Part shown: positions 1 through 64,000 of the stretch, one piece after another
Layout: every line of letters starts with the position of its first letter
How positions within the stretch are numbered: position 1 is the first letter of the stretch
IMG/VR virus record: IMGVR_UViG_3300009678_001574
Origin: a virus
Reading direction: 5' to 3' (one strand)
Length of the DNA stretch: 64,000 nucleotides
Made by a program: the position numbers and the translations under genes
The notes under the pieces: model-generated
Told to the model about the DNA's origin: nothing
The model's database searches: none
Seen by the model: only the letters and a program-made list of their open reading frames with translations

Positions 1-156
1 TTAAAGGCAGCGCACTAGCAGCTCACATTACTTTGGTTAAGGGCGAGCGTAGTGAATTAGCAACTCTTGCTGCTGAGATATTATAATTTATATCTGCTGA
101 TGCGGAAATAGTGTATGTAGTCATATGACGATACAATTTAGTTTTGGAGAATTTTT

Positions 157-792
157 GTGGTAGCGAATTCAGTTGAAGAAAATAGTTTATCCCAACAAGG
201 CTATAAAGTAATAGCTGGCGTTGATGAAAGTGGAATGGGTTCTTTTGCTGGAGACGTGTATGTAGGAGTTGTAGTCTTCCCGTTAGGGATTGATTATAAA
301 ACCTTAATGCCTGGCCTAAATGATTCAAAACAAAAATCGGTAGAACAACGCAAGGTCTTATATTCACAGATTAAAAGCTGTGCTTTAGACTACGCAGTAG
401 CTACCGCATCTGTAGAAGAAATAGACCGTTTAAATATATATTGGGCTAGATTTCTCGCAGCCAGGCGAGCACTAGACATGCTGAAAGTCAAGCCCGATTA
501 TATTATCATAGACGGTAATAAAGTAATTCCAGAAATAACCACCCCTCAACATGCTATAGTAAAGGGAGACGGCAAGAGTATATCAATTGCCGCAGCCTCA
601 ATTTTAGCCAAAGTCGATAGGGATATACATATAGAAGCTCTAGCTGAATTAGTACATGCCGATTATGATTGGAAAAATAACAAGTCATATTATGCGGAGA
701 AGCAAGTAGAGGCTATTAAAAAGCATGGCAAGACTCCCTGGCACCGACAAAAGTATGTAGAAAAATACTTGGCAAAGCAAGATACATGGTGA
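157..792 (+). CDS. rnhB: Ribonuclease HII
   Basis: GVDESGMG, LNDSK, IIDGN and KGD..SISIAAASILAKV.RD motifs of RNase HII. Confidence 0.92.
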   Translation: MVANSVEENSLSQQGYKVIAGVDESGMGSFAGDVYVGVVVFPLGIDYKTLMPGLNDSKQKSVEQRKVLYSQIKSCALDYAVATASVEEIDRLNIYWARFLAARRALDMLKVKPDYIIIDGNKVIPEITTPQHAIVKGDGKSISIAAASILAKVDRDIHIEALAELVHADYDWKNNKSYYAEKQVEAIKKHGKTPWHRQKYVEKYLAKQDTW

Positions 793-795
793 AAC

Positions 796-1098
796 ATGAA
801 GGAATTTTACGATGAATGGACTGACGGTGAGGTTACTGATTATTTACGAACCTTTCCAGTTTTAGTCTTATTTAGAGTACATACTTCAAGTAAAAGTGCT
901 GAACTAATTATATATGGTCGCATGAACGAGGCTCAAAAGTTTGCCCTCAAAACGGCTATAGTATCTATGTTCGGCGGAAATGCTTTATCGAAAGGTTCGT
1001 GCGACAAAATAAACGAGTTCGCCGAAAAGTGGTATAACAGAAATGTTAAAACTATTAAAACGAGAGTAATAAACATTAAGAAGAAGAATATAAAATGA
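796..1098 (+). CDS. Hypothetical protein
   Basis: 100-aa ORF in a tightly packed operon. Confidence 0.6.
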   Translation: MKEFYDEWTDGEVTDYLRTFPVLVLFRVHTSSKSAELIIYGRMNEAQKFALKTAIVSMFGGNALSKGSCDKINEFAEKWYNRNVKTIKTRVINIKKKNIK

Positions 1099-1508
1099 CA
1101 GAAGAGCGTTCTGAAATTAAATTAGTCTCAAAATCTTGGGGCTTCGAAAAAATAATAGTAAATGATAAATACTGTGGTAAAATATTATTCATAGTAAAGG
1201 GTCATTCCACTTCTCTTCATTTCCATCAAATAAAAGATGAAACTTTTTATATTCAAAGTGGTAAGGTTCTAGTGTATTTTAGTGATGACTTGGCTAAAAT
1301 GAAAGAGCTAAGCAAGCCTGATGAAGATGGAATGACCAATCCTGAGATATACCAAAATCTATCAAAAGTTACACTTAATATTGGAGACAGTTTTCGCATT
1401 CCGCCAAAACGAGTCCATAAAATAATCGCGCTAGAAGACACTGAGCTTTTTGAGTTTTCAACGAGGCATGTTGATAGCGATAGCCATAGATTAATAAACG
1501 GGAGTTAA
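1095..1508 (+). CDS. Cupin-domain protein (mannose-6-P isomerase / lyxose isomerase-like)
   Basis: K.WG.E...N.KYCGKIL, SLHFHQIKDETFYI and RIPP..VHKI cupin motifs. Confidence 0.75.
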   Translation: MTEERSEIKLVSKSWGFEKIIVNDKYCGKILFIVKGHSTSLHFHQIKDETFYIQSGKVLVYFSDDLAKMKELSKPDEDGMTNPEIYQNLSKVTLNIGDSFRIPPKRVHKIIALEDTELFEFSTRHVDSDSHRLINGS

Positions 1509-1513
1509 TTAAG

Positions 1514-1837
1514 ATGTCAGAAGAAAATAAAAAAGTCGATATAAAACAATTATCATTAATGGACTTATATGCAATATATAATTTCATTAGATCTACAGAG
1601 AATAGACCTTTTACAATGGGCGCTGGCAAAGAAGCAAAAGCTTTAGTCAGAAACAGAACCGTTGAAATAGAAACTGAACTGATGATGCGCACTTTTGGTT
1701 GTAATCCCTTTACGATGAAGCCTGATAGCAAAGTGGTTGAGGGTGAAATGCCAGAGAAGATTGATCTAACAAAATTCGATGAGAAGCCAGAAGACGTTAA
1801 AAGATTTGTCGTAGAAAAAAATAAAGAGGCAAAATAA
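1514..1837 (+). CDS. Hypothetical protein
   Basis: 107-aa ORF coupled to tmk. Confidence 0.6.
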   Translation: MSEENKKVDIKQLSLMDLYAIYNFIRSTENRPFTMGAGKEAKALVRNRTVEIETELMMRTFGCNPFTMKPDSKVVEGEMPEKIDLTKFDEKPEDVKRFVVEKNKEAK

Positions 1838-2469
1838 TGTTCGTAACTTTTGAGGGAGTAGAAGGTTCTTCAAAGACTACACAAGCGGGCTTACTGTCCA
1901 AGTGGCTAGATTCTCAAAACATAGAACATCTTTTAACCAAAGAGCCTGGTGCGGTGCTCTCTAAAGAATGCCAGCAAATAAGACAATTACTATTAAGTCC
2001 GGAGAATCACCTCTCTTCCAGATCTGAATTGTTATTATACTTGGCTGACCGCGCACAACACGTAGATACTTGTATTAGACCAGCGTTAAACCAAAACAAG
2101 TGGGTAGTAAGTGATCGTTATTCATGGAGCACTTATGTATATCAGGGTTTTGGTCGTGGTCTAATAGAAGAGATGGGTGGATTTTTCCGAGGCATGTTAG
2201 ACTATGCTGCTGGAAATTTGTGGCCTGACCTAACATTCATTATGGATGTGCCAGTCGAAATAGGCTTGAAGAGAGCTAAGAGTTCTAATACAGAATTCGC
2301 AGGCGGCGATAGAATGGAATTAGAGGCAATAGAGTTTCATAAGAAATTAAGAATTGGCTTTTTAGAAGTAGCAAAAAATCGTCCAGATAAATGTATTGTA
2401 TTAGATGCTACCAAATCCATTGAGGAGTTGCACGAAGAGGTAAAGAAAGTTCTTCATAAACACATATGA
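1837..2469 (+). CDS. tmk: Thymidylate kinase
   Basis: FVTFEGVEGSSKTTQ P-loop, TKEPG, LYLADRAQH, SDRY. Confidence 0.95.
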   Translation: MFVTFEGVEGSSKTTQAGLLSKWLDSQNIEHLLTKEPGAVLSKECQQIRQLLLSPENHLSSRSELLLYLADRAQHVDTCIRPALNQNKWVVSDRYSWSTYVYQGFGRGLIEEMGGFFRGMLDYAAGNLWPDLTFIMDVPVEIGLKRAKSSNTEFAGGDRMELEAIEFHKKLRIGFLEVAKNRPDKCIVLDATKSIEELHEEVKKVLHKHI

Positions 2470-2684
2470 GCAAAGAACCGTATCTGATTTCTCCACAACT
2501 ATTAAAGAGTATCCAGATTGGCGATGCAATAGATCGAGAACTATTATTAGACTATACTAAAGGACTTATGCACGGAGCGAAGACGCCCGAGCTAAGAATC
2601 TATTGGACCATTATCAATAAGTGGGCCAACAAACATTTTATTACGAAGCATTTTACGGAAGAAGACGATGAAGCAATACCTTGA
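2466..2684 (+). CDS. Hypothetical protein
   Basis: 72-aa ORF overlapping both neighbours. Confidence 0.55.
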
Positions 2685-3486
2685 AACACTTAAATATGTA
2701 TTAGAAAATGGCGATAAAAGAGAAGACCGTACAGGAACTGGAACAATAGGAATGTTTGGTCTTCAGTCACGATACAACCTCGAAAAAGAATTTCCTGCCG
2801 TTACAACTAAACGTTTATTCTTTAAAGGTGTGGTACATGAACTGCTTTGGTTCTTAAAAGGTGATACTAACGTAAAATACTTACAAGACAACGGCGTCCG
2901 TATTTGGGATGAGTGGGCAAATGAAAGTGGCGAACTTGGCCCTGTATATGGTAAGCAATGGAGAAAGTGGGAAGAGTACGGTTATCATCCCGACTACGAC
3001 AAAGAACCCTCTTACATAGATCAGATTGCTGGTGTAATTAAGTCTATAAAAGAAAATCCTAATTCGAGAAGACACATAGTATCAGCATGGAATGTGGGAG
3101 AATTAGAGTACATGAAACTCCCTCCGTGCCATACGATGTTCCAATTCTATGTAGCAAATAATAAATTATCCTGCCAATTGTATCAGCGTTCTGCTGATAT
3201 GTTTTTAGGCGTACCCTTCAACATAGCATCCTATGCCTTATTAACCCATATGATTGCTCAAGTATGTGGATTGGGAGTAGGCGACTTTATACATACGATA
3301 GGTGATGGTCATATATATCTAAACCATTTGGATCAGGTAAAGCAACAATTATCACGTGAGCCTTTACCAGCACCTAAACTTTGGTTGAATCCAGAAATAA
3401 AAGATATTGATTCGTTTAAATATGAGGACATAAAATTGGTGGGCTACGAAAGCCATTCTTCTATCGCAGCACCAATAGCAGTATAA
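2668..3486 (+). CDS. thyA: Thymidylate synthase
   Basis: [49 protein letters not shown]. Confidence 0.97.
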
Positions 3487-3487
3487 A

Positions 3488-3847
3488 ATGGAAGTAGTTG
3501 ATTTACAAGAAAAGATTACTGGACTAAAAGGTTATATATCAGGCCTAAAACAAATAATCAATGCGGCTGAAAAAACAATTACAACGGCAGAAATACAAAT
3601 TATGAGAATTTGTAAGCATGAAGTCGGAATGCAATATGTGGTAGGATACGAAAGTCCTATGGATCCAGAAGATGGTGCAGAGCAATTTCATTGTGAATAC
3701 TGTGGAGTTTGTAATGTGTTATTTGTTATAGAGCCATTTGGTTATTATGGCAAACCAAGACAAACAGAATATAAGACAGTGGGATTGAACGGCGGTTTGT
3801 TAGCGCCGTATTTTATTGATCGCAAAACGATGTGGAAAGGTAAATGA
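3488..3847 (+). CDS. Hypothetical protein (coiled coil plus CxxC)
   Basis: ORF between thyA and folA. Confidence 0.55.
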   Translation: MEVVDLQEKITGLKGYISGLKQIINAAEKTITTAEIQIMRICKHEVGMQYVVGYESPMDPEDGAEQFHCEYCGVCNVLFVIEPFGYYGKPRQTEYKTVGLNGGLLAPYFIDRKTMWKGK

Positions 3848-4332
3848 TATCAATGATAGCGGCGATGACTGATAATAGAGTCATCGGCAAGGATAATGAA
3901 TTACCCTGGCATGTACCCGAAGATCTAAAATGGTTTAAAGAACAAACGGCGGGCAAACCAGTATTAATGGGACGCCGAACGCACGAATCTATTGGCCGAG
4001 TGTTAAAGGGTAGAGACAACCTAGTTATTACAAATAACAAAAGCTATAAGCCGTTACACGAATCGGTTAAGGTGTATAATAAGTTAGATGATGCTATAAA
4101 ATTATACCAAGGCGAAAAAGAGCTCGTAGTAATAGGTGGGCAGCAGATATATGAGCAATGTCTCAAATATTCATCAAGAATATACCTCACAATATTTCAC
4201 ACTGATATAGAAGGCGACGCATTTTTCCCAGAAATAGATAATAAACAGTGGAAGTCGAACATGATTAAAGCTGTAACTGACAGCCCCATTGTTAATTTTA
4301 ATTACGAATTTTATATATTAGAAAGGGTTTGA
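3844..4332 (+). CDS. folA: Dihydrofolate reductase
   Basis: NRVIGKDNELPWHVPEDLKWFK, MGRRT.ESIGR.L..R, VIGG.QIY, GDAFFP. Confidence 0.96.
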   Translation: MISMIAAMTDNRVIGKDNELPWHVPEDLKWFKEQTAGKPVLMGRRTHESIGRVLKGRDNLVITNNKSYKPLHESVKVYNKLDDAIKLYQGEKELVVIGGQQIYEQCLKYSSRIYLTIFHTDIEGDAFFPEIDNKQWKSNMIKAVTDSPIVNFNYEFYILERV

Positions 4333-4832
4333 CAATGTTGAGTATTCTTGCTATATTACTAATGATAGGACTTTCTTTTTACGCGTGGTGTTATATCCAC
4401 GAAATGTCTCATATTCTGATGGCTAAAAAGCGAGTAGGGCTTGAGTGGTTTAAGTTAAAGCTTTATCCACATATGAACGAAGGATCATTACGATGGGCTG
4501 CGTGTGAATATCTACCTAAAAAGCAGCCTACGCCAGAAGATGTAGCACTTATTTCATTAGCGCCCAGAATACCAGATTTGCTTGCATGTTGGCTATTCAT
4601 ACTTACGCCGTTATTTTCGGGGTGGTTCGCAGTTGCGTGGTTTATATTCTTTGGCGCAGGAATTATAGACTTGATTAATGGATCTATTGGATTTTCGCCT
4701 AATTCTGATTTGCAGAAGGCGGTAGCAACTGGTACTACAAAAACAGACGCAAAGGGATTAAGAATATTGGGACTTGCCTTCGTTGTCGTATCTATTGGAT
4801 TAACTGTATTATCGTATTTTGTGAGGTTGTAA
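4329..4832 (+). CDS. Membrane zinc metallopeptidase, M50-like
   Basis: Transmembrane segments with HEMSH (HExxH) and ISLAP motif. Confidence 0.55.
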   Translation: MTMLSILAILLMIGLSFYAWCYIHEMSHILMAKKRVGLEWFKLKLYPHMNEGSLRWAACEYLPKKQPTPEDVALISLAPRIPDLLACWLFILTPLFSGWFAVAWFIFFGAGIIDLINGSIGFSPNSDLQKAVATGTTKTDAKGLRILGLAFVVVSIGLTVLSYFVRL

Positions 4833-5579
4833 ATGGGCTTATTTGATTTTTTCTCTAATTTAGTTAAGAAGCAAACGGCTACTGTTCCATATAAGCAGCA
4901 ACAGCCCATTGTAGTCATAGTGCCATCCACTACAGTAACTCAGCCAGTCGTTGCTGCGCCTTTATTAGATTTGGGTGCAGTAACTTATAAAGAATCTCCA
5001 AATAAATCTGATCGCAGAGATGAAGTTCGGGGTATAGTATTACATCACACAGGGCCCGGATCCTTCAACGGTATAGTAAATTGGTTGATAGATCCCGCCG
5101 CCAAAGCATCAGCGCATTACGTGTTGGGTGTTAAAGGTGAATTAACGCAATTGGTTAATACCAGTCGAAATGCATGGCACGCTGGTAAAAGTAAGGCCAC
5201 GTTAGACGGTGCTGTGAGAGACGACCTAAATCACTGCACTATAGGCATTGAAATATGTAATGCTGGTGTATTACAAAAGGGCGAAGACGGCAAGTTTTAT
5301 TACGAAGCTGGCCGCGAAATGAAAGAGTGGAAAGGCGAGACGCCCGTAGAAGGATCGATAACATACCCAAGCGGACATACTGTTTCGGGTTATTATGTTC
5401 CGTATCCCAAAGTACAAGTCGACAAATTGGTGGAGTTATGTAAAGCTCTTGTTGCTAAATATCCACAGATAGGCAAAGAAGACATGCTAACTCACTACGC
5501 AATCGCTACTCCAGAAGGACGAAAGAATGATCCCTTTGGATTAGATATCCCGGCCGTCATTAAGGCGGTATTCGGATAA
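4833..5579 (+). CDS. N-acetylmuramoyl-L-alanine amidase (Amidase_2), probable endolysin
   Basis: IVLHHT, ASAHYV, AWHAGKS, N..TIGIEI, THYAIA...RKNDP. Confidence 0.9.
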   Translation: MGLFDFFSNLVKKQTATVPYKQQQPIVVIVPSTTVTQPVVAAPLLDLGAVTYKESPNKSDRRDEVRGIVLHHTGPGSFNGIVNWLIDPAAKASAHYVLGVKGELTQLVNTSRNAWHAGKSKATLDGAVRDDLNHCTIGIEICNAGVLQKGEDGKFYYEAGREMKEWKGETPVEGSITYPSGHTVSGYYVPYPKVQVDKLVELCKALVAKYPQIGKEDMLTHYAIATPEGRKNDPFGLDIPAVIKAVFG

Positions 5580-5619
5580 GGAGAGAGGAGAAATGTTTAA
5601 TTAGGTTAAGGGAGTTCGT

Positions 5620-6132
5620 ATGCAAAATGCATTGTTATTAGATAGAAATTATATGGCAATATCAGTAGTACCGTGGCAGAGAGCAATCAAGCTTACGGTA
5701 AAAGGTAAGGCAGAAGTAGTAAGTGAGGGTCAGTCTGAAGTTACCAGCGGTTCCGGTAAGCGTTTCAGAATACCTTCTATTATAAGACTATTGACTGTTG
5801 TGCCTTTTAGAGCATATAATGGACGACTCAGATTTAATCGTAAGAATGTACTGATTAGAGATGGATTTGAGTGTCAATATTGTAGTAAGCACTTAGGAAA
5901 GCTATCAGGGACAATTGATCATATCATTCCCCGATCGCGCGGTGGAGCAAGCGATTATTTAAATTGTATTGCGTGCTGCAAAGAGTGTAATAACATAAAG
6001 GGTGATAGAACTCCAGAAGAGGCAAAGTTTAAGCTCAAGAAGGCGCCTAAAAAGCCATCCTTCTTAACTTTATACAAGCACTATATGAAGAATTCACCCC
6101 AAGAATGGTCAGATTATATCATAGGATTATAA
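5620..6132 (+). CDS. HNH endonuclease
   Basis: NVLIRDGFECQYC, TIDHIIPRSRGG, NCIACCKECNNIKG. Confidence 0.9.
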   Translation: MQNALLLDRNYMAISVVPWQRAIKLTVKGKAEVVSEGQSEVTSGSGKRFRIPSIIRLLTVVPFRAYNGRLRFNRKNVLIRDGFECQYCSKHLGKLSGTIDHIIPRSRGGASDYLNCIACCKECNNIKGDRTPEEAKFKLKKAPKKPSFLTLYKHYMKNSPQEWSDYIIGL

Positions 6133-6136
6133 CATA

Positions 6137-6334
6137 ATGAAAATAACTTTTGAAGATGGCAGTTTTATTATGTTTGACATAACTAATAATTTTGATCAAC
6201 TAAACCTAATTATGTGTGGGCTTCAGGGCAGCAACAAGCTCACGATGTCATCTTCGAAACTCAACAGGGAACAGGTAGAGCAGGTAGTCAAGTTCTTGGA
6301 AAGCTGGCTTCAGCAACCATCAACTAATACTTAA
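6137..6334 (+). CDS. Hypothetical protein
   Basis: 65-aa ORF. Confidence 0.5.
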   Translation: MKITFEDGSFIMFDITNNFDQLNLIMCGLQGSNKLTMSSSKLNREQVEQVVKFLESWLQQPSTNT

Positions 6335-6420
6335 TTTTCTGTCCCCCTGCGGTGTATAATAAAAATGTACCAGGATAAGCTGGCACAGTAGTAGACAATT
6401 TTTATAAGGAGAAAGAAAAA

Positions 6421-6621
6421 ATGTCAACATCAAGAAACACCCGTCGACAGGGTTCAATTTGGTCGCGTGAAGAAGTTCGTACACTACGTAAGGTATTTGG
6501 CAACAGCCCAAATGTCAAAGTAGCAACCCTTCTACAACGTTCAGCAAAAGCGGTAGAACGCAAGGCTTCAAAGTTGGGCCTTCAGAAGACTCAAAAGTAT
6601 TTACGTACTTTAGGTCGGTAA
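6421..6621 (+). CDS. Small basic Myb/SANT-like HTH protein
   Basis: WSREEVRTLRK...VA.LL.RS..AVERKASKLGL; AAGGAG RBS. Confidence 0.6.
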   Translation: MSTSRNTRRQGSIWSREEVRTLRKVFGNSPNVKVATLLQRSAKAVERKASKLGLQKTQKYLRTLGR

Positions 6622-6632
6622 AACCACTAAAT

Positions 6633-6666
6633 AAAGGCCGCCCCATTCAGGGCGGCCTTTTACTTT
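6633..6666 (+). terminator. Intrinsic terminator
   Basis: aaaggccgccc-cattca-gggcggccttt hairpin with T tail. Confidence 0.8.
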
Positions 6667-6697
6667 CGCACTTAACAATTAAGACAAGAGAACACAC

Positions 6698-7762
6698 ATG
6701 AGTAAGTTAGAAAATGCACCATATGCCTTTACCTACGATGATTTCTTTTTAGCACCGGTGCATTCAAGTGTTAGATCACGTAAAGACCCCGACGTTTCCG
6801 TCGCACTTCCCGGATTACAATTAGACATACCGATACTTTCTTCCCCAATGAATACTATTACGGAAGAAGAGATGACACGGTGTATGCGCCAACAAGGCGC
6901 TGGGGCTGTGTTGCACCGTTACTTGTCCATCGAAGACCAGGTAGCTAAGTGTCGCAACCTACAGGACGTGTTAGCGGCTGAAGGTTCCAAGGCTGCGTTT
7001 TTCGTAGCGATAGGCGCTACGGGCGACTTCTTAGAACGAGCCCAAGAGCTTACAAAGGTGGGCGTTAATAACTTCTGTATAGACGTGGCAAATGGACACA
7101 ACCAGAACTGCATCGATGCCACCACGGTTATCCGGTCCAAGTTGCCCAGGTCTAAGATTATGGCTGGCAACGTTTGTACGTACGACGGCGCTGTGCGGTT
7201 AGCTAGCGCCGGGGCCACGAGTATACGCGTAGGCATCGGTCCCGGAAGCATGTGCACCACACGTATAGTCACGGGCCATGGCATTCCTCAACTTACGGCT
7301 CTAGAGGACTGTGCTAAGATACGGAACATGGGTTTCGAAAACGTCGCGCTGATAGCAGACGGTGGCATACGAAATTCAGGCGACCTGGTAAAGTCCCTTG
7401 CTATAGGTGCCGATGCTGTGATTTTAGGAAGTCTGCTTGCTGGGACTAAAGAAACGCCCGGTGAATTTATAGAAGAAGGTGGCCGCTTGTATAAGTATTA
7501 TGCAGGTATGGCCTCCGAACATGGTCGAGCCTCTTGGTTTGACCGTGGCAAGACAAGCTTCATTCCGGAAGGTGTATCGACCAAAGTTCCGTTTGAAGGC
7601 AAAGCGGCTTATAAAGTGGTAGAAAACTTAATAGGCGGATTAAGAAGCGGGATGTCTTACGCTAATGCAACCAGTATCCAAGAATTAAGAAATAACGCAA
7701 AGTGGATGCGCGTGACAGCCGCAGGTTACCAAGAAGGTACCCCGCACGGAAAAAGGGGCTGA
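6698..7762 (+). CDS. guaB: IMP dehydrogenase / GMP reductase family enzyme (no CBS domains)
   Basis: [26 protein letters not shown] catalytic Cys loop, IADGGIR.SGD..K.LA.GAD, GMAS; IMPDH vs GMPR not resolved. Confidence 0.85.
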
Positions 7763-7765
7763 AAA

Positions 7766-8218
7766 ATGAGTTTGTTATACATAGGCGTTAGAGTTGAAAT
7801 TTCAAATAGAAGTTCAAAAATTAAAGGAATAAAAGAAAGTTACTTTAAGAATTATAACACCGAAAATATTTTTGATTACCACGAAAATGGCAAAATAACT
7901 GTAGAACGAACTCAAGAGATGCTCATAGTTCGTGGCAAGACTGAAGACAAATTTACGACTGGGTTAATAAACTTTTCGGTTATGAATCCTTTGAGCGACG
8001 ACCCAAAAGAAATTAGCCGGTTAGTTAAGATAGTGAACGTACTAGGCAACGACCGGCTAATAAAAGAGCGCGTTAAGACTTTCGTAGAAGGTAAATCAAT
8101 GATAAACAATTTAGCAGAGTTCAAAGGGCTGGTTAAAGTGTTTATGAATATTAACGAAATATCGCCCGGCTTCATAGAGAGTGCTTGGTACTACGCGCCC
8201 GAAGCTAAACTAAAATAA
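7766..8218 (+). CDS. Hypothetical protein
   Basis: 150-aa ORF. Confidence 0.55.
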   Translation: MSLLYIGVRVEISNRSSKIKGIKESYFKNYNTENIFDYHENGKITVERTQEMLIVRGKTEDKFTTGLINFSVMNPLSDDPKEISRLVKIVNVLGNDRLIKERVKTFVEGKSMINNLAEFKGLVKVFMNINEISPGFIESAWYYAPEAKLK

Positions 8219-8389
8219 GTGGATACGGAATTGAAACGTTTGTATCGATTAGCTCTAGCCGGCGTTTGGAAAGTAACCGTGACTGACCTAGGCGAATATT
8301 ACAGCGTACACTTCTTGTACGGCGACGAAGAAACCAAGTATTACAAACGCAGCAGAGACTATCCAAAGCCAGTGATTATTAAATGTTAA
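8219..8389 (+). CDS. Small protein of the hxxhYxxxL family (not in ORF track)
   Basis: Hand translation MDTELKRLYRLALAGVWKV... (56 aa, GTG start abutting upstream stop). Confidence 0.55.
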   Translation: MDTELKRLYRLALAGVWKVTVTDLGEYYSVHFLYGDEETKYYKRSRDYPKPVIIKC

Positions 8390-8649
8390 CCGATGATAAC
8401 GTAGATAGCGTAAAACGTTTGTACCAAGAGTTTTTAGTTAAAAAGTGGTCATGGAATCGAATAGACATAGACGATAGCCTCAATAGTATATGGATACAAA
8501 CTTGGCTTAAACAAGGTGGGCACACAGCAATAGGACAGCCTATAGTGCTGTGGAAAATTAATAACTACCCAAAGGGTTATGATCATGAGCTGGATAGTTT
8601 ATATGGTAAGATTAAAAAATGGTTCCTTGTACACTGGGATAACAAATAA
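8383..8649 (+). CDS. Small protein, probable hxxhYxxxL family member
   Basis: DSVKRLYQEFLVKKW. Confidence 0.5.
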   Translation: MLTDDNVDSVKRLYQEFLVKKWSWNRIDIDDSLNSIWIQTWLKQGGHTAIGQPIVLWKINNYPKGYDHELDSLYGKIKKWFLVHWDNK

Positions 8650-8872
8650 TTTAGAACGCCGCCTCAAGACCCACGCAGACGGTAAAGGTTCCAAGTACGT
8701 TCGCTCGCATTTACCATTCGAATTGGTGTATAAAGAAATAGTAGCTGATCAAAGTGCAGCTCTAATTCGTGAAGCCGAAATAAAAAGTAAAAATGTTAAG
8801 TATAAACAAGGGCTAATTAACAGCCCTCTTAATACAATGAAGGAGAAAGACAATGAAGAAATTTCCAATTGA
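8585..8872 (+). CDS. GIY-YIG nuclease (UPF0213/YhbQ-like)
   Basis: WIVYMVRLKNGSLYTGITNNLERRLKTH..GKGSKY. Confidence 0.9.
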   Translation: MSWIVYMVRLKNGSLYTGITNNLERRLKTHADGKGSKYVRSHLPFELVYKEIVADQSAALIREAEIKSKNVKYKQGLINSPLNTMKEKDNEEISN

Positions 8873-9152
8873 ACCGCTATTCGATCGCGTGTTCGTAAAG
8901 AAAGATAATGCCGAGAAAACCGAATCAGGTTTTCACTTGCCACAAACTGTTAAAGGCCGCGCCGTTACAGGCACGGTAGTAGCAGCAGGTCAAGGTCGTC
9001 TAAATACTGAAACGGGTAAGATTTTACCGCTGATGCTGAAGGCCGGAGATCGCGTATATGTAAAGGAATTTAGCGGCTATACTATTAGATACAACGACGA
9101 AGAAGTATTTGTATTCGCAGAGAATGAAATTATAGGAAAGCTGGTTGAGTAA
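8853..9152 (+). CDS. groES: Co-chaperonin GroES
   Basis: PLFDRVFV, TESGFHLP, GTVVAAGQG, LKAGDRV, E.EIIG. Confidence 0.92.
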   Translation: MKKFPIEPLFDRVFVKKDNAEKTESGFHLPQTVKGRAVTGTVVAAGQGRLNTETGKILPLMLKAGDRVYVKEFSGYTIRYNDEEVFVFAENEIIGKLVE

Positions 9153-9620
9153 ATGATTAGGTTAACCGTCGAGTTAGTACCAGAAACGTGCTGGTATTCT
9201 AACGTCCGCAGCAATGTCTCAAAAGAAGATTGGGATAAACTTCGTAAGGCTGTGTATGTCAAGGCGGGATATGTGTGCGAAATATGTGGTGGTAAAGGCT
9301 CTAAGTGGCCTGTAGAATGCCATGAAGTTTGGCACTACAACGACGACGAGCATATTCAAACTTTAGAAAGAATGATAGCTTTGTGTCCAAGTTGCCACGA
9401 AGTTAAACACATAGGCTTTGCTAACGTTCGCGGTCGCTATGGCCGCGCGTTAAATCATTTAGCTTACGTAAACGGTTGGACTCCAGAGCAAGCCGAAGAA
9501 TACATAGCAACGCAATTTATATTGTGGAAAGAACGCTCTAAGCATACTTGGCAATTAAACATAGAATGCTTGGGTGACTACACAGGTATGAAGGACGGTA
9601 AGAATGAAGACGATAAATAA
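9153..9620 (+). CDS. HNH endonuclease
   Basis: ELVP..CW..NVR, CEICGG, VECHEVW, LCPSCHEVKH. Confidence 0.8.
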   Translation: MIRLTVELVPETCWYSNVRSNVSKEDWDKLRKAVYVKAGYVCEICGGKGSKWPVECHEVWHYNDDEHIQTLERMIALCPSCHEVKHIGFANVRGRYGRALNHLAYVNGWTPEQAEEYIATQFILWKERSKHTWQLNIECLGDYTGMKDGKNEDDK

Positions 9621-10798
9621 GAGCAAAAGTAAGGGCAAAAAGAAAAAGGCAAAGATAGATGCGGCCTACTTAGAGAAAGAGGCTAAGAAGTTATTTGATG
9701 AGCAATTCGATGAAGATACTGTACCCGTAGATATAGGCGATATAGTAATTTTTCTAGGTGAACTTACTGCTTACTTAAAAAGCAAGGAAGACGACGATGA
9801 GTGATATGTACGCAAAACTTAAAGAGCAAGCGCGAGAAAGCCAGAAGCGTTGGGATAAAATCGAAAGTATCATTAGCCATATGAAACAACGCAACAAAGA
9901 TGGCGAAGACCTATGGGAAGATGAAATCATAGAGTGTCTAGAGCTATTAATGTTAAACCTTCGTCCTGCTTCGAACGTAGAAGCTGAATTATCCAATCTT
10001 GAAAACAGTTTGTTTAATTTAGAGAAAACTTTTGGTAAGGTTAAGTAATGAGCAAATTTGGCATAACCAATTTGTTCCCCAATTTTAACTCTCGTGATTT
10101 ATCAAAAAAAGAATTGGAACAAATAATTAAGGAAGCTGTCGCGCGAGAACATCCTATGCGTTCTGTTAAGGAAGTCATATATAACAAGGATGGCGTAGAA
10201 GTTACTTTGGATAGCGGAGAAGTAATAGAAGTAGAAATAGATTGGCAAGAATTTGTGTTGAGGTAGCTATGACTGATTTTGGCAAAATAATGCGTCGCGG
10301 CAAACGAAGATTCAACATCAAGCAAAATGCCCCCATATCAAAGTGGGATCGTTGTGAGGCTTGCGATGTAAGAATCGAAGTATTTCCTTACAACGATGAG
10401 AAAGGTGAAGTGTGGTTGTTATGCGCAGAATGCACAAATTTGTTTGTGAAAGATGAGGAGAAATGAGAACAATTAATTCAAATCAAAATGAACTGTTTTC
10501 CGATACAAACGACAGCTCTATGACCGTTGCAATAGTAATGGATACAGACCGACAGCCTTGTTGGTATGTACAAGTAGAGAGGGCCGAGGAACAAAAAGAT
10601 TATTCGTGGAGAGTGGGAGTGAAAGGCAGCACTCATACTGAAGAACACGAGTTTAAATTTTCCGAAATTGGTAAGTCTAATGATGCGGAGACATGGAATT
10701 TAGTAAGCAGTCCAAATTTTCCCTTTAAGCTATTAGAGAAGTTTAAGGTCGGAGGGAAAAAAGCAGTTAAGGACTGGTTCAAAAATGGGTGTCCCTAG
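9604..10798 (+). CDS. Run of five small hypothetical ORFs (9604-9804, 9797-10048, 10048-10266, 10269-10466, 10463-10798)
   Basis: Overlapping start/stop junctions; no recognisable family. Confidence 0.5.
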
Positions 10799-11081
10799 GA
10801 TAGCATTAACACTATCTAGTATAATATTAAAGGCAATAGATATAATAACTACCTATTTGTTTGTTGACAAGATGGGTAGCATGGCTGAAGCAAATCCTAT
10901 AGTTCGAGAATCAATTAACTATTTTGGATTAACACCAGCGCTAGGTTTAAATTTCGCTTATTCGGTATTAGTTATAATACTGGCACACAGGCTAAAATTA
11001 AAAAGAGCACAGTGGGGAGTGGCAATTATCTTGCTGCTCGTATGTATAAATAATATCACGCAGATGATATTATTCTATTAG
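10785..11081 (+). CDS. Membrane protein, DUF5658-like
   Basis: DIITTY.....G..EANP motif between hydrophobic helices. Confidence 0.5.
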   Translation: MGVPRIALTLSSIILKAIDIITTYLFVDKMGSMAEANPIVRESINYFGLTPALGLNFAYSVLVIILAHRLKLKRAQWGVAIILLLVCINNITQMILFY

Positions 11082-11090
11082 GAGTAGATT

Positions 11091-11480
11091 ATGAAAAGAA
11101 TTCTTAGCACATTAGGTCTGATATTTTTAATTAGTTGCACGGCGTCGGCTGGTGAAAAATCGCAAGTAGAAAAGGATAGTCTAGCTAAACTCAAAACCTT
11201 TGAAGACAACATGGTGCAGATAACAGCACAACAAACCGTTGGCAGGGATGTTAAACTTGAAGTTCTTGAACGCGGCTTCTTTGATAATCATCTATTGGCT
11301 GTAGTGCATTTTCATTTTGTAGAAAAGCCATCAGAAGCAAATCCACAGGCAATGTCAGGACACATATTTTTTATCTTAGGTAGAATGAAGACGACTGAAG
11401 AATGGGTGCCAATGAATAACTTTAGTCGATTAGACGCGCCACCAGATGCTCCGAGTGGAGGAGAGGGAGAAAAGCTTTAA
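11091..11480 (+). CDS. Secreted protein / lipoprotein
   Basis: MKR-hydrophobic-LISC signal peptide. Confidence 0.55.
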   Translation: MKRILSTLGLIFLISCTASAGEKSQVEKDSLAKLKTFEDNMVQITAQQTVGRDVKLEVLERGFFDNHLLAVVHFHFVEKPSEANPQAMSGHIFFILGRMKTTEEWVPMNNFSRLDAPPDAPSGGEGEKL

Positions 11481-11797
11481 TGGCTAACTTCGACGAAATA
11501 CTTACTAAAGGCAAGGGCAAAGTCAAAGGCTCTGGCGGAACTAAAACTAAAAAAGACCAATGGAAAGAACATATTAGTTTGCTCATAACCATTATGACCA
11601 AACTCAATGGTATGTATGGTGCCGATGACAAGCATCATTTTCTAGTAGAACAAGCAAAATGCGGGAAGTGCAACAAGGTAACGTATCTGATTGCTATCAG
11701 GGATATTGAAAACAATAAACAGGTAATCAGATTTCATAATTCTTCTTGGAAGGTGATTAGCAAAGACACCTATCACTGTGATGTGTGCAAGAAGTAA
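11480..11797 (+). CDS. Hypothetical zinc-ribbon protein
   Basis: CGKC and CDVC pairs. Confidence 0.5.
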   Translation: MANFDEILTKGKGKVKGSGGTKTKKDQWKEHISLLITIMTKLNGMYGADDKHHFLVEQAKCGKCNKVTYLIAIRDIENNKQVIRFHNSSWKVISKDTYHCDVCKK

Positions 11798-11807
11798 TGA
11801 GGTTAAA

Positions 11808-12905
11808 GTGAATACTGTATTGGTAGACTTACAGTTAGGCGATTGTGGGAAAGGAAAGATAGCAGATCATTTAATGGAAGAACATGACATATGCGTTAGA
11901 TACTCTGGTGGGCCTAACACCGGAACAACCGTATGGACGAATGGAATTAAATATAAATTACATCATCTCCCTGTTGGACTCTTACGAAACAAGCCGAGCT
12001 ATATAGCACAAACTTGTCTAGTGAATCCTGCCAAGTTGATGAAAGAAATAATTGAATTAAAAGAATTGGGCTTTGATGTGGATAAGAATTTGAAGATTTC
12101 TCCACACTGTCACGTAATTACACAAGAACATATAGAGCGTGATATAGCTAATGAAACGAGCGGCTTAAGTTCTGGCGGCGTTGGTTCGACAAAGCAAGGT
12201 ATATCACCTTGTTCCCAAGACAAATACGCACGCAAGGGAATTCGTTTAGTAGAGCACGGCGGCTTTGAAAAATACTTGGCCGATGTACCACTTGATTTGA
12301 ACCATGCCATCAAACGCGGTAAGAGTATTTTATTTCAAAGCTCACAAGGTACGATGTTGGATATAGACCATGGTAATTATCCGTTTGTTTCTACAACCTC
12401 TAATATTGCCGGTGCAGCAGCTATGGCATGTGGCATAGGCCCACAATATATAAATAAGGTTATTGGTGTGTTTAAGCCCTATCTAACTTATGTTGGTGTG
12501 GGTGAATTCCCAACTGAAATAGCTGATGAGCAAGTTAATGCAACAATAGCAGAACGAGGCTATGAGTATGGAACTACCACAGGCCGTCGGCGTCGTATCG
12601 GTTGGTTAGATTTACCAGCGCTTGCTTATGCCTGTATGATTAACGGAGTACAAGAATTGGCTGTTACCAAGTCTGATGTACTAGAAGATATGCCAGTTCA
12701 ATATAGTGATCGTTGTTTGTTAGAAAATGGCGCATCCATTTATCTGCCATTTGACCATAAATATAAGGCTTGTTTAAAGAATGCTGATAACGTTAGAGAC
12801 CTATTGTATATTGTTACGGAAGACCTCAAGCGTATATACGACTTGGGTATTAGATTAAAATATATTTCCACAGGTAAGAATAGGGAAGAGATGAGGATAC
12901 TATGA
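11808..12905 (+). CDS. purA: Adenylosuccinate synthetase (short form)
   Basis: QLGDCGKGK, R.SGGPNTG.T, G.GSTKQGI, QGTMLDIDHG.YPFV, YGTTTGR.RRIGWLD; GTG start with GAGG RBS. Confidence 0.92.
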   Translation: MNTVLVDLQLGDCGKGKIADHLMEEHDICVRYSGGPNTGTTVWTNGIKYKLHHLPVGLLRNKPSYIAQTCLVNPAKLMKEIIELKELGFDVDKNLKISPHCHVITQEHIERDIANETSGLSSGGVGSTKQGISPCSQDKYARKGIRLVEHGGFEKYLADVPLDLNHAIKRGKSILFQSSQGTMLDIDHGNYPFVSTTSNIAGAAAMACGIGPQYINKVIGVFKPYLTYVGVGEFPTEIADEQVNATIAERGYEYGTTTGRRRRIGWLDLPALAYACMINGVQELAVTKSDVLEDMPVQYSDRCLLENGASIYLPFDHKYKACLKNADNVRDLLYIVTEDLKRIYDLGIRLKYISTGKNREEMRIL

Positions 12906-13192
12906 AGGAATTTGTAGATGCTATGGGTAACTTTGTTGAGATGTCCAAGCAATTAAAAAATAGCAACCCCTACAATAAAAAAAGTAAAAAGAACAGATGG
13001 CTAAAATGTGTTCGCTTACTTGAAGAAGGCTGGACAAGCACCGGCTGTGAAGACTTTGAAGATTCAGATGACCTTATTTTTACTTGGGCAAAAGGCGAAC
13101 AAATTCAAAAAATAAGACTGTCTTTTCTAGAACAAAAATTATGGCTAGAATATTTAGAGAAGAATTGCGGGGAAAAAAATGAGCAACAGTAA
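12902..13192 (+). CDS. Hypothetical protein
   Basis: 96-aa ORF. Confidence 0.5.
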   Translation: MKEFVDAMGNFVEMSKQLKNSNPYNKKSKKNRWLKCVRLLEEGWTSTGCEDFEDSDDLIFTWAKGEQIQKIRLSFLEQKLWLEYLEKNCGEKNEQQ

Positions 13193-13736
13193 TAACAGCA
13201 ATAACGCAAATTGGGTAAATAGCACGTCGGGCAATGTTATAGTTGCTACCGGTACAACTACGAGTAATAATTCAAGTGCAGTAGCAATTGGAAGTAATTC
13301 TGGCTGGTATGTTACACCTTCAACTACCACAGCAGTTGGTGTTATAGGAACTGGCGGTTATCAGCCCTATGGCGGAACGATTTCAATTGGTGGATCAACT
13401 ACTATTAACTATAAGCCTGATCACTATTATATAATGAAGTTGCCAGAAGAAGTTAAAAAGAAAATGCCAGAGAGTATTTACATTAATGGCATGTTGGCAA
13501 GTTTAGGAATGTTTGGTTCTGATGTAGATGTTGCCTTTACAGGACAAGACCTAATATTTCAGTCTGGTGTGTTGCGTGCTTTAACTTTTAACAACAAAGT
13601 TAAAATAGCAATATACTACAAGAAAAAAATATACCATTTCAAGTGCGAGCCAGATGCATTCGGCGGCGGTGTAGCCACTATATCAGAAAACTCCAATATT
13701 ATAATTACCGAATTATTAAGCACGATTGAACGTTAA
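13179..13736 (+). CDS. Hypothetical protein with N/S/T/G-rich low-complexity N-terminus
   Basis: MSNSNNSNNANWVNSTSG...TTT; globular C-terminal half. Confidence 0.6.
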   Translation: MSNSNNSNNANWVNSTSGNVIVATGTTTSNNSSAVAIGSNSGWYVTPSTTTAVGVIGTGGYQPYGGTISIGGSTTINYKPDHYYIMKLPEEVKKKMPESIYINGMLASLGMFGSDVDVAFTGQDLIFQSGVLRALTFNNKVKIAIYYKKKIYHFKCEPDAFGGGVATISENSNIIITELLSTIER

Positions 13737-14994
13737 TGGACATTGGTGTTCGTTTAGCGTATATGGTGATGTTGTCAGCAGATAGAGTATCTATCAAAAA
13801 GATACATCACGAATTAGTTAAAAGCTCCGAATTATTTTACTATCTAGATAAAACAAAATTCGATTGGAGTAACTTTGGACAGCAACGAACTAATACAAAA
13901 AAGGGGCGAAAAGATATTCCTTGATAACACGGAGATAACACCTGAAATAATAAAGTGCGTCTATTTTTTTATGTACTCACACGGCCACCTTTTGGATACC
14001 GAGCACGTCATTCACGATATATACGTTGAGCGACGATATTGGGATCCAGATGAGTGGCCTTCTTCTTTACCGGCGTTAAGCACGATAAGCCTGGAAAATA
14101 TTGCGGCCACCGATTTGTTAATCAAGCATCTTGGCACAAAAGAAAATATAATAATACCCGAAATCAAATTGTTATACCTGCTAGCCCTTGACTATGGCAA
14201 CTTTGACTTGCTAGATTCAATACAACCATCAGAAGACTTATTTGCGCAGCTAGATAGTGTCTTTCCGGATGCCTACCGTTACAACCTTCCCTTCGCGGTT
14301 AAAATGTATCATCGTATAAAAGAAAAGAAACTCTTCAACACGATTAGGTTCAAGTAGGCCTCGTGTTAGTGTATAATCCTCGTATGAAACAAGAATTCAC
14401 CACACAATCTATGAAAATTTCTGATGAAAAAGTCATCCATCGTATATACTGGCAATACTTCCAGTATGGTGTTGTGCCTTCACGTAAGAATATGTTAGGT
14501 CCGGCTCAACGATTGGCTTTCGTAGCTTTGGCTATGTGGTGCTCTACCAGTGGAATTATATTGGATCATTTTCTCGAAGCCTTAGATGATTATGAGTAGA
14601 ATGGATAGTACTATAAGATTTATGTACAAACTAGCGCTACTAGAAAAAATGCGGTTAAAAAGATTTGTATTGCAATATTACGATATTCAGGCAGTATTAA
14701 AACATCAAGATAGATTAATAAAAATAGATTTACCTGATGCTGTTTGTTTCATAGAGGCTTATGGAAGTGGAAAGTAAAGTTAAGTGTTTATATCTAATGA
14801 TACTAGGCGAGCAGTTAGATATAAAGAATTTTTATCGTAAGTGGAAATCGGATTATTATTCAGAGAAGAGCCCTTATTTTAGAAGTGTTAGAGATAGAGT
14901 AAGGCGCATGTGTAATACAAAGTTCTTAGATACGCCGATTAGTTATGTCGATATCGGTAAATTTATTGAAGATAATATAGGGTTTGGTCGATGA
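13736..14994 (+). CDS. First block of hxxhYxxxL-family ORFs (13736-13924, 13875-14357, 14363-14599, 14586-14777, 14761-14994)
   Basis: MDIGVRLAYMVML, PEIIKCVYFFMY, KVIHRIYWQYF, MDSTIRFMYKLAL, ESKVKCLYLMIL. Confidence 0.55.
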
Positions 14995-15593
14995 CAATAT
15001 TATTAGCTATTTTATTAGGTTTAGTATATTCAGAGTTTGTTGGTTATTGGATACATCGTTTATTACATAGTGAGAAGATACCTGCGTTAAGTAAAGACCA
15101 CATGATACATCACCTCAAGCTTTACAGTCCGAAGGGTTCGATGCGGTCAGAAACCTATCTCAGAGCGACTGGGGAGCGGTTTAGCGTGGGAAATATAGGT
15201 GTTGAGTGGTTAGCTCCCTTAGCGGTCGTGATCGGGGCTACAATCGCATTTATGACAGTTTTAAGCATTTCGGTCTTGAGCCAATTTTTGTTCCTCGGTT
15301 CAGCGATACTTTGGGGTATATTTGGATTTAGTTACATACACGACGGGTTACACGTCAGTAACTTTTGGATGCTTAACAACCACTTTATAAATGCTTGGTT
15401 TAAAAAGATAAGACGGCTACACGATATTCATCATACTAAAATAACTAACGACGGCAAGATGCACGTAAACTTTGGCATGTGCTTCTTTATATTAGACCGT
15501 ATATTCGGGACCAAAGCAGAAGTTACGGGGCGCTTTAACGATGCCGGCTATGAAGAGGCAAAGAAGCGTTACTCATTCATAAATAAGGAATAA
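14991..15593 (+). CDS. Fatty-acid hydroxylase / sterol desaturase superfamily membrane enzyme
   Basis: Histidine boxes HRLLH, HMIHH, HDGLH and HDIHH with TM helices; NFG motif. Confidence 0.8.
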   Translation: MTILLAILLGLVYSEFVGYWIHRLLHSEKIPALSKDHMIHHLKLYSPKGSMRSETYLRATGERFSVGNIGVEWLAPLAVVIGATIAFMTVLSISVLSQFLFLGSAILWGIFGFSYIHDGLHVSNFWMLNNHFINAWFKKIRRLHDIHHTKITNDGKMHVNFGMCFFILDRIFGTKAEVTGRFNDAGYEEAKKRYSFINKE

Positions 15594-15597
15594 TCCT

Positions 15598-16110
15598 ATG
15601 GGCAGACCACGGAAGACTAGAATTACCAAAGAACAAATCATTGCTTATCGAGAAGAGAAAAAGATACCTTCTTACAAGCGCAAGAAAGATATTAAACCTG
15701 GACCTTGGACTAATGTAGAAGTTGATTTTCAAGTGGAAGCTAAATTAAGGTTCTCTAAACACGTAATAGAAAAGTTTGGCGAGACCTGTGGTTCCTACAC
15801 CGATGATTCTAACTGGAACGAGAAAGGTTGGTATCCGGTCGTATTTAATATACTTGTCGACGGGCTAGATGAGTTAGTAAAGAAACACGGAGTAGATAAG
15901 GTTCTAGCAGCTTGTGAGAATAGTTTATGTGAGGCTATCGATGCTGAAGGTAAAACCAAATATGGTGATTTGATTATACTTCAGTTAGGCTCCGACAACT
16001 CACAAAACCCAGACCCAGCAAGGCGCTTCTTGTCGTGTCATGGGAAAACTAATAGAAAATTCATTGAGGGCTTTATGGCTAACAGGTCAGGCGAATATAA
16101 AAAGATATGA
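15598..16110 (+). CDS. Hypothetical protein
   Basis: 170-aa ORF with basic N-terminus. Confidence 0.55.
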   Translation: MGRPRKTRITKEQIIAYREEKKIPSYKRKKDIKPGPWTNVEVDFQVEAKLRFSKHVIEKFGETCGSYTDDSNWNEKGWYPVVFNILVDGLDELVKKHGVDKVLAACENSLCEAIDAEGKTKYGDLIILQLGSDNSQNPDPARRFLSCHGKTNRKFIEGFMANRSGEYKKI

Positions 16111-19100
16111 AGCCAGAGATATTTGTAACCTATTTCTTGTTGCTGTCAGGTAAAGGTATAATTGAAAAGGTAAGGGAACAAACTGTTAAAATGATGATGG
16201 AGTATCGTCGCTCGGAAGACCCTGCCATAAGAGTTGCGTATCAAATGTTAGTTCTCGATGCACTCAAAAGGTGTAAGTATAGAGAGGACGATGTCAATAG
16301 GCTATTGAGTATGCCAGAAGACTGGGATAGTTTTATAAGCAATTATAGGTAAATTAATCAACAATTACCTGATTTTAGGAGTTTTTGTGAGACCAACAAT
16401 ACAGATGATAGAGCCAGAGATATACGCAACTTATAGGCTGATACTTGATAATAATATATCACCACAGCGCGCCATAAGACTCTGGGCTGATACCAAAAGC
16501 ACTTATTACGAAAACAATACAGGCCGCGGTAAGTTGAAGATTATTTTAGGCCAATATATACAAGACTTTTGGGCTAAATGTAATACCAAAGAGATGTCAG
16601 AAGATAAGGAAGTAATTGAATTCATAAGGAAATTTCAACCAAAGCCATGGTGGAAACTCTGGTAATGACAACCATAGACGCCAAGGTATATGTCACTTAT
16701 AAGTTGTACTTTGATTGGAATTTTAAACCAAAAGATGTACAACATTACTGTGCTTGGTGGAAGTTTTTAGGTGGAATGGAGCGGTCAAATAGAGATTCGG
16801 TAATCAGTATAACTCAAAGAGCACTATACGAATACTATATGAAGACTCCCTTAGCGCTTCAGAATTTAGACGGAATTGATATAGTAAAGTTCATTCTTAG
16901 ACACCAATTTGATACCACTTGGGCCCGTATAAAAAACATCTTTTGGGGCGTTGGAGCTATTGTATTAAAAACTATATTCGGCGTGTAAGCCATTGAGTAA
17001 AATACATAGCCAACTATTTGATATTGTTGGATAATTTGGAACTTTAAACGAACACTAGGAAAATGAAAGAATTGTATAAAACAACCTGATTTTTACACAA
17101 TCATAAAGGCATTGTAAGTCCTTGATATTATTAGATAATTTCAACTCACTTTATACGGTGGTCTTTCATGAACGAAGCAATCAAAGAAATATACGCGGCA
17201 GCCCTCAAACACAAGAACAAATTGGAGCTACACGACACACACGACGGCGGCTACGAGGTTGAGGTCATACTGAACTTTGAGGAGTTGTCTTACCGCTATC
17301 GATTGCCAAGACCAACTGGAGAACTCAAAGATGAAACGGATTGATGACGAGGTTAGACTTTGTTACATCTTCGTTCTAACAGAAGGACGTATGATGAGGA
17401 ACCACTATGAAGACGACCGCGGTATCTACGTCGCAGTCTTGAACTCGAAGAAGCTACCAATACCTATCGACGTTTACTTATTGGAGAAGAGATGAACTAC
17501 GAACTACAAGATATATACGGCGCTCACTTCAAGGGCTTACGCTTTGAGTTCGTCCAAGCGCGGTATAATGAGTTCCAAGTTACTATCATCGAAGAGCAGG
17601 ACAAAGGCTGGCTAACAAGAACAGTCTTCGGTCTTACGCCAGAAGGAATAGGGCCGCCGCTCTTTATAAGTGAGATGCCATGGCCGAAGTGATGCCCGAC
17701 GAGCTATACGACTTATACCGTTTCGTGCTAGAGGACGGCTGGGTAATAGACCAGCACGAGCTTACGGTATTCTTGAGAGAGCCACTAACAGAAGACTTAG
17801 AACCAGTTGTTGTCTACCTACAACGCTTTACCTATGAGCCAAAGAAATGAGCCTAGATTCAACCTTACTACAGCTACAACAAATCTTTGGTAATAGCATT
17901 CACGCCTTGTACCAATACCACTTCCACAACTATACGTTCCTCCAAGACGGGCTAAAGGTGACTGTCGTATTCCACGAGAACAGCATACCGCATGAGATAA
18001 CCTTGGTAAACCTAGATGTTGGATGAAGGCTTTAAGTGTTTGTACTCGCTCTTATTAACGGGCAAACCAATGGTTACTGATATGATTTGGGACGAGCAGT
18101 TCATACACGTTTTCACCCAGGACGGCTTCATACACTTGGATTTCGTGGCTAGGCGATTAGAGGTCTATGGCACTAGGTTCTACGCAGGCCAACTAATACT
18201 CCCGGCGGCTGGAGACTATTCGATTTCTATTAAGGAGAATTTCTTTGGATAGAGAGATAATGCACACTTATGAGCTGTTCTTAGGGCGCTATATTATTAA
18301 CGACGGACGCATTAACAAGGTAGTTAAATTCCCCTTTTATGCTTGCGGCGGTACTTGTCAATCAGGGATAAGCGGAACTAAAGTTATCTTTTGCACCAGT
18401 TGTAAGTACCCAGAAGGACACTATTGTTATATAGACTACGTAACTGGTATTACCTATGAGACCAGAGACTCATCATTACAAACGCCTTATTGGATATTGG
18501 AGGCTAGGAAGAAGCGTGAAGCTATACCACAAGAAGCGACCTAATCGTTATTATAACTTAAAAGACTTATATATTTTTGTATTCGACGGCTATGAGATAG
18601 AGGAAGCTGAGGTAGTAGAACATTCAAAGACTATAGCTGTTAGTTTCAAATTTCCTAATGAGCCTAGGTGCACAGGAGCGGCTTTCAGGACGGACACACG
18701 AGATGAGCTTGTTAGGAAAGCGTAAGCCTGGAGAGCCCAACACCTTAAAGGACCTATACCGCCACTTACTAGAACAGGGCTTCAAAATAACCGATTATAC
18801 TATCGAACCAAATACTTTATTGATTAATTTAAAGATAACCAAGAAGACTACGTGGGCTATATTGGAGAGATTCGAAACACATCTATGAGCATATTACCTA
18901 AACAAAAAGACCTATTTACCAATACGCCTCATCAATCTGTATTAGGCTTATATAAAGCTGTCTTAATACACAAGCAGCCGGTTAAAGAGGCGATTAATGC
19001 TCTACCTAGTTTCAGTTCTTTTTCTATAGGGTCAGACGGGATAGTAGAGTTGTTTCATATATTCGATATGCGTGCCTATTTTGAACGAACGGGCTACGAT

Positions 19101-19398
19101 ATAACAAAGAACCAATGACTAAAGAACACAAGCAGTTATACCTAAACCTTTTATTGGGCTTTAAGGTGGTAGAATCGAGCTGGATAAGTATTCAGGGCGT
19201 TAGGTATTATAAAGTGAGTGTAACGGGACCAGATTCCATACCACCTCACAATACAACTATTTACTTGTGGAATCCATGACAAACCGATTATTCGATACCA
19301 TTAGGTTGTTAAGAGTCTATAGGGCCGTATTAGAGGAGCAATTACCACTAACAGAAGCTTTGTATTACTATTTACCCGAACTGTCTATATACTTATAA
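16107..19398 (+). CDS. Second block of hxxhYxxxL-family ORFs (16107-16352, 16387-16665, 16665-16988, 17168-17344, 17331-17495, 17492-17692, 17692-17850, 17847-18026, 18016-18252, 18245-18544, ~18520-18725, 18703-18888, 18885-19118, 19115-19279, 19276-19398)
   Basis: Hand translation including sub-60-aa ORFs; mostly overlapping or abutting start/stop junctions, many ATGA overlaps; shared N-terminal Tyr-Leu helix. Confidence 0.6.
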
Positions 19399-19435
19399 AC
19401 ACTTATACAACTGCTATATAAGCAATTATCCACCG

Positions 19436-19460
19436 AGGCCCTTTTTAGGGCCTTTTTTAT
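19436..19460 (+). terminator. Intrinsic terminator closing the AT-rich region
   Basis: aggccc-ttttta-gggcct followed by ttttt. Confidence 0.75.
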
Positions 19461-19504
19461 TTAAATATACCTATAAACCTGCGGTGGCGGTGGGTCTGCA
19501 AAGT

Positions 19505-19730
19505 TTGCATAGTGCGCAATCCGGAATCGCTGGCCTGTATAACCTTTTTGCATATCCCGCAACTTTTGCATACAACGCAGCGGAATGCGGTAGGAAAAGA
19601 TTGCATACCTCGCAAACATTGCACAATCGCCACGAATTGCGGACCCGGAAAAGATTGCATACGTCGCAAAAATTGCATACCGCGCAGGCCAAAACGGCGC
19701 CGAACCACGCAAAAATTGCATACGTCGCAA
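19505..19730. repeat. Array 1 of TTGC-N7-GCAA palindromes
   Basis: Perfect copies at 19505, 19548, 19601, 19655, 19716; imperfect at 19566, 19619, 19673. Confidence 0.9.
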
Positions 19731-19741
19731 GTTTTTTTTTC

Positions 19742-19771
19742 TTGACAACGCACCGCGTCATGCGGCAAAAT
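19742..19771 (+). promoter_or_regulatory. Sigma70-like promoter P1 with palindrome in spacer
   Basis: TTGACA-ACGCACCGCGTCATGCGG(18)-CAAAAT. Confidence 0.6.
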
Positions 19772-19867
19772 GGTCGCACAATCGAGGCAAGGCTAGCGGC
19801 ATGGTGCCGCTAATGCCTCGGGAAAGGTATCTCGCAAAATTTAACGCACCGCGTCGGTCGAATTTGC

Positions 19868-19897
19868 TTGCTAACGCGGTGCGGCATGTGAGATACT
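19868..19897 (+). promoter_or_regulatory. Sigma70-like promoter P2 with palindrome in spacer
   Basis: TTGCTA-ACGCGGTGCGGCATGTGA(18)-GATACT; another copy of the palindrome 30 bp upstream (19844). Confidence 0.5.
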
Positions 19898-19952
19898 TGG
19901 AAAATCAACAACGGGCAAGGCATGACGCCAGGCCCACGAAAGGGAAAGCACA

Positions 19953-20228
19953 ATGAACACCGTCCAGACCAGCACCGTCCCCGCCATCGTCGAGACCCCG
20001 GAGCAGGAGCTCACCCGTCTCCGCGCCGAGAATGAGGCGCTCAAGGCTGTCAAGGCCCAGGGTATCAAGGGCATGAAGGTGAGCGAGAAGGGCGCCTTGT
20101 CCATCTACGGCCTCGGTCGCTTCCCGGTCACGCTGTACCGTAGCCAGTGGGAGGCCCTGCTCGCCAAGGCGGAGGACATCAAGGCCTTCATCGAGGCGAA
20201 CGCGGCGAAGCTCAAAGCCAAGGAGTAG
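19953..20228 (+). CDS. Early protein A; coiled coil plus PC4-like beta module
   Basis: GC-rich codons; KVSEKGALSIYGLGRFPVTLY..QW; fold assignment is inference. Confidence 0.75.
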   Translation: MNTVQTSTVPAIVETPEQELTRLRAENEALKAVKAQGIKGMKVSEKGALSIYGLGRFPVTLYRSQWEALLAKAEDIKAFIEANAAKLKAKE

Positions 20229-20232
20229 CTCA

Positions 20233-20303
20233 GGCCGAAACCTAGGGCGCGCTAGTACAGGCGCCCGATGGTCTACGGGTATGGTGCCCGTACTGAGGAG
20301 GCC
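20233..20303 (+). ncRNA. Hammerhead ribozyme (type II, open stem II); predicted cut after 20273
   Basis: GGCC-GAAAC ... GUC / UACGGG-7nt-CCCGUA (stem I) / CUGAGGA-GGCC; complete CUGANGA, GAAA and GUC core. Confidence 0.9.
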
Positions 20304-20306
20304 GTC

Positions 20307-20546
20307 ATGGAAGGTTTGCACGTCGAGTTGCGCCGTCTGCGCATGAAGCCAGCGCCCATGCCCGTGAGTCCGCGTGAGGCTGTCGAGCCCACGCCTACGC
20401 CTGCCGCCGTCAAGGTGGTCAAGGTGTTCAACTCGGGTAGCGCCGAGGAGCGGAAGTTTGCCGAGAACATGGCGGTTATCGCCACGGCCTACCGCAACGG
20501 GCTCATCACGGAAGCCAAGGCCCAGGAGCTCGCGGCCAGACTGTAG
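20307..20546 (+). CDS. Early protein B
   Basis: GC-rich codons; RBS GAGGAG lies in the hammerhead core. Confidence 0.6.
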   Translation: MEGLHVELRRLRMKPAPMPVSPREAVEPTPTPAAVKVVKVFNSGSAEERKFAENMAVIATAYRNGLITEAKAQELAARL

Positions 20547-20580
20547 GACACACATACACACACACCTATGCGTGTGTGTC

Positions 20581-20645
20581 GGGATGCAAGCTATCACCTC
20601 CGCGTGGTGCATCCTGGGCAGGCATGGTGCCTGGCTAACGATGGC
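20581..20645 (+). ncRNA. HDV-like ribozyme 1; predicted cut between 20580 and 20581
   Basis: P1 GGGAUGC/GCAUCCU (G1.U wobble), P2 GCUAUC/GAUGGC, P3 ACC/GGU, L3 UCCGCGU, P1.1 CC/GG, P4 CAGGCA/UGCCUG, J4/2 GCUAAC with catalytic C20635. Confidence 0.9.
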
Positions 20646-20659
20646 AGAAAGTCACGGTC

Positions 20660-20857
20660 ATGTGTCGTGCGGACATTCGACGCCGCGTGGTAGCGGTGTT
20701 GGCCAACGGGTCTATGGGTCCGGGCGCCTTGCAAGATACGCTCTTCGACTTGGAGAGCCGCGAGGTGGCACGGGAATTGCGCGAGCTTGTGAAGCGCGCC
20801 GCCGTGAAACACAACGGCAAGGTCGGTCGCGGCAGTAGGTATGCCCGCGCCGTGTAG
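20660..20857 (+). CDS. Early protein C, small winged-helix-like
   Basis: VVAVLANG.M....L...L...VARELRELVK..AV...G..R...Y; fold is inference. Confidence 0.6.
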   Translation: MCRADIRRRVVAVLANGSMGPGALQDTLFDLESREVARELRELVKRAAVKHNGKVGRGSRYARAV

Positions 20858-20868
20858 GACATACGCCG

Positions 20869-21096
20869 TTGCACACTACGCAACGGTAGGACGGTAAGCA
20901 ATCTGCCTCCGCGTGGCACCGTCCGGGTAACGCTAAAGATTGCACAGTAGGCAAAGGTTGCATAGTACGCAACTCTTGCACACTGACACACACATACACA
21001 TGCACCTAGTTGCATAGTACGCAATCGTTGCGTACCCAGGACGAAGTGGCGTGCTCGCAGAAATTGCGTAGCCCGCAAACTTTGCATACCTGGAAA
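20869..21096. repeat. Array 2 of TTGC-N7-GCAA palindromes
   Basis: Perfect copies at 20869, 20940, 20958, 21010, 21064; imperfect or half sites at 20976, 21028, 21082. Confidence 0.9.
20889..20943 (+). ncRNA. HDV-like ribozyme 2 (minimal P4); predicted cut between 20888 and 20889
   Basis: P1 GGACGGU/ACCGUCC, P2 GCAAUCU/AGAUUGC, P3 GCC/GGC, L3 UCCGCGU, P1.1 CC/GG, J4/2 GCUAA with C20933. Confidence 0.85.
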
Positions 21097-21105
21097 GTGT
21101 GTGTG

Positions 21106-21180
21106 ACGCGGTGCAGCAAAATTTTGACGCGGTGCGTCGGTCGATTTTTGTTGACAACGCGGTGCGTCAAGCGGCAAAAT
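21106..21180 (+). promoter_or_regulatory. Sigma70-like promoter P3 with three ACGC-N3-GCG operator-like sites
   Basis: TTGACA(21151)-ACGCGGTGCGTCAAGCGG(18)-CAAAAT; sites at 21106, 21127 and 21157. Confidence 0.65.
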
Positions 21181-21233
21181 CGGTTTCACAATCGGCGCAA
21201 CGGAAACGGCGCCGCCAAGGGAAAGGACACGGC

Positions 21234-21437
21234 ATGACACTGACACCGGCTTATGGTCGGGACTACAAGAGCAAGGCAGAGGTCGAGGCAGCCTGGGACG
21301 GCGGTAAGGATTTCCAGATTGCCAGCGTGGGGCCGTGGATGGGCTCCTACGTGACCAAGCGGGAGCTGGCGGGTAACGAGAAGGAAGTAAGCATCCGTTA
21401 CGCCAAGCTCTCGAAGGTGGTAGTCCTGAAGGTGTGA
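21234..21437 (+). CDS. Early protein D
   Basis: MTLTPAYGRDYKSKAEV...GKDF; GAAAGGA RBS; GC-rich codons. Confidence 0.75.
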   Translation: MTLTPAYGRDYKSKAEVEAAWDGGKDFQIASVGPWMGSYVTKRELAGNEKEVSIRYAKLSKVVVLKV

Positions 21438-21462
21438 ACGCAGGGCCGGCTAGTACAGCGGC

Positions 21463-21549
21463 CCTAGTCTAAAGCAGCCGGCAGTAGTTAGGCCGCCAGT
21501 CCAAAGCCTGGGAAAGCTCCTAACGGAGTTCAATGCTGATGGGACCTAG
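21463..21549 (+). ncRNA. Twister ribozyme 1; predicted cut 21470/21471
   Basis: U^AA-AGC-A-GC, P3 CGGC/GCCG, P4 CCAG/CUGG, L4 UCCAAAGC, P5, then GCU-GA-UGGG; P2 AGC/GCU and T2 UCCA/UGGG covary relative to other copies. Confidence 0.85.
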
Positions 21550-22155
21550 TAGTGAGGCTTAGTGAGTAGGTAAGGGCGTAGGTAGTTACTGCCACGTTCG
21601 AGACTCAGGCGAAAGTCAGCCAGGTCGAAGGCGTAGCATATACCGACGATAACCTCCAAGGGGCTAAGTAAGCGAACGGCGGTGTTGGCAGCGTGAGCCG
21701 TAATCATGCTGTAGTCTGGTAAGCGGGACTTTAACTCGGCTAGGTGGTGACTCTCACTCGTGTTGGTAGCCACGTTACGGTTGCCCGGTGACTAGGACTC
21801 GCATGGGAATCAGCCCTGCCTAGACAACTTCACAGAGCTTCGGCTCTTGGATTCTATCAGCTTGCGCTTCTGGTAAGGCATATAGCTTTACTCGAAGGCG
21901 TGGTTAGTGGGCTGATAGTCTTACGCTCTCGCAGTTAAAGAGAGCACGCACATGACCACACTCCTCGTTAGGCTTAGATTATGCTAAGCCACGAAAAACT
22001 CGCTTGGTGAGTGGGCCTATTTGGCTGACACCACAAGCCTGCGAGCGGAGTAGTGGTGGCGTGTTTTCGCCAAGCCTAACGAGCGCTTTAGGGGCCGCGC
22101 AGTTCAACCGCGCAATGGTCCCAGAGTTGTGGGTTACCTTGGTGCAAGAAAACCC
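21546..22155 (+). ncRNA. Candidate large structured ncRNA between twisters 1 and 2
   Basis: No convincing long ORF; long-range helices 21574-82/21920-28, 21854-61/21911-18, 21964-75/22072-83; UUCG hairpin 21834-47. Confidence 0.55.
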
Positions 22156-22220
22156 TCGTAATGCGGCAAGCGTATGCTTACGGTCACAAGCCCGTGTAAA
22201 CGCAGAGTGAGAAAGACGAG
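22155..22220 (+). ncRNA. Twister ribozyme 2; predicted cut 22159/22160
   Basis: U^AAUGCGGC, P3 AAGC/GCUU, P4 ACGG/CCGU, L4 UCACAAGC, GCA-GA-GUGA (T2 UCAC/GUGA). Confidence 0.92.
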
Positions 22221-22222
22221 TC

Positions 22223-22435
22223 ATGGATTACTCGTATCTGAAGCATTTGTCCGATGCTCAGTTGCGTACACTCAAGGTCCGGTACGCAATGGCAAAGGGC
22301 AACAGTTGGGAACACAAGCTCTTTTGCGCCGTGGATAGAGTGCTTACCGACCGCGAAGGCGTAACGCACTTCAAGACCGGGCGCATGGGAGACTGCCTGC
22401 ACATGGACCCACTCATGAACCCGAAAGGAATCTGA
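22223..22435 (+). CDS. Early protein E
   Basis: 70-aa ORF directly after twister 2. Confidence 0.6.
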   Translation: MDYSYLKHLSDAQLRTLKVRYAMAKGNSWEHKLFCAVDRVLTDREGVTHFKTGRMGDCLHMDPLMNPKGI

Positions 22436-22438
22436 CCG

Positions 22439-22882
22439 ATGAGCACACAGGAACCCAAAGACAAACCCGGAGTCGTCAACGGCTCCTTCGTCCGCAAAGA
22501 CTTCTACCTCTCACCGCCCGTCAAGGGAGCGCCGGTGGAAGCGTGGGAAGCCTGGCAGAAAGCGGACGACTTGCTTGCCGCCAACGCCAAGCGGAAGCAC
22601 ACCAAGAGCCTCAAGCACGAAGAGGTGCCTGAGTTCCTCCAGCCCAAGGTGCTTAGCAAGGTTGGCGGCGTCTACCGGCAGTCGGCGATGGTGGGCTTCA
22701 TCGGGGACGGAGATACCGCCCGAGTGGAAGCGGCCGTGGATGCCGAGCAGGGCAAGGTGCTGGCGCTCAACTCCTTCCGTCATGGTGGGCGTGGGCAGCA
22801 GACCGCTAGTCGCTCTGGTTCGGCCAAGCGTGCAGCTCGACGGGCAGCGAAGGAAGCCCGCCGCAAGAATACTCGGCACTAA
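22439..22882 (+). CDS. Early protein F (basic C-terminal tail)
   Basis: GC-rich codon usage. Confidence 0.7.
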   Translation: MSTQEPKDKPGVVNGSFVRKDFYLSPPVKGAPVEAWEAWQKADDLLAANAKRKHTKSLKHEEVPEFLQPKVLSKVGGVYRQSAMVGFIGDGDTARVEAAVDAEQGKVLALNSFRHGGRGQQTASRSGSAKRAARRAAKEARRKNTRH

Positions 22883-22901
22883 CACACAAGGGCGCTCACC
22901 C

Positions 22902-22970
22902 GCCCGCTAATGCAGCCTGGAGCAATCCCGCTCTAGCCAGTCACAAGCCTGGATAAATGCAGAGTGGCAT
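22902..22970 (+). ncRNA. Twister ribozyme 3; predicted cut 22908/22909
   Basis: U^AAUGCAGC, P3 CUGGAGC/GCUCUAG, P4 CCAG/CUGG, L4 UCACAAGC, GCA-GA-GUGG. Confidence 0.92.
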
Positions 22971-23040
22971 GTAGGTGGTAGGCACACATATACACACACA
23001 CCTACATACACATACAGTGTGCCAAGAAAGGGTTAAGTAC

Positions 23041-23328
23041 ATGACTGCTACCGAATTTCTCAAGAGCAAGAACGTTCCCTTCGATGGCTTGGATGCGGGC
23101 CAGTGCCGCACCATCGCCAAGGCCTACGGCTGGGCTGCTCCGAAGGCGGGCGTCAGCGTGGTGAGCTACACGCCGACCCAGAGCAAGAAGGGTCCGGGCC
23201 TCTACCTCAAGGTGGAGATCGAGGGAGCGCGTGAGGGCATGTTCCGCCTCTGCGACGGCAACGAGCTCACCCCGGCGGCCCGTGAGGTCATCGCCACCAT
23301 CGGCAACGACTGCGCCGACCTGCTGTAA
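23041..23328 (+). CDS. Early protein G
   Basis: ATG at 23041; GC-rich codons. Confidence 0.7.
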   Translation: MTATEFLKSKNVPFDGLDAGQCRTIAKAYGWAAPKAGVSVVSYTPTQSKKGPGLYLKVEIEGAREGMFRLCDGNELTPAAREVIATIGNDCADLL

Positions 23329-23356
23329 GACAAAGGCACCTGGGCAAGTGTAGAAA

Positions 23357-23420
23357 CTGCCCTGTTAATGCGGCCGGGATAGCCCGCAGGTCACAAGCCC
23401 TGGTAAACGCAGAGTGGCAC
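23357..23420 (+). ncRNA. Twister ribozyme 4; predicted cut 23366/23367
   Basis: U^AAUGCGGC, P3 CGGG/CCCG, P4 CAGG/CCUG, L4 UCACAAGC, GCA-GA-GUGG. Confidence 0.92.
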
Positions 23421-23438
23421 CTCAAACCGGGAGTGAGC

Positions 23439-23789
23439 ATGGGAAGCAGCAACCACAAAGGCATGGACACGTACAACCGCATCATCACCGACGCGCGAGC
23501 CACTGGCAAGCCTATCGGTCCGCAGTTCCACAAGTTCGACTTCCAGCGCAAGATATGGGAGAAGATGAACCTCACCCAGCCGGAAGCGAAGGTGCTCACC
23601 CAGACCCGTACCGCCCAAGCCGTCGTGACCAAAGACCAGACCCGAGAGGCCATCAAGGCCAAGCTCACGGTCAAGGTCACAGCGCCACAGCCTCAGTCCC
23701 TCCGCGAGAAGTACCAGGCTGAGCAACTCAAGAAAATCGCGGACGGCTACAAGGTCGAAGAAGGCATCAAGTACGTCAGCAAAGAGTAG
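23439..23789 (+). CDS. Early protein H
   Basis: GGAG RBS; GC-rich codons. Confidence 0.7.
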   Translation: MGSSNHKGMDTYNRIITDARATGKPIGPQFHKFDFQRKIWEKMNLTQPEAKVLTQTRTAQAVVTKDQTREAIKAKLTVKVTAPQPQSLREKYQAEQLKKIADGYKVEEGIKYVSKE

Positions 23790-23975
23790 TCCCACCCACA
23801 CGGAAGGAAAGGACATGCTGCGTAAAATTTAGCGCCAGTGGCTAAGGCGCGGTATAAGTGCCCACCTACTCCCTTGCGCCTGGACTTGGGAATCAGTAGT
23901 TAAAGCAGGCTGGATACACGGGAGCTACTCATGCTCTGCTCGTGACCGTGTATCGAGATATTGTAGGTAGAGCAA

Positions 23976-24038
23976 TGTTGTTAATGCCACCTGCATAGTG
24001 CAGCCGGTTCCAAGTCCGGAGAAGGCAGAGGAACAACA
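23976..24038 (+). ncRNA. Twister ribozyme 5; predicted cut 23982/23983
   Basis: P1 UGUUG/CAACA, U^AA-UGCC-AC, P3 CUGCA/UGCAG, P4 CCGG/CCGG, L4 UUCCAAGU; T1 AC/GU and T2 UUCC/GGAA covary. Confidence 0.92.
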
Positions 24039-24051
24039 CAAGGAGAAGCCA

Positions 24052-24213
24052 ATGCTCAAGCACAGCCTCGGTGACAAGCTCCGCCCGTTCATCCGTGAAA
24101 CCGTCAAGGCCAACGTGGAGAAGGCCAACCCGCATCTCACCAGCAACCCCAAGCTCCTCGACAACGTGACCCGCTCCATCATCACCAAGGGCCTCGCTCC
24201 TCTGTACCTGTAG
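24052..24213 (+). CDS. Early protein I (53 aa)
   Basis: AGGAG RBS right after twister 5; GC-rich codons. Confidence 0.7.
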   Translation: MLKHSLGDKLRPFIRETVKANVEKANPHLTSNPKLLDNVTRSIITKGLAPLYL

Positions 24214-24248
24214 CTCTCCCGCCCTCTATTGGACTCAGAGGCATGTGA

Positions 24249-24323
24249 GTCCTTAATGCGGCTAGGCACGGTCAAAGCCTAGGAGTCCCAAGCCTCCACA
24301 AACGCAGAGGGATACGAAAGGAC
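24249..24323 (+). ncRNA. Twister ribozyme 6; predicted cut 24254/24255
   Basis: U^AAUGCGGC, P3 UAGGC/GCCUA, P4 GGAG/CUCC, L4 UCCCAAGC, GCA-GA-GGGA. Confidence 0.92.
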
Positions 24324-24429
24324 GTGTATGTATCATAAGTAAGCGCCTAGAAAACTAGTAAGGGCGCAACGACAGAAATACTTACCTAGCACACTCACGT
24401 ATACCTAGGCAATGTGCGTGAGTGTGTGA

Positions 24430-24488
24430 CAGTGTAATGCGGCTATGAGTGGTCCCAAGCCCACCTGAGAAACGCAGAGGGAATCACA
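24430..24488 (+). ncRNA. Twister ribozyme 7 (no P3); predicted cut 24435/24436
   Basis: U^AAUGCGGC, P4 GUGG/CCAC, L4 UCCCAAGC, GCA-GA-GGGA. Confidence 0.9.
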
Positions 24489-24502
24489 ACAAAGGAGAAA
24501 GT

Positions 24503-24724
24503 ATGCTCAAGGTCATTGGTGCGATCACGTTGGTCGGTGGCTTGGCTTTCGGTGCGGCCTACTTCGGCGGGTACATCGACGGCAAGGCAGAGGTTCAGGT
24601 CACGGAGCAGGGTCGCAAGGCTGCTTCGGACACTCTTCGTAGCGCGCAGCAGGGCATCAGCAACGGGCTGAACCGTGCGGCTGATGCGGTCCACAGTGCC
24701 GAGGTTCCCAGCACCCAGCGGTAA
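24503..24724 (+). CDS. Early protein J, N-terminal membrane anchor
   Basis: AAAGGAG RBS; MLKVIGAITLVGGLAFGAAYFGG. Confidence 0.75.
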   Translation: MLKVIGAITLVGGLAFGAAYFGGYIDGKAEVQVTEQGRKAASDTLRSAQQGISNGLNRAADAVHSAEVPSTQR

Positions 24725-24914
24725 GTCGTAGGTTACATAGCTAATCATCCGTCGCCGAAAGGGAAAGGGAAAGGGAATAGTACACAAGCGCCAAGTTAAA
24801 GACGCTCTAAGGCGTAAGCCTACTTGAGCACACTAACAGTAACACGGCGCATCCTTTGAACGAGTAGGAACAGGTCGTTGATTAGCGTTTGATTAAAAGG
24901 CGGGTTAAATGTCC

Positions 24915-24995
24915 TGCCTCAATGCAGCTAGATGGATGCCCTATCTGTCTAACGGTCCCAAGCCCGTAAAGCGCAACGCAAATGCAGAGGGTACA
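24915..24995 (+). ncRNA. Twister ribozyme 8; predicted cut 24920/24921 (C^A)
   Basis: C^AAUGCAGC, P3, P4 ACGG/CCGU, L4 UCCCAAGC, small P5 GCG/CGC, GCA-GA-GGG. Confidence 0.85.
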
Positions 24996-25051
24996 TCCTG
25001 GCGAGCAATGGTATGGTTGGTATGGACAGGACCAAAGCCCCAACTGAGAAC

Positions 25052-25120
25052 GCAGTAGGTAGGAAACAAGGCGAGCGGCACGCAAGGTAAGTCCTGCTCC
25101 GCCTACCTACTGCTTTTTTC
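25052..25120 (+). terminator. Terminator closing the ribozyme-rich operon
   Basis: gcagtaggtagg / cctacctactgc 12-bp stem followed by tttttt. Confidence 0.75.
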
Positions 25121-25280
25121 GCTGAAGGCCCGGATATTCTCGGTAGTATGTCTGGTTTTTTATAACAGACATTATTACAGACGATATCTTATAGGCATTG
25201 GTGTGCCTAAATAAAGCCGGTGGGTAGAATATGCACTACCAACTTTTTTAGAAACGCTGTGTAAGCATAAGGAGGTAGGT

Positions 25281-26381
25281 ATGAAGGACACAATCGTTGT
25301 TCAGTTCAAGCCCATCACGACCTACTGCTTCCATATGCGTTTGAACGATTTTCTAGAGGCTGTGCAGAACGGCAGCTTCATAGACGATGACGGACACGGC
25401 TATTTGGCTACTGAAAGCCAAGAATCGTCTGTGCGTGTCAATCCGTCTGATGTAGCTACTACGCTTCTCGAAAACCCTTCCTACTTCGGTTGGGCCACAC
25501 ACGTAGCTTGGTTTAATAAGTAAGGCCCATCCGACTTGGATACGGTGCCTACTCACAGGACCATGGAGGTAGGTATGTCGTGTATCTGCAAGCCCAACGA
25601 CCCGTGTGACTATCACCTTGCTACGTGCATCGTGTGTAGTCCGCGCTGTGTAGGTCATCCGAATAGCGGTCCTGGCTTGCGTGAGCGGCTTTCTCAGTAC
25701 GAAGTTCAATTTGTCTCGCATCGTGGTAATATCGCGGTGGCAAAGAGTTTCGTGGGCTATGACAAAGCCAAGCAAGACAAGGTGAATAATCCAGCTCTGC
25801 CTTTCAACGTAGTGGAGCTGGTCACGCACGGTTCTGTCCGCGCTTCGTTGGTCTGGCGAAACGGTCGGTGGTGCTGATGGATACCTGTTGCATGAGTGAC
25901 TGCCCAAGCCCAAAGCACGCTGACTCATTGCGTGGGTATTGCGCGGAACACCACCTTGCCCACCAGCAGACGTTGCATAACGAATATTTCTCGCTTCCTG
26001 CGTTGCTAGCCGAGCGTAAGCATAAGGCCGAGCAAGGCAACTGGTATCCGGCCAATGGTGGTACGGAAACGCCCTTTCACACACGCAATCGACGCAGACT
26101 GCTGTATTGTTGGCAACCTAGCACTGGCCGACACGCCTACCTAGACTTGGACACGGACTTGATACTGTCCGACTCCGAGGCTCAGATAGCGTTGGGGACG
26201 TAGCATGGACCAAGACCTACCAGAGATAATTACTGTCGATGGCTTGCGTAGTCCATGTGGAACTATCGAGTACTGGGGCCAAGCTACTAGACAACCAGAT
26301 GGCAAATACGTCTGCTACGCTAATGTGGGCGGAATGCTAGCTTTGGTTGAGGTCAGAATCACCACGGAGACTGTTGTGTAA
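25281..26381 (+). CDS. Four small hypothetical ORFs (25281-25523, ~25575-25877, 25877-26203, 26205-26381)
   Basis: RBS-led, coupled ORFs; third contains WYPANGGTE.PF..R..RRLLYCWQP.TG.HAYLD. Confidence 0.6.
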
Positions 26382-26448
26382 ACATCCGGCCTGTAAGCCC
26401 CGACACAGGCTCAAATATGGGGCCTTTTCCTTTCTTTAGGAGACACAC

Positions 26449-26745
26449 ATGGTTGTCTTTACAGTTCGACTTGGCGATGAATCATTCCAGGTTTATCTCC
26501 AAAAGGGATTTTTCTATCCGGATGGTACTCCTGCCATTCGTGCCTTCACCGACCAAGGCGAGCCGTTCGCTAACTTGACCGTAGCCATCGAAGGCACCAA
26601 GCTCAAGCAAGGTGAGTACCTGGTCAAGACTTGGGGCGAGAATCGACAACTGGCTGAGGCTGTTCTAAGGAATAACCTGCTAGTTGATACGGGCCGCCGG
26701 GTTAGGACTGAGTATGTAGAAGCTCAGGTCTGGCGCGAACCCTAA
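26449..26745 (+). CDS. DUF4313-like protein
   Basis: Y.DGTPAI......EPFANLTV ... TG......Y pattern. Confidence 0.45.
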   Translation: MVVFTVRLGDESFQVYLQKGFFYPDGTPAIRAFTDQGEPFANLTVAIEGTKLKQGEYLVKTWGENRQLAEAVLRNNLLVDTGRRVRTEYVEAQVWREP

Positions 26746-26761
26746 ACGCAAGGACACGCAC

Positions 26762-29700
26762 ATGAGTGACACGCATTGTGACGATATGATTCACGAGCCC
26801 ACGCTTCCCCTGTGCGTGCGGTATTTCCTACTCGTTCATCGTCTGCCTGCCATCGACGGTACTTTGATTACCGCGTACAAGGGCGCACCGGAATGCTACG
26901 CTACCTGGAAGGGCAAGCGTGTGCGTCTGGTTATGGCCTCGCGCTTTGGTGACGTAGGCATTACCACCAAACTCCACCACGAGAACGGTTACGAAGAGCG
27001 CGTGTCGCTGGATGCCTTGACCGACTTTGGCGATAAGCCTTAAATCGTGTACGAAAGGCTTTGGAGGACAAGACGCATGGTTCCAATCCGAGCGCATATC
27101 GCTGGTCCCAAGTGTGTAGCTGTCGCGGCTAAAGGAATGTACGGTAAGTGGAACACGCTCTACTTCAAGTGTGAGCCCAAGAAGTTCTACGATGGTGTGA
27201 TTGCCTATCGTCTGGGCGCATACGTTCAAGACGCTTTCCCTTTCCTCACAGCCAACGAACGTGAGTTTTTAATTTCAGGCATCACACCCGCACAGTGGAA
27301 GGCTATCTTCGGTAGTAGCCCACACGAGGAGTAACGAGATGGTGGGTCAAATAGTAGAGCTAACCAAACACTACCACGTAGTATGTGATGGTACGACTCA
27401 CTGGAAACGCATCGGCACGGGTATGGGTGGCCGCCTAGAAGCCATCAAGCTCAAGGCTTGTGACTGCGTAAAGAAGCCCGTTGCCAAGACGTTCAACGGT
27501 TTGATTCCTTCGCTGTAGGAGGCAAAGTGTTCGCACTCAAAGTAATCGGCGTGTGGGCCTGTATGGACGTGTTGCTCGTCTGGGGCTTTCACTACATCGT
27601 TTCGCATCGAGGCTGGTGATGCGCGAAGGCTGGGTAAGCGTTACTCCCGGTTCTATGGGAGCTTGTGCCCTCGCCTTGGACTTGTTCGGACTAGACCGCG
27701 TTGACCCAGGTTGTTGGTTATCGCCAGTCTGGGTGTATGTTGTTGGCTTGTCTGAAGCCGACCTACACGCTGCCGCACAACTACTCAGTGAACGAGGCTT
27801 AACGCTCGGAGGTCAACGTGTCGCTTGATACCCAAAAGACCTACAAGGTCAAAGGCTTCCAGGGTGTAGCCTGTAAGTTCGTTGGTTATCCACAGCGTTG
27901 GGAATCCGACGACTACGCCTACGGACATGGTGAGTGGGTAGATGATACTGATTCCGGTTGCGTACTCGTGGTTATGGTAGGCGACGACCACAAGCATCGC
28001 GTTCCTGAAACCGACTGTACTCCAATCGACGACCTTGACTACTGTGGGGTTTGTGGTCAAATCGGCTGTGCTCATGACGGCAGGGACCGAACGTGACTCC
28101 TTGCTTTGTATGCAAGTATTGCGGCAAGGTGCTCGGGCAAGAACACTTTGAGCAACACTTCATCGACGCTCATGAACACGGTAAGCCCGTGATGCGAGGC
28201 TTTGTCGACGGAGAACGCAAGCCCTTTCGAGTAGTGGTTAGTTAGAAAAGGCTCAACCCAAATTTTTTTGGGAAGGGAAAATCCAAAACGCTGTGTAAGT
28301 GTAAGTCTGCCACAACGGACAAGGCTTAGGCCGGTATTCAATCCGGGTGGGTAGCGCGTGGTTGACCAGGCAGACTTAGGGAGAAGCACATGAAGATGAT
28401 GCTCGTAGTCGAGGCCAAGTTCTTGCCCGTCCCAACCAGTATCAAGGTTCTAGACAATTGGGGCTTTGTAGGTGTAGTGGACGGCGAAGGTACTCCCGTT
28501 GCTGACGGTGAGCATATGTACCTGGAAGGTGAAGCCGCCGATTTCATTCGCTGGCTCGGTGGATACGATGCTGTGTGGCGTACCAAGGACGGCACGTCGC
28601 CCATGTTCCAACAGTTCGAGGCTTGTCACGTACCGCACGAAAAGGTAGCGGCCCTGAAATTATTTGGAGGCTAGATGCGTACTCACTTCTACATCGCCTA
28701 TCGTAACGCCGGTGAGGAACTGGTCGACTCGGTTGGCTGTTTCCCCACGGAGAAGCTCGACCGTAAGTTTCTCCACGATTTGCTGGATGAGTTCATCGAC
28801 GGTCACAAGTTCCCAGGCAATACGCCTGACTTGAACCAGACCTGTTTCCAGCTCAAGATCTGCGACGCTCACAAGGGGTAACTATGAAGCTCGACCAAGC
28901 TACTGTTCACCGAGTATTTCCTGTAGCCTGGCTGCTGGGTTTCGTAGCTGGTATGTTGGTCGTGGTAGGTTGCGCTGCTCAAAGCAAGTACGCTGTTCGT
29001 ACCTGCAAAGACGGGCGTACTGTCCAAGTACTCAAGCCTGTGGTGAGTAACGCTCCACTCAACAAGCTCGTGTTGGATAACCGCACCCGTGAGGCTTGCG
29101 GTGACTGACTTGAGTGATGCGCTGAAATCGTACTTGCAAGCTGCCGAGTCTGTTCGCAAGGCCGAAGCTGAGTGTGCCTACGACCGCAGCTACTTCCTCG
29201 ATTCTGATTATCGCCACTTGGAAGCTACCGAAAAAAGATTCGTAGCTGAGTTGGCCAAGCGCGTAGACCAACACAAGGTTGAGTCTGCTACGGTGTGTGG
29301 TCACTGTAAGCAAAACGATTGCGAAGAGAAAGACTCTGGTTGGTGTTTAGACAACCCTGAATAGGAGGCTGCCGTGGACCAGCGCGACAAGTGGCTTTCG
29401 ATGTTGAACAATGTGAAGGCACAGGGTATGTCGGGCGAAGAGTCCATGAACTCTGAAGGCGCCCACGAAGCCTACCAAAAGTACAAGGGCTGGTACTGGG
29501 TGGAGGTAGGCCACAACGCCTCGCACTGGTTCTGCGTGGGTAGGAACGCGGACTACACACAGTTCGCCGTGTCGTCCAATGAGTACAATCCGTTGGAGGA
29601 CATCGATAACTGCAAAGTCTATCGCGAGTCGTCTGACTTGAGCACCACCTTGGCTGGTGCATACTTGGGGCATCTATAGGTGCCACGCAAATCGAAGTGT

Positions 29701-31414
29701 AAGACCAAAGAAGAATACACCTATCTAGACAAGCACGTCTGGGTTAAGGTGTGTGGTTGCAAAGAACCTTGCAGTCAAGGTTATGCTTTGCCTTACGGTT
29801 CCTTCACTGACCTACAAGGAACGTTGGAGTAAACACATGGAGTTCAAGAAAACTGATCCACGTGTAGCCAAGTTCGTGTACTTGTTTCGTGAGTACCGCG
29901 GTCGTAAGCCCGTGCGTATTCGTGAAGCCAAGTCGTATCACGTTTCGGACTATTGGTCCGAAGGCTCACGCACGTACTGCTTTTTTGTGGATGCCACCAC
30001 AGGCGAATACCTGCCCACAGACCGCGTAGGTTTCACACCACAGACTGCTGCCAATCCCTTCGGGCTTCGTACTGGCAGCTTTACTATGAAGCCAGGCATC
30101 GCTGTAGTAGAGAATGTCATCTTCTGTGGCAAGGACTTGGGCATCCGAGTTGTGTTGCACCCAGACGATTACGCGAAGTGGAGTGCGTGATGGGTTACGA
30201 CCTAGACCTACAAACGAAAAAGAAAGGTGCCGAGCTGGATGCCTTGTGGGATAAGCTAAAGGAAGCTGTCCTAGCAAAGTTCAACTCCGTTCCCAAAGAG
30301 GAACGCCTTACGCAAAGCCACGACCAAGTAGAAGCCTGGTGCTCTGAGGTCGCTGCTGACTTGAACCTTTCGTTTCGGCGTGAAGATGACTGGCTCTGTT
30401 TCACAGACAAAGCTCTTGCTCCCAACTAAGGAGACTAGCGTGTCCAAGTTGTGCGTGTACCTAGTCGATGGCAAGCCCGTGGTTGTGGTCTACGAAGACA
30501 ACACTCGCCTGGTGTACCACTCGCCACGTTGCTTTTCGGTCAGCCCAGTAAGGAGGCGATAGTGTCCAGCACAGTTCCATCCGCCGCAGAAGCGTTGGCT
30601 ATCACTGAGAGTGAAGTCAACAAGGTGTCTGCCAAGATACTCGACGACATCGTTGAGAAAATCCATTCAGCTGCAACGAGCCTGAAGACCGATTCGAGCA
30701 TCAGCCTGAGTGGCCGAGATATGAACGCAGCCGAGCACGTCATCCAAATCTTGCGTTCCACTGGCTACGAAGTCAAGTCCGAAAACATGAACGACCCAAG
30801 AGAGGGTAGCTTCGCAGTTATCCACTTCAGTTGGGCAAGGGCTAAGAAGTAATGTTGGTTGTAGCGCTTCTCATTCTCTCAGCCCCGCAGGCTGAGTGCA
30901 ATAAGACAGGCAAAGAGCCTATGGTCATTGTCCGTGGCGACAAGAACCACTACGTTCGCTTGCTTGAGGGTGAGGAAGCGTACTGCGACCAGCTTGTCTC
31001 TGACTTCAATAGCGGCAAGGCTCTGCGAGCGTGTGGGTGTGCAAAAGCATCGAGTCAGCCACAGGATGTGGTCCGACTTCGCTGCGCTGTAGTAGCGGAC
31101 GGCAAGCTGTATTCCAGTACAGTAGCCACCTACTATTACTATCCCGATTCAGTTCCAGCGTGCGTGTCGTTTCGTGACCGCTTGAACTATGAGGTCAGAC
31201 GATGAAACGATTGCGTGAATGGTGGCGTAAGCGCCAGGAAGAACGAGCTGCTCTGTGTGCTCAGAACGCTAAGTTCGTCAAGCGTGCCTGGGCCATACAA
31301 GCACTAGATGAACCAATCCTCAAAGCCATCAAGGCGGGAGACCTAGCTCGGGTTAAGGAACTGCGGGCTAGACAGAATGCGCTCCCATGCCCGATGTGCG
31401 GGAGAACGTCATGA
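26762..31414 (+). CDS. Dense run of about 15 small hypothetical accessory ORFs (e.g. 26762-27043, 27047-27334, 27818-28096, 28390-28674, 28675-28881, 28884-29108, 29374-29679, 29837-30190, 30560-30852, 30852-31205, 31202-31414)
   Basis: Consistent + strand polarity, RBS-like purine tracts; internal starts approximate; no family recognised. Confidence 0.55.
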
Positions 31415-31551
31415 AGCCCATCAAGAAGAAGGTTGTCGTCAAGGTCCGCAACTGGCAGGCCGTTAACGCCCACTTTCGCAAGGCTGGTTCCATGAAGGAC
31501 CACAAGAAGGAAGCCAGCAAGAAGGCTTGTCGTGGAAAGGTTGTGCCATGA
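31411..31551 (+). CDS. Small basic protein with ArfA-like RN..A...RKAG motif
   Basis: Hand translation MKPIKKKVVVKVRNWQAVNAHFRKAGSMKDHKKEASKKACRGKVVP. Confidence 0.4.
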   Translation: MKPIKKKVVVKVRNWQAVNAHFRKAGSMKDHKKEASKKACRGKVVP

Positions 31552-33003
31552 GTGCCAGTGAAACTCTGAAAGAGATTCATCAAGGACTCAAGACCCTTGT
31601 GGGCGCTGTCACAATGGCCTGCCCACATTGCCTGTCTGACTTGACCGGCGATGAAATCCCCGAAGAGCATCGCCATAACTTTGGTGGTACTCACTTCAGC
31701 CGCCGCATTGGCGTAGTCGATAACGACCGCGTTCAATACTGGGAGTGTCCAGATTGTGGAGGGCAATGGCCGCGTACTGAACCTGTCACGCCAGGCCAAT
31801 TTCGTACAACTCACGCAAGAGGTTAGGGGCTAACTTGACTACCATCGACAAGAAAATCGGCTGCAAGATTGCTGGTAAGGGTGGAGTTAAGTGCCGCTGC
31901 TGTGGACCTTCCGTCGGGGAGGATACCAAACGCTTCCGTCGCCAAGTGAAGCGCGGCAAGGTCAAAGAGCATGTTCGCAAAGAAGTTAAGGAACAGCTCG
32001 AAAAGGAGTGAGTCATGTCCGACTCCGTAATCAAACTGCATCCTCTTGCTCAGGTTCTAGATGAACTGCCAGGAGACGAAGCCGTAGCCGTTGTGCTAAT
32101 GATGGCTCTAGGCTCTGACGAAGACAAGGCCAAGCTGGCTGCTGCTTTTGAGCAGCAAGCTAAGAAGCCATGAAGCTCACCGACACCAGAGCTGTAGGTG
32201 AATGGGCTATGTTCAGACGCCGCCTGATTACTGGGGTGGCGTGCTTGCCCGTGTCTCTTGCATTCATGGTGTGGGCCTTTGTGAAATCACAGCCCATGTT
32301 TTTCATGCCAGCGTTCATGTGCATCATAGCTGGCTGGATAATGATTCAAATTGCTGCCGACACAGGCACCTACTCTACGAATCCCAAGGTCCGTGAATGG
32401 GCCGACAAGGTTAGGAACACATGAAGCTCGAAAAGGGAATGTTCGGTCATGAGTTTGCTGGCATCAAGACTCCGTTCAAGATTGTTTGTGGTCAGATGCG
32501 CGGCGGCAAGGGAAAGATTACCCATAACTCTGGCTGGTACAACTCTGACGGTGAGAAGCTCGGCTGGGGTGATTTGTCCGATGCCGACTTCAATAACATC
32601 CGAAGCAGCCTTGAGCCCGGTCAGAAGTTCGTTGTGCTTAGCGAGCAGGACTCTTACTGGAACTTCGTCAAGTTTTCAGGAACGATTGAGTCTATGTCGT
32701 CTCAAGTAGCCTCCACCGAGGCTTGCCCTGGACGTGAGTATCTAGCGGAACACGCTAGATTCGTCATCACCAGCGAGGAGTTCTACTATGTGGACCAATA
32801 TGGCTCACGCAAAGAAGAAAGCCTTGCATTTGGTTCGGTCAGTTGCAAGGTACTGCAACCCAATCAGGTTGCTGCGGTCATCGTTAGCACCTGACGGTGA
32901 GCCAACTGGAGGCATGGATTATCTCATCTATGCCTTGTTGCTTGCTTTGGTAGTCTCGCTGTGTGGCTACTCTTGGTGGCTATACGATAAACTCAAACTG
33001 TAG
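31548..33003 (+). CDS. Small hypothetical ORFs (31548-31826 zinc ribbon, 31835-32011 basic CRCC protein, 32170-32424 membrane, 32421-32894)
   Basis: CPHC/CPDC pairs; KCRCCGP; TM segments. Confidence 0.55.
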
Positions 33004-33012
33004 GAGCTTTCG

Positions 33013-33174
33013 ATGCTAGGCTTGTTGTTGACCCTGCTCTTCTACTTTGCTCCAGCGCTTGTTGCGTACATGCGTGGGCATAAGCAGAAGGATGTCATCT
33101 TCGTTCTGAATCTCATCTTCGGCTGGACACTCATTGGATGGGTGTTGTGCTTGATTTGGAGTCTGTTGAAGTGA
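33013..33174 (+). CDS. imm: Superinfection immunity protein (T4 Imm family)
   Basis: Hand translation LFYFAPALVAYMRGHKQKDVIFVLNLIFGWTLIGWVLCLIWS matches YF.P..A..R.H....IF.LNL..GWT.IGW. Confidence 0.88.
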   Translation: MLGLLLTLLFYFAPALVAYMRGHKQKDVIFVLNLIFGWTLIGWVLCLIWSLLK

Positions 33175-33924
33175 GTGATACTCGCCGCAACGGACAGCAG
33201 GTTTGGGCAGAGTTCATCAACGGCAAGAAAGAATGCGTTGACGAAGCCGAGTCAGAAGCCGAAGCACTGCACTTGCTGGATGAATACCGCCAGGTCTATA
33301 GCGGTAGCGTCAAGCGTATGTGGCTCCAGCTCAAGAGGGACTAATGAGCAAGACAATCGCAGAACTACAACTCGTAGCTGAGCAGGCATGGGTTGTGTAC
33401 TGGCAGTCAGTGGTTGCCACTGGCTACTACAAGTTTAGCAAATCTGAGCGTATGAGCCACAAGCAAGATGATGGCTCGTATGCGTGGCGCCCTAGCACTG
33501 AGGATGAAAAACTCAAGGATGCTATGGGCTCCTTGCACGCTCATGTTGAGCATGTCCAAGAGTTGACAAACCTGCTCATCGAACAAAGGGACGAACAATA
33601 AGGAGTTAGTCGCATGGCGGATTTCATCAAGGTCAATTTTAGCATGGATATCGCTCAGTTTATCAAGACTCTTACGTCTCGTGAGCTGGGTGACTTGATG
33701 CTATACGCCAATGCAGAATCTACAAGACGCTCTGAAGATTTCCTGCGGACCTTGGCCTTGAACCAATCTGAGATTCGCTTGGTTGGCAAGCGCGATAAGG
33801 TGATGTTTGCCAAGGCTCTCAGAGATCGTCTCGGGGCAGATAACGTAAGGCTCAAGGACGCAGAGGTTGCTTACGAATCTTACTGTCAGCGTATTCCACC
33901 AAGCGTGGAGAAAGTGAACGTGAA

Positions 33925-34512
33925 ATGATTACCGTTGGTGTCACCAAGTTTGCTGAACGTCAGCTCAAGCCTGATTTTGGTGGCACCCGTCTGACTTCAG
34001 AACAAATGGAACGATGCCGTAGTGTTGCAGAAGACCTGATTAACGTAGGGGCATCCAAGGCAGGTTACGCTCCATTTTGCAAAACGATTTCCATTCACTC
34101 AAGTCAAGTTCCAGATGTGCTCTCTCCGGTAGTGTGTATCAGTGAATACAACGAGCACTATCTGCGTACTGAGTATCGAGCACGTGCAGCTAACGAGCTT
34201 CCTGTGTTGGTACGCTACTTCACCAACGAAGAAGTAAGGCGTGGCCCAGCACATCATCTCAACGTGATTCTGTATTCACGTGAGCAGTTAGAAGCCGAAG
34301 ATAAGGCTACTGGGCAGTCCGACTTGATGGATGCAGCTTGGGGCATCGTTGCTGTGAATGCCGAACCGACCGAAATTGATTCACCAATGCCTCCTATTAC
34401 CATGATGCGCAACGCACTTGGTAAAGCAGAGGGTGGTTCTGGGTTTCCATTGGACCGTGAAAAATACCTAGAAGCGGTGCGTTACTGGTCCGCTCATGCA
34501 CAGGTAGAATGA
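33925..34512 (+). CDS. DUF3228 family protein
   Basis: GYAPFCK, ELPVL.RYF, ILYSREQL, PM.PITMMRNALG..EGGSG.PLDRE.Y...V.YW. Confidence 0.8.
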   Translation: MITVGVTKFAERQLKPDFGGTRLTSEQMERCRSVAEDLINVGASKAGYAPFCKTISIHSSQVPDVLSPVVCISEYNEHYLRTEYRARAANELPVLVRYFTNEEVRRGPAHHLNVILYSREQLEAEDKATGQSDLMDAAWGIVAVNAEPTEIDSPMPPITMMRNALGKAEGGSGFPLDREKYLEAVRYWSAHAQVE

Positions 34513-35931
34513 TGCAGCTCGTACACCTGACAAGTGAAACGTGTCCTACTTGCAGTAGTCGTACAGTGGCTTGCGAGCAACGCGCCAGACATTGTAATGG
34601 TGAGTGGTTTGAGACTCGCACCTACGAATGTGGATACAAGCTGGACTACGTGCCTAACTTCAGTCGTGCTGAGACTGTCCAGATATGCACGAAGTCTGAA
34701 GAGTACAAAACTTCCAAAGAGAAGCGGAGAGCTGCTGTCGATAAGCTCTTCAAGTTTGTGGCCGACTTGGAAGTTGATGACTCCTTCAAGAACAGAGTCC
34801 TAAAAGACTTTAGTTACTTCAACAGCATCTATTAAGGAAACACATGCGGTATATGTATGCCGTGCTAGTTCGTGTTGGTGGAGAGGTCGAAAACGTGTAT
34901 GCCTATCCGCTTTTGGGTCTGCACACAAACTTTGTCAAAGCAGATGCTCACGTCGAAATGATCATACACGACAGAGCGCAACGACCGAACTTCAAGATAT
35001 ACTGGGACTTGAAAGAAGAAATCCACGTAGGTAGCCACGCAGAGATGCGTAAGACTTACATGGAGTACACCAGTGCATCTGGTCGTTTGGTTAAAGAACA
35101 AGTTACCATTGACCGTAGAACTCTACGGTAAAGGAGATATATGATTCCCGATACAATCAAGTTCGTTGGTGGTCAGCACAAGGGTGTTACGTTCGTTCGT
35201 GGCACTGGACCAGCTCAGCGTGTTCTTCTGGGTGGAGGCATCAACTACCTGGTGAACTCAAAGAACTTTTGGTACAACGGTCACAACAAGTCCGTGAGTG
35301 CCGATTACCTTTCCGAGCACAAGAAGGAATGGGTTAGGGTTGACTAATGCTTGTGTTGCTGGTTGCTTTATCGCTAGCACAACAGCCTGAAGTAGAGGTA
35401 ATCGACTCGAAGGATTTGGACAAGGCAATAATCTATTTGATAACCAATGAGGCACAGCGCCTCAAAGCAAATGCTGAAATGCCGGTGTGTCCAATCGAAA
35501 CAGGCCGCTACTGGAACCTAGAGTGCGCCTAAAAGGAGTTGACAATGTGGAAGCCCATTAGCAAGTCGAGCTGCAAGGTCATCTTGGAGAAGTTCATCGT
35601 TCGTGAGTCCAAGCTCACGCAACCTCAGCTTCGTACTATCCTCGACCGCCTCTGTACGAAGAAGGATGGTACGACTTCGCCTCATACGGTCAAGACGTTC
35701 CTTCCGATGTACCAAGCTCTGGACCGTGGAGAGTTCCCGAAGCTGCCTGATATGCTCAGTGCTCTTCGTGCTCTCAACAAGCCTTTCGTTCGCCGCAAGA
35801 AGAAGGTTGAAGAGACGCCGGAAGCCGATGAGCAGACTTTCGAGGAAGGTCTGACTCCTGAAGAGGAAGAGTTGCTTAATGCAGCAACCAATGGGACGGC
35901 TACTCCAGTTCAGACTAAAACTGCAAGCTAA
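34509..35931 (+). CDS. Small hypothetical ORFs (34509-34835, 34844-35131, 35141-35347, 35347-35532, 35539-35931)
   Basis: Coupled ORFs; first has CPTC zinc ribbon. Confidence 0.55.
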
Positions 35932-35949
35932 AGAGTAGGTGGAGGGCAT

Positions 35950-36453
35950 ATGAGTTACGAACAAGCTCCAGCGACAAAGATGCTTGCTACACACTGTATG
36001 TTTTGCAATCGCCCATTGGTGGATGCTGCATCAGTCGAAGCCGGTATTGGTCCAGTATGTCGAGAGCGTGTCGGGTACAATGAGCATGTGTCCGACTCCG
36101 TGCGTAAGCAAGCCAATGCCATTATCCATAGCATTGCTCTGAACCGCAAAGACCCGTTCATCAATTTTCAGTTGCGTGAGCTAGAGAGCCTTGGCTTGAA
36201 TCGCTTGGCTCTGAAGATTGAAGAAGCCCTTGCTGAAATCAAAATTGAGGAGCGCGATAACCGACTCTGGGTTGAAGCTCCGTTCTTGGAATCTTCGCTG
36301 CGTGATTGGCGGTCCATCATCGGTCGTGTCTTCGATGGTCAGTCAAAGCGCAACGTGGTTCCGTCTAACCAACGTGTTGCCCTGTTTAGGCTTCTAACCA
36401 AGCATTACAGTGGTTGCACAGCAAAGGGACCAAAGGGTCTGTTCGTGTTGTAA
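35950..36453 (+). CDS. DUF6011-domain zinc-binding protein
   Basis: C.FCNRPL.D..S...GIGPVC. Confidence 0.7.
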   Translation: MSYEQAPATKMLATHCMFCNRPLVDAASVEAGIGPVCRERVGYNEHVSDSVRKQANAIIHSIALNRKDPFINFQLRELESLGLNRLALKIEEALAEIKIEERDNRLWVEAPFLESSLRDWRSIIGRVFDGQSKRNVVPSNQRVALFRLLTKHYSGCTAKGPKGLFVL

Positions 36454-36537
36454 TGCGCCTGACACCCAAGCACGAGATTGATTCTGAGGGTTTGTTGGCT
36501 ATGGTGTTGTTCACACTTGCATTAGCCATATACTACT

Positions 36538-38739
36538 GTGCGAACAATGTCTGACTTCAGACTTGAAGACTACACAGAGCCTCAGCCAATATGGGTAGTA
36601 GAGTACGAAACACTATTCGGTTGGCATCCGGTGCCCGACAATCTTCCTGCCCTGCACCTTAATGAGGCCGACGCTGATAAAGCCATGGTCACCATTGGTC
36701 AGGGCTATCCTAGTATGACGCTTCGCAAGACGCCATACTTTAGGCAGGACCGATGAAAGCTGGACTCTTGTTTAGATGGGGAAGTCTTTGGGTTGGAGCC
36801 CATTGGTCTTCCTATAACCGTAGGTTGTGTGTGAACCTCTTGCCATTTGTTACGGTATGGCTCATGCTTCCAGGGGGTAAGGTGCCATGAACTGTGCGAA
36901 CTGCAATCAATCAAAGGAACAGCATACTCATGATGGTAGGCTGTGTCCGACTAACGATGCTGACGCTGTGGAGGCTTACCACAACGACAGTGACCCTGAC
37001 TACTTTAGTACTTATAAGCCTGAGTTTCCCCGATACTTGAACGTCTACCGAGTTGAGCAGTCCTTCGGTGGCCATGAAGAAGGAGGGTGGTGGTACGATG
37101 TTGGTGAGCCTTTGGAGTCCGTCCTGGTCGATAACAAAGAAGAAGAGAAGCAAGTCAAGGCGAAGCTGGAGTCTCGCTACGCTGCTAGCCCTGACGACCG
37201 TGAGCGTATGCGTGGTCGGACTTCGGCAGCCGGTGGATATGACATCAGTATCTACTCTCAGTACCATTTCGCTAGGTTCTTCCCGGAAGAGCGGCCGAGG
37301 TACGAGTAATGGCTACCAAGACTTACTACGTCGAGCTGTCCAACGATCTGACAGGTTCGTATTCGGTGGAAGCCGGCTCAGACAGGGAAGCGGTTACCAA
37401 GGCCAAAGAGAAGTACGGGGATCGTTTAGACTACGTGTACCGCTTCAAGGATGACCACCGCATCACAGTGTTTAAGGACGGCGTAAACTTTTCAGAACTG
37501 GATTGATGGCAATGGACAAGGTAGCTAACCTACAAGTATATCTTAAGCAAGTAGGTATGCAGCCTTTGTCCGGGCCAGCACTCAAGGAAGCTAAGGGAGC
37601 AAATTACTTAGTTCTCTACGCTGGACGAGATAACAAGGATAAGTTTACCACGGCTCATGCAGTTAATGACCTGCACACAACAGAGTGTATGGTGAAACAT
37701 GAAATCTACTGCAAAGCCCGTGTCGTTGACTTGTCCGACTCTAGCATCGTACAAGAAGCGGAGAGATACTGTCCCTGTCATAATCCAGGCGTCTGCAAGG
37801 TGCCCTAGATGCAATGCTGATGCTGATAGTTTCCAGTTGGCTAGAAGCAAAGAATGGCCGCGTAAACAAGCAGACGGTGTGATGTTCTGCATCTGTGGAA
37901 TGTTTATAAGGTACTCATACCTATTGTCTGAAGACCGCAAAACTCTCAGAGAAATTAGGAGACCCCAATGACGATGGGCGTTGACATTGGTGAGCTTGTC
38001 TATAAGATGGTCTGCGGCTTGCACGGTGAACACAATAGTGAGCGTGCAGCGGATCCGACTGGCAAGCACGATGACTACGTTAGGGTAGGAGTTCCGACCA
38101 AGGCTCTCTACATTCCGTTCGACATTCGTGCATCGTATCGCAAGGACAAGATGGAAGGTGAGGCTTCTTGTAGTCTTCACTATCTGTTTTGCAGGCTGCA
38201 TGGTAATCCAGGCTTCTGCACTACCTACACGTTTGCTGCTGTGGATGCCAGTCCGTTTGCGAAGCTGCATGACATTACTCAATGGGAGTTCTTGTCGGCG
38301 CATGATTCCTGCTGGAGAGATGCAGCTAGGGATAGGGCTTGGAGAATCGAGCAGTACCTGTACGAAGAAGTGATGTTTCGTGCTGGCCTTCGTGATGAGG
38401 AAGCAAAGGTTCCTTACCGCGAATTGAATTGGCATGTATCTTTCCCGCTGTTCAACAAGAGGTTTTTCGATTGGGTTGATGTGCAAATCGATCGTGACTT
38501 GGAGGACAAGCATGGTTACGAAAAGCTCATCACCGTAATCAAAGAGAAGAAACATGAGCAAGCAAAAAGTCGTAGTGCGTAAGTTCAAGTGTCGTGGTGC
38601 TGGTTCAGATTGCCCGCCTCATGGGTTTGAGGTTCTCCGAGCCAAGCATACTCAGGTGGTCCAGTCGCGTGATATGCTTCTGGATGCTGACCTGGATAGA
38701 CTCAAGGGTCAAAACATCAAGGTTGTGGTTGTAAAGTAA
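36538..38739 (+). CDS. Small hypothetical ORFs (36538-36756, 36887-37309, 37309-37506, 37503-37808, 37968-38582, 38554-38739)
   Basis: Coupled + strand ORFs. Confidence 0.55.
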
Positions 38740-38752
38740 CCACGGAGGAAGT

Positions 38753-39190
38753 ATGAGCGAAGAAAACAAAGACGGTTTGCTCTCAGCCCTTCATTCGGCC
38801 TTCCAAGTTCTCAATGAGCGTAAGGCTAACAGGGACAAGGTTGCCCGGTTGCTTGCGACTCATGATAAGTTGGTTGCTACTGCTGAAGAGGAAGTGGAAA
38901 CTCTCAAGAAGAAGCATGGATTGGACCGCAAGGACCGTGCATCTAAAGAAGAGATGACGGCCATTCGAGCCAAGCTCCGCATCGTTCTTCGTGAGGCCCA
39001 GGGCGAGCCGATGTATCCGTCGCAGATTGCGGAGGATGCTGAACTGTCCGACATTGACCAAGTTCGGCGAGTCCTTCGTGAGATGGTTCAGACGGATGGG
39101 CCTGTGAAGAATATCCAAGAATCCCGTAGGGAATCGCAATACTACTGGGATGCTACTTGGAGGTCTCCAAGTCCAAGCCAACATGACTGA
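38753..39190 (+). CDS. Coiled-coil plus winged-helix protein
   Basis: IRIVL...GEPMYPSQIAEDAELSDIDQVRRVLREMV..G.V. Confidence 0.5.
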   Translation: MSEENKDGLLSALHSAFQVLNERKANRDKVARLLATHDKLVATAEEEVETLKKKHGLDRKDRASKEEMTAIRAKLRIVLREAQGEPMYPSQIAEDAELSDIDQVRRVLREMVQTDGPVKNIQESRRESQYYWDATWRSPSPSQHD

Positions 39191-39441
39191 TGCCAAGGCT
39201 GAAGAGATAAAACAATCCGAACCATTCTGGCTGCTGGTGCTTGACTTGTTCTGGTTGCTCTTCAAGCGAGCTATCTTTGCTGTAGCGTTCTTGGCAGTAG
39301 GTTATTACTACGGCTACTGTGATGGTTGGGATGACTTTCGTTTAGAATTGAAACAGATTCTACAAGGAAGAAAGCCTGCGCCTCATAGTGAGTACGAAGA
39401 AACTCTTTAGACACATTGGAGGTAAGTGTATAACTACCTCC

Positions 39442-39507
39442 TGCTTAAACTCACCGCATACATGGTGTATGCGCCAGTTCCAAGTCTGGGCAAAGAGCGA
39501 GGAAGCG
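39442..39507 (+). ncRNA. Twister ribozyme 9; predicted cut 39446/39447
   Basis: U^AA-ACUC-AC, 8-bp P3 CGCAUACA/UGUAUGCG, P4 CCAG/CUGG, L4 UUCCAAGU, GAGC-GA-GGAA; one A.C mismatch in P2. Confidence 0.8.
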
Positions 39508-39555
39508 TCATAAGTTGATGATACAATTCAGTATCCAACTATCATAGGAGAATCT

Positions 39556-39855
39556 ATGAAGACGATGCAGGAGTTGGTTGAGGCCATCACGGCCAAGGGT
39601 TTCCCCACGGAGGGCCTGGACGAGAAGCAGGTCCGCGAGCTGGGGCGAGTCCTGAAGCTGGAGGTCCCCCCGAAGGACCGCACGGTGGAGATCACCGAGT
39701 GGAAGGGGCGTCGGTACGTGAAGACCGACGGCTACGTCATCGGCACCAAGGACGGCAAGCCGGAGACGGCGAAGGGCTTGTTCTTGGAGGTCCGTGCCGT
39801 GGAGCAGGCCATCGCGGACTTGCAGGCCGCGCAGGCTCTCTTGGCCCAGGGCTAA
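39556..39855 (+). CDS. GC-rich early-type protein with PC4-like beta module
   Basis: VEITEWKGRRYVKTDG...KGLFLEV; host-like codon usage; AGGAG RBS. Confidence 0.65.
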   Translation: MKTMQELVEAITAKGFPTEGLDEKQVRELGRVLKLEVPPKDRTVEITEWKGRRYVKTDGYVIGTKDGKPETAKGLFLEVRAVEQAIADLQAAQALLAQG

Positions 39856-39898
39856 GAACCCGAATAGGGTAGCTGGGTCTGATTGCCCAGCTACCCCG

Positions 39899-40034
39899 TT
39901 CATCTAAAATTAGTGCTTTGAGTAAATGCGTGGAACGTGTACTTAGTAGGTGAGTAGAGTGCCGTACACTAGACAAGCGCTTGAACCGTAGTCTAAGCTC
40001 CTGCCCATTACTCAAAGCACTAATTTTAGATGAA
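39899..40034. repeat. Perfect 27-bp inverted repeat enclosing 82 bp
   Basis: ttcatctaaaattagtgctttgagtaa (39899-39925) / ttactcaaagcactaattttagatgaa (40008-40034). Confidence 0.95.
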
Positions 40035-40057
40035 TGCTAACAACAAGGAGTGAACAC

Positions 40058-40988
40058 ATGGCTCTCGAAGGCTTGAAGAAACATACACGCAAGATGGGCG
40101 TCAAGGGACAGGGCGATTTGTATGGTGGTTCTGTTAACCATGCGAAGTGGCGCGATGGTGTCGGTCGCTGTGGACACTACGATACTGAGCTGGACTCTGG
40201 CGGATTTTGCCGTGACCAAGACTGCCGGCGTGATAGACTCATCAAGGCACTCAAAGAGGGTCGCGCTCGCAAGTTGGATGACGGTACGCTCATTTGGATT
40301 ACCGCCAATGAGCCTGATGTAGTTGCTCCAGAAGAAATCAAAGAAGCAGAGTAACCAAGGAGAAGGAACATGCCCATTGAACTTGACCCCCGTGTTCGCC
40401 ATTTTCAGGAAGTCAAGCGTAAGAACAAGCTCGCAGCTATCAGGCGCAAGGAAGAGGCCGATAAGCTGAACGGCATTCGTCAGCAAATCAAGTTGGCGAA
40501 TCCTGCCGCGACTGACAATCAGGTAGAGTCTATCCTTCAGGCACATCTGAAGGCTCAAGCAGCCCGGACCATCACTGTGAACAACAAGACCGTCAAGGTC
40601 TACAACAACAACCGCTAGTACAGGGAAAGGAAGAAGTAATGAGCGAGTCCAAGAAGGTTCTTCAGCAGCTCCGAGACATCAAGAAGGGTATGGAGAAGGA
40701 CCCTGATCGTGTCGAAGAGTTCGTCATCGGTGGCAAGCACTTCAGGAACAAGGCGCCCAACATGCGTCTTGGCGACCGAGTTCGTTTCAAGGAGTCGAAG
40801 TAATGGGACGATTCAAGTTCAACCGCCGGGACATGAAAGAGAATCGTCAGAAGAATGCTCTTGCTCAGAAGGAAGAGCGAGCCAAGCGCACTCCACAGCA
40901 ACAGTTGGAGCATCTGGACACCATGTTCGGTGTAGGCCAAGGTGCTGCCAAGGAGCGCGCCCGGCTGAACAAGCAAATCTCAAGTTGA
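40058..40988 (+). CDS. Four small ORFs (40058-40354, 40370-40618, 40639-40803, 40803-40988), several basic
   Basis: Strong RBS, elevated GC. Confidence 0.6.
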
Positions 40989-41232
40989 TCCCGCAGGGCT
41001 GAAGGGGATCTGTGTATGGGGTTCCTAGCTTAACCTACGAAAGCTAGAACTAATATATAGATTAAGGCTAAGGATGCCAAGAGACGACCCGCTCGTGGGC
41101 AAGTAGCACAAGCCCTGAACTCCACACTTAAAAAAGAGACTTGAAGAACTAGAGATAAAAAGCAGTTTGGTGGTTCTGCTTAAAAACCATCACCAATCGA
41201 GTTTGTTTATATCCTTGTGATATAAACTATAT

Positions 41233-41293
41233 GCCGCCCAGGTATTATAGAACCGTCAAGGCGAAAGCCCCAGCATACTAGACGGGCAGCGGC
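41233..41293 (+). promoter_or_regulatory. Structured 5' leader, copy 1
   Basis: GCCGC-CCAGG...CCGUC..GGC-GAAA-GCC-CCAG...GACGG...GCGGC; same architecture at 60551. Confidence 0.55.
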
Positions 41294-41316
41294 TTTTTAC
41301 TTTTGGAGAACACACC

Positions 41317-41775
41317 ATGGCAAAGCGTCCTGTACTCAAGGTCGGTGATGTGGTTCGTCTCTCAAAGAAGGGACTTCGCACTCATCGTCACCAGCGTGCT
41401 CGTTTCGATACGATGGTTGTCCATAAAATCGAAGGCGCGGATGCCAGTGATGGTCATTGTAAGGTGGTCTGCACCTACTTCGAGAATGGTAAAGCCCATC
41501 GCGCCAAGTTTCGTCGGCGTGAGCTTTGGTCCACTGGCTACAATGCTGGTGTGAGCCAGCCTAAGGTCACCGGGATGTTTGGTCCAAAGAACTACGCTGA
41601 CCCTAAGACTGCCAAGACCCTTGGCGCTGTAACTTCCGCAACCAAGCCGGCACAAACTAACGATGGCAGGACTCATTGTATGAGCTGCACTCGACCCACT
41701 GTTTTCATTCCGGGCTTCGGTTCGGGTGGGTACAACATTTGCAAGAATAAGTCTTGCAAGATGTTTGACACTTAA
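41317..41775 (+). CDS. KOW/SH3-like plus C-terminal zinc-finger protein, paralog 1
   Basis: LKVGDVVRLSKKG...LWSTGYN...C..C..PT...ICKN.SC. Confidence 0.7.
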   Translation: MAKRPVLKVGDVVRLSKKGLRTHRHQRARFDTMVVHKIEGADASDGHCKVVCTYFENGKAHRAKFRRRELWSTGYNAGVSQPKVTGMFGPKNYADPKTAKTLGAVTSATKPAQTNDGRTHCMSCTRPTVFIPGFGSGGYNICKNKSCKMFDT

Positions 41776-41789
41776 AAGGAATAATCCTC

Positions 41790-42518
41790 ATGGCGAGGCA
41801 GAAAATACCTTCAAGGAATGCCTCCATGGGTTCCAAAGATGACGAGAGCGTGAGAGTTGCCATCGACGCTCTACAAGAACGGTTTAAGATGGCACTGGCA
41901 CTTACTGTTAGCCTGGACAATGATACATTGTTCTCGGTACTGGCTAGCGTAGATAAGATGCTAGCTCGAAAGTTGCCAGATTTTCACAACAACGCTATGC
42001 TTGATTGGCGAAAGACAATCACGGCAGAGCTGAATGTTCGTGGTATCTATACAGCTTAAATAAATTGGGTACGACAACCTCCATCTCTGAGCGGTCTATC
42101 ATGTACGACGACAGCTCAGGTAAGTTGTTGGAGACTTAAATCGTACGCCTCGACTAGTAAAATAGTCTGTGGAAAGCGGGCCTGTACCTCTCGCGAACAA
42201 CCTCATACGCAAAGGAAGTAAATGCTAGCAATAGTAACAAAAGACGGTCATGAAATACAATGGCATGTAGGAACCCCAGTACCAAAGATGTGGGGCAAGG
42301 GTGGTAGTGAGTATCAAGCTATGGAGCGCATCTATATGCTTCAGGCTGATGGTGATGAGCTGGCCCACGTTCAAAAGACTTTTACAAGTCGCGTAATCAT
42401 GCACTCTCCAGATGGTACGGAACAAATCAACGTGGATGTCCCTAGTCTGCCCATAGCCAATAAGCCAGTAGTTCGCTGGTATGGAGATTTAGCCAAGACG
42501 ATATTCCTAAACCTTTAG
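41790..42518 (+). CDS. Two hypothetical ORFs (41790-42059, 42222-42518)
   Basis: RBS-led ORFs separated by a structured gap. Confidence 0.55.
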
Positions 42519-42523
42519 GAGAA

Positions 42524-42970
42524 ATGATGAAGAGACTTGTTTGTACTCTGTTTGTCTTGCTGATTTCTTGCGGCGGAGACGAACATTCTAAGCCAGACTG
42601 CGACAAAGAAGACCGCGATGGCACCTACAGAGTTACTACTACTTACAACGGTGGCTCTTGTGGTGACTTAGGCACATTCTATGTCCAATTCAGCAAGGGT
42701 GCGGATACTACATACGACTGCATTGTTAATTATGAAGAGTGGACTAACGATGATTGCACCCTTCAACGTAATCTGACGTGTACAGTTCTGGTGCATGACA
42801 GCGGCACAGGTACAACTTCCACTGTCACAGTGGATTGGAACCAGACTTCAACCCAACAGGACGATAGTGGTGGTGTGTTTTACGCCAACGTAAGCATGAC
42901 TCAACGCGGTGGCAGCGGATTCAACTGCTCTGGAACATACTTCTTTACTTATACTCGTGTGAGCCGGTGA
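42524..42970 (+). CDS. Lipoprotein with Cys-containing extracellular domain
   Basis: MMKRL-hydrophobic-LISC-GGD lipobox. Confidence 0.7.
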   Translation: MMKRLVCTLFVLLISCGGDEHSKPDCDKEDRDGTYRVTTTYNGGSCGDLGTFYVQFSKGADTTYDCIVNYEEWTNDDCTLQRNLTCTVLVHDSGTGTTSTVTVDWNQTSTQQDDSGGVFYANVSMTQRGGSGFNCSGTYFFTYTRVSR

Positions 42971-45351
42971 ATAGTAGAGTTAGGCGTTTCCTGATAGCTT
43001 TGGCCGTGTGGCTGGGAATCATTCCTCAGACGCTTCTGTTTATCGCTGCTTGGGCTTGGGCTCCTGATTGGTACTGGCGAGTCGTATTGACCCTGCTTTT
43101 GTTGGTGCTAGTAATACTACCGCCAGTCCTATACGCCCTTTGGCCTAGGAATGTCGATGAAGCTACAAATAGTAAAGGGGTTTCAAAAGACAAGTGAGGT
43201 CTTTGTTTCTCCTGAGCACAAATCTAGCGGGTTCTTATGCTTCAACGTAATAGTAGGAAGCGTTAGCCGGTCCGACTTGCGTTCGTTTTTCGGACCACTG
43301 ACTGGTGATGAGGTCTTCCTGCACCTAGAAGATACTCATTGGGCCAATCTACTTAAAACTCTGGGCATCTTTCCTTCCGCCGGGCAAGCTAGAAAGAACG
43401 GCTGGGACAAAGAGATACCTGTAGGCTTTAGCGAGGCTTCATTTAAGAAGCAGCGAACAGTAGTATTCGTATTTCGCCAGCCTCTTGGTAGCTGGGACAA
43501 AGCCAAGGAGAAGTTATGGACCGCCGCGCAAAGATTTACAAACGCTATCTCAAGGCACTGGAGACTTTTATGGAAGCCAACAGAAGCAAAGCAGCCGTAG
43601 AGGTTCGTCATGCTCATAGCCTAAACGAACTAGCTACTCTAGATACTGCTCTGGTAATTCAAACAACCGGCGAAGTAGAGACGGAAGAGTTGATGGTGGT
43701 CATTCCGCCACTCAAGCCTGATGAGCGTAAGTTCTTTTGTAGTGGCTGGGCGCGTAAGTCTGGTCTGGTTAATGTACCGGCTTTGGAGAACCGATAATGG
43801 CATCTGGAAGCATCAAACTTTCTACGGAAGAGTTGATGAAGCTACTCTCCAAGGCTATTAGCGAGTCCTTCGGTCAGGTAGAGGTCAAAGAGATTGTCTT
43901 GTTTGACCGAAATTACAACCACCTCAACATCCTTCACTTCGATTCGGCTGAAGTTCAGTTCGAGAAGTAGTAAGTTCCTCCGGGCTGGTAGGAGGCTAGA
44001 TATTAAACACTAGTGAAAGGAGCGCAAGCCTCGCTCCGAGTAACAATATGGTCGCCAATGAAGCGTAAAAGCGGTCAGATTGAGAAGGTCAAGAACTTCC
44101 TTTACCAAATGGGAGCTTGGTCGCCTTACACTTTGGGCTCTGGTGCTGTCAAGGCGCGTCGTAAGTTTCGCAAGATTAAGCGTATGGCTTTCGAGCGCTG
44201 TCCTGAGTACAAAGCGGACGGTGCTTTCATTGCCATCTACCACGCTTTTCGCCTCGTTAAGTTCGATAGGTACGGGCGGTATTGGGAAGACCTGCGTAAG
44301 TGCTTTCCCAAACAGAGCTGGGACAATACAACTAACAAGCTGGTACATACTCCGTCTGACTTCAAGCGTGACCAGTGTAGGAAGTGGAGTTTGAACGGTC
44401 CAATTCTGGCGCCAAAGGAAGATAATGCTAACGCCCAAGTATAAGATAGGTGATAAGGCTTATAAAGGCTTTCTCACTTCAGACCCGCCAGACTGTCCTA
44501 CCTGTCACCAGCCTAACTACGGTGACGATGCTGATATGCGCTGGAAGGTATCAGTCCAAGAATCGACCATTATCGGCATCATGATTCGAGAAGGTATCCG
44601 GGAGTGCGAGGATGGTGTGTACTACCAGCTCGACACGGAACACTGGGTGCTTGCGGAGGACGATTTCCACGCTACTCATGCGGAGGCTTTAGAGGCCATC
44701 AATAAGTACAAGGAAGAAAGTCGTGAGCGGGCTAGAGAAACACACAAAGAGCTTGAAGAGTATTCACGCTCCAAAGGCTCAGCAGGTTAACGGTCTAACT
44801 GCTACGTGTAAGAATATACCTTTAGAGACTTACATACGAGCCATTAAGTCTCTGCGGCGAGAAGGGTTCATTTCTAAGTCGCGGGCTATCTGGGTACTGA
44901 AGGTGATTCGTAAGGCCAAGGGAATCTCCTATACAGAATTCATGGCACTATATAGGAGGACTAAGTAATGCGAGTGATGTCTTGGCTAAAGACCATGTTC
45001 TTCAAACCCAAAGAAATGAAGTTGTCTTGTAGACCGGAATGCAAGTATTGCACCGATATGGAAGACAAGTACTACCCATCCGCTAGAGAGATGGTCTGTC
45101 AGCCAAGGTGTGTTTATTGTAATCCGTAGGGAGGGCCAGTGATGCGTGCTGTAATAGGGGCACTTTTAGCAGTTGTTCTTTCCTGTAGTGATGAATCCGG
45201 TAGGAAGGCAGCCGAGGAACTAGCCAATAGCCTTGTGTGTGCCTGGAATAAAGAGCACGCCTTGTGTGTATGCTATCATCAACCACCAGCAACCTGGGCG
45301 ACACATCAAGAGTCCGGTATTCTGGTGCCTGACCGCGTTTGTAAGAAGTGA
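42967..45351 (+). CDS. Small hypothetical ORFs (42967-43197 membrane, 43157-43600, 44013-44444, 44425-44790, 45139-45351 lipoprotein-like, and others)
   Basis: Coupled + strand ORFs. Confidence 0.5.
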
Positions 45352-45800
45352 GCTTGGGTGGGCTGTTGCGGAATGGGCACCGAGCGCTGCTCTTTAATGA
45401 GTCTCCGGTGGGTAGTCAGCCCCACCACAGTCTTTCCCAAATAGAGGACTGAATAGTCCATACATACGGTCCTAAGGGCTCTACGGGTGAAAGCAAAGCC
45501 AGCAGGCGCTATAGCTGGTGAGACTGTAGTGAGGTTGTACAGCCCACGCACTCGGTATCTCTTGGGGAATCGCCGCTGGTTAGAGGGCCAGACACCTCTG
45601 ATTGGGTTAGTCGGCACCATTGACGGCTGTTCTGGAGCCACCAGCTACTGGAGAGTGTAGCTAGACTATGATTAAAGGCATGGTCATGGTCGAAAAATTG
45701 ATAATGGCTCAAAGAAGGTGAGAAGCCTTCTACTTTTCGGTCAGTTAAGTATTAAGGTACGGCAGCATTGGGTGCTGCCGGCGCTTGGTAGTTAAGCGCC
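45352..45800 (+). ncRNA. Candidate structured ncRNA in long intergenic gap
   Basis: Helices 45358-66/45539-47, 45379-84/45551-56 (pseudoknotted), 45400-05/45520-25, many local hairpins. Confidence 0.45.
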
Positions 45801-45823
45801 AGTTCAAGGTAAGGACTCAAGTA

Positions 45824-46877
45824 ATGACTTTCAGACTCACAGACCTGCCAGTAGAGCCCAATCATGATGAAATGACCTGCTCGTATATGTCGCAAGTCAA
45901 GCAAGTGAATAGCGTAGAAGCTCTCAAGGCTCACGTAGACAAGTGGAAGGCCCTGTGGAACCTGGATGTTCCTCCTGGCATGAAGGTGACTCAAGAAGAA
46001 TTGAATCTCGCTAATGGCACATTCGACGCTGAAGCCGCTTTTGCTTGCGTTAAGAGGTGCTACGAGCCTGATGGACATTGCGGGCATACTTCGCCGTCGT
46101 GTTACGGTATGCACATCGTTCTTCCGCCAGTTCTTTTGTTCGCCCATCTAATCGGAAAAGAATACGGAGTGCCCACTGATATCGCCGTTATTCAAATGTG
46201 CGGTGGTTATGGGGCTTTGGAGCGATGAAGATTCGCTGGTGGAGAGTATTTGCGCTGCTTGTTGGCAGCACCCTTTGTGCTGGTATCTTAGCCAGTTTTG
46301 GTGTGAGCTTTTGGTGGCGCTGTGCTGCTATGCAGGTGCCGCTGATGATTGCGGTTTGGCTGACTAAGCCTGTAACTTGGGAGGAATCATGACAACATTT
46401 TTGATTATGTTGGTGCTAGGTGCGCCGGGCAATGAATGTCCGTTTAACGCGGTGTGTGCTACTAGCCATAACGGCGCGCCTGCAACGGCGACTATTACTC
46501 TCTCGGCCACCATTGTTTCTGCTAAGGCACTCACGATGGATATTCAGCCTCTGGAAGTGAAAGAAGCCTATGCTGTAAATCTCTCCGGTATTACGACTGG
46601 CATTCCAGATGCCGCTACTGTCCAAGAACGGTATCTTGTCATCGACGATGCACCGTCGTCAGAAGAGCCCTTGGTGTTCGCACTGGAAGACCACAGCATT
46701 AGCTACTCAAACCCTCGAAATGTCTTCGTGATGAATATCCCTAACGGTATGGATATGCCGAAGGGTAAAGAACTTGTAGCTATGGTAGACGCTGTGATGC
46801 TAGTAAAGAATCCGGCAGTCTGGCTGGCTTCCGTTAGAACTAAACACAAGTCAAAGAGAGCTACAAGCAGGCGATGA
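45824..46877 (+). CDS. Hypothetical ORFs (45824-46228, small membrane ORF, 46389-46877 secreted)
   Basis: Signal peptide MTTFLIMLVLGAPG in last ORF. Confidence 0.5.
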
Positions 46878-47131
46878 GCTTAGTTCCTTGCCCCGATTGT
46901 AAGACAAGCGAGTTCGTATCAGCGAACGAACATGCAGACAGCAAGTATGCATGTATGTTTTGGAATGTTGCTTGTAAGAACCCAGCTTGTCAACAGCAAT
47001 GGTGGCCTAAGAAACATATGCCACGCTGTACTTATAACTTCGATAGTAAAGAAAAAGCTATCGAAGCCTGGAATAAAGAACAAAACTTCAACTTCGCCTT
47101 CTCCACAGGCGGTCAGTGGACAGGAGACTAG
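46874..47131 (+). CDS. Lar-like restriction-alleviation zinc-ribbon protein
   Basis: L.PCPDC ... V.C....C ... ..E.AIEAWN. Confidence 0.55.
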   Translation: MSLVPCPDCKTSEFVSANEHADSKYACMFWNVACKNPACQQQWWPKKHMPRCTYNFDSKEKAIEAWNKEQNFNFAFSTGGQWTGD

Positions 47132-47132
47132 C

Positions 47133-47555
47133 GTGGATCATCGCCTATCTGGTGCCGATAGAGCTAAGCATACAAAGTTTGATGAAAGAACTATGATGCT
47201 TGAAGCCATCCTCGAAACGGACGAAGGCGAAGAGGTCTACTACTTCCCAACCAAGTATGAAGTATGCCCTACCTGTGACGGTAAGGGCTCGCATGTAAAT
47301 CCGAGCATCGACTCACATGGCATTACATCTGATGAATGGCAAAACGACTGGAGCCATGAAGAGCAAGAAGAGTATATGTCGGGTGGTTATGATGTATCTT
47401 GCTACGAGTGTTCTGGTAAGCGTGTCGTTCCGGTAGTAGATGAAGACAAGTGTAGTGACGAATTGAAAAGCAAGGTCGCCGCATGGCACAAACAACTCGC
47501 TGACCTAGCTGCCTACGATGCTCAAAGTCGCAGAGAGCAGGAAATGGGCTACTAG
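47133..47555 (+). CDS. DnaJ-type zinc-finger protein
   Basis: CPTCDGKG and CYECSGK; start re-assigned to GTG 47133. Confidence 0.55.
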   Translation: MDHRLSGADRAKHTKFDERTMMLEAILETDEGEEVYYFPTKYEVCPTCDGKGSHVNPSIDSHGITSDEWQNDWSHEEQEEYMSGGYDVSCYECSGKRVVPVVDEDKCSDELKSKVAAWHKQLADLAAYDAQSRREQEMGY

Positions 47556-47920
47556 CATGACAGATGTTACTAAGAACTTGAAAGAAAAAATCTCTAGAAA
47601 GATGTTTCAAGTGAGCGCTATAGCTTGCAATGTCTCTAGTGCTTTGAGTGAAGCCAACCAAAACTCGCTGTTGTCTGACTTGGCTGAAATCCAGAAATGC
47701 TGCGTCGAAGCTGCTACTGCTTTTAAGACCATGCAGACTACCTATACAGCTGAGCAACACGCACAACAACTGCCTGATGTTCATACGGAACATTGTTGTA
47801 AGTTGTGTGGTTGTAAATACGGAGACGACACCGTAGATGATGAAGGCTATGTACGTTGTTCCGTAGCCAACGATAGTAAGAAACAAACTTACCCTTGTAG
47901 AGACCACTGTAGATTTTAGG

Positions 47921-48406
47921 TTGCATAACGTGAGTCACACGATTCTAGCCCCTGAATATACGAAGCAAGTGTTTGTTCATAAATCTCTAAAAGCACTAGT
48001 GAAAAAGGTGCTCCCTAAAGTACGAAGTCTGAAAAGGTCGCTAAAGTTCAATGCTCTGGCAGTTCGTGGACACAGCGGTATCATTGTGGGAACCGTATTG
48101 TCTTATCAAACAGGCATACCTCTTCTGGTAGTTCGCAAACCTGGAGAGTCACGTCACGATTCACTTCACGTTAATGGCAATATCCCTAATGAGTGTCGGT
48201 ACCTAATAGTGGACGATTTGATTTCTACTGGAAGTACGATACGCTTTATAAGTAATAAACTTAAAGAGGCGACTACTTTCAAAGGGCTGAAGACTCCAAC
48301 GTTGGTTGGCATTCTACTCTATTACGAGTCTTACAATCGCGCATCCTTTCAATGCGATAGTGATAGTGAACTCGTACCTGTCTATAACATGAAGGGCGCA
48401 GGATAA
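47921..48406 (+). CDS. Type I phosphoribosyltransferase
   Basis: LIVDDLISTGST PRPP-binding motif; VRGHSG, VVRK. Confidence 0.85.
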   Translation: MHNVSHTILAPEYTKQVFVHKSLKALVKKVLPKVRSLKRSLKFNALAVRGHSGIIVGTVLSYQTGIPLLVVRKPGESRHDSLHVNGNIPNECRYLIVDDLISTGSTIRFISNKLKEATTFKGLKTPTLVGILLYYESYNRASFQCDSDSELVPVYNMKGAG

Positions 48407-48410
48407 ACAA

Positions 48411-49507
48411 ATGTCAGAAATTAAACCGGCAATTAAACAAGTAGTAGTTTCAACCCCAGAAGTCAAGCGACCAGATATGGTTGTTGACTCCGAATCCTCG
48501 CTGCATGGTTTTGAGCAAGCCACAAAGCAATGTGTGTGGCATCTTGGCAGTGTGTGCTTTGGCGATAAATTTACTGCGAGTTTGTTTTCTGGACAACTCA
48601 AGGTTCCTATTTGCCAGCATCATATGGATGGGCACAGAGTCATTATGACTATTGCCTCCAAGATGACTGATAAACAAAGAAAAAAGGCTCTGGAAGCTGT
48701 TTTGGAGATGACGGAAGAGGACCGTCTGAGTCTTGTCCGTAGTCGTGGTTACAAACTGGTTCCCTGGAGTGAGGTGTAAAGTGTTGCCATTGATTCTCTC
48801 TGCTTCGTTGATGGCTTCTGCTGGAAACTTTTCTCTTATCGGCCCGAACTGTGAAGAGCAACAGGCAGATACCAAGAAGTATTATGGTTCTGCTCTGGTT
48901 GGTGTGGTCTTCCTCTTCGGCGGGGTTCTTCTACTGGAGCGCGATCACCGCGGCATGGGTGGATTTGCTCTAGGCGTTGGCACTCCTCTTGCTGGTTTGG
49001 GGCTTGCCGGGATGTTTGAACTGTATAAGTGGTGATGTCTTGAAGTATCAAGATATGGTCTTTAAGAAGGACAAGAGCGGCAAGTTTAAGTCCAAGGTTG
49101 TTACGCTTACCACTAAGATGAAGGTGGCTTGTGAGCTGTGCTATCCCAAAGGCGAAGAACTTGGTTGGATAGGCAATCTACTTCTTATTCGTTTTCGTAA
49201 GAAGTTCATTCTACTTCAAGCTCCATTTCACAGAGACGAGGTTTATACTTTTCCAAGCAAGCCCAAGGCTGAACCCAAGATGGGAAAGCCTGCCCCAAAG
49301 GGAAAGAAAAGTGCTTGGGTAAGGTGGGCTGAGGAGGTTGATGCTATGAATCTCGGTGTTGCTTCGCTTCTTGGTATTGGAGGAACACACGAGTTTGCAA
49401 GCAGTCTCATTAAGCACAAAGTATGGTCTGGAAAGGGTCCAGCCAGAGATTCCGTGTATTTGAAAGCCGCCTCTTTAATACGCAAGTGGGAAAAGAAAAA
49501 GTCATGA
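48411..49507 (+). CDS. Hypothetical ORFs (48411-48779, small membrane ORF to 49035, 49055-49507)
   Basis: Coupled ORFs. Confidence 0.5.
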
Positions 49508-50013
49508 AAATTCTTCTCGCAATTCTTGCTTCGATGTACAGCTTCAAGGCTCAAGCAGATAGTGGCAGTCTACTTACTGCTGGCTTCGGAGCTTCGCTTG
49601 GTGCACAACAGAGTTTCGAGTATGAGTCCAGCGCCTTCATAGAGGGCAAGGTTCGGCTTCGCGCCTTGAAAGGCCTAGGCTTAGAAGCTGCATATAATCC
49701 CATGGTACTCAAACAAGATGGACCGAAGTACGATTCGACTATCAAAGTGTTTGGACTTGTCCATGTAGTTCCTCTGACGCCCGTTGGAGCCTATGTAAAG
49801 GTCGGTGTTGGTTCGGCTGACTTTAGAACTCTCTTCAAAGATGATTTGACCGCTTCGTATCATCTAGGCCTTGGTGCTAACTACTACTTTGGAGACAACC
49901 TGGCTGTAGGCTGTGAGGGAGTAGCATCCTTTCCGAGTTTCAGAAGTATGGATGATGGCTTTGGCGCTCAACGGCGATACAAGTTTTCAGCCGACATCTT
50001 CTATTATCTTTAA
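49504..50013 (+). CDS. Outer-membrane beta-barrel protein (OmpA/Ail-like)
   Basis: Signal peptide (AQA), alternating amphipathic strands, YVKVGVG, LGLGANYYF, terminal aromatic FYYL. Confidence 0.75.
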   Translation: MKILLAILASMYSFKAQADSGSLLTAGFGASLGAQQSFEYESSAFIEGKVRLRALKGLGLEAAYNPMVLKQDGPKYDSTIKVFGLVHVVPLTPVGAYVKVGVGSADFRTLFKDDLTASYHLGLGANYYFGDNLAVGCEGVASFPSFRSMDDGFGAQRRYKFSADIFYYL

Positions 50014-50017
50014 ATTT

Positions 50018-50100
50018 GGGTAGATGGCAGAGCGGCAATTGCAGGAGACTGTAAATCTCCCGCTTCGGCTTCGGAGGTTCGAGTCCTTCTCTACCCACCA
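50018..50100 (+). tRNA. tRNA-Tyr(GUA)
   Basis: GGGTAGA/TCTACCC acceptor, GGAGA-CTGTAAA-TCTCC anticodon arm, long variable arm, GGTTCGAGTCC, encoded CCA. Confidence 0.95.
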
Positions 50101-50105
50101 CTTGT

Positions 50106-50232
50106 GCCCTTGTAGTTCAATTCTTAGAGCAACGCTGCCTGGTAGCTTCGGCTGCTAATAGGGTGGGAGTTTGATCACTCTCTTCGGTCTTCGAGGCGTA
50201 GATATATGGTGTAAATCCTTTCAGGGGCTCCA
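50106..50232 (+). ncRNA. tRNA-like RNA with 58-nt structured insert in anticodon arm
   Basis: Acceptor GCCCTTG/CAGGGGC+T+CCA, D arm GTTC/GAGC, ACGCT/GGCGT stem enclosing two hairpins, degenerate T arm. Confidence 0.6.
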
Positions 50233-50243
50233 ATCGAGGAAAC

Positions 50244-50483
50244 ATGAAGTTCAACATAAGTAAAGAATGGTGTCAATGGGCTGCTGAATTGGAAAACAAT
50301 TCAGAGGTTGGTGCTGGTGTTCAGGCTGGAAAGATTCGCAAGATTGCTGACCTTCCCAGAGTATGCAATGATTTCGCTCATGACCCGCCAGGGATGATTG
50401 TGCTAGATAACGGCGTGTATCAATATGAATGTCCTGGTTGTGGGCACATAACTACATTCACTGTCAACAAGCCAACTCTCTAA
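50244..50483 (+). CDS. Small zinc-ribbon protein
   Basis: C...H.PP ... CPGCG; GAGGA RBS. Confidence 0.55.
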   Translation: MKFNISKEWCQWAAELENNSEVGAGVQAGKIRKIADLPRVCNDFAHDPPGMIVLDNGVYQYECPGCGHITTFTVNKPTL

Positions 50484-50488
50484 ATTAC

Positions 50489-50560
50489 GCCAGCGGTCTC
50501 GGAGGCTCCAAGATAATCGTTCAATCGTCTCCCGAGGTGCAACGCCTCCCGCTGGCTCCA
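50489..50560 (+). pseudogene. Degenerate tRNA-like element (72 nt)
   Basis: Acceptor GCCAGCG/CGCTGGC+T+CCA and T-like arm GAGG-TGCAACG-CCTC; D and anticodon arms do not pair well. Confidence 0.5.
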
Positions 50561-50787
50561 ACCGAAATTTGGGACCATCTCCAACTTTTCACGTTGAAGC
50601 CCTTTCATGGCTGCGGTGGCCCCAATTTAACTACAGAGTAAGGGAATAAACAAATGGATGCAATGGTTGCTCGTGCTGTGGCTTCAGTTGCGGTTTGTGC
50701 TGCTGGCGCCTATGCAATGAATATCTCGAATGGTTCAACTGGTATTGGCTGGACTGTTCTTGGTCTTCTAATTATTTGGGGTAATGC

Positions 50788-51274
50788 TTGAGGCCGAACG
50801 CTACACACGCTCTCTTAGGCAGCGATGGTATTGGTAGCGTAGGAGTGATTTCCTGGCATACCAATGAATTTGAGGCATACCGAGAAGCAAAACGAATTAA
50901 CGATAACGGTGGCAAGGTTAAGGTTGTGCCTGTGGTTGATGGCGAACTTACCCCTGAGCATCAGGCCGAAAAAGCCAAGCTCTTTGAAGACCGTTATAAT
51001 GCGGTGATCGGAAATGGATAAGGAATCCACTGAAGTTAAACTGAACAGACTCAAGGCCGAAGTTGAAAAACTATTGTCCGACTTCAGGCATTCAGCGCAA
51101 CACCATAGAAACACGAGCCAGTCTGCCGGCGAACATAACTCTTCGTCTACCTGGCATCAAGGGTCTTCTGATGCATACCGTAGAGTCAGCGAACGTATCG
51201 AAGATTGGCAGCAAACGGTTAATCAATTGGTTGATGAACTTATCACTCAAGAAAAGAACAAGTCGGGACCATAG
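50788..51274 (+). CDS. Two hypothetical ORFs (50788-51021, 51014-51274)
   Basis: Second ORF stop lies inside tRNA-Lys 5' end. Confidence 0.5.
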
Positions 51275-51340
51275 CTCAGTTGGTAGAGCATCTGGCTCTT
51301 AACCAGAGAGTCGCTGGTTCGATCCCAGCTGGTCCCACCA
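51265..51340 (+). tRNA. tRNA-Lys(CUU)
   Basis: GGGACCA/TGGTCCC acceptor, TCTGG-CTCTTAA-CCAGA anticodon arm, GGTTCGATCCC, encoded CCA; 76 nt. Confidence 0.95.
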
Positions 51341-51347
51341 AACGAAT

Positions 51348-51919
51348 ATGACAAAGCAAAATAGAATAGATAAGGCCTTACGGTTCGCTATCAAGTACGG
51401 TGGCATTGACGGAGCGCATCATAAGACCTGGGTAATAGACCAGATAGTTAGAGCCTTGACTGGTTGCCCAACAGTCACGCGTAGAGCAAGAGACTATCAG
51501 GATAAGCCTTATACCTATCGCTGCCAAGGTGAGTCTAAGGAATACAAAGACCTGGTGAAGCGAGCAAAGGCTGGCGAAGATGGGCCAGATACTTACGAAT
51601 GGGATGAGGGCATTCCTCCTTAACCAACAGGTGTACTATGCGTAAAGGTCGAATAGAAAATTGGCAAGAAGTTGAGTTCTTCAAGCAGACTCGCATCTAT
51701 GGAAACGTATATGAGTGCGATGCATTTGAAGAAGGTGAAGGTATGATGACCAACGAACTGGTTAAGTACCATGCAATCTTCGGTACTACAGTAGCAGAGA
51801 CTCGTAGCGGTTCAATGTATACATTGGGCAAGCCGGCTGAAAACCCGCGAACGCTCAAAGAAATATTTGCTGAATATGCAGATACCGAAATCAAAGAATC
51901 GAACCACAGTTATAATTAG
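51348..51919 (+). CDS. Two phage-type hypothetical proteins (51348-51623, 51638-51919)
   Basis: YGGIDGAHHK.WVIDQ.VRAL; I.NW...IYG.VY...ET..GS.Y.LG. Confidence 0.6.
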
Positions 51920-52048
51920 AAGGATTCCTAGGGCAATCAAAATCCTCTACACTGTGTACACATTAAACCGACGGTCAGGGAGTAGTCACAAACTAGCCTG
52001 GAAGACTGCAAAGGGTTTCTTTAAGTTAGCTTTAGCTTGGGGTTAGCA

Positions 52049-52525
52049 ATGGAAGAAGAAATCATCTACAATCGTTTTGAGCGAGTGTTTGATGAGTGGG
52101 TGTGTTTGCATGACGAGCACATTTACTTCAAGGGCTACAACCCCAATGTTCCTGCAATTTTTCTTTGTGGGAGAACTTTACGAGTTCGGGCTAACGATGC
52201 ATGGTCCAAGCTGCCTAAGCATTTGAAAGAGGCAACTGTTGCTCACGAAATTGGACACCGTGAGATGGGACACGCTAGTGTTCCTCAAGACAACCCGTTC
52301 TACCGCACTGGCTTCATTCTTCAGGGTAAGGTGAATCCTAGAGAGCTTGAGGCTGATAGGTATGCTTGCAAGTTGGTAGGCACGGAAAGCTATGTCAAGT
52401 CTCTTAGGGAGCTTAGGGAAATCATGGCTATGAATCCATCTACTCCAGCAACTGCTTTGCGTGAGCTTGAACTTAGGGCTTGCATTCTTGAAGATAAAAT
52501 AAACATTCTTTCAAAGTACAATTAA
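52049..52525 (+). CDS. Zinc metallopeptidase (M48 / ImmA-IrrE-like)
   Basis: VAHEIGH (HExxH) and ELEADRYA. Confidence 0.7.
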   Translation: MEEEIIYNRFERVFDEWVCLHDEHIYFKGYNPNVPAIFLCGRTLRVRANDAWSKLPKHLKEATVAHEIGHREMGHASVPQDNPFYRTGFILQGKVNPRELEADRYACKLVGTESYVKSLRELREIMAMNPSTPATALRELELRACILEDKINILSKYN

Positions 52526-52740
52526 CAATGAAACAACTGCTAACAGAAACTGGCATTGGACTGGTGGTTATCATCATCTTTATGGCCGGTGTCTTAATTG
52601 CGGTAAAGTGTGGCTAATGGAAACTCAAGCTATGAAAGATGCAGAGCTTATGTATAAGGCTCTGATGCAGATTGCTTTTGGTGAAGGTCAAGTCAATGCA
52701 AAAGAGATTGCGACAGATGCAATCCTAAAGGTGGTAGAAA

Positions 52741-53175
52741 ATGCCGGACGAGCACTCAAGCAAAGTGGCCGTATATCCGGGTTCGTTCAACCCGTGGCAT
52801 AGCGGACATAGCGATGTACTGGCTAAGGCGCTAGCTGTTTTCGATAGGGTTATCGTTGCAGTAGGGACTAATCCTGATAAGCACGACAGCTCCCTGGAAG
52901 TTTATAATAATCTAACGACTGTCTTTTCTGTGAACCCTCGTGTAGAGGTTAAGCGCTTCACTGGGCTGTTGGCAGACTTCGTTAAAGAAATTGGTGCGAC
53001 GGCTGTAGTGAGAGGGCTGAGAAACAGCAACGATTTCGAGTTTGAACAGACGCAACAATACTGGAATGAAGACCTGGGGCTTCCGTGTCCCATTCTACAT
53101 TTCATATCCAAGCGCGAACTTGTACATATGTCTAGCACTATGATTCGCCAGCTTGAAAAGTTCAAAGGAAAATGA
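52741..53175 (+). CDS. coaD: Phosphopantetheine adenylyltransferase
   Basis: AVYPGSFNPWHSGH, FDRVIVAV..NP.K, VRGLRN..DFEFE, SST.IR. Confidence 0.88.
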   Translation: MPDEHSSKVAVYPGSFNPWHSGHSDVLAKALAVFDRVIVAVGTNPDKHDSSLEVYNNLTTVFSVNPRVEVKRFTGLLADFVKEIGATAVVRGLRNSNDFEFEQTQQYWNEDLGLPCPILHFISKRELVHMSSTMIRQLEKFKGK

Positions 53176-53741
53176 TTAGGATATTACTGGCTGCTTTGCT
53201 TATCTCGTGTGACGCGGGTCAAGTAGATGTGGTACAGCCGCCAGTAACGCCTGGGTTTTCTTTTTGCGAGTTCAATGTAGAGGGAGCATGTGTAATTTTA
53301 TACAGCCCTCATATGAAGGTTGACCCAGTAATATTATCTACGTATCTGGGTTATCTGGAATACGAAGTTAACTACTATTTTCCTGGGTTAGACCTGTCTG
53401 ACTTGGCCGAACAAGAGCAGTTGGATATAGTATATAAGTGGGCCAACTGGAGCACAGAGCACCAAGGAGAATACGCAGACTACGAAACTACAGCTTACAT
53501 CTATCTCCGCCAAGGTGAGGCTATAGTTCCTAGAATGGAGTGTACTGACAGGTACCTCATAGTGCTGCATGAGGTTCTACACTTCTTGACTGAGCGTTAT
53601 CTGTTCTACGTTTATGTAGATGGAGACGTTCACAATGTGCCTAATTTGTTTAGACGTTGGGCTTTCTTGAACGACCTATCTACAGACCTCACAGTAGAGG
53701 GTAGGCTTACCACTATGGTTTTAAGGTACTGTCAAACGTAG
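53172..53741 (+). CDS. Lipoprotein with HExxH motif
   Basis: LLISC lipobox; VLHEVLH. Confidence 0.6.
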   Translation: MIRILLAALLISCDAGQVDVVQPPVTPGFSFCEFNVEGACVILYSPHMKVDPVILSTYLGYLEYEVNYYFPGLDLSDLAEQEQLDIVYKWANWSTEHQGEYADYETTAYIYLRQGEAIVPRMECTDRYLIVLHEVLHFLTERYLFYVYVDGDVHNVPNLFRRWAFLNDLSTDLTVEGRLTTMVLRYCQT

Positions 53742-53747
53742 GAATAC

Positions 53748-54158
53748 ATGAACGACGAAGAACAGATAGAGCAGCTAACCAAAACTTTGTATAGAGTTGA
53801 GCAGCAGAACAAGAACCTGCATCAGCTTATCAATGAAGGTGGCGGCTGTTGTAAGTGTGAAGTGGATAAGTACGGTATAGTGATAGATACCTGTGAAGTC
53901 CACCTTGAACTAGAGCAAGCCAAGACTCGCAAAAATCCCAAGTATGAATTTGGGTACGTAAGACTTGGGTACTCATTTGATAACGTTACTGGACAAGGTT
54001 TTGTTCTCAAGTGGAGCTGTAAGGGTATCGGCTTTGGTGAACTTACCTTCATCAAAGATGGCGATAAAACCAAATGCGAAACGGAATGTATGTCTCCTGA
54101 GTTTGTTCAAGCTGTGCTGGACGAATTCTGTCGTGGTCTAATTCTTCTAAATAGGTAA
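53748..54158 (+). CDS. Hypothetical protein
   Basis: 136-aa ORF. Confidence 0.5.
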   Translation: MNDEEQIEQLTKTLYRVEQQNKNLHQLINEGGGCCKCEVDKYGIVIDTCEVHLELEQAKTRKNPKYEFGYVRLGYSFDNVTGQGFVLKWSCKGIGFGELTFIKDGDKTKCETECMSPEFVQAVLDEFCRGLILLNR

Positions 54159-54162
54159 GCTC

Positions 54163-54618
54163 ATGCGTAACACGCTCTGCATTATAGACATGCAGCCAAA
54201 GTTTCCTGCCTCTGACCATATTTTGCAGCAGGTCATTTGGAAGGTAGAAGAAGCTAAACAGAACAAATGGTACATAGTAGTACTAGAGTATGACAACTAT
54301 GGTCGTACTAATGCAGCCTTGTGTAATATTCTGCGAGGCTATAAGCGCAAGGTCTATGTCACTAAGTACGAGGACGATGGTAGTTTGGAGTTCGCATCAG
54401 CCGCCCATAAGAACAAGTTCAGTTTAAGTACGGTTGTAGTGATGGGCGTGAATAGAGGATGGTGCGTAAGAGATACTGTAGCTGGACTTTTAGACCACGG
54501 AAAAATCAAAAGCATTCTGATTGCCAAAGATGCTACCTGGGGCCGTCGACCGGCCAAAGAACTCGAAAGCCTAGAAGCCCTTGTTTCTCAGTATCCTAAT
54601 AGGATTAAATTTGTATGA
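54163..54618 (+). CDS. Isochorismatase / cysteine hydrolase family (nicotinamidase-like)
   Basis: LCIIDMQ, K..DDGS, VVMGVN..WCV..T. Confidence 0.75.
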   Translation: MRNTLCIIDMQPKFPASDHILQQVIWKVEEAKQNKWYIVVLEYDNYGRTNAALCNILRGYKRKVYVTKYEDDGSLEFASAAHKNKFSLSTVVVMGVNRGWCVRDTVAGLLDHGKIKSILIAKDATWGRRPAKELESLEALVSQYPNRIKFV

Positions 54619-55529
54619 GCCTTGTGCCTAACCCATTATTTGCTATCAAAACTCATACCTTGACTTTAGAAAAGGTGTGGGAGCACTACGAAGCCTGTCT
54701 CAAGGTACACGACTGGACCTACGAATATAGCGACGACTTCAGGTATTGGTCTAAAGGCAAGGGCGAGCGAGATTACATCAACCACACAAAGAAAGTGCTA
54801 GAGAAGCATGATGCACCTCGTGCCCAAACTCTCTATGCTAAATACGAAATCAAATGAATCAACTTGATTGGAAAGCTTACTTCAAGCCAGACGAAACCTG
54901 CGCAGAAATTCGCAACAAGTATGCTAAGCTAAATGAGCTAAACGAGTATCAAAGTGAGGCTGCTAGTGCCGCAGTTCGTGAAGCGTTTGAAGCTGGTTTT
55001 GCTACTGCCTTCGTAAGTGGATATACTGAAGGGCAGAAGATTAACACTAACCGACTGGTTAAGCTGTTGGCAATCAGAGCGCTGTTCAGTGTCATCTGTG
55101 CCCTGCCAGTGGTGTCTGCGCTACTAACTGTTACCCAGCGCGTTGAAATTGCTTTCTTTAGTGCTGCGCTACTGCTCACTGGATGGTTCTATATGTGGGA
55201 CAGGTTCTTTTACGCACTACCTGGAATGATGCTTAGACTGTCGGACTTCATCGCAAAGCGTAAGGCCGCAGCACAAAAGAAGAAGGATGAGCTACCTCGA
55301 TAGATGCTGTGGTCGTGTACCAGAAACTTGGCGAGAACTAGAAGCTGAGTTTAATAAGATAGAAGTATTAGAGAGGGCTTTAATAAGAGACTTAACAACT
55401 CTTAAAGAAAGCTCTGCTATTCCCCTGTCGTGTAACTTTTACTTTTCGCTCCACGAATTCGATATGATTCCAGGCTATAGAATCTGGCAAGACCGTAAAC
55501 GACTTTTGGCTCATTACCCAGAGGACTAA
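54615..55529 (+). CDS. Three hypothetical ORFs (54615-54857, 54854-55303 membrane, 55287-55529)
   Basis: Coupled ORFs; HDW.Y..SDD...W..G in first. Confidence 0.55.
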
Positions 55530-56072
55530 ATGATTATCGCTGGTATTGGCTCACGCACTACACCGAAGAGTATTCTCTCTGAGATGATTCACATTGGTGA
55601 GTGGTGCCGTGCTAATAAGGTTGCGGTTCGTTCTGGTCATGCTGAAGGAGCTGACTGGGCCTTTGAGCAGGGCGCACAAGAGAATTGTATTGCTTATTTG
55701 CCGTGGGCTACTTTCAACCAACACCTTCAATCGAGAGCACACTTCATAGTTCCTGCGCTTACCACTGAACTAGAGCATTCAGTAAGAAAGTATCATCCAG
55801 CACCTAACAATCTTAGTCCAGCAGCATTTAAGTTGATGGCTAGAAACTTCTGTCAGATAGTCGGGTTGGATGGTTCAAAGCTCACTAACGCTGTTGTGTG
55901 CTGGACGTCAGATGGTAAAGCATCTGGTGGTACTGGACATGCTCTGAGGATAGCGGCAGACCCAGAGTATAATATTCCTGTGCTAAATATGCACAGCGAA
56001 AAATTTAATACAGCAGATAAGGTATGCGTAGTTTTGAAAAGCATGTTCGACAGTTCAATCATTCAGATTTAG
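55530..56072 (+). CDS. SLOG / DprA-like nucleotide-binding protein
   Basis: IAGIGSR.TP, SGHAEGAD.AFE.GA, ARN..QI.G, GGTGHALRIA. Confidence 0.75.
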   Translation: MIIAGIGSRTTPKSILSEMIHIGEWCRANKVAVRSGHAEGADWAFEQGAQENCIAYLPWATFNQHLQSRAHFIVPALTTELEHSVRKYHPAPNNLSPAAFKLMARNFCQIVGLDGSKLTNAVVCWTSDGKASGGTGHALRIAADPEYNIPVLNMHSEKFNTADKVCVVLKSMFDSSIIQI

Positions 56073-56087
56073 TAAAGGGCTTACAAG

Positions 56088-58259
56088 ATGCGTTCCAAGT
56101 ATATTAATCCTACGAGCAGTGAAGAGAGCCCGTTCGTAGGTGTGGCTCTGGACTATGCACACAATCTTTTCGCTGGCACGTTCATCCGTAATCTGGGAAC
56201 CAAGAAGAGTTCAATTCATGTAGAAGACGACGACCTCGGCGCAATCTTCGTTGAGACATTCGGAATTGTTTATCCGAAGGCCGCGAAGGACTTTACCTCG
56301 CTTACTCCGAAGCAGCAGGGCGTTTGGCTTCGTAAGTATCTTAAGGCCAAGGGCAAGGTTGCCAAGGAGCCGCGTGCTGTTGGCGAGCCTGTCAGGTCTA
56401 ATATTGATACAGTTTCTTATCTGTCTGGCCTGACTTTGGTTCAGAAGAAGATTCTTACATTTCTTCTGGCTATTAATGATTTGCCTAGCCTTAAGGAACT
56501 GGTTCATCTGTTTGACTATGTGACCACTTCTCATGCAGTTCAGCTTGTTGCTATTGCCATCAACTCACCTCACAAGGAAGTGGCAGACGCTCTTGCTCCC
56601 ACTGGTCGGCTAGTTAGCTGTGGTCTAGTGTCCATTGATGCTGGGTCTAACCACCTTGAAGAGAAGATTGACACTATGACTGGGATTACCGATATCATGT
56701 CGGTTCCCAATCTCACTCAAGAGTCATTGCTTTCTCACTTCCTTCCTACTACGCCGCCCACCAAGTTGGAGTGGTCCGACTTCAGTCATATGGAAGCTCA
56801 GGTTTCCTTTGCTCGGTCCATCCTTGAATATGGTATTAGCCGCGCTCAACGTGGCATCAATATCATCTTCTATGGAGATACTGGTACTGGCAAGACTGAG
56901 TTGGCTAAGCTGTTGGCAAGGGAGATTGGCGCTACGCTATACAGTGTGGGAACTGAGAACCAAGAAGGTGGTGACCCAGATGCTGCCGAACGTATTGCTT
57001 CCCTTTTGATTGGACAGTGGCTTGTGAGTGGTGGTAATTCTGTACTGCTGTTCGACGAGCTTGAAGACCTGTTCAGTTGGGGTAGCTTTGACTTTGGTGC
57101 CTTTGGTAGAGCCGATGTTAAGTTCTCTAAGCAGTGGTTTAACAATGTTCTCGAAAAGAATCTTGTTCCCACTATTTGGATTACCAATAACGTGAGAGGA
57201 ATTGACCCAGCGTTTCTTCGTCGGTTTACCTATGCTATTGAGTTCAAGCCCCTTGACTCTAAGCAACGAGCTAAGGTTATCACTCGGTACCTCATTGGCT
57301 CTGTGTTGACTGAAGCACAAGTTAATATCTTGGCAGAGAAGTACAATGCTAGCCCGGCGCAAATCAATAACGCCATCGCAGTAGCTAGATTGATTTCTGA
57401 AAATGGTGAGCCAGATATTAAGTCCATTGAACAAGTGCTTGGTGCTACTGAGCGTAGTATCAGCCTGACTGCTCGTGGTCATGTTGAGAAGGCTCCACCA
57501 AAGGTTAACTTCAATGTAAGTTCTTACTGTCTAGATGCGCTTAACGCTTCTGATAACCTTCTTGAGATTGCTGATAAGATTCTTGGTTGGAAGCCTAGCC
57601 ATGAACCTGGTATCTCAATGTGCTTGTATGGACCTCCTGGCACTGGTAAGTCTGAGTACGTTAAGTACGTAGCTTACAAGATGCAGAAGAATGTTCTTGT
57701 CAAGCGAGCGTCCGATATTCTCAACCTGTACTTGGGTGAGAGTGAGAAGGCTATCGCTAGAGCTTTCCAAGAGGCAGAAGAGACTGGTTCAATCCTTCTC
57801 TTTGACGAAGTGGATTCGTTCCTTCAGGACCGCAACAAGGCTACTAAGTCTTGGGAAGTCACGCAGGTTAATGAGTTCCTTCAGCAGATGGAAATCTTCA
57901 GGGGCTTCGTGGTTTGCACTACTAACCTGTATGAAGGTCTTGATGCCGCGTCTTTGCGTAGGTTCATCTTCAAGATTAAGTTTGACTTCTTGAAGCCCGA
58001 GCAGACGGTAATGTTATTCAGGACTATGCTGCCTGAAATTCTTACCAACTTTGGTTTGCTTGGCTTCGATGACGAAGACCTTATCAAGAAGGAAGCTGCC
58101 AGCATCTATGGGCTTGCGCCTGGAGACTTCGCTGCTGTGCGTAGGCGAGAGAAGGCTCTTGGTAGAGTCCACGATATTCAAGAAGTGATTAAGATGCTTA
58201 AGGATGAGGTTAAGGCTAAGCATTTGATTAAGCCTAACAACATCGGTTTCGGGAGTTGA
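56088..58259 (+). CDS. AAA+ ATPase with two AAA domains
   Basis: GDTGTGKT / LLFDELE / DPAFLRRF and GPPGTGKS / LLFDEVD / LDAASLRRF; C-terminal IGF tail. Confidence 0.9.
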   Translation: MRSKYINPTSSEESPFVGVALDYAHNLFAGTFIRNLGTKKSSIHVEDDDLGAIFVETFGIVYPKAAKDFTSLTPKQQGVWLRKYLKAKGKVAKEPRAVGEPVRSNIDTVSYLSGLTLVQKKILTFLLAINDLPSLKELVHLFDYVTTSHAVQLVAIAINSPHKEVADALAPTGRLVSCGLVSIDAGSNHLEEKIDTMTGITDIMSVPNLTQESLLSHFLPTTPPTKLEWSDFSHMEAQVSFARSILEYGISRAQRGINIIFYGDTGTGKTELAKLLAREIGATLYSVGTENQEGGDPDAAERIASLLIGQWLVSGGNSVLLFDELEDLFSWGSFDFGAFGRADVKFSKQWFNNVLEKNLVPTIWITNNVRGIDPAFLRRFTYAIEFKPLDSKQRAKVITRYLIGSVLTEAQVNILAEKYNASPAQINNAIAVARLISENGEPDIKSIEQVLGATERSISLTARGHVEKAPPKVNFNVSSYCLDALNASDNLLEIADKILGWKPSHEPGISMCLYGPPGTGKSEYVKYVAYKMQKNVLVKRASDILNLYLGESEKAIARAFQEAEETGSILLFDEVDSFLQDRNKATKSWEVTQVNEFLQQMEIFRGFVVCTTNLYEGLDAASLRRFIFKIKFDFLKPEQTVMLFRTMLPEILTNFGLLGFDDEDLIKKEAASIYGLAPGDFAAVRRREKALGRVHDIQEVIKMLKDEVKAKHLIKPNNIGFGS

Positions 58260-58870
58260 TGATGATTGGCATTGTCTTTATCTTGTTGGTGGTATATCAG
58301 CTCAAGCATTTCATTGCTGACTATCCACTTCAAGGTACATACATGCTGGGCAAGTTTAAGCCGGGCTGGGACTTTCTCGGCCCGCTTACTGCTCACTGTG
58401 GCGTTCATGCTGCAATGACCTTTGTCATTAGCTGTGTGTGCTTCTTTGTGGCCTATGGATTTAACTTCTACAGCTTGTTGCCTGTGGGAGTAATGTCTTT
58501 GATTCTAGCAGCAACGGACTTTGCAATTCATTTTGCCATGGACCGTATCAAGGCTGGGCCAAAGTATCTGGGTAGGTACAAGGCTCTGTCTGGTGCTGAG
58601 TTTATGAACTATGTGCAGAAGCTCAAGTTCGCTCAGTCTGGTGTGGAGCAAGCTACAAAGATGCTGGCCAAAGAAGGCGCTACAGAAGCAGACAAGGACT
58701 TCTGGGAAAACAATAGAAATTTTCATCAGCAAGATGTAGATACTGTTCTTACAGCCTTTAAGAATAATGTATATTTTTGGTGGGCTTTGGGACTAGACCA
58801 GATGGTGCATCACCTTACGCACTATGGTATTGTATATATCATCGTGACAAACATGAACCTGGGACAATAA
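58256..58870 (+). CDS. DUF3307 membrane protein
   Basis: KHFIADYPLQ, H...H, IHFAMD..K, LG.DQ..HHL.H. Confidence 0.8.
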   Translation: MMMIGIVFILLVVYQLKHFIADYPLQGTYMLGKFKPGWDFLGPLTAHCGVHAAMTFVISCVCFFVAYGFNFYSLLPVGVMSLILAATDFAIHFAMDRIKAGPKYLGRYKALSGAEFMNYVQKLKFAQSGVEQATKMLAKEGATEADKDFWENNRNFHQQDVDTVLTAFKNNVYFWWALGLDQMVHHLTHYGIVYIIVTNMNLGQ

Positions 58871-59200
58871 ATGCGAGCTGGATTCTTTGTTGACCGACTC
58901 AAGGTTCATATTGATTTTCCTGGAGCTACTAAGTTCAGACTTACCACTCTGTATCGCCAGAAAGAATTCGAGGTTGGTAAGCATAGATTCATTAATGCAG
59001 AAACACTTGAGCCTATCAAGTTTGTTTCTAACGATATTGCCTTCTACTTACTTATCAGTGAGCATACTGGAATGAATCCTAAAGACGACACAACCAGGTA
59101 TAGCTTTAAGGCTCAAATTACAGACCGCGGCGGTCTAGTAGGAGAAACGGTTCATAACAAGCCGCTCACTGTAGACTTCAAGATGGCGAGGAAAAAGTGA
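58871..59200 (+). CDS. Hypothetical protein
   Basis: 109-aa ORF. Confidence 0.5.
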   Translation: MRAGFFVDRLKVHIDFPGATKFRLTTLYRQKEFEVGKHRFINAETLEPIKFVSNDIAFYLLISEHTGMNPKDDTTRYSFKAQITDRGGLVGETVHNKPLTVDFKMARKK

Positions 59201-59673
59201 AGGAAGCAAGAGTAGATATTCTTTCGGCAGAGATTCTTAAAACCGCCGATGCTATCTGCTTCACCTCTAATGGCATTGTGAAATCCAATGGTGAGCTGGT
59301 TATGGGCGCTGGTATAGCTAAGGCATTTGCTGACAAGTGGCCGCCTTTGGCTATTCGAGCTGGTCACTGTGTTAAGATGGGCGGCAATAGAGTACATTGG
59401 CTAAAGGACATTTTTACTTATCGCCTTGACGATGGCAGTCATAAGTACGTAGCTGTTGTTTCTTTTCCAACCAAAAACGATTGGAAGAGTCCATCTAGTT
59501 TGCCTCTCATCATCGAATCTGCCACGCAACTATCTACTCTCGCTAATATTCGTAAATGGAACAATGTATATCTTCCTAGGCCTGGTGTTGGACTTGGTGG
59601 ACTGGATTGGAAGAATGTTAAAGCTGCTATCGAACCGCTACTTGATGACAGATTTACAGTAGTGTATAAGTGA
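59197..59673 (+). CDS. Macrodomain (ADP-ribose processing) protein
   Basis: TSNG.V..NG.LVMGAGIAK, FPTK.DW, PRPGVGLGGL.W. Confidence 0.85.
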   Translation: MKEARVDILSAEILKTADAICFTSNGIVKSNGELVMGAGIAKAFADKWPPLAIRAGHCVKMGGNRVHWLKDIFTYRLDDGSHKYVAVVSFPTKNDWKSPSSLPLIIESATQLSTLANIRKWNNVYLPRPGVGLGGLDWKNVKAAIEPLLDDRFTVVYK

Positions 59674-59680
59674 GGTTGTT

Positions 59681-59971
59681 ATGAGCAAGATGCCAGCTAG
59701 AATATTGTGGAAGGCTTATGATGGTAGAGAGTTCATCATTGAGCCGCACAAGCTAAAACTGAATAGCATGGAAGAAGTCTATGTTCATATCAGCGAACTT
59801 CGCAAGAAACACGGCTATGAAGACCCAACATTCATGCACGTTGTAGCTCCACCCGAACTAGACGTTGGCAAGACTACTGATACCAGTGAATTGCCTGACA
59901 AGCTCAGGGCTGAAGTTGAAAACGTAATCAAGGAAGGGCTTGACCGGCCCGACCCAAAGAAACAAAACTAA
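59681..59971 (+). CDS. Hypothetical protein
   Basis: 96-aa ORF. Confidence 0.5.
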   Translation: MSKMPARILWKAYDGREFIIEPHKLKLNSMEEVYVHISELRKKHGYEDPTFMHVVAPPELDVGKTTDTSELPDKLRAEVENVIKEGLDRPDPKKQN

Positions 59972-59980
59972 GGAAATAAA

Positions 59981-60412
59981 ATGCACACGATGAAAATTTT
60001 GCGAGGAGTTAGCGGCAGCGGCAAGAGCACCAGGGCTAAGGAGCTTTGTAAGGAAGTTCTTGGTCAGGGTAAGCAGGCTGTCACCTGCTCTGCTGACGAA
60101 TTTTTTGTCGACCCCGCTACTGGTGATTACAACTTCGACAGTCGTAAGTTGGGTGAGGCTCATGCTTGGTGCCGTGGCAATGCTCACATGGCTATGCGTC
60201 TCGGTGTTGACCTCGTAGTCATTGATAACACCAACACTCGTCGCTGGGAGTACGAGGGTTATATCAAGATGGCCACTGATGCTGGCTACGAAGTGAGCGA
60301 AGAAATCGTTGGACAGTTCGATGAGAGCAATCTCAAGGCGTATGCCAATCGTAACAAACACGGTGTTCCGCTGGATGCTATTCGTAAGATGGCACAGAGG
60401 TTTGAAAAGTAA
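59981..60412 (+). CDS. P-loop kinase, AAA_33 / N4BP2 / polynucleotide-kinase-like
   Basis: ILRGVSGSGKST, SADEFF, AH.WC, VVIDNTN...WE, RN.HGVP...I..M..RFE. Confidence 0.85.
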   Translation: MHTMKILRGVSGSGKSTRAKELCKEVLGQGKQAVTCSADEFFVDPATGDYNFDSRKLGEAHAWCRGNAHMAMRLGVDLVVIDNTNTRRWEYEGYIKMATDAGYEVSEEIVGQFDESNLKAYANRNKHGVPLDAIRKMAQRFEK

Positions 60413-60550
60413 TTCGTAAGTTGGGCCTTAAAAAGCCCTTCCCGGTAGTGAGGGTCAGAACTACTTCCGACGGTGTAGGAATTGATACCCGAGGCAGACA
60501 CTGAGCCATAGATGTGAGGACGGCGGGTAAATAGCCGCAATTAAATAATA

Positions 60551-60627
60551 GCCGCCCAGGCACTATTGTCATCATGGCTATGATCCTTTTATGTTCATAG
60601 CCCCAGGTTTAATTGGTGACATGCGGC
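60551..60627 (+). promoter_or_regulatory. Structured 5' leader, copy 2
   Basis: GCCGC-CCAGG...UGUCAUC..GGCUAUGA/UCAUAGCC-CCAGG...GGUGACA.GCGGC. Confidence 0.55.
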
Positions 60628-60648
60628 AATTTAACTACGAGAACAAAC

Positions 60649-61023
60649 ATGAATAGACCAACTCTAAAGATTGGCGATGTGGTTCGCTTGTCTAAAAAGG
60701 GCAAGGTAGCTTACGCAAAGCATAAGATTCTGTTCGACCGTATGGTAGTTCAAGACATCCAAGGGGATTCTTCGGATGGTAGATGTAAGATTGTTTGTAC
60801 TTACTTCTTTGGCAATCAAGCATCTAAGGGTATCTTTGCTCGCAAGCACTTGTGGAGTACTGGATACAATGTAAACGACAAGAGCACAAATACTTCATAC
60901 GCTACTGACAACAACGGAAAATTGTTTTGTGTTAAGTGTAATCAGCCAACAAGGCTAGTCATGGGGATTATCAAGTCATACGACATATGTAAGAATACAT
61001 CATGTGTATGGTATAACAACTAA
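60649..61023 (+). CDS. KOW/SH3-like plus zinc-finger protein, paralog 2
   Basis: LKIGDVVRLSKKG...LWSTGYN...CVKC..PT...ICKN.SC; aligns with 41317-41775. Confidence 0.75.
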   Translation: MNRPTLKIGDVVRLSKKGKVAYAKHKILFDRMVVQDIQGDSSDGRCKIVCTYFFGNQASKGIFARKHLWSTGYNVNDKSTNTSYATDNNGKLFCVKCNQPTRLVMGIIKSYDICKNTSCVWYNN

Positions 61024-61037
61024 TGATGTAAGGCTAC

Positions 61038-61358
61038 ATGGACCCTCCAAAAATATTGCCTCCAGAACATGATAAATTGGAACCCAGTGAGCTGGTTCTA
61101 CAGTTAATATCATCTATAAGAAATCTAGATGGTATGCTGGATATTTTGATTGAAGTAGTATCCAGTGATATGTGTAAAGAGGAATATAAAGAGGAGTTGA
61201 AATCTCGTACAGATAGACTGCTCCAAACTAGATTTTGTTTGACCTATAGTCTAATGGACACTAGACCGACACTGGCCAAAGTACTAGAGGTGAGTGAGCA
61301 TAGTGTCTTGGCATCTGGTCCTGCTCTTTATGATGCTATTAAAAGGCGAGTAAGATGA
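61038..61358 (+). CDS. Hypothetical protein
   Basis: 106-aa ORF. Confidence 0.5.
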   Translation: MDPPKILPPEHDKLEPSELVLQLISSIRNLDGMLDILIEVVSSDMCKEEYKEELKSRTDRLLQTRFCLTYSLMDTRPTLAKVLEVSEHSVLASGPALYDAIKRRVR

Positions 61359-61800
61359 ATAGGTTAATTAAGTTCGTAGAAAACAAGTACGTTAGCATTA
61401 CCATTGTAGTGTTAAACGTACTATTATTTCTAGTATCCAATGACAGGTCCTCTAAGATATTAAGCCTGGCTTGCATATGTAGCGTTGTGGTTAGCCAGCT
61501 ACTCAAGAGTATTCACAAAGACAATAACAAATGAACAAGGCTTATATAGTTCCTTTCGTTCTAGGAACGATATTCGGATGTTTCATTTGGTACTTTGGTA
61601 GCGAGATACTTAACCGTCCAACTAGTCGTGAACTAACTCCACAAGAGGAAGTTGAACGTATGATGGACTGCCTTGGAATAGGAGACTAACTGTGGATATC
61701 AAAGAGACACTTGTTGAAATTATCAAGCTTACGCATTCAACTGATGGTGGACAGGATTCGGCATATGAGCGCCTTCAAGACATTCGCAAAACGGCTGGTG

Positions 61801-62169
61801 ATGCTCTTCACAGCATTGACCCTGCTGCTGAAGAGGAAGTGGCCTTGGACTAGATACAAGGTATTCCTCGATGATGACAGGATGCCTTCTCAGATTTATG
61901 GACCTGGCGCTAATAGTAGGTGGACTGTTGCTAGGACCACCGAAGCTGCTAAGGTCCTGCTACTTACCGGCAAAGTAACTCACATCTCCCTTGACAACGA
62001 TTTGGGTGACGGGCAGGCTGAAGGTCACACTCTTTTGTTTTGGATGATAGAGAATGATGTTTGGCCGTCCGACTTCGTTGAAGTTCACTCTGCTAATATC
62101 GCCCGCTCCCCAGGAATGAAGGCAGATATTGAGCGCTGGTTCTACACCGCGAAAGGAAAGAAACGATGA
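61801..62169 (+). CDS. Cyclic-phosphate-processing receiver domain protein (start uncertain)
   Basis: KVFLDDDR.P, ISLDNDLG...EG..LL.W, VHSAN. Confidence 0.75.
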   Translation: MLFTALTLLLKRKWPWTRYKVFLDDDRMPSQIYGPGANSRWTVARTTEAAKVLLLTGKVTHISLDNDLGDGQAEGHTLLFWMIENDVWPSDFVEVHSANIARSPGMKADIERWFYTAKGKKR

Positions 62170-63227
62170 GATTTACTAGATACAATATGTTGGTCAAATC
62201 GGTTGTAAGCATACGGCCGGCCATACTACATACAGTATGTGATTGTTGTGATGATACCATTTGGCTTGAGCTAACTTACAGGGTATCTACCGCTAATAAG
62301 ACCTACAATATTTGTATGTCATGTGCACCTAACAAGCAGACGGCATATGAACTTATCAATCCAAGATACGCTACTGTTCAAAATGTCCTAGTGCGTAATG
62401 CCAATCGAATGGCTGAACTAGCTAGCAGAAAGATTGAGCTGGCTCAAGATGGCTTGAAGAAAATTATTCAAGTTATGCATGACCCCAGTTCGGACTGGAA
62501 TCCTGAACGAGACAAGATTATCGTTGAGGTTACAGTTGAGGCAGAAAATACTTTGAGAGAGTTGGATGGTGGGGCTAGAGCTGTCCAACTCTCAAATCGA
62601 AAAAAGACTAAGAAGCGGGAAGCGTTTCCCGAAACAAATAAGGAGCATGCAAATGTCTGAAGCAATGAAGAAGATTCGCTATAGTGGAGTTAAGCGCAAT
62701 AAGCGCAAGAATATTCTTGTGACTCTTCGTCTACAAGATGAGTTGTTCTTCGGTATTGCGCGTTGCAATATCAAGGCAGATAAGTATAACCGTAAGCTGG
62801 GGCAGACTCTGGCTCTTGGTCGTGCTACTGATGCCGCGAGTAACCAAGATATCCCCGCTAGTACGCTTTACATCGACAAGACTGGATTGTCTGGCAAGTG
62901 TACGATTGACAACACGAAGTTTCTTCTCCGTTATTTCGAGTCTTTTCGCTAAAGGAGCTGTAAATGTCTTACACGATTAACGATGCTGTAGCTGAGTATA
63001 CGAAGATAATCGAGGATAGGACTAGCAAAAAGATTGACGACCCAGGTGTTCGTGAGCGTGTTACTGCACTGAACAATAAGTGTGCAGAAGAGGGCGTTAT
63101 ATTTAGCGCTAGCGCCGATGTCATCATTGCGGGTGTGAAGGGCGAGGCGCCTCCCGCAGAAGATAATTATGATTCTTTCAACGATGATAGTTCATGGGAG
63201 GACGATTGGGAATCGTACTCCTTCTAG
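62166..63227 (+). CDS. Three hypothetical ORFs (62166-62660, 62653-62952, 62964-63227)
   Basis: Coupled ORFs; G.ARC...D.YNRK.G..LA.GRA in second. Confidence 0.55.
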
Positions 63228-63236
63228 GGGTACGTC

Positions 63237-64000
63237 ATGCTTCTGATTGGTTCTGTTGCTGCTAAGTACCATATACCGCAGTTTAGACAACCAGACGATG
63301 TTGACCTTATTCTTAGTGAGAATGAGGTAGGAGATTTCTACAGGATTAACGAGGATAGGATTGTGGAGTTTAGACCGCAATTCTATAGCAATCGTTATAC
63401 TTGTAAGTTGGTAGACGCTTGTAACATTAGCAGAGTCGAACTGCATGTGGCGACTCCTGGTTCTGGTTATGAGATGCTTCTCAATGCACAAAGGCATATA
63501 AGCATAGTTCAGGTTATGAACTGTAGAGCCTATGTTGCTAGCCTTCGTACTCTGTTGGCTATCAAGAAGACTCACATTACATTTCCTGTTAAGTGGCAAA
63601 AGCATATTCGAGACTATCATATCTTGAAGCAGCATGACCATGAAGGACAAAACTTCATGCAAGATAATGTTATGCTCAAAGACGCCTACTCAATGATACT
63701 TGAAGATACGATGAAGCGTTTCGGCAAGTACAGAGCATCTAGCCTCAATATGACCAATGAGGAGTTCTTTGCCAAGTCTGCTGCTTATGTAGGTAGGAAG
63801 TATGAACATGATGACCTGCACAGGCTTGTTATGTTTTATGACACTCCAATGTACACCAAGCTTAAGACCGACCAATCTAAGGCATTGTGTCTTAGGTCTA
63901 AGTGGGATGAGCTTAGCCTCGATGACCAAATTAGGGCTGTTAAGGAAGAGGCATACGTCATAGCCTTGGAACGTAAAATTATTCCAGCTTATGAGCGCGG
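63237..64000 (+). CDS. Phage protein with nucleotidyltransferase-like N-terminus, truncated by window end
   Basis: Hand translation MLLIGSVA...DDVDLI...YEHDDLH...EEAYVIALER; open to 64000. Confidence 0.6.
   Translation, partial: MLLIGSVAAKYHIPQFRQPDDVDLILSENEVGDFYRINEDRIVEFRPQFYSNRYTCKLVDACNISRVELHVATPGSGYEMLLNAQRHISIVQVMNCRAYVASLRTLLAIKKTHITFPVKWQKHIRDYHILKQHDHEGQNFMQDNVMLKDAYSMILEDTMKRFGKYRASSLNMTNEEFFAKSAAYVGRKYEHDDLHRLVMFYDTPMYTKLKTDQSKALCLRSKWDELSLDDQIRAVKEEAYVIALERKIIPAYER

Follow-up and report, generated by a model that had tools for sequence, protein, structure and literature searches.

The window analysed here is a 64,000-nt stretch of DNA from a large uncultured phage, in which 11 self-cleaving motifs (eight twisters, two HDV-like ribozymes and one hammerhead) lie within an operon of about 5 kb. 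All 11 are intergenic, on the plus strand and co-oriented with the genes, and nearly all gene boundaries of the 19.7–25.1 kb operon hold a ribozyme. A synteny search in related phages, proposed in an earlier note on this DNA, found the arrangement kept in L114, L115, L117–L122 and L124, with protein identities of 42–96%. The features of the locus are as follows:

19435–19454, plus strand: terminator-like hairpin and T run closing an AT-rich module upstream; conserved in L114
19505–19740, no strand: array 1 of TTGC-N7-GCAA-type repeats, ahead of promoter-like site P1; also in L114 and L124
19742–19771, plus strand: promoter-like site P1, TTGACA-18-CAAAAT, 10/12 matches; identical module at 21151
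19953–20228, plus strand: ORF A, 91 aa, in a very large protein family (~80 aa) that is uncharacterised
20233–20303, plus strand: type II hammerhead, cut after 20273 (permissive match 20233–20310)
20307–20546, plus strand: ORF B, 79 aa; L114 homolog 76% identical; replaced in L121 and L124
20581–20645, plus strand: HDV-like ribozyme 1, cut after 20580; P4 hairpin present
20660–20857, plus strand: ORF C, 65 aa; unrelated genes in its place in relatives
20889–20943, plus strand: HDV-like ribozyme 2, cut after 20888; minimal P4
20940–21096, no strand: array 2 of TTGC-N7-GCAA-type repeats, read from the sequence
21124–21140: terminator-like hairpin preceding P3
21151–21180, plus strand: promoter-like site P3, TTGACA-18-CAAAAT
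21234–21437, plus strand: ORF D, 67 aa
21466–21546, plus strand: twister T1, cut after 21470; P5-type insertion
21471–22159, plus strand: 689-nt unit lacking ORFs, in which T1 is followed by ~610 nt that are conserved and appear structured
22155–22213, plus strand: twister T2, cut after 22159; motif X instead in L114, L115 and L124
22223–22882, plus strand: ORFs E (70 aa) and F (147 aa), the sole dicistronic unit
22904–22970, plus strand: twister T3, cut after 22908
23041–23328, plus strand: ORF G, 95 aa
23362–23420, plus strand: twister T4, cut after 23366
23439–23789, plus strand: ORF H, 116 aa
23978–24036, plus strand: twister T5, cut after 23982
24052–24213, plus strand: ORF I, 53 aa; in L121 and L124 located after F and before G
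24250–24315, plus strand: twister T6, cut after 24254
24255–24435, plus strand: 181-nt unit (T6 and a further 115 nt) with no genuine ORF; in L114 and L118, absent from L115
24431–24485, plus strand: twister T7, cut after 24435; without P3
24503–24724, plus strand: ORF J, 73 aa; hydrophobic N-terminus
24916–24995, plus strand: twister T8, cut after 24920; C at N-1, 3′ junction insertion
25051–25111, plus strand: long hairpin then U run, the likely unit end in this phage
39442–39507, plus strand: twister T9, cut after 39446; outside the operon, between two plus-strand genes

The gene order given in the earlier note was correct, and our own decomposition placed the nucleotide 5′ of each of the 11 scissile bonds in the operon (the cut positions listed) exactly where that note had predicted it. 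For E, H, I and J, 10–20 nt separate the ribozyme end from the start codon. The genes of the operon are small accessory-type ORFans. As to transcription signals, the two identical TTGACA-18-CAAAAT sites (19742 and 21151) were recovered but the other promoters that had been claimed were not, and the number of promoter-like sites was not above that in shuffles. Transcription may be early and by the host polymerase; the firmer earlier wording was overstated, its basis being consensus-like promoters only. With the terminator-like hairpin at 21124–21140, the region may form two transcription units. At 25.1 kb there is a strong hairpin (−31 kcal/mol, z −3.1), which is conserved with covariation in L114 and L115, but the U run that follows it in the window is missing from both relatives.

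An Rfam scan of the 64-kb window at gathering thresholds returned two tRNAs only, and all 11 motifs score below the respective cut-offs (twister-P1, RF03160, 67.2 bits; HDV-like, RF00094, 50 bits; hammerhead, 37 bits). In the permissive scan, eight full-length plus-strand twister-P1 matches were obtained, starting at the first positions listed for T1–T8, with 37.9–59.2 bits and E-values from 1e-5 to 8e-12. The HDV-like matches at 20579 and 20887 (30.3 and 34.4 bits) and the hammerhead (24 bits, E 0.17 in the window; 25.5 bits in L124) fell at E 0.03–0.2. T9 was the one extra match in the whole window. The Infernal check suggested earlier gave significance to the twisters and none of the motifs a score at its cut-off.

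Aligned at full length to the model, the twisters show the type-P1 fold, P1-P2-(P3)-P4, whose P1/P2 internal loop holds the cleavage site N^AA, together with both type-P1 pseudoknots (loop CCC with 3′ GGG; GC after P2 with GC of the P4 loop). Pairing was scored in 34 copies from the window and its relatives, using slid partners as the control. We found 92% of pair cells paired, vs. 29–42% in the slid controls, and double changes at 19 of the 21 pairs. P2, P3, P4 and both pseudoknots were 97–100% paired in these copies (Pk1 98%, Pk2 100%). P1 was weak (64%), which twister ribozymes would probably tolerate. All nine window twisters have an intact P2, and among them Pk1 occurs in four variants (CCC/GGG, CAC/GUG, UCC/GGA and CCA/UGG) and Pk2 in two (GC/GC and AC/GU).

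The HDV-like motifs form a nested double pseudoknot with P1/P2, P3, P1.1 partners (CC of L3 with the GG that follows P1) and, optionally, P4. HDV-like 1 combines a G1·U pair, a 7-bp P1, a 6-bp P2, P3 ACC/GGU, L3 UCCGCGU, GG for P1.1 and J4/2 GCUAA, and its relatives carry compensatory changes in P1, P2 and P4; for HDV-like 2, covariation is seen in both P1 and P2 across L114, L121 and L124. In the nine copies decomposed, P1 and P2 are each 6–7 bp and P3 is 3 bp, with compensatory changes in all three. The cleavage-site G1 is present in 9/9 copies, as G·U in eight, and J4/2 GCUAA with the catalytic C is invariant. The hammerhead reads GGCC-GAAA-stem III-GUC^-stem I-CUGAGGA-GGCC, a type II arrangement with CUGANGA, GAAA and a UH^ triplet, in which stems I and III are closed and stem II is open. 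Its core is invariant in five loci, with each of the four bases (G/A/C/U) occurring at the free N of CUGANGA. L114, L121 and L124 have rebuilt stems I and III, the 7-bp stem I anew in each lineage. Stem II consists of a 4-bp GGCC/GGCC helix only; fast hammerhead cleavage requires stems I and II to be in tertiary contact, through their loops or a pseudoknot. Both the HDV-like and the hammerhead motifs thus keep invariant cores with helices rebuilt in four lineages, and the three classes named in the earlier note are genuine folds, backed by compensatory base changes in 4–5 diverged metagenomic relatives.

A hairpin lies 1–5 nt before the cut at 10 of 12 cuts, vs. 41% of background windows (permutation P 0.007), and the mean MFE before cuts is −11.1 vs. 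−8.5 kcal/mol in the background. The excess is modest for a region that is rich in GC and readily forms structure, and the hairpin at the hammerhead is part of the ribozyme itself.

With genuine, co-oriented folds at nearly every boundary and a conserved layout, dicing without protein is the most economical reading, and we regard self-processing of the polycistronic transcript into one- and two-gene units as the best and a reasonably probable explanation of the locus. The 19.7–25.1 kb region would be one or two co-directional transcription units with a self-cleaving ribozyme ahead of each gene or gene pair, each folding as the RNA emerges and cleaving at its 5′ boundary or close to it, to give about 12 pieces. 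The upstream piece would end in a 2′,3′-cyclic phosphate a few nucleotides past a hairpin, and the downstream piece would begin with a 5′-OH on a compact ribozyme fold that precedes the ribosome-binding site by 10–20 nt. Each cistron and the two non-coding RNAs would become independent molecules, the stability and translation of each piece being uncoupled from those of its neighbours. We infer that cleavage takes place in vivo and that it stabilises or insulates, rather than destroys, the products. Of the earlier proposal, the dicing is favoured by the conserved layout, and stabilisation is modestly supported, by the compact ribozyme at each downstream 5′ end and the hairpins before the cuts; circularisation found no support. 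T7 early RNase III processing and synthetic ribozyme insulators of the RiboJ type rely on site-specific cleavage between cistrons, giving defined 5′ ends and 3′ ends protected by hairpins and uncoupling neighbouring genes. The operon would be a natural counterpart of both; the analogy is functional only, and a protein nuclease would not be needed here and the ends would be 5′-OH and 2′,3′-cyclic phosphate.

Comparison with the relatives showed that ribozyme-bounded units are exchanged. Gene C is swapped for unrelated genes precisely in the interval bounded by the two HDV-like cores. When L114 is aligned with the window at the nucleotide level, the match stops at 20609 and restarts at 20886. 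Gene I follows H in the window but is placed in the F–G interval of L121 and L124, some relatives carry other genes instead of B and E, a pair of twisters occupies the F–G interval of L118, and the 181-nt unit is absent from L115. The same twister sub-type also occurs on more than 113 unrelated viral contigs. These observations would fit ribozymes that mainly mark or promote modular exchange, each ribozyme with its gene being a shufflable cassette with a secondary effect on expression, and the conserved cores serving as homology patches for recombination, or the units being semi-selfish. We consider this unlikely as the main explanation, since compensatory change keeps the catalytic cores and pseudoknots, indicating selection on the RNA fold and not merely on DNA homology, and since the twister copies have diversified within one operon, which would hinder homologous recombination. 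Exchange is, moreover, compatible with self-processing and does not exclude it.

The sign of the effect of cutting depends on the host, because a 5′-OH can trigger RNase J1 decay. The earlier view of this end as protective holds for RNase E-type decay and fails for hosts with RNase J1, where it triggers decay. Cleavage could, on a somewhat more doubtful reading, be a timer that destroys the transcripts, with the 5′-OH ends feeding an RNase J1-type pathway and the products being made only briefly. The glmS ribozyme, cited in a review (PMC6765202) as a case of RNase J1 decay triggered by a 5′-OH end, offers a precedent, and small accessory-type ORFans would suit transient expression. However, the conserved hairpins before the cuts and the structured 5′ ends resemble protection rather than exposure, constitutive fast ribozymes before every gene would limit expression at a cost, and the idea depends on the RNases of the host.

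Two units, of 689 and 181 nt, have a twister on either side and no credible ORF, and the 689-nt RNA is conserved, with compensatory changes in several helices (35 of 167 consensus pairs in five sequences); it matched no Rfam family in the window scan, either at gathering thresholds or permissively. Ribozyme-generated ends are substrates of RtcB. The main purpose of the array could then be the release, perhaps with RtcB-type circularisation, of these two RNAs, the cuts in mRNA being a by-product. We find this improbable: ordinary genes lie beside the other nine cuts, the 181-nt unit is missing from L115, and the consensus fold of the 689-nt RNA does not pair its two termini with each other. The 64-kb window has no RtcB-sized unassigned ORF, although a ligase could still be supplied by the host, and circular or spliced products of clustered hammerheads were sought and not found by Perreault et al. 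(PMC3088659). That the motifs are chance matches or decayed, inactive relics is scarcely credible and is contradicted by covariation, for although all scores are below the gathering cut-offs and the HDV-like and hammerhead E-values are just 0.03–0.2, twister E-values reach 8e-12, positions are conserved, compensatory change affects every helix and both pseudoknots across lineages, and the 64 kb contain exactly nine twisters without scattered weak matches.

Self-processing of this kind has a published precedent. As described by Perreault et al. (2011, PMC3088659), clustered hammerheads flank single prophage genes or short blocks and cut polycistronic RNAs of ~2 kb in vitro and in E. coli. The present locus likewise has several ribozymes co-oriented with small phage genes and flanking single genes or short blocks, and gene-length pieces were proposed and shown in that study. 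In contrast to the two or three hammerheads of those loci, 11 ribozymes of three classes, mostly twisters, occupy 5.2 kb here, two non-coding units are present, and conservation, unit shuffling and hairpins before cuts are documented. Type-P1 twisters tend to occur close to phage genes and to further ribozymes (Weinberg et al. 2015, as summarised in PMC6765202 and PMC4604425). The copies described here share the fold, pseudoknots and cleavage site given for RF03160 in the account of Roth et al. (2014), but differ from the catalogued ones in that all score below the gathering cut-off and eight lie within 3.5 kb. The theta ribozymes of gut phages are minimal HDV-like ribozymes at tRNA 3′ ends that yield mature tRNAs (Kienbeck et al. 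2024, PMC10879173). They resemble our pair in having an HDV-like double pseudoknot in a tailed-phage genome, and HDV-like 2 in its minimal P4, whereas the pair here brackets a protein-coding gene within an mRNA operon. The operon is thus an exceptionally dense case of an arrangement known since 2011; the novelty claimed earlier holds for the density and not for the principle, as 100 other, unrelated twister-bearing IMG/VR loci have at most three twisters each. Also new are the mix of classes, the two ribozyme-bounded non-coding RNAs, the shuffling of ribozyme-bounded gene units among relatives and motif X, an uncatalogued motif of HDV-like topology that takes the place of T2.

At gathering thresholds, Rfam searches of the whole window returned two tRNAs only and no ribozyme. 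The search was also run in permissive mode, over the stretch 19400-25500 and then over all 64 kb. Within 19400-25500 the type-P1 twister model, whose gathering score is 67.2, gave eight full-length plus-strand matches (T1-T8) with scores of 37.9-59.2 bits and E-values of 1e-5 to 8e-12. Matches to the HDV ribozyme and type II hammerhead models completed the three classes named in an earlier note made from the sequence alone. The scan of all 64 kb added one twister (T9) and no further ribozyme, and a covariance model made from the window twisters recovered precisely the same nine copies. Decomposition of the motifs by regular expressions placed the cuts independently, and all 11 positions coincided exactly with those of the earlier note, whose map of genes and ribozymes, including the ORF-free 689-nt and 181-nt units, was also correct.

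Features of the operon (window numbering; cut, the nucleotide 5′ of the scissile bond, from the decomposition; ribozyme matches from the permissive Rfam search)
19435-19454, terminator-like hairpin closing the upstream module
19742, promoter-like site, TTGACA-18-CAAAAT
19953-20228, +, gene A
20233-20310, type II hammerhead, 24 bits, cut 20273
20307-20546, +, gene B
20579-20648, HDV-like element HDV-1, 30.3 bits, cut 20580
20660-20857, +, gene C
20887-20964, HDV-like element HDV-2, 34.4 bits, cut 20888
21124-21140, terminator-like hairpin directly before the second promoter-like site
21151, second promoter-like site, identical to the first
21234-21437, +, gene D
21466 (start), +, twister T1, cut 21470
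22155 (start), +, twister T2, cut 22159
22223-22435, +, gene E
22439-22882, +, gene F
22904 (start), +, twister T3, cut 22908
23041-23328, +, gene G
23362 (start), +, twister T4, cut 23366
23439-23789, +, gene H
23978 (start), +, twister T5, cut 23982
24052-24213, +, gene I
24250 (start), +, twister T6, cut 24254
24431 (start), +, twister T7, cut 24435
24503-24724, +, gene J
24916 (start), +, twister T8, cut 24920
25051-25111, long hairpin followed by a U run, −31 kcal/mol, z −3.1

P2 and both pseudoknots were intact in all nine window twisters, with Pk1 realised as CCC/GGG (three), CAC/GUG (three), UCC/GGA (two) or CCA/UGG (one) and Pk2 as GC/GC (seven) or AC/GU (two). In an alignment of 34 twisters, standard pairs filled 92.1% of the pair cells vs. 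29-42% when the 3′ partners were slid by 1-3 columns, and both sides had changed at 19 of 21 pairs. Pairing reached 97-100% in P2, P3, P4, Pk1 and Pk2; P1 alone was weak (64%). The hammerhead, found in four lineages, keeps GGCC, GAAA, GUC and CUGA-N-GA invariant while the free N takes any of the four bases; its stem III differs in every lineage, and its stem I has been rebuilt four times (UACGGGU/GCCCGUA, CGCAGGU/GCCUGCG, CUACGGU/GCCGUAG, CGCUGGU/GCCAGCG). All nine HDV-like copies carry G1, mostly in a G.U wobble, and J4/2 as GCUAA; P1 and P2 are each 6-7 bp, P3 is ACC/GGU or GCC/GGC, L3 reads UCC[G/A]CG[U/C], a GG after P1 is available for P1.1, and P1, P2 and P4 show compensatory changes. 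The minimal P4 of HDV-2 resembles that of the minimal HDV-like ribozymes of phages (PMC10879173). Given such conserved folds with compensatory changes in relatives, the low Rfam scores reflect the thresholds of the models and not doubtful motifs; annotation at gathering thresholds overlooks every ribozyme of this operon.

Close homologs of ORF H and ORF A were found on short metagenomic contigs, and contigs L114-L122 and L124 have the same operon at 42-96% protein identity, with the layout kept and ribozymes at the same boundaries. Samples with relatives include JGI 3300064746, 3300029893 and 3300011397. When every ORF of the window was compared by tblastn with 113 twister-bearing IMG/VR loci, no relative emerged, and a peptide-word search of IMG/VR with ORF F gave zero matches. 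Contig L123, from an unrelated phage, has an ORF A homolog without ribozymes, so the array is not tied to the ORF A family. That family of ~80-aa proteins is very large and uncharacterised (at least 7995 matches), and soil bacterial MAGs (Steroidobacteraceae, Bryobacteraceae) contain members with 65-70% identity, while others occur in further phages; ORF A has neither a Pfam family nor a solved relative. For ORFs A-J together, Pfam and PHROGs gave zero families and the rest of the window no paralogs, and every gene A-J has a Shine-Dalgarno-like sequence and a GC3 of 0.69-0.92.

Comparison of the relatives showed that ribozyme-bounded units behave as modules. Gene C is swapped for unrelated genes exactly between the two HDV-like cores (the L114 alignment stops at 20609 and restarts at 20886), L121 and L124 have gene I in the F-G interval, and some lineages carry replacements of genes B and E. 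Two twisters lie between F and G in L118, and the 181-nt unit is missing from L115. These swaps, the additional twister and the missing unit suggest that the ribozyme-led unit may also be a unit of gene exchange, as a second role or at least as a consequence.

For all three ribozyme classes the predicted cut falls on the 5′ edge of the motif or close to it, and the downstream RNA would begin with a compact ribozyme fold bearing a 5′-OH. In units E, H, I and J only 10-20 nt separate the ribozyme end from the start codon. On the other side, the 40 nt leading up to each cut fold, at 10 of the 12 sites, into a hairpin that stops 1-5 nt short of it, vs. 41% of background windows from the same region, and the mean MFE is −11.1 vs. 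−8.5 kcal/mol (permutation P 0.007). With ribozyme folds at the 5′ ends and hairpins ahead of the cuts, the operon transcript would probably dice itself into mono- or dicistronic RNAs, which structure at the 5′ end and a closing hairpin at the 3′ end would leave insulated and probably stabilised; the interpretation in the earlier note is partly supported. In RNase J1 hosts, however, a 5′-OH could trigger decay, an effect of opposite sign with a precedent in the glmS ribozyme (PMC6765202), and the sign of the cleavage effect, stabilising or destructive, would depend on the host. Circularisation of the pieces, also raised in the earlier note, found no support: the two termini of the 689-nt RNA do not pair with each other in its consensus fold, the three ORFs of at least 330 aa taken as real in the window all have assigned functions, and circular products of clustered hammerheads were sought earlier and not found (PMC3088659). 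A 326-aa minus-strand ORF looks spurious.

Processing by self-dicing would also release the two ORF-free units. Between T1 and T2, ~610 nt (21547-22154) are conserved and ORF-free; RNAalifold predicts 167 pairs there, 35 of them kept via double changes among five sequences only, and no Rfam family matches. The stretch may represent a new phage RNA that is large and structured. The 181-nt unit contains a GAAAGGA Shine-Dalgarno-like tract followed by a 4-codon mini-ORF (24316-24345; L114 5445-5475), which stays open despite codon differences (MYHK in the window, MNPK in L114).

In some relatives T2 is absent and another element, motif X, stands in its position, with the layout P1 - P2 - A-GCC-UUGACGU-GGC - P1′ - CU...CNAAU - P2′.

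Copies of motif X and associated GOLLD matches
L114:3147-3214, motif X at the T2 place
L115:410-478, motif X at the T2 place
L124:2339-2410, motif X at the T2 place
L331, L288, L323, L306, L315, L296, L143, L181, L252, L262, L258, L280, L328 (two copies), L343, L281, L311, L254, further contigs with motif X
L143:199-594, −, GOLLD match, 238 bits, ~340 nt downstream of motif X
L181:2973-3342, +, GOLLD match, 226 bits, ~340 nt downstream of motif X at ~2610-2690

Its invariant 14-mer core recurs in many unrelated phage contigs, where the 7-bp P1 helices covary freely and P2 also covaries; between L114 and L124 alone, P1 and P2 show three compensatory double changes. A perfect P1 accompanies 30 of 223 core matches vs. 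5.8 ± 2.3 with permuted partners. Motif X shares with HDV-like ribozymes the strand order and topology, the P3 GCC/GGC, a 7-nt L3 (U1, G6), and C-N-A-A ahead of the 3′ strand of P2, but P1 opens with a C-G pair and the usual P1.1 is altered or missing. It has no Rfam match and is not present in the twister-seeded IMG/VR sample. An MFE signal is lacking when motif X is folded by itself (z +1.27), as would be the case for a pseudoknot. We regard motif X as an uncatalogued, presumably pseudoknotted RNA and a candidate self-cleaving ribozyme variant or class. Some copies stand directly before a ribosome-binding site; others precede strong GOLLD matches, and since the Rfam GOLLD model may span only the 3′ part of GOLLD, motif X perhaps lies near its 5′ end. 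The ~340-nt spacing suggests that it may mark or process that end, with the caveat that in L143 and L181 a promoter-like TTGACA-17-CATAAT overlaps P1. A broader reading, which we consider rather unlikely as a whole, is that ribozyme-led units with a gene or non-coding RNA act as autonomous units of both expression and evolution that can be swapped, moved or duplicated, under interchangeable leaders including motif X as a new self-cleaving variant or class.

The concept of a ribozyme-punctuated operon is known already from Perreault et al. 2011 and later reviews. In prophages, multiple hammerheads were reported on either side of single genes or of short blocks of genes; they were proposed to process long transcripts of the phage, and ~2-kb native polycistronic RNAs were shown to be cut in vitro, with a triple arrangement also in E. 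coli (PMC3088659). According to the later reviews, ribozymes tend to lie near one another and near phage genes, and the biological role of thousands of bacterial and phage hammerhead, twister and related ribozymes is described as elusive (PMC6765202). The novelty suggested in the earlier note is overstated, as the concept was published in 2011. Here eight twisters lie in 3.5 kb beside three ribozymes of two other classes, vs. at most three twisters per locus (133 in all, by covariance model) in 100 unrelated IMG/VR loci (797 kb), each chosen for at least one twister of this sub-type. The density is unusual, and the operon represents a known arrangement in a dense and well-conserved form. Its value lies mainly in motif X and as a compact test system: members of the family hold 10-11 ribozymes, from three classes, within ~5 kb, and natural variants differing in presence, class or position of single ribozymes provide built-in controls. 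Addressable questions are whether self-cleavage insulates, stabilises or destroys phage mRNAs, whether ribozyme-bounded non-coding RNAs are functional products, and whether ribozymes are joints for gene-cassette exchange.

Several smaller features adjoin the ribozymes. The stem III hairpin of the hammerhead (20244-20266) and a hairpin just before T1 (21451-21473) share an identical loop, GCUAGUACAG, on different GC-rich stems; each lies where the first gene behind a promoter ends (A and D), and the loop may be a recognition element. CA-rich tracts of the ACACACAUACACACAC type (20548-20579, 20985-21005, 22985-23035) pair with GU-rich tracts into hairpins adjoining ribozymes, and the same type of tract lies ahead of HDV-like cuts in L114, L121 and L124. 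At 20296-20309 the hammerhead core GAGGAGG also serves ORF B as its ribosome-binding site. The hammerhead and the next start codon are set apart by a spacer in L114 (1119-1142, with an AAGGAG-like Shine-Dalgarno), L121 and L124, so this overlap is not conserved. T9 (39442-39507) lies far from the operon between two plus-strand genes, with a 7-bp hairpin before it and a locally GC-richer gene after.

A sharp GC step at 19400-19950 separates upstream DNA of ~0.39 from the operon with 0.55-0.64, and beyond the operon GC is ~0.50; the step is conserved in L114 and L119, which span the same junction, so an assembly chimera was ruled out. The hairpin at 21124-21140, directly before the second promoter-like site, means that the region may be two units. 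The 25051-25111 hairpin is conserved in L114 and L115; its U run is not. TTGC-N7-GCAA-type repeat arrays (19505-19740 and 20940-21096), conserved in L114 and L124, lie upstream of both promoter-like sites, whose spacers contain the palindrome ACGCGGTGCGT; these are likely binding sites of a regulator. The window is large-phage DNA with no close sequenced phage (operon megablast against 50,697 phage records, zero matches). A 723-aa ATPase gene lies far downstream of the operon; upstream are genes for thymidylate synthase, thymidylate kinase, an amidase and a PurZ-like adenylosuccinate synthetase. The latter (11778-12905) matches the PHROG family of the 2-aminoadenine (Z-base) pathway enzyme (E 1.6e-73), which suggests that the phage genome may be Z-substituted.

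Follow-up and report, generated by a model that had tools for sequence, protein, structure and literature searches.

We analysed a 64,000-nt window of the virus record IMGVR_UViG_3300009678_001574 from IMG/VR, and all coordinates given here are positions in that window. Two small genes, ORF A and ORF B, lie on its plus strand and are separated by a 78-nt gap, which is filled by a hammerhead ribozyme. The features of the locus are as follows.

19953..20228, + strand: ORF A (91 aa), ending in TAG (20226-20228), 4 nt ahead of the ribozyme
20233-20303, + strand: type II hammerhead ribozyme, 71 nt, with a canonical core, Rfam family RF02276 and covariation
20233-36 / 20300-03, + strand: hammerhead stem II, 4 pairs, open end
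20237-39, + strand: hammerhead G12 A13 A14 (GAA), canonical
20240-42 / 20270-72, + strand: inner part of stem III, A15.1-U16.1 (A20240-U20272) and two more pairs
20245-50 / 20261-66, + strand: outer part of stem III, six G-C-rich pairs beyond a small internal loop
20267-20274 / 20299-20306, + strand: competing helix of 8 pairs, 2 of them G-U, part of the minimum-energy folds
20273..20274, + strand: predicted self-cleavage site between GUC and U, C20273 being H17 in hammerhead numbering; GUC is invariant in the 4-sequence alignment
20274-79 / 20287-92, + strand: hammerhead stem I, closed by the 7-nt loop I
20280..20286, + strand: loop I, UAUGGUG, invariant in 4/4 sequences despite three changed stem I pairs
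20293-99, + strand: core strand C3-A9, CUGAGGA, canonical
20295..20301, + strand: Shine-Dalgarno sequence (SD) of ORF B, GAGGAGG, made of core G5 A6 G7 G8 A9 and stem II G10.1 G10.2
20304..20309, + strand: 3' tail GUCAUG, spacer and start codon; possible pseudoknot partner of loop I, with complementarity at chance level
20307..20546, + strand: ORF B (79 aa, starting MEGL); its six homologues are 76-96% identical, and five have also been called at 79 aa

Three helices surround the hammerhead core. Stems I and III each end in a loop and stem II is open, which is the type II topology, and every core position within 20233-20303 is canonical (C3 U4 G5 A6 N7 G8 A9 / G12 A13 A14 / A15.1-U16.1 / H17). 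The Rfam model Hammerhead_II (RF02276) matched 20233-20310 with 24 bits, below its gathering score of 37 bits, so that the element fails the formal threshold; the E-value was 0.007 for a 251-nt stretch and 1.8 for the whole window. The sub-threshold score fits the short stem I and the long stem III, in which 27 nt are inserted compared with 13 in the Rfam model.

For comparison we used the DNA of three ORF B homologue loci (L030, L031 and L032), recovered from metagenome contigs in one scan. The gene order is kept in all three: an ORF A homologue, then the ribozyme and ORF B, with HDV-like motifs behind. L030 is near-identical to the window, and L031 and L032 encode ORF B at 76% protein identity, with the ORF A homologue stopping 3 nt before the ribozyme in both. 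RF02276 scored 24 bits in L030 and 27.7 bits in L032, and gave no match to the L031 ribozyme up to an E-value of 1. The gapless alignment of 71 columns holds four sequences, a small sample of three lineages. All 19 of the 19 hammerhead pairs form in every one of them (100% of cells paired), and five pairs show compensatory changes, two in stem II (GGCC, GGGC/GCCC and CGGC/GCCG) and three in stem I. Each stem I or stem II substitution among the relatives is compensatory, and the core bases are invariant except at the free position 7. None of 500 shuffles reached the observed values, and slid partners were only 33-41% paired. The fold is thus shown by sequence comparison to be under selection. 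These comparative data, kept pairing together with covariation, outweigh the failed Rfam score, and on their strength 20233-20303 is a genuine type II hammerhead with self-cleavage predicted after C20273.

ORF B starts at ATG 20307, as the sequence-only reading had proposed, and two alternatives named there were ruled out by the homologues. ATG 20268 lies inside the stem III/cut-site region; the window and L031 have it in the reading frame of ORF B, L032 does not. ATG 20343 (Met13) is replaced by Val in two homologues, and the 12 residues that precede it are conserved. Together with homologues called at 79 aa from MEGL, this places the start at 20307. Pfam and PHROGs assigned no function to either ORF. 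Searches of IMG/VR found no match to ORF B, to the gene after it (20660-20857) or to a pattern specific to the window ribozyme. ORF B likewise had no match by tblastn against a phage collection, and blastn of 19500-21000 against that collection returned only a 72.7% match over 9% of the query. At 29 IMG/VR loci with ORF A homologues (L001-L029) no hammerhead was found downstream of the gene; at most of these loci a G-C hairpin comes next, whose end is a conserved GGGGCCAAAATTTTG-like motif, and behind it an A/T-rich stretch and a TTGAC promoter-like site.

The other genes of the operon carry AGGAG or GGAG 5-6 nt before the ATG, which indicates that the host reads SDs. Between its other ribozymes and the following start lie 10-19 nt, with AGGAG or GGAG directly after the ribozyme. 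Judged by this spacing, a ribozyme followed by an SD is the local rule, of which the hammerhead is the extreme case. Between small ORFs on the plus strand of the window lie ten sub-threshold matches to twister-P1 and two HDV-like ones (21466-24995, 39442-39507, 20579-20648 and 20887-20964), and several of the twisters show the same 10-19 nt to the next ATG with AGGAG or GGAG between. C/A-rich spacers of the ACACACAUACAC type occur at 20547-20578 and 22971-23015, where they separate a stop codon from the ribozyme or start that comes next. In three IMG/VR loci (L167, L170 and L174) hammerheads are followed by comparable CA-rich leaders, ahead of a separate SD. Such spacers may act as non-pairing insulators around ribozymes.

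In the window the catalytic strand CUGAGGA (20293-20299) runs directly into the stem II strand GGCC (20300-20303), and the two together yield GAGGAG at 20295-20300, 6 nt before ATG 20307. Counted from GGAGG (and AGGAGG) the spacer is 5 nt, and the AUG stands 3 nt beyond stem II. That core and stem II supply the SD of ORF B had been read from the sequence at the outset, and we found it exactly so. The L031 and L032 junctions are built differently: the core reads CUGAAGA, stem II has no SD character, and a separate GAGGAG-N6-AUG follows. This is the same SD with the same spacing, moved 9 and 8 nt, respectively, further from the core than in the window. As far as the aligned sequences go, the SD-N6-AUG unit is conserved whether it is fused to the ribozyme or separate from it. 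Since L031 and L032 have the same ribozyme with a separate SD, the overlap is specific to the lineage of the window and L030 and is not required. The same gene stands behind the ribozyme in these relatives, which indicates that coupling is not needed for ORF B expression.

We then surveyed IMG/VR with a pattern for type II hammerheads with stem II GGCC/GGCC and a GUC cut site, which contained no start codon. A start was counted as abutting when an ATG or GTG opening 38 or more codons lay 4-8 nt after the GGAGG position. Among distinct structured hammerheads with G at core position 7, 13 of 17 had an abutting start (complete scan), compared with 11 of 113 with A, C or U at this position among the matches listed (Fisher p 1.6e-8). 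After k-mer dereplication, with the non-G set again drawn from the matches listed, the counts were 11/14 and 5/78 clusters (p 2.5e-8), although the ribozymes may share ancestry beyond what k-mers detect. In the non-G set, among the matches listed, the start mostly lay 16-40 nt downstream, behind a separate SD. A scan of prokaryote genomes gave 76 raw pattern matches, 66 of which had no ribozyme structure; seven of the ten structured hits had the SD-in-core layout, three of them in one contig. In total we found 26 SD-in-core junctions, with 21 unrelated proteins encoded downstream. Thirteen extra hammerheads in the fetched arrays were independent of the search patterns; none has G at position 7, and this set is therefore uninformative on the position-7 link.

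G thus occupies position 7 when, and largely only when, a gene starts directly behind the ribozyme, which argues that the core is used as an SD. At the level of sequence, the overlap of SD and core is shown to recur across phages, tied to G at position 7, more often than by chance. A full-text search covering few subscription journals found no description of a natural hammerhead with an SD in its core, and the layout is apparently an undescribed, recurrent variant of the known type II class. Some IMG/VR hammerheads have U at position 7 and an ATG 5-7 nt after the core (L198, L216, L246, L267 and L173). Here a weaker SD is presumably provided by the 4-nt GAGG of CUGAUGAGG, and the core-SD overlap would then be a continuum and not an all-or-none property.

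Each of G5, A6, G8 and A9 takes part in the active hammerhead core. It follows that pairing of these bases with the anti-SD, and hence 30S binding, and the active fold are mutually exclusive. We estimated the energies involved with nearest-neighbour parameters, which describe secondary structure only and ignore tertiary structure and kinetics. Over five choices of flank, opening the window from SD to AUG was predicted to cost 9.0-9.8 kcal/mol in the uncut RNA and 5.1-6.4 kcal/mol in the 3' product. Part of this masking is due to the competing helix, which extends stem I, is predicted to bury the cut site and part of the SD, and would be lost on cleavage. Minimum-energy folding of the window version does not yield the hammerhead; the fold with the competing helix is better by about 7 kcal/mol. 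For L031 and L032 the predicted opening cost from SD to AUG did not change consistently on cutting. Pairing of the SD with the canonical anti-SD was predicted at -12.1 kcal/mol in the window and -8.9 kcal/mol in L031. The four-pair stem II duplex amounts to -5.9 kcal/mol, so that the uncut ribozyme might simply yield to a 30S subunit.

The sequence-only reading had proposed that ribozyme folding and translation initiation compete. This stood in so far as an SD in the core excludes the active fold and the predicted opening cost falls from 9-10 to 5-6 kcal/mol on cutting; it is weakened as a general switch by the sister contigs, which have neither the overlap nor the predicted unmasking. On this sequence comparison gating would be dispensable.

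The same reading had suggested that loop I can pair with the start codon. Complementarity exists: UAUGGU and GUCAUG (20304-20309) allow six pairs, three of them G-U, worth -4.8 kcal/mol. It is no better than in shuffled loops, which equalled the loop I-tail pairing in 5.7% of cases for the window and 12.5% for L031. L031 and L032 can pair UAUGG with CCAUG, where the partner lies several bases beyond stem II, past the separate SD. Among the matches listed, 130 related IMG/VR hammerheads gave no excess of loop-tail pairing over shuffles. A loop I pseudoknot of at least four pairs, formed just 3' of stem II, has been described for the majority of type II hammerheads (Perreault et al. 2011, PMC3088659). 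The invariance of loop I while stem I changes hints, in the four sequences, at some constraint. Cutting would not release the pairing of loop I with the start codon, as the two partners remain together on the 3' product.

These results suggest the following model. The hammerhead between ORF A and ORF B of what would be an early phage operon would cut the transcript after C20273. Before cutting, the SD of ORF B would be held either in the active fold or in the competing helix with the cut-site strand. Cutting would deprive the SD of both partners, because the 5' fragment, held by only four pairs, would carry away the opposite strand of stem II together with the strand of the cut site. The ORF A message would then end in the stem III hairpin. 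In the 3' product the stem I hairpin would come first, and the strong SD, now free, and the AUG would stand immediately behind it. RiboJ likewise keeps a hairpin in front of the ribosome-binding site (RBS). ORF B would be translated mainly from the cut message. Self-cleavage, product release and the effect on translation are plausible steps that we infer, and to the model as a whole, from the cut through release of the 5' fragment to translation of ORF B mainly from cut RNA, we give slightly better than even credence.

A rival account, which we hold possible although we lean against it, is compaction alone. The ribozyme would cut the operon message, and the overlap of SD and core would reflect the lack of room between phage genes together with the freedom of position 7 and stem II to vary; the weak four-pair stem II would be opened easily by ribosomes, and ORF B translation would be independent of cutting. 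The separate SD of the sister lineages, 8-9 nt further on, agrees with this, as does an SD:anti-SD helix predicted to be much stronger than stem II. So does the generally tight packing: 3-4 nt separate the ORF A stop from the ribozyme, and 10-19 nt lie between other ribozymes of the operon and the start that follows. However, no more than those 8-9 nt are saved by the overlap, at least 21 unrelated genes are preceded by the fused layout, and the uncut start region of the window is predicted to be masked by 3-4.5 kcal/mol more, all of which speaks against compaction.

The coupling might also run in the reverse direction, for which the sequence-only reading had left room. A 30S subunit on the SD, or a ribosome terminating at the ORF A stop 4 nt upstream of stem II, would block folding, so that only poorly translated transcripts would be cut and marked for a different fate. 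The SD in the core and an ORF A stop within the ribosome footprint of the 5'-side strand of stem II are consistent with such an arrangement. We nevertheless consider it improbable, as the ribozyme would be complete before the downstream bases needed for 30S binding leave the polymerase, giving folding a head start. Least probable of all, in our judgement very much so, is that the element does not work as a ribozyme and is a hammerhead-like relic or chance motif, GAGGAGG being an ordinary SD. The low Rfam score (24 against 37 bits, E 1.8 on the whole window) and a minimum-energy fold other than the hammerhead would fit a relic, but stem I and II substitutions that are all compensatory, a core invariant except at free position 7 and an operon with about ten other self-cleaving ribozyme motifs would not.

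The closest known relatives are the type II hammerheads clustered between prophage and phage genes, for which a role in dividing long phage transcripts into messages of one gene each was proposed (Perreault et al. 2011, PMC3088659). The words translation and ribosome are absent from that paper, and the nearest example in it has a ribozyme located 13 nt upstream of a start codon. The window element shares with them the core, the open-stem-II topology and a place among small phage genes in a multi-ribozyme operon. It differs in that the core itself is the SD, with G at position 7, and in its long stem III and sub-threshold Rfam score.

Cleavage and translation have been joined by design in hammerhead switches, such as RBS-masking aptazymes (reviewed in PMC12192606), and in ribozyme-assisted polycistronic expression (PMC9872166). 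As in these switches and insulators, including RiboJ, cutting is proposed in the window to free or standardise the RBS and to split a polycistronic RNA. The engineered versions are man-made, and usually their SD is either masked within a lengthened stem I or positioned behind the ribozyme, whereas in the window a natural ribozyme has its own catalytic bases as the SD. In a chrysovirus, a eukaryotic RNA virus, the ORF downstream of a hammerhead is no longer translated when the ribozyme carries a catalytic point mutation (Lopez-Galiano et al. 2026, PMC13725137), and HDV-like ribozymes of R2/L1Tc retrotransposons are needed for translation initiation (reviewed in PMC6765202). Like these, the window ribozyme stands directly upstream of an ORF. 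The chrysovirus and R2/L1Tc cases concern eukaryotic cap-independent initiation without an SD and show no overlap of the core with a ribosome-binding motif, in contrast to the window.

The role of self-cleaving ribozymes in bacteria was still considered open in a 2019 review (PMC6765202). Where catalytic bases are the ribosome-binding site, cutting is physically linked to translation. Since the ORF A-ORF B junction exists in nature both fused and unfused, the question of whether cutting affects translation is directly testable. G at the sole free core position together with an abutting start codon provides a simple sequence signature for finding more cases. Tentatively, and with less confidence than for the locus itself, phage hammerheads with G7 may form a widespread natural class of irreversible, cleavage-licensed starts. 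The downstream gene would be untranslatable until the RNA is cut and the 5' fragment shed, and the balance of active fold and competing helix would set the delay. If this were true, phage hammerheads would gain a defined job.

One MAG contig (L355, titled Salinarimonas sp.) carries three SD-in-core hammerheads within 2.8 kb (874-3675), and one IMG/VR contig (L173, 1142-5156) seven type II hammerheads within 4 kb. The stem III layout of the window (20240-20273), ACC/GGU followed by a UA/GAU internal loop and a G-C hairpin, recurs in two otherwise different IMG/VR hammerheads, L034 (about 150-180) and L156 (minus strand), and may be the signature of a sub-family.

Follow-up and report, generated by a model that had tools for sequence, protein, structure and literature searches.

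Most self-cleaving ribozymes of bacteria and phages are still without an assigned job. The purpose of ribozyme processing of this kind is still undefined (Weinberg et al. 2019 review, PMC6765202). Theta ribozymes are minimal HDV-like ribozymes found in Caudoviricetes, and self-scission in vitro has been shown for four of them (Kienbeck et al. 2024, PMC10879173). In the phage databases of that study, 58% of theta occurrences were tRNA-adjacent and 42% were not, and it is the tRNA-adjacent members alone that have been explained, leaving thousands of “isolated” copies without a function (PMC10879173). Most of these non-tRNA members lie between genes, in sense orientation to the gene that follows, and they were described as having “unknown biological functions” (PMC10879173). 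In the 64-kb stretch of viral DNA analyzed here (the window), two HDV-like ribozymes, Rz1 and Rz2, sit on either side of one small gene, ORF C. What would two self-cleaving RNAs do around a single protein-coding gene?

From the sequence, we estimate a probability of roughly 0.7 that these are active HDV-like ribozymes within an early multi-ribozyme unit, where they would process the messages of ORF B and ORF C between cistrons. The ORF C message would most likely be cut out of a longer transcript by Rz1 and Rz2 together. The locus offers a clean, testable case for the isolated theta class.

Architecture of the two ribozymes

Every helix of the nested double pseudoknot that characterizes HDV-like ribozymes (P1, P2, P3, and P1.1) could be located in both Rz1 and Rz2, as the original prediction had claimed (Table 1). 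In each ribozyme, P2 closes the outer pseudoknot, J1/2 is 2 nt long, and the catalytic C opens an A-rich J4/2. This C is invariant in two related metagenome contigs, L119 and L120. The two ribozymes have the same L3 (UCCGCGU) and the same GCUAA but unlike P1, P2, and P3, and the second, for which a minimal P4 had been proposed, has only a 6-nt L4 of the theta type; all of this can be read directly from the sequence. Both ribozymes lie where they had been placed, except that Rz1 ends at 20645 and not at 20646. The unit that cleavage would release (20581-20888) was recomputed at 308 nt, and the only gene between 20645 and 20889 is ORF C, in line with the proposed bracketing of one small gene. 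Judged by their sequence, we confirm Rz1 and Rz2 as genuine HDV-like ribozymes, with self-cleavage as a prediction, while the wider interpretation first given to the locus is partly supported.

Table 1. Coordinates of the ribozymes, their surroundings, and a second ribozyme-bearing contig
Feature	Position	Strand	Details and basis
Rz1, HDV-like ribozyme with 5-bp P4	20581-20645	+	Descriptor match, Rfam sub-gathering matches, L119 pairing
Rz1 P1	20581-87 with 20609-15	+	7 bp, first pair G1.U
Rz1 P2	20590-95 with 20640-45	+	6 bp
Rz1 P3	20596-98 with 20606-08	+	3 bp
Rz1 L3	20599-20605	+	UCCGCGU
Rz1 P1.1	20600-01 with 20616-17	+	CC of L3 with GG just after P1
Rz1 P4	20619-23 with 20629-33	+	5 bp
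Rz1 catalytic C	C20635 in CUAA	+	Predicted cut C20580/G20581; sequence
Rz2, minimal theta-type HDV-like ribozyme	20889-20943	+	Descriptor match, RF00094, Supplementary Data File 2 entry, L119 pairing
Rz2 P1	20889-95 with 20918-24	+	7 bp
Rz2 P2	20898-904 with 20937-43	+	7 bp
Rz2 P3	20905-07 with 20915-17	+	3 bp
Rz2 L3	20908-14	+	UCCGCGU
Rz2 P1.1	20909-10 with 20925-26	+	CC of L3 with GG just after P1
Rz2 L4		+	6 nt, replaces P4; sequence
Rz2 catalytic C	C20933 in CUAA	+	Predicted cut A20888/G20889; sequence
CA/GU hairpin, 3' UTR of ORF B	20558-20579	+	8 bp, 1 nt before Rz1 cut; RNAfold of 20541-20580
Spacer from Rz1 to ORF C start	20646-20659	+	14 nt with AGAAAG ribosome-binding-like tract; conservation
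ORF C, minimal winged helix-turn-helix (model level)	20660-20857	+	65 aa; codon differences, AlphaFold2, Foldseek
Hairpin, 3' UTR of ORF C	20865-20887	+	8 bp, 1 nt before Rz2 cut; RNAfold
Downstream context, outside ribozymes	20940-21180	+	Four more TTGC-N7-GCAA sites, ACGCGGTGCGT, promoter-like module at 21151
Promoter-like modules TTGACA-N18-CAAAAT	19742 and 21151		Nearly identical; overlapped by ACGCGGTGCGT palindromes
TTGC-N7-GCAA arrays	19505-19730 and 20869-21078		Five sites each, one array ahead of each module
Type II hammerhead, ORF A/ORF B gap	20229-20306		RF02276, 24 bits, sub-gathering; GUC cut after C20273
Macro domain	59197-59673
AAA_33 P-loop kinase	59981-60412
cREC_REC cyclic-phosphate-processing receiver domain	61711-62169		64.8 bits (gathering threshold 27)
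Theta-like ribozymes of IMGVR_UViG_3300036832_001178	L024:873-927, L081:279-333, L081:1124-1178		Descriptor

Rarity, family scores, and conservation of the fold

To gauge how rare such structures are, we wrote our own descriptor after the segment scheme that Kienbeck et al. (2024) give. In its strict form, Rz1 and Rz2 were the sole matches on both strands of the window, and a relaxed form (any pair accepted in P1.1, one mismatch allowed in P2, and up to 40 nt in L4) returned the same two sites and added none. Matches were absent from 300 dinucleotide shuffles of the whole window and from 2000 of the 6.2-kb GC-rich region that surrounds the locus. Run in E-value mode, the Rfam HDV model (RF00094) aligned end to end with both ribozymes, at 34.4 bits for Rz2 and 30.3 bits for Rz1 against a gathering threshold of 50. 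Both also matched drz-Fpra-1 of F. prausnitzii (RF02682), a bacterial ribozyme that likewise has a short P4: Rz1 aligned with it from end to end, although at 23.8 bits it fell under the gathering threshold of 44, and Rz2 scored 21.0 bits. drz-Fpra-1 is located in the leader of a chromosomal gene. At gathering thresholds, Rfam returned two tRNAs alone and no ribozyme in the 64-kb window; its HDV-type models encode neither pseudoknots nor a minimal P4. Minimum-free-energy folding was dropped as a ribozyme test for Rz1 and Rz2 because the method cannot treat pseudoknots and was thus uninformative.

Conservation was assessed with L119 and L120, which had been recruited by ORF C homology and not by structure. 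L120 is nearly identical to the window, and L119 is the only informative relative. All pairs of both ribozymes are kept in L119 despite 13 differences in Rz1 and 9 in Rz2. Seven of the nine in Rz2 fall in P1, where they make up three double compensatory changes and a G-C to G.U change at the first pair, and the remaining two are at variable L3 positions. When nine random substitutions were introduced into Rz2, all 19 pairs survived in 147 of 200,000 trials. In Rz1, the 6-bp P2 is rebuilt as 7 bp in L119, including a paired insertion, and the pair that closes P4, C-G in the window, is U-A there. The DNA of ORF B, by comparison, is 74% identical between the window and L119, with 22 synonymous and 19 non-synonymous differences. 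These compensatory changes point to selection on the ribozyme fold while the adjacent ORF B drifted.

Might Rz1 and Rz2 nonetheless be decaying or selfish cassette copies that no longer cleave or are useless, or even chance look-alikes? Both score below Rfam gathering, and they have L3 and J4/2 in common, as duplicates would. Yet L3 and J4/2 are class-wide, P1, P2, and P3 are entirely different between the two, the catalytic and structural positions are all intact, and the 2300 shuffles gave 0 matches. Together with the compensatory changes in L119 at a time when ORF B had fallen to 74% identity, this makes such an origin very unlikely.

Two apparent results were not relied upon. A covariation table of 21 theta-like sequences gave 100% pairing and was not counted as independent support because it is circular, 19 of its 21 rows (all but Rz2 of the window and of L119) having come from descriptor searches, either ours or the published ones. 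The 61% P2 pairing in a three-sequence alignment of Rz1 was a MAFFT gap artefact, and each sequence pairs fully in its own register. Further relatives were not found with ORF C or its alignment in the viral and genome contig collections, with the ORF C homologues P0005 and P0007 in the viral contig collection, or with the Rz2 pattern in the viral and genome contig collections; the phage collection yielded just one short, unrelated match, to ORF A. The descriptor did recover an HDV-like ribozyme at L112:1112-1178 (IMGVR_UViG_3300035208_008029), whose 17-nt P4/L4 is 1 nt away from that of Rz1 and whose P1 and P2 are unrelated. This ribozyme has a GC hairpin plus 1 nt on the 5' side of its cut; on the 3' side, a ribosome-binding site and ATG lie 44 nt away.

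Relation to the published theta catalogue

The theta motif used with RNArobo consists of a short L4, a J1/2 of 1-3 nt, a U-CC-NCGN L3, GG, and C-N-R-A in J4/2, and Supplementary Data File 2 holds the non-tRNA (“isolated”) members (PMC10879173). Rz2 is one of them: it is printed letter for letter in that file as no. 2288, with seven occurrences in public reads, and no. 2676 is a variant of it with one compensated P1 pair. In keeping with this, Rz2 fits the segment scheme 7-2-7-3-1-2-4-3-7-2-6-4-7 exactly and carries the L3 core, the P1.1 GG, and the CUAA of the class. By contrast, Rz1 lies outside the motif as given there, with a P4/L4 of 17 nt against 8 nt for the longest L4 seen in the final published list, and its L4 string has no occurrence in the supplement text searched (PMC10879173).

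Neither ribozyme falls in the tRNA-associated subgroup, whose members cut no more than 5 nt from a tRNA 3' end; ARAGORN and Rfam placed the tRNAs of the window only at 50018 and 51265. Both belong in the isolated subgroup by lacking a tRNA neighbor. A resemblance to the tRNA-adjacent members is that the upstream RNA would be left with 1 nt past a helix, like the discriminator base of a tRNA. The published matches came mostly from gut phages (PMC10879173), and the two ribozymes here differ from the tRNA-adjacent ones in not lying beside a tRNA. An mRNA rather than a tRNA setting had been put forward as a departure for theta ribozymes. This does not hold given that the 42% of non-tRNA occurrences was already reported and that Rz2 equals entry 2288 (PMC10879173). 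Rz2 thus has a catalogue entry and a non-tRNA setting with precedent, while Rz1 is a new member of the HDV-like class.

The bracketed gene and its neighboring palindromes

The window and L119 differ at 11 codons of ORF C, all of them by synonymous changes (0 non-synonymous), and judged by these ORF C is a real gene under purifying selection. The spacer leading to it is conserved, with bases 20647-20659 at 100% identity in L119 and L120. HMMER over 1.8 billion representatives found seven ORF C relatives with a conserved wing motif; the ORF C homologues are P0002-P0011, of which P0002 and P0003 are 84-86% relatives. AlphaFold2 modeled ORF C at a pLDDT of 87.8 as a three-helix bundle followed by a two-stranded beta wing (H3-14, H21-27, H33-45, E49-51, E61-63). 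Foldseek matched this model best to ArsR/SmtB repressors (CzrA, SmtB), HlyU, Zalpha, and DsrD, with TM scores of 0.73-0.80, a probability of 1.00, and a best E-value of 2.9e-3. In Pfam, HTH_20 and HVO_A0261_N gave no above-gathering match to ORF C (best 16.3 bits versus 35), and its relatives reached a sub-threshold 16-22 bits against HTH families. The proposed winged helix-turn-helix fold is borne out at the model level, where AlphaFold2 and Foldseek agree, and ORF C is to that extent supported as a winged-helix protein.

Several smaller observations surround this gene. One homologue, P0006 (812 aa), contains seven tandem copies of an ORF C-related domain with many winged-helix Pfam matches. 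GAAAG tracts similar to that of ORF C are also found 5' of ORF A and ORF D. A 9-mer common to the stop codons of ORF B and ORF C was rejected as a signal, being absent at ORF B in L119 and L120. Alternating purine-pyrimidine CA/TG tracts occur in intergenic DNA at 20547-20580, 20975-21005, 21088-21097, and 22975-23010, the first of which forms the hairpin ahead of Rz1. These tracts and the Foldseek result prompted a Zalpha-like, Z-DNA-binding reading of ORF C, which we set aside. Residues in helix 3 and the wing are essential for Zalpha, and they are not evident in the ORF C alignment.

Palindromic sites are concentrated around the locus: 10 of the 12 TTGC-N7-GCAA sites of the window lie in the two arrays, Rz2 falls between the first and second sites of the downstream array, and the site at 20940-20954 overlaps the 3' strand of Rz2 P2. 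The stretch 20944-21145 is 97.5% identical to L119, above the conservation of neighboring coding DNA. In L119, the site at 20869 is the reverse complement of the consensus site. ORF C had been suggested as the regulator of the neighboring palindromes, and it is at most a putative binder of the TTGC-N7-GCAA, ACGC-N3-GCGT, or ACGCGGTGCGT sites.

This layout could also suggest a regulatory switch, in which cleavage is conditional on upstream or alternative pairing, metal ions, or ORF C bound to the hairpin or TTGC site, and ORF C governs its own message together with read-through to the next promoter region. Regulated cleavage has been raised for phage hammerheads (Perreault et al. 2011, PMC3088659), and here one site (20869-20883) abuts the Rz2 cut and the next overlaps Rz2 itself, the array after Rz2 is 97.5% conserved, and the bracketed gene encodes a strongly constrained winged-helix protein. 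However, ORF C is without any tie to the TTGC-N7-GCAA sites, and alternative pairings of more than 4 bp were not seen. Moreover, the other array of the same sites, at 19505-19730, has no ribozyme nearby, so these look like promoter-upstream DNA sites. A switch is improbable in our view, and processing between cistrons is still the reading that we favor.

Hairpins before the predicted cuts

An 8-bp hairpin, absent from the original prediction, ends 1 nt before each predicted cut. The one before Rz2 has a dG of -12.6 kcal/mol and a z-score of -3.96, with 0 of 200 shuffles folding as well, and in L119 its stem is kept and extendable by two pairs although three bases differ. Because this hairpin includes the TTGC-N7-GCAA site at 20869-20883 and thus doubles as a DNA site, its conservation may reflect DNA binding. 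Still, that site is explained at least as well as an RNA hairpin ending 1 nt before the Rz2 cut. The z-score of the hairpin before Rz1 was not significant compared to shuffles, since its CA/GU repeat composition folds anyway, and its stretch has no differences from L119.

Whether this layout recurs was examined in theta-like ribozymes gathered from IMG/VR with two L3 words and our descriptor. This survey gave 84 unique matches, of which 28 non-redundant cases were left after tRNA-adjacent and tRNA-like cases had been dropped. A hairpin of at least 5 bp ended within 5 nt of the cut in 13 of the 28 ribozymes, compared to 166 of 1120 random positions at the same loci (15%; Fisher p = 9e-5), while half of the surveyed non-tRNA ribozymes are without an upstream hairpin. 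The enrichment is a modest lead on the role of isolated theta ribozymes.

One viral contig of 47 kb, IMGVR_UViG_3300036832_001178, has three theta-like ribozymes in consecutive intergenic gaps. They share a common P2 and have different P1 helices, and each is followed by AGGAGG and ATG after 33-43 nt. Hairpins lie 1-4 nt ahead of two of the cuts, and the third ribozyme is directly 3' of a terminator-like hairpin with a T run. This contig and L112 come from unrelated phages with unrelated flanking genes, and both were found by the descriptor. It is possible, though we consider it doubtful, that a hairpin, 0-5 nt, and an HDV-like or theta ribozyme together form a general device for terminator-free mRNA 3' ends in phages. 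The role of theta ribozymes in trimming tRNAs would then extend to protein-coding messages, and in this phage the 5'-OH and cyclic-phosphate ends would be recognized or healed by its kinase and cREC enzymes, or the ORF C RNA would even be made circular.

A proposed model for processing between cistrons

The reading that we favor can be laid out as a series of predicted steps. A transcript would start at the promoter near 19742, and each ribozyme would fold into its nested double pseudoknot and cut at its own 5' edge. HDV-type ribozymes have no requirement for sequence upstream of the cut. The upstream RNA would therefore be trimmed, scar-free, to a hairpin plus 1 nt, and processing between cistrons becomes the most economical reading of a ribozyme that cuts at its own 5' edge without such a need. 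The ORF B message would end at 20580 and the ORF C message at 20888, each with a hairpin, 1 nt, and a 2',3'-cyclic phosphate, while the RNA downstream of each cut would begin with a 5'-OH and a compact ribozyme. From its 5' end, the ORF C message would consist of Rz1, the 14 conserved nt with the ribosome-binding tract, and the start codon. The product would be a 308-nt monocistronic message, independent both of ORF B and of transcription that reads through into the promoter region beyond. The hairpin left on the trimmed message may shield its 3' end. As studies of the HDV ribozyme suggest, a hairpin in this position may also stop upstream sequence from disturbing ribozyme folding. What we infer from this arrangement is cleavage in vivo, its consequences for message stability and translation, and whatever part the phage kinase and cyclic-phosphate genes, which could act on the cleaved ends, might play.

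The end chemistry raises a further alternative, in which the 308-nt ORF C RNA, with its 5'-OH and 2',3'-cyclic phosphate, is circularized or re-ligated. Such ends follow from HDV-type cleavage (PMC6765202), and they are substrates for RtcB-type ligases or heal-and-seal repair. An AAA_33 kinase, a cREC_REC protein, and a macro domain are encoded at 59.2-62.2 kb, and on circumstantial grounds these proteins are candidate enzymes for 5'-OH and 2',3'-cyclic-phosphate ends. For paired phage hammerheads, circular or spliced products were considered, but Perreault et al. did not detect them (PMC3088659). In addition, a ligase gene was not found in the examined part of the window, and a hairpin at one end and a folded ribozyme at the other do not obviously bring the two ends together. 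We give end-joining very little credence, the least of any account considered here.

Comparison with other ribozyme systems

A close precedent is found in prophage hammerheads, which flank single genes and were proposed to cut long transcripts into single-gene messages, with multi-site cleavage shown in vitro (Perreault et al. 2011, PMC3088659). As in those prophages, the ribozymes here lie in successive gaps and bracket individual genes. In contrast to the hammerheads, an HDV-like ribozyme remains entirely within the downstream product, so that the upstream RNA carries no scar, and this phage has hammerhead, HDV-like, and twister types sharing one operon. Nor is the bracketing of single phage genes by ribozymes new, since for hammerheads it was reported as early as 2011 (PMC3088659). 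We regard the bracketed ORF C as a good illustration of a strategy that phages are known to use, and not as a new device.

Another parallel is provided by the HDV-like ribozymes of the R2 and L1Tc retrotransposons, which form the 5' leader and have been proposed to influence how translation is initiated (PMC6765202). There too, a coding RNA is released from a longer co-transcript with the ribozyme kept as its 5' leader. Those elements are eukaryotic and rely on cap-independent translation, whereas the phage message has a bacterial-type ribosome-binding tract within the 14 nt past the ribozyme.

If cleavage and an influence on message stability were established, isolated theta ribozymes would gain a function in making scar-free mRNA 3' ends and insulating the next cistron. 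The elements would then also be natural parts comparable to the ribozyme insulators of synthetic biology.

Genomic surroundings

The window comes from a very large phage-like genome, whose genes include those for thymidylate synthase, for a PurZ-like synthetase, and for an AAA ATPase as well as tRNA genes. Near 19.8 kb, at the start of the ribozyme-rich operon, GC content steps up from about 38-43% to 58%, and it then falls to about 45% across the next 30 kb. From 19.4 to 25.4 kb, further Rfam matches in E-value mode were a single type II hammerhead and eight of twister-P1, located where other genes of the operon adjoin.

In the hammerhead, the CUGAGGA core and stem II overlap the GAGGAGG ribosome-binding site of ORF B, and cleavage with strand release could free that site. 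Stem II covaries in L119, from GGCC/GGCC to CGGC/GCCG, and the L119 copy has an 8-nt insertion between the core and the ribosome-binding site.

Farther upstream, 11778-12905 encodes an adenylosuccinate-synthetase homologue with a match to phrog_1211 (E 1.6e-73), whose annotation is the PurZ-type enzyme known from 2-aminoadenine phages. The thymidylate synthase and an IMPDH/GMP-reductase-type gene lie near it, and the phage may have modified-base DNA.

Follow-up and report, generated by a model that had tools for sequence, protein, structure and literature searches.

Our analysis suggests that a large uncultured tailed phage carries eight genuine type-P1 twister self-cleaving ribozymes between positions 21463 and 24995 of the window, nine with a further copy at 39442–39507, and that these sense-oriented twisters probably divide one operon transcript. 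For this best explanation as a whole, which is read from the DNA letters, we estimate a probability of about 75%. The window is the whole stretch analysed, 64,000 nt of IMG/VR record IMGVR_UViG_3300009678_001574, and its phage character is seen from PHROG and Pfam matches. The same array is present, in collinear order, in no fewer than six related metagenomic phages.

Identification of the twister ribozymes

The Rfam model RF03160 (twister-P1) matched exactly eight elements in the interval 21463–24995, all on the + strand, with scores of 37.9–59.2 bits and local E values of 1e-5 to 7.5e-12. This agrees with the preliminary description, which had named eight twisters here, and a segment-by-segment parse found the full twister architecture in each copy and confirmed the strings. 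Since all copies score below the gathering score (67.2 bits, reached by none of the eight), a default Rfam scan reported none of them; the low scores are due to T2 pairs that are non-consensus yet compensated, to a weak P1, and to insertions. A model of our own, based on the copies, found exactly nine twisters in the window when its filters were switched off.

Tw1 (21466–21546, 37.9 bits, parsed) has its predicted cut at 21470/21471 and the helices P2 AGCA/UGCU, T1 GC/GC, P4 CCAG/CUGG, and T2 CCA/UGG. It carries an extra P5-like hairpin between P4 and P2-3′, and has orthologues in four related phages (L122, L120, L118, and L113). Tw2 (22155–22213, 56.4 bits, predicted cut 22159/22160; P2 UGCG/CGCA, P4 ACGG/CCGU, T2 CAC/GUG) ends 9 nt upstream of the ATG at 22223. 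The predicted cut of Tw3 (22904–22970, 59.2 bits, cut 22908/22909; P2 UGCA/UGCA, P4 CCAG/CUGG, T2 CAC/GUG) lies 26 nt 3′ of the stop at 22882. Tw4 (23362–23420, 56.2 bits, predicted cut 23366/23367; P4 CAGG/CCUG, T2 CAC/GUG) and Tw5 (23978–24036, 54.3 bits, predicted cut 23982/23983; P2 UGCC/GGCA, T1 AC/GU, P4 CCGG/CCGG, T2 UCC/GGA) end 18 nt upstream of the ATG at 23439 and 15 nt upstream of that at 24052, respectively. Tw6 (24250–24315, 48.7 bits; P4 GGAG/CUCC, T2 CCC/GGG) is predicted to cut at 24254/24255, 41 nt 3′ of the stop at 24213, and is followed by 115 nt (24316–24430) without a credible ORF and then by Tw7 (24431–24485, 38.2 bits, predicted cut 24435/24436; P4 GUGG/CCAC, T2 CCC/GGG), which lacks P3 and ends 17 nt upstream of the ATG at 24503. 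Tw8 (24916–24995, 38.2 bits; P4 ACGG/CCGU, T2 CCC/GGG within the string UCCC/GGGU) has its predicted cut at 24920/24921 at C^AA, a long P3, and an extra hairpin before P2-3′. Outside this interval, Tw9 (39442–39507, + strand; T1 AC/GU, T2 UCC/GGA, P4 CCAG/CUGG) scores 48.3 bits with RF03160 and 62.7 bits with our own model (R1).

The catalytic skeleton first described (N^AA, L4 NNNNAAGY, and GA) was recovered by the parse in every copy. The cleavage-site AA is invariant in the alignment, with U^AA in Tw1–7 and C^AA in Tw8, and N^A with the conserved A sits directly 5′ of P2. L4 reads U-NNN-AA-G-C/U in all copies, the last base being Y, and the GA between P2-3′ and T2-3′ is invariant in all 37 copies of the lineage; its G we take to be the general base, the catalytic role being that given in the literature. 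That the copies share only this skeleton was an overstatement: invariance extends to the U of L4, to the G-C that closes P4, to the C-G pair in T1, and to the AA that precedes P2-3′. P2 has four of four pairs in Tw1–8 and three of four in Tw9, where one non-pair is found. Tw1 and Tw5 have a clear P1 (GUUGU/ACAAC in Tw5), and in Tw2, Tw6, and Tw8 this stem is irregular or displaced. Previous work has indicated that P1 imperfections are tolerated in twisters, that about 94% of the natural twisters assayed are active, and that the least tolerant elements are the pseudoknots and catalytic residues (PMC11662667). As the pseudoknots and catalytic residues are all intact here, the copies are likely to be active.

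Covariation of the helices

Parsing confirmed that T1 reads AC/GU in Tw5 and GC/GC in the other seven copies, and that P2 is UGCN/NGCA except for AGCA/UGCU in Tw1. For T2 the proposed strings hold (UCAC/GUGR in Tw2–4, UCCC/GGGA in Tw6 and Tw7, UUCC/GGAA in Tw5, and UCCA/UGGG in Tw1), but the proposed length of 4 bp does not: the fourth pair, between the L4 U and the base 3′ of GGG, forms in only 80% of 35 sequences and shows no two-sided change, and T2 is therefore the 3-bp pseudoknot of the literature. P4 had been counted as seven different helices, but the parse gave six distinct versions among the eight copies, CCAG/CUGG being common to Tw1 and Tw3 and ACGG/CCGU to Tw2 and Tw8.

Among the nine copies 96.8% of cells were paired, as compared with 72.2% after shuffling (0 of 500 shuffles reached 96.8%), and two-sided change was found at 15 of 18 pairs. 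The covariation score was 0.68, against 0.22 for shuffled alignments and 0.01–0.08 with the partners slid. The lineage alignment comprised 37 twisters (35 distinct sequences) from the window phage and six collinear relatives. Covariation exists in this wider alignment too, with 97.5% of cells paired (73.4% when shuffled) and a score of 0.577, far above the controls (0.155 shuffled, at most 0.066 slid).

Across the 37 twisters, 480 of the 481 core pairs were Watson-Crick and none was G-U. P4 kept four of four pairs in every one of these copies, and P2 showed two-sided change at all four pairs. Both T1 and T2 were 100% paired in the 35 distinct sequences: one T1 pair was G-C 29 times and A-U six times, the C-G pair being invariant, and T2 had three pair types per position and eight versions in the lineage, so that four of the five T1 and T2 positions have two to three pair types. 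Between positional orthologues, all 15 pair differences had changed on both sides. Because 480 of 481 pairs are Watson-Crick and 15 of 15 orthologue differences are two-sided, with covariation above the controls, selection for the active fold, as proposed in the preliminary description, is strongly supported by these comparisons.

Conservation and origin of the array

The loci L118, L120, L122, L113, and L121 align collinearly with the window, with about 70–93% identity, and carry two to seven twisters each at matching places; ORFs of equal sizes were called at collinear places in the relatives. Between the window and L120, Tw1 is identical in its flanks, P3, and P4 and differs at three pairs (P2.1, T2.2, and T2.3), all of them compensated. 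At the Tw2 site another twister version is present in L120 and L113, and a motif of HDV-like topology in L122, which suggests that the element at this place, rather than its sequence, is what is kept. In L113 a Tw7-like copy lies at the Tw3 place of the window. The HDV-like-topology motif, for which no Rfam family gave a match, HDV models included, was also found in three more relatives, a short distance 5′ of the gene pair (70 aa and 147 aa) that follows this site; it has the nested order P1-P2-P3-P1′-(optional P4)-P2′, with a P1 of 7 bp and a P3 of GCC/GGC.

The copies are old. They had been described as diversified rather than copied, which is not supported, as the T2 types lie in blocks (from Tw1 to Tw8: CCA, CAC, CAC, CAC, UCC, CCC, CCC, CCC) and 34-nt cores recur in unrelated phages. 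By our own count both T2 triples are contiguous in 24 of 1120 distinct orders, and the block pattern fits an old local duplication. Twisters with exactly the cores of Tw2, Tw3, and Tw4 exist in unrelated viral contigs of IMG/VR, and paralogue cores differ at 4–9 positions. Descent cannot be read from cores this short; neighbours share T2 types while identical cores exist in unrelated phages, so that either duplication in place or exchange of modules may have given rise to the copies.

It is possible, though at less than even odds, that the array was assembled from ready-made ribozyme modules (or ribozyme and gene together) exchanged between phages, rather than by duplication in place and divergence. 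The cores shared with unrelated contigs would follow from such exchange, as would the three different elements at the Tw2 site among close relatives, the displaced Tw7-like copy of L113, and the lack of paralogy among the intervening genes; however, the core has little free sequence space, so that convergence could give identical cores. Most two-sided changes (A-U to C-G, C-G to G-C, A-U to U-A) allow no G-U intermediate, and the absence of G-U among the 481 pairs fits patch replacement as well as stepwise mutation. The contiguous T2 blocks suggest local duplication instead, and orthologue flanks are conserved with the differences confined to paired positions. Under that alternative, local duplication would have been followed by compensated drift.

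We consider it unlikely that selection drove the copies apart so that neighbours neither recombine, with deletion of genes, nor cross-pair in one transcript. The longest exact repeat between any two copies is 12 nt, P3 and P4 differ between all neighbours, and all P1 flanks differ. This 12-nt maximum agrees with avoidance of recombination, but avoidance is not needed to explain it: twisters of unrelated phages differ to the same degree, so that age and neutral compensated drift suffice, and L007, an unrelated viral contig, keeps two identical twisters 732 nt apart. Avoidance of cross-pairing, also raised at first, is not supported by where the differences lie, as the long-range strands able to mispair are the least diverse and are common to neighbours. 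The eight copies have two T1 types, with GC/GC in seven, and four T2 types, T2 being the same in the neighbours Tw2–4 and also in Tw6–8; P2 is UGCG/CGCA in four copies. The parts that differ are the local hairpins P3 and P4.

Operon setting and proposed transcript processing

All the twisters are sense-oriented and intergenic and occupy spacers between small genes that form a GC-rich run. The eight are placed between seven + strand ORFs, called at 21234–21437, 22223–22435, 22439–22882, 23041–23328, 23439–23789, 24052–24213, and 24503–24724, an arrangement as in PMC3088659. None of these seven ORFs matched a known family or is a paralogue of another. Upstream of the run is a promoter-like site of putative function, TTGACA-18-CAAAAT (21151–21180, + strand, 10 of 12 consensus matches), and a second identical hexamer pair lies at 19742–19771; the consensus promoter scan gave as many matches as expected by chance. 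A long hairpin read from the sequence, GCAGUAGGUAGG...CCUACCUACUGC and then U6 (25052–25119, + strand), is likely to be the transcript end; the terminator scan was silent on it because the loop is long. Weak + strand matches to the type-II hammerhead (20233–20310, Rfam local E 0.043) and to HDV-like ribozymes (20579–20648 and 20887–20964, local E 0.048 and 0.008), all below the gathering scores, are found upstream in the same GC-rich block (20233–20964).

The distance from the preceding stop to the cut is 26–41 nt in four of the eight copies and 193–722 nt in the other four, which lie behind ORF-free stretches. Five copies end 9–70 nt before a start codon, and three ribozymes precede no ORF; therefore, insulation of mRNA is not the whole story. 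A hairpin of at least 5 bp ends at most 6 nt 5′ of the cut in 29 of 37 copies, orthologues being counted as independent, as compared with 30% of random positions.

The most likely role of the array is that one early transcript is cut into separate RNAs. A transcript of about 4 kb, starting at the promoter-like site (21151) and ending at the hairpin and U6 (25052–25119), would be cut at each N^AA during synthesis, a model that depends on a consensus promoter scan with a chance-level number of matches. This would yield mRNAs of one or two genes and three RNAs without an ORF (21471–22159, 24255–24435, and 24921 onward), each product starting with a 5′-OH and a compact twister fold and ending in a 2′,3′-cyclic phosphate, usually 1–6 nt past a hairpin. 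With such cutting, neighbouring cistrons would no longer be coupled in stability and translation, and both RNA ends would be protected from end-dependent RNases.

It is quite unlikely that each ribozyme trims a transcript driven by its own promoter, turning a 5′-triphosphate leader into a 5′-OH end without dividing a long RNA. A conserved hairpin module (ACACCUGGGCA.GUG...AAACUGCCC) directly precedes several of the cuts, both in the window and in its relatives, and could instead be a phage-specific promoter or protein-binding site; however, these modules are hairpins with compensated changes, which suit a structure at an RNA 3′ end. Tw9 is solitary and 14 kb off, as separate promoters would allow, but the sigma-70-like sites in 19–26 kb are two only, at 19742 and 21151, and the four cuts 26–41 nt past a stop codon leave little space for a promoter.

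In the engineered Tornado system, RNA with 5′-OH and 2′,3′-cyclic phosphate ends is circularised by an RtcB-type ligase. That a host ligase of this type joins segments between two cuts into circular RNAs here is very improbable: two ORF-free segments have twister cuts on both sides (21471–22159 and 24255–24435), and Perreault et al. considered circular or spliced products possible for clustered hammerheads, but they detected none (PMC3088659), the large ORFs of the window include no evident RtcB-like gene, and a search for obvious pairing between the segment ends found none.

Comparison with known systems

Read as sense twisters dividing one operon transcript, the array is no new kind of element but a dense and well-conserved case of an arrangement that was first seen in phages by 2011. 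The twister class itself was reportedly described by Roth et al. in 2014. The copies resemble type-P1 twisters (RF03160) in N^AA, a 4-bp P2, an optional P3, P4 with L4 U-NNN-AA-G-Y, a 2-bp T1 joining the bases 3′ of P2-5′ to the last two of L4, a 3-bp T2 joining L4 positions 2–4 to the three bases 3′ of GA, GA after P2-3′, and in being open at P1. They differ from this family in that five of the eight have a T2 other than the CCC/GGG consensus, P1 is weak, scores are below gathering, two copies have an extra hairpin between P4 and P2-3′, and one copy is predicted to cut after C.

RiboJ-type insulators are engineered, hammerhead-based parts placed between a promoter or upstream cistron and a ribosome-binding site; the upstream RNA is removed and a structured 5′-OH end is left a few nt before the ribosome-binding site. 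The window has a similar arrangement, but unlike this synthetic device it is natural, repeated, and twister-based, with a putative effect on expression. Multi-twister clusters are also found in the IMG/VR contigs L007, L002, L038, L069, L037, and L039, with three to four same-strand twisters in 1–5 kb whose T2 and P4 differ between copies and are fully paired, as in the window. These contigs have no other DNA similarity to the window, and none examined reaches eight copies.

The putative HDV-like-topology motif of the relatives has its nested topology in common with the minimal HDV-like (theta) ribozymes known from Caudoviricetes (PMC10879173) and, like the J4/2 junction of HDV, has a C and then (U/G/C)AAU before P2′. 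In contrast to theta ribozymes, its L3 is UUGNCGU, P1′ is followed by CUU and not by a G-rich strand forming P1.1, and it does not adjoin a tRNA gene.

Clustered hammerheads in prophages flank single genes or short gene blocks, and polycistronic RNAs of about 2 kb are cleaved in vitro (PMC3088659). As in that study, several coding-strand ribozymes lie here between small, varied phage genes, and the proposed role is to turn long phage transcripts into gene-length RNAs. However, the class is twister, not hammerhead, with eight copies in 3.5 kb and with two weak HDV-like matches and one weak hammerhead match just upstream. The present array has also been traced through collinear relatives, and what is new here is its conservation in at least six related phages with compensated changes between orthologues.

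Identification of the type-P1 twisters

With default settings, Rfam scanning of the window returned two tRNAs only and no twister. When RF03160 (type-P1 twister) was searched with an E-value threshold, the matches in the array were exactly the eight places named in the preliminary description, all on the + strand: Tw1 (21466-21546), Tw2 (22155-22213), Tw3 (22904-22970), Tw4 (23362-23420), Tw5 (23978-24036), Tw6 (24250-24315), Tw7 (24431-24485) and Tw8 (24916-24995). Their scores (37.9-59.2 bits; local E-values 1e-5 to 7.5e-12) all lie below the RF03160 gathering score of 67.2 bits. Because this threshold misses all eight, twisters with compensated, non-consensus T2 pseudoknots are probably under-counted in phage annotation. 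A ninth type-P1 twister, Tw9 (39442-39507), was also matched by RF03160, 14 kb from the array. It has T1 (the other pseudoknot) AC/GU and T2 UCC/GGA in common with Tw5, and a 9-bp hairpin upstream of it ends 5 nt before the cut. A covariance model made from the nine copies (alignment A1, model R1) and run on the 64 kb with filters off found these nine and no further match.

Parsing of every copy segment by segment revealed the predicted cleavage site N^AA in all of them, as U^AA except for C^AA in Tw8. Helix P2 is 4 bp long and the T1 strand has two bases in all parsed array copies, while P3 is optional and is lacking in Tw7. All copies possess a 4-bp P4 capped by U-NNN-AA-G-C/U, and GA followed by a three-base T2 strand; Tw1 and Tw8 have an additional hairpin between P4 and the 3′ strand of P2. 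The strings previously given for T2, T1 and P2 proved correct in this parse. Two details had to be corrected: P4 occurs in six versions among the eight copies rather than seven (Tw1 equals Tw3, and Tw2 equals Tw8), and the fourth base pair assigned to T2 was rejected, since it forms in just 80% of 35 distinct sequences and shows no two-sided change. T2 is a 3-bp pseudoknot in the literature (PMC11662667).

Collinear relatives of the window

For the 147-aa ORF at 22439-22882, inside the array, metagenomes contain 15 homologues with 42-97% identity, and the contigs of these homologues, obtained by protein search and contig look-ups, served as relatives. Five of them (L118, L120, L122, L113 and L121) are collinear with 19-25 kb of the window at roughly 70-93% nucleotide identity, with the same upstream genes (adenylosuccinate-synthetase-like, IMPDH/GMP-reductase-like and amidase). 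Model search found two to seven twisters at matching places in each of the five, and one each in two other contigs, L116 and L123. No match was found by megablast of window 18-30 kb against GenBank phages, tblastn with the AAA ATPase gave distant matches only, and a related-locus search of IMG/VR with the 147-aa protein gave no relative. PHROGs and Pfam yielded nothing usable for ten small ORFs.

At 1837-12905 the window carries a nucleotide-metabolism cluster with thymidylate kinase, thymidylate synthase, IMPDH/GMP-reductase-like and adenylosuccinate-synthetase-like genes. The last of these prompts the question of whether it acts in base modification in the manner of PurZ.

Covariation of the helices and pseudoknots

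With the pseudoknots written in, 96.8% of cells in the nine window copies were standard pairs, against 72.2 +/- 2.3% after shuffling (none of 500 shuffles was as high), and two-sided changes occurred at 15 of the 18 pairs. The covariation score was 0.681, compared with 0.218 for shuffled alignments and 0.008-0.080 when partners were slid one to three columns. A broader alignment comprised 37 twisters of this lineage, from the window phage and its collinear relatives, 35 of them distinct. Here 97.5% of cells were paired against 73.4% shuffled, and the score of 0.577 against 0.155 shuffled (at most 0.066 slid) decisively shows covariation, which upholds the earlier proposal of selection for the fold.

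T1 and T2 were 100% paired across the lineage. Four of their five positions have two or three pair types each, and the remaining one, the C-G of T1, is invariant. Watson-Crick pairs made up 480 of the 481 core pairs (P2, T1, P4 and T2), and none was G-U. All 15 variant pair types among positional orthologues (15/15) differed on both sides. In Tw1, for example, the flanks, P3 and P4 are the same in the window and in L120, but three pairs are changed: P2.1 (A-U vs U-A) and two in T2 (CCA/UGG vs CGC/GCG). Eight versions of T2 were found across the lineage. In a large assay, about 94% of natural twisters were active, and the parts least tolerant of change were the pseudoknots and the catalytic residues (PMC11662667). 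These are intact in all copies here.

Origin and divergence of the copies

The preliminary description held that the copies were diversified rather than copied. This contrast is not supported, given the T2 blocks and the identical cores in unrelated contigs. Along the array T2 reads CCA, then CAC three times, UCC, and CCC three times; by simple counting, both triples are contiguous in only 24 of 1120 distinct orders. As judged from sequence, the contiguous blocks point to old local duplication. Whereas the array paralogues differ at four to nine core positions, Tw2, Tw3 and Tw4 each have a 34-nt core that also occurs unchanged in twisters of IMG/VR contigs with no other similarity to the window. 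The cores have too little free sequence space to reveal descent, and a nearest-neighbour test of duplication versus import is uninformative because unrelated phages have identical cores. At the Tw2 site the elements differ between close relatives, and L113 has a Tw7-like copy at the place of Tw3 in the window. Therefore module exchange occurs. Duplication of a ribozyme-plus-gene module was rejected, as the ORFs between the ribozymes are not paralogues.

Two advantages of divergence had been proposed. Limited recombinational deletion agrees with the longest exact repeat between two copies being 12 nt, which is equally expected from age alone; in an unrelated contig, L007, two identical twisters are kept 732 nt apart. 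Avoidance of cross-pairing fits poorly, since diversity is lowest in the strands with distant partners (four versions of P2, two of T1 and four of T2), which neighbours have in common, and the most diverse parts are the local hairpins P3 and P4, with little scope for mispairing.

Genomic context and proposed processing

A strong terminator at 19435-19454 closes a block of about 38% GC, and just past it begins the block of about 58% GC that contains the array. Over the whole window, GC is about 38-43% at 1-20 kb, rises abruptly to 58% at 20-24 kb and falls slowly to 44% by 64 kb; the large ORFs are all on the + strand. Two identical promoter-like sites, TTGACA-18-CAAAAT, are present at 19742 and 21151, and a long hairpin followed by U6 can be read at 25052-25119.

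Four cuts fall 26-41 nt past a stop codon. Of the eight ribozymes, five have a start codon 9-70 nt beyond their 3′ end and the other three have ORF-free RNA downstream. The Shine-Dalgarno of the next gene was not seen to serve as a P1 strand; it lies a few nucleotides past the ribozyme. In 29 of the 37 lineage copies, a hairpin with a stem of 5 bp or more ends no further than 6 nt upstream of the cut, against 30% of random positions in the same regions; since orthologues are not independent, the p-value of 2e-9 is overstated. Such hairpins, ending 1-6 nt ahead of the cut, occur in the window at 21426-21470, 22885-22908, 23337-23366, 24226-24254, 24893-24920 and 39413-39446, and at matching places in relatives. 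Several have a common module, ACACCUGGGCA.GUG...AAACUGCCC, with compensated variants, which may be a 3′-end protection of the upstream product, a promoter or a protein-binding site. CA-rich tracts (ACACACAUACACAC...) stand directly upstream of several start codons (window 22980-23025; L116:1795-1825, L121:4190-4215 and L123:1270-1300) and may be translation-enhancer-like leaders.

The spacers 21547-22154 and 24316-24430 hold no credible ORF, have twister cuts at both sides and are conserved in L122. We propose that the ribozymes would cut a single early transcript into separate RNAs, each starting with a 5′-OH and a twister fold and ending with a hairpin and a cyclic phosphate; the two spacers would be released in RNAs 689 nt and 181 nt long. 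Upstream in the same GC-rich block, Rfam gave weak + strand matches below gathering scores to a type-II hammerhead (20233-20310) and to HDV-like ribozymes (20579-20648 and 20887-20964), which fit the same picture.

A motif with HDV-like topology in the relatives

L122 has a conserved motif (3151-3209) at the place of Tw2; no other relative was shown to have it at a position collinear with that site. The same motif precedes the same gene pair, encoding 70 aa and 147 aa, in L121 (4108-4190), L116 (1736-1808) and L123 (1206-1275), and it is not present in the window. Its parts follow the nested order of HDV-like ribozymes: a 7-bp P1, P2, P3 (GCC/GGC, capped by the loop UUGNCGU), a hairpin that is optional, and C-NAAU ahead of P2′. 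Most matches to a 14-base pattern scanned against IMG/VR were due to chance, and the P1 filter left just four further instances, all in unrelated phages (L225:4751-4810, L228:2618-2675, L134:2378-2435 and, on the minus strand, L193:1156-1215). P1 was 100% paired with two-sided changes at six of seven pairs, a count biased by the filter since four of the eight sequences were picked because P1 pairs.

Rfam searches with the motif gave no family matches. Minimal HDV-like ribozymes are known from tailed phages (PMC10879173), and the motif, a candidate self-cleaving element on sequence grounds, may belong with them. In related phages the place just upstream of the gene pair is occupied by one of three elements: this motif, a twister with P3 or a twister without it. 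If the motif self-cleaves, selection would act on the cut itself and not on any one ribozyme, and an uncatalogued HDV-like sub-type would exist, in unrelated phages too; we put this tentatively at somewhat under even odds.

Comparison with known ribozyme clusters

Comparison of the collinear relatives separates the conserved features, namely all pseudoknot pairs, the location with respect to stop and start codons and the hairpin just before the cut, from those that are free to vary, namely the sequence of the helices and, at one site, even which version or kind of element is present. With eight twisters in a short operon and weak HDV-like and hammerhead matches upstream, the locus is a compact natural test bed. 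Clusters of self-cleaving ribozymes in bacteria and phages were noticed in 2011-2015, and their role has been in question since. Twisters of the same flavour are common in viral contigs (at least 112 loci by pattern scan), and in unrelated viral genomes three or four of them cluster on the same strand within 1-5 kb, with T2 and P4 that differ yet are fully paired. The array is dense and its orthologue support unusually good, yet it belongs to a known kind and reveals no new type of element. Clustered prophage hammerheads, which cleave polycistronic RNAs in vitro, have been proposed to have the same role, the cutting of a transcript into separate RNAs (PMC3088659), and this processing proposal has been repeated in reviews (PMC6765202).
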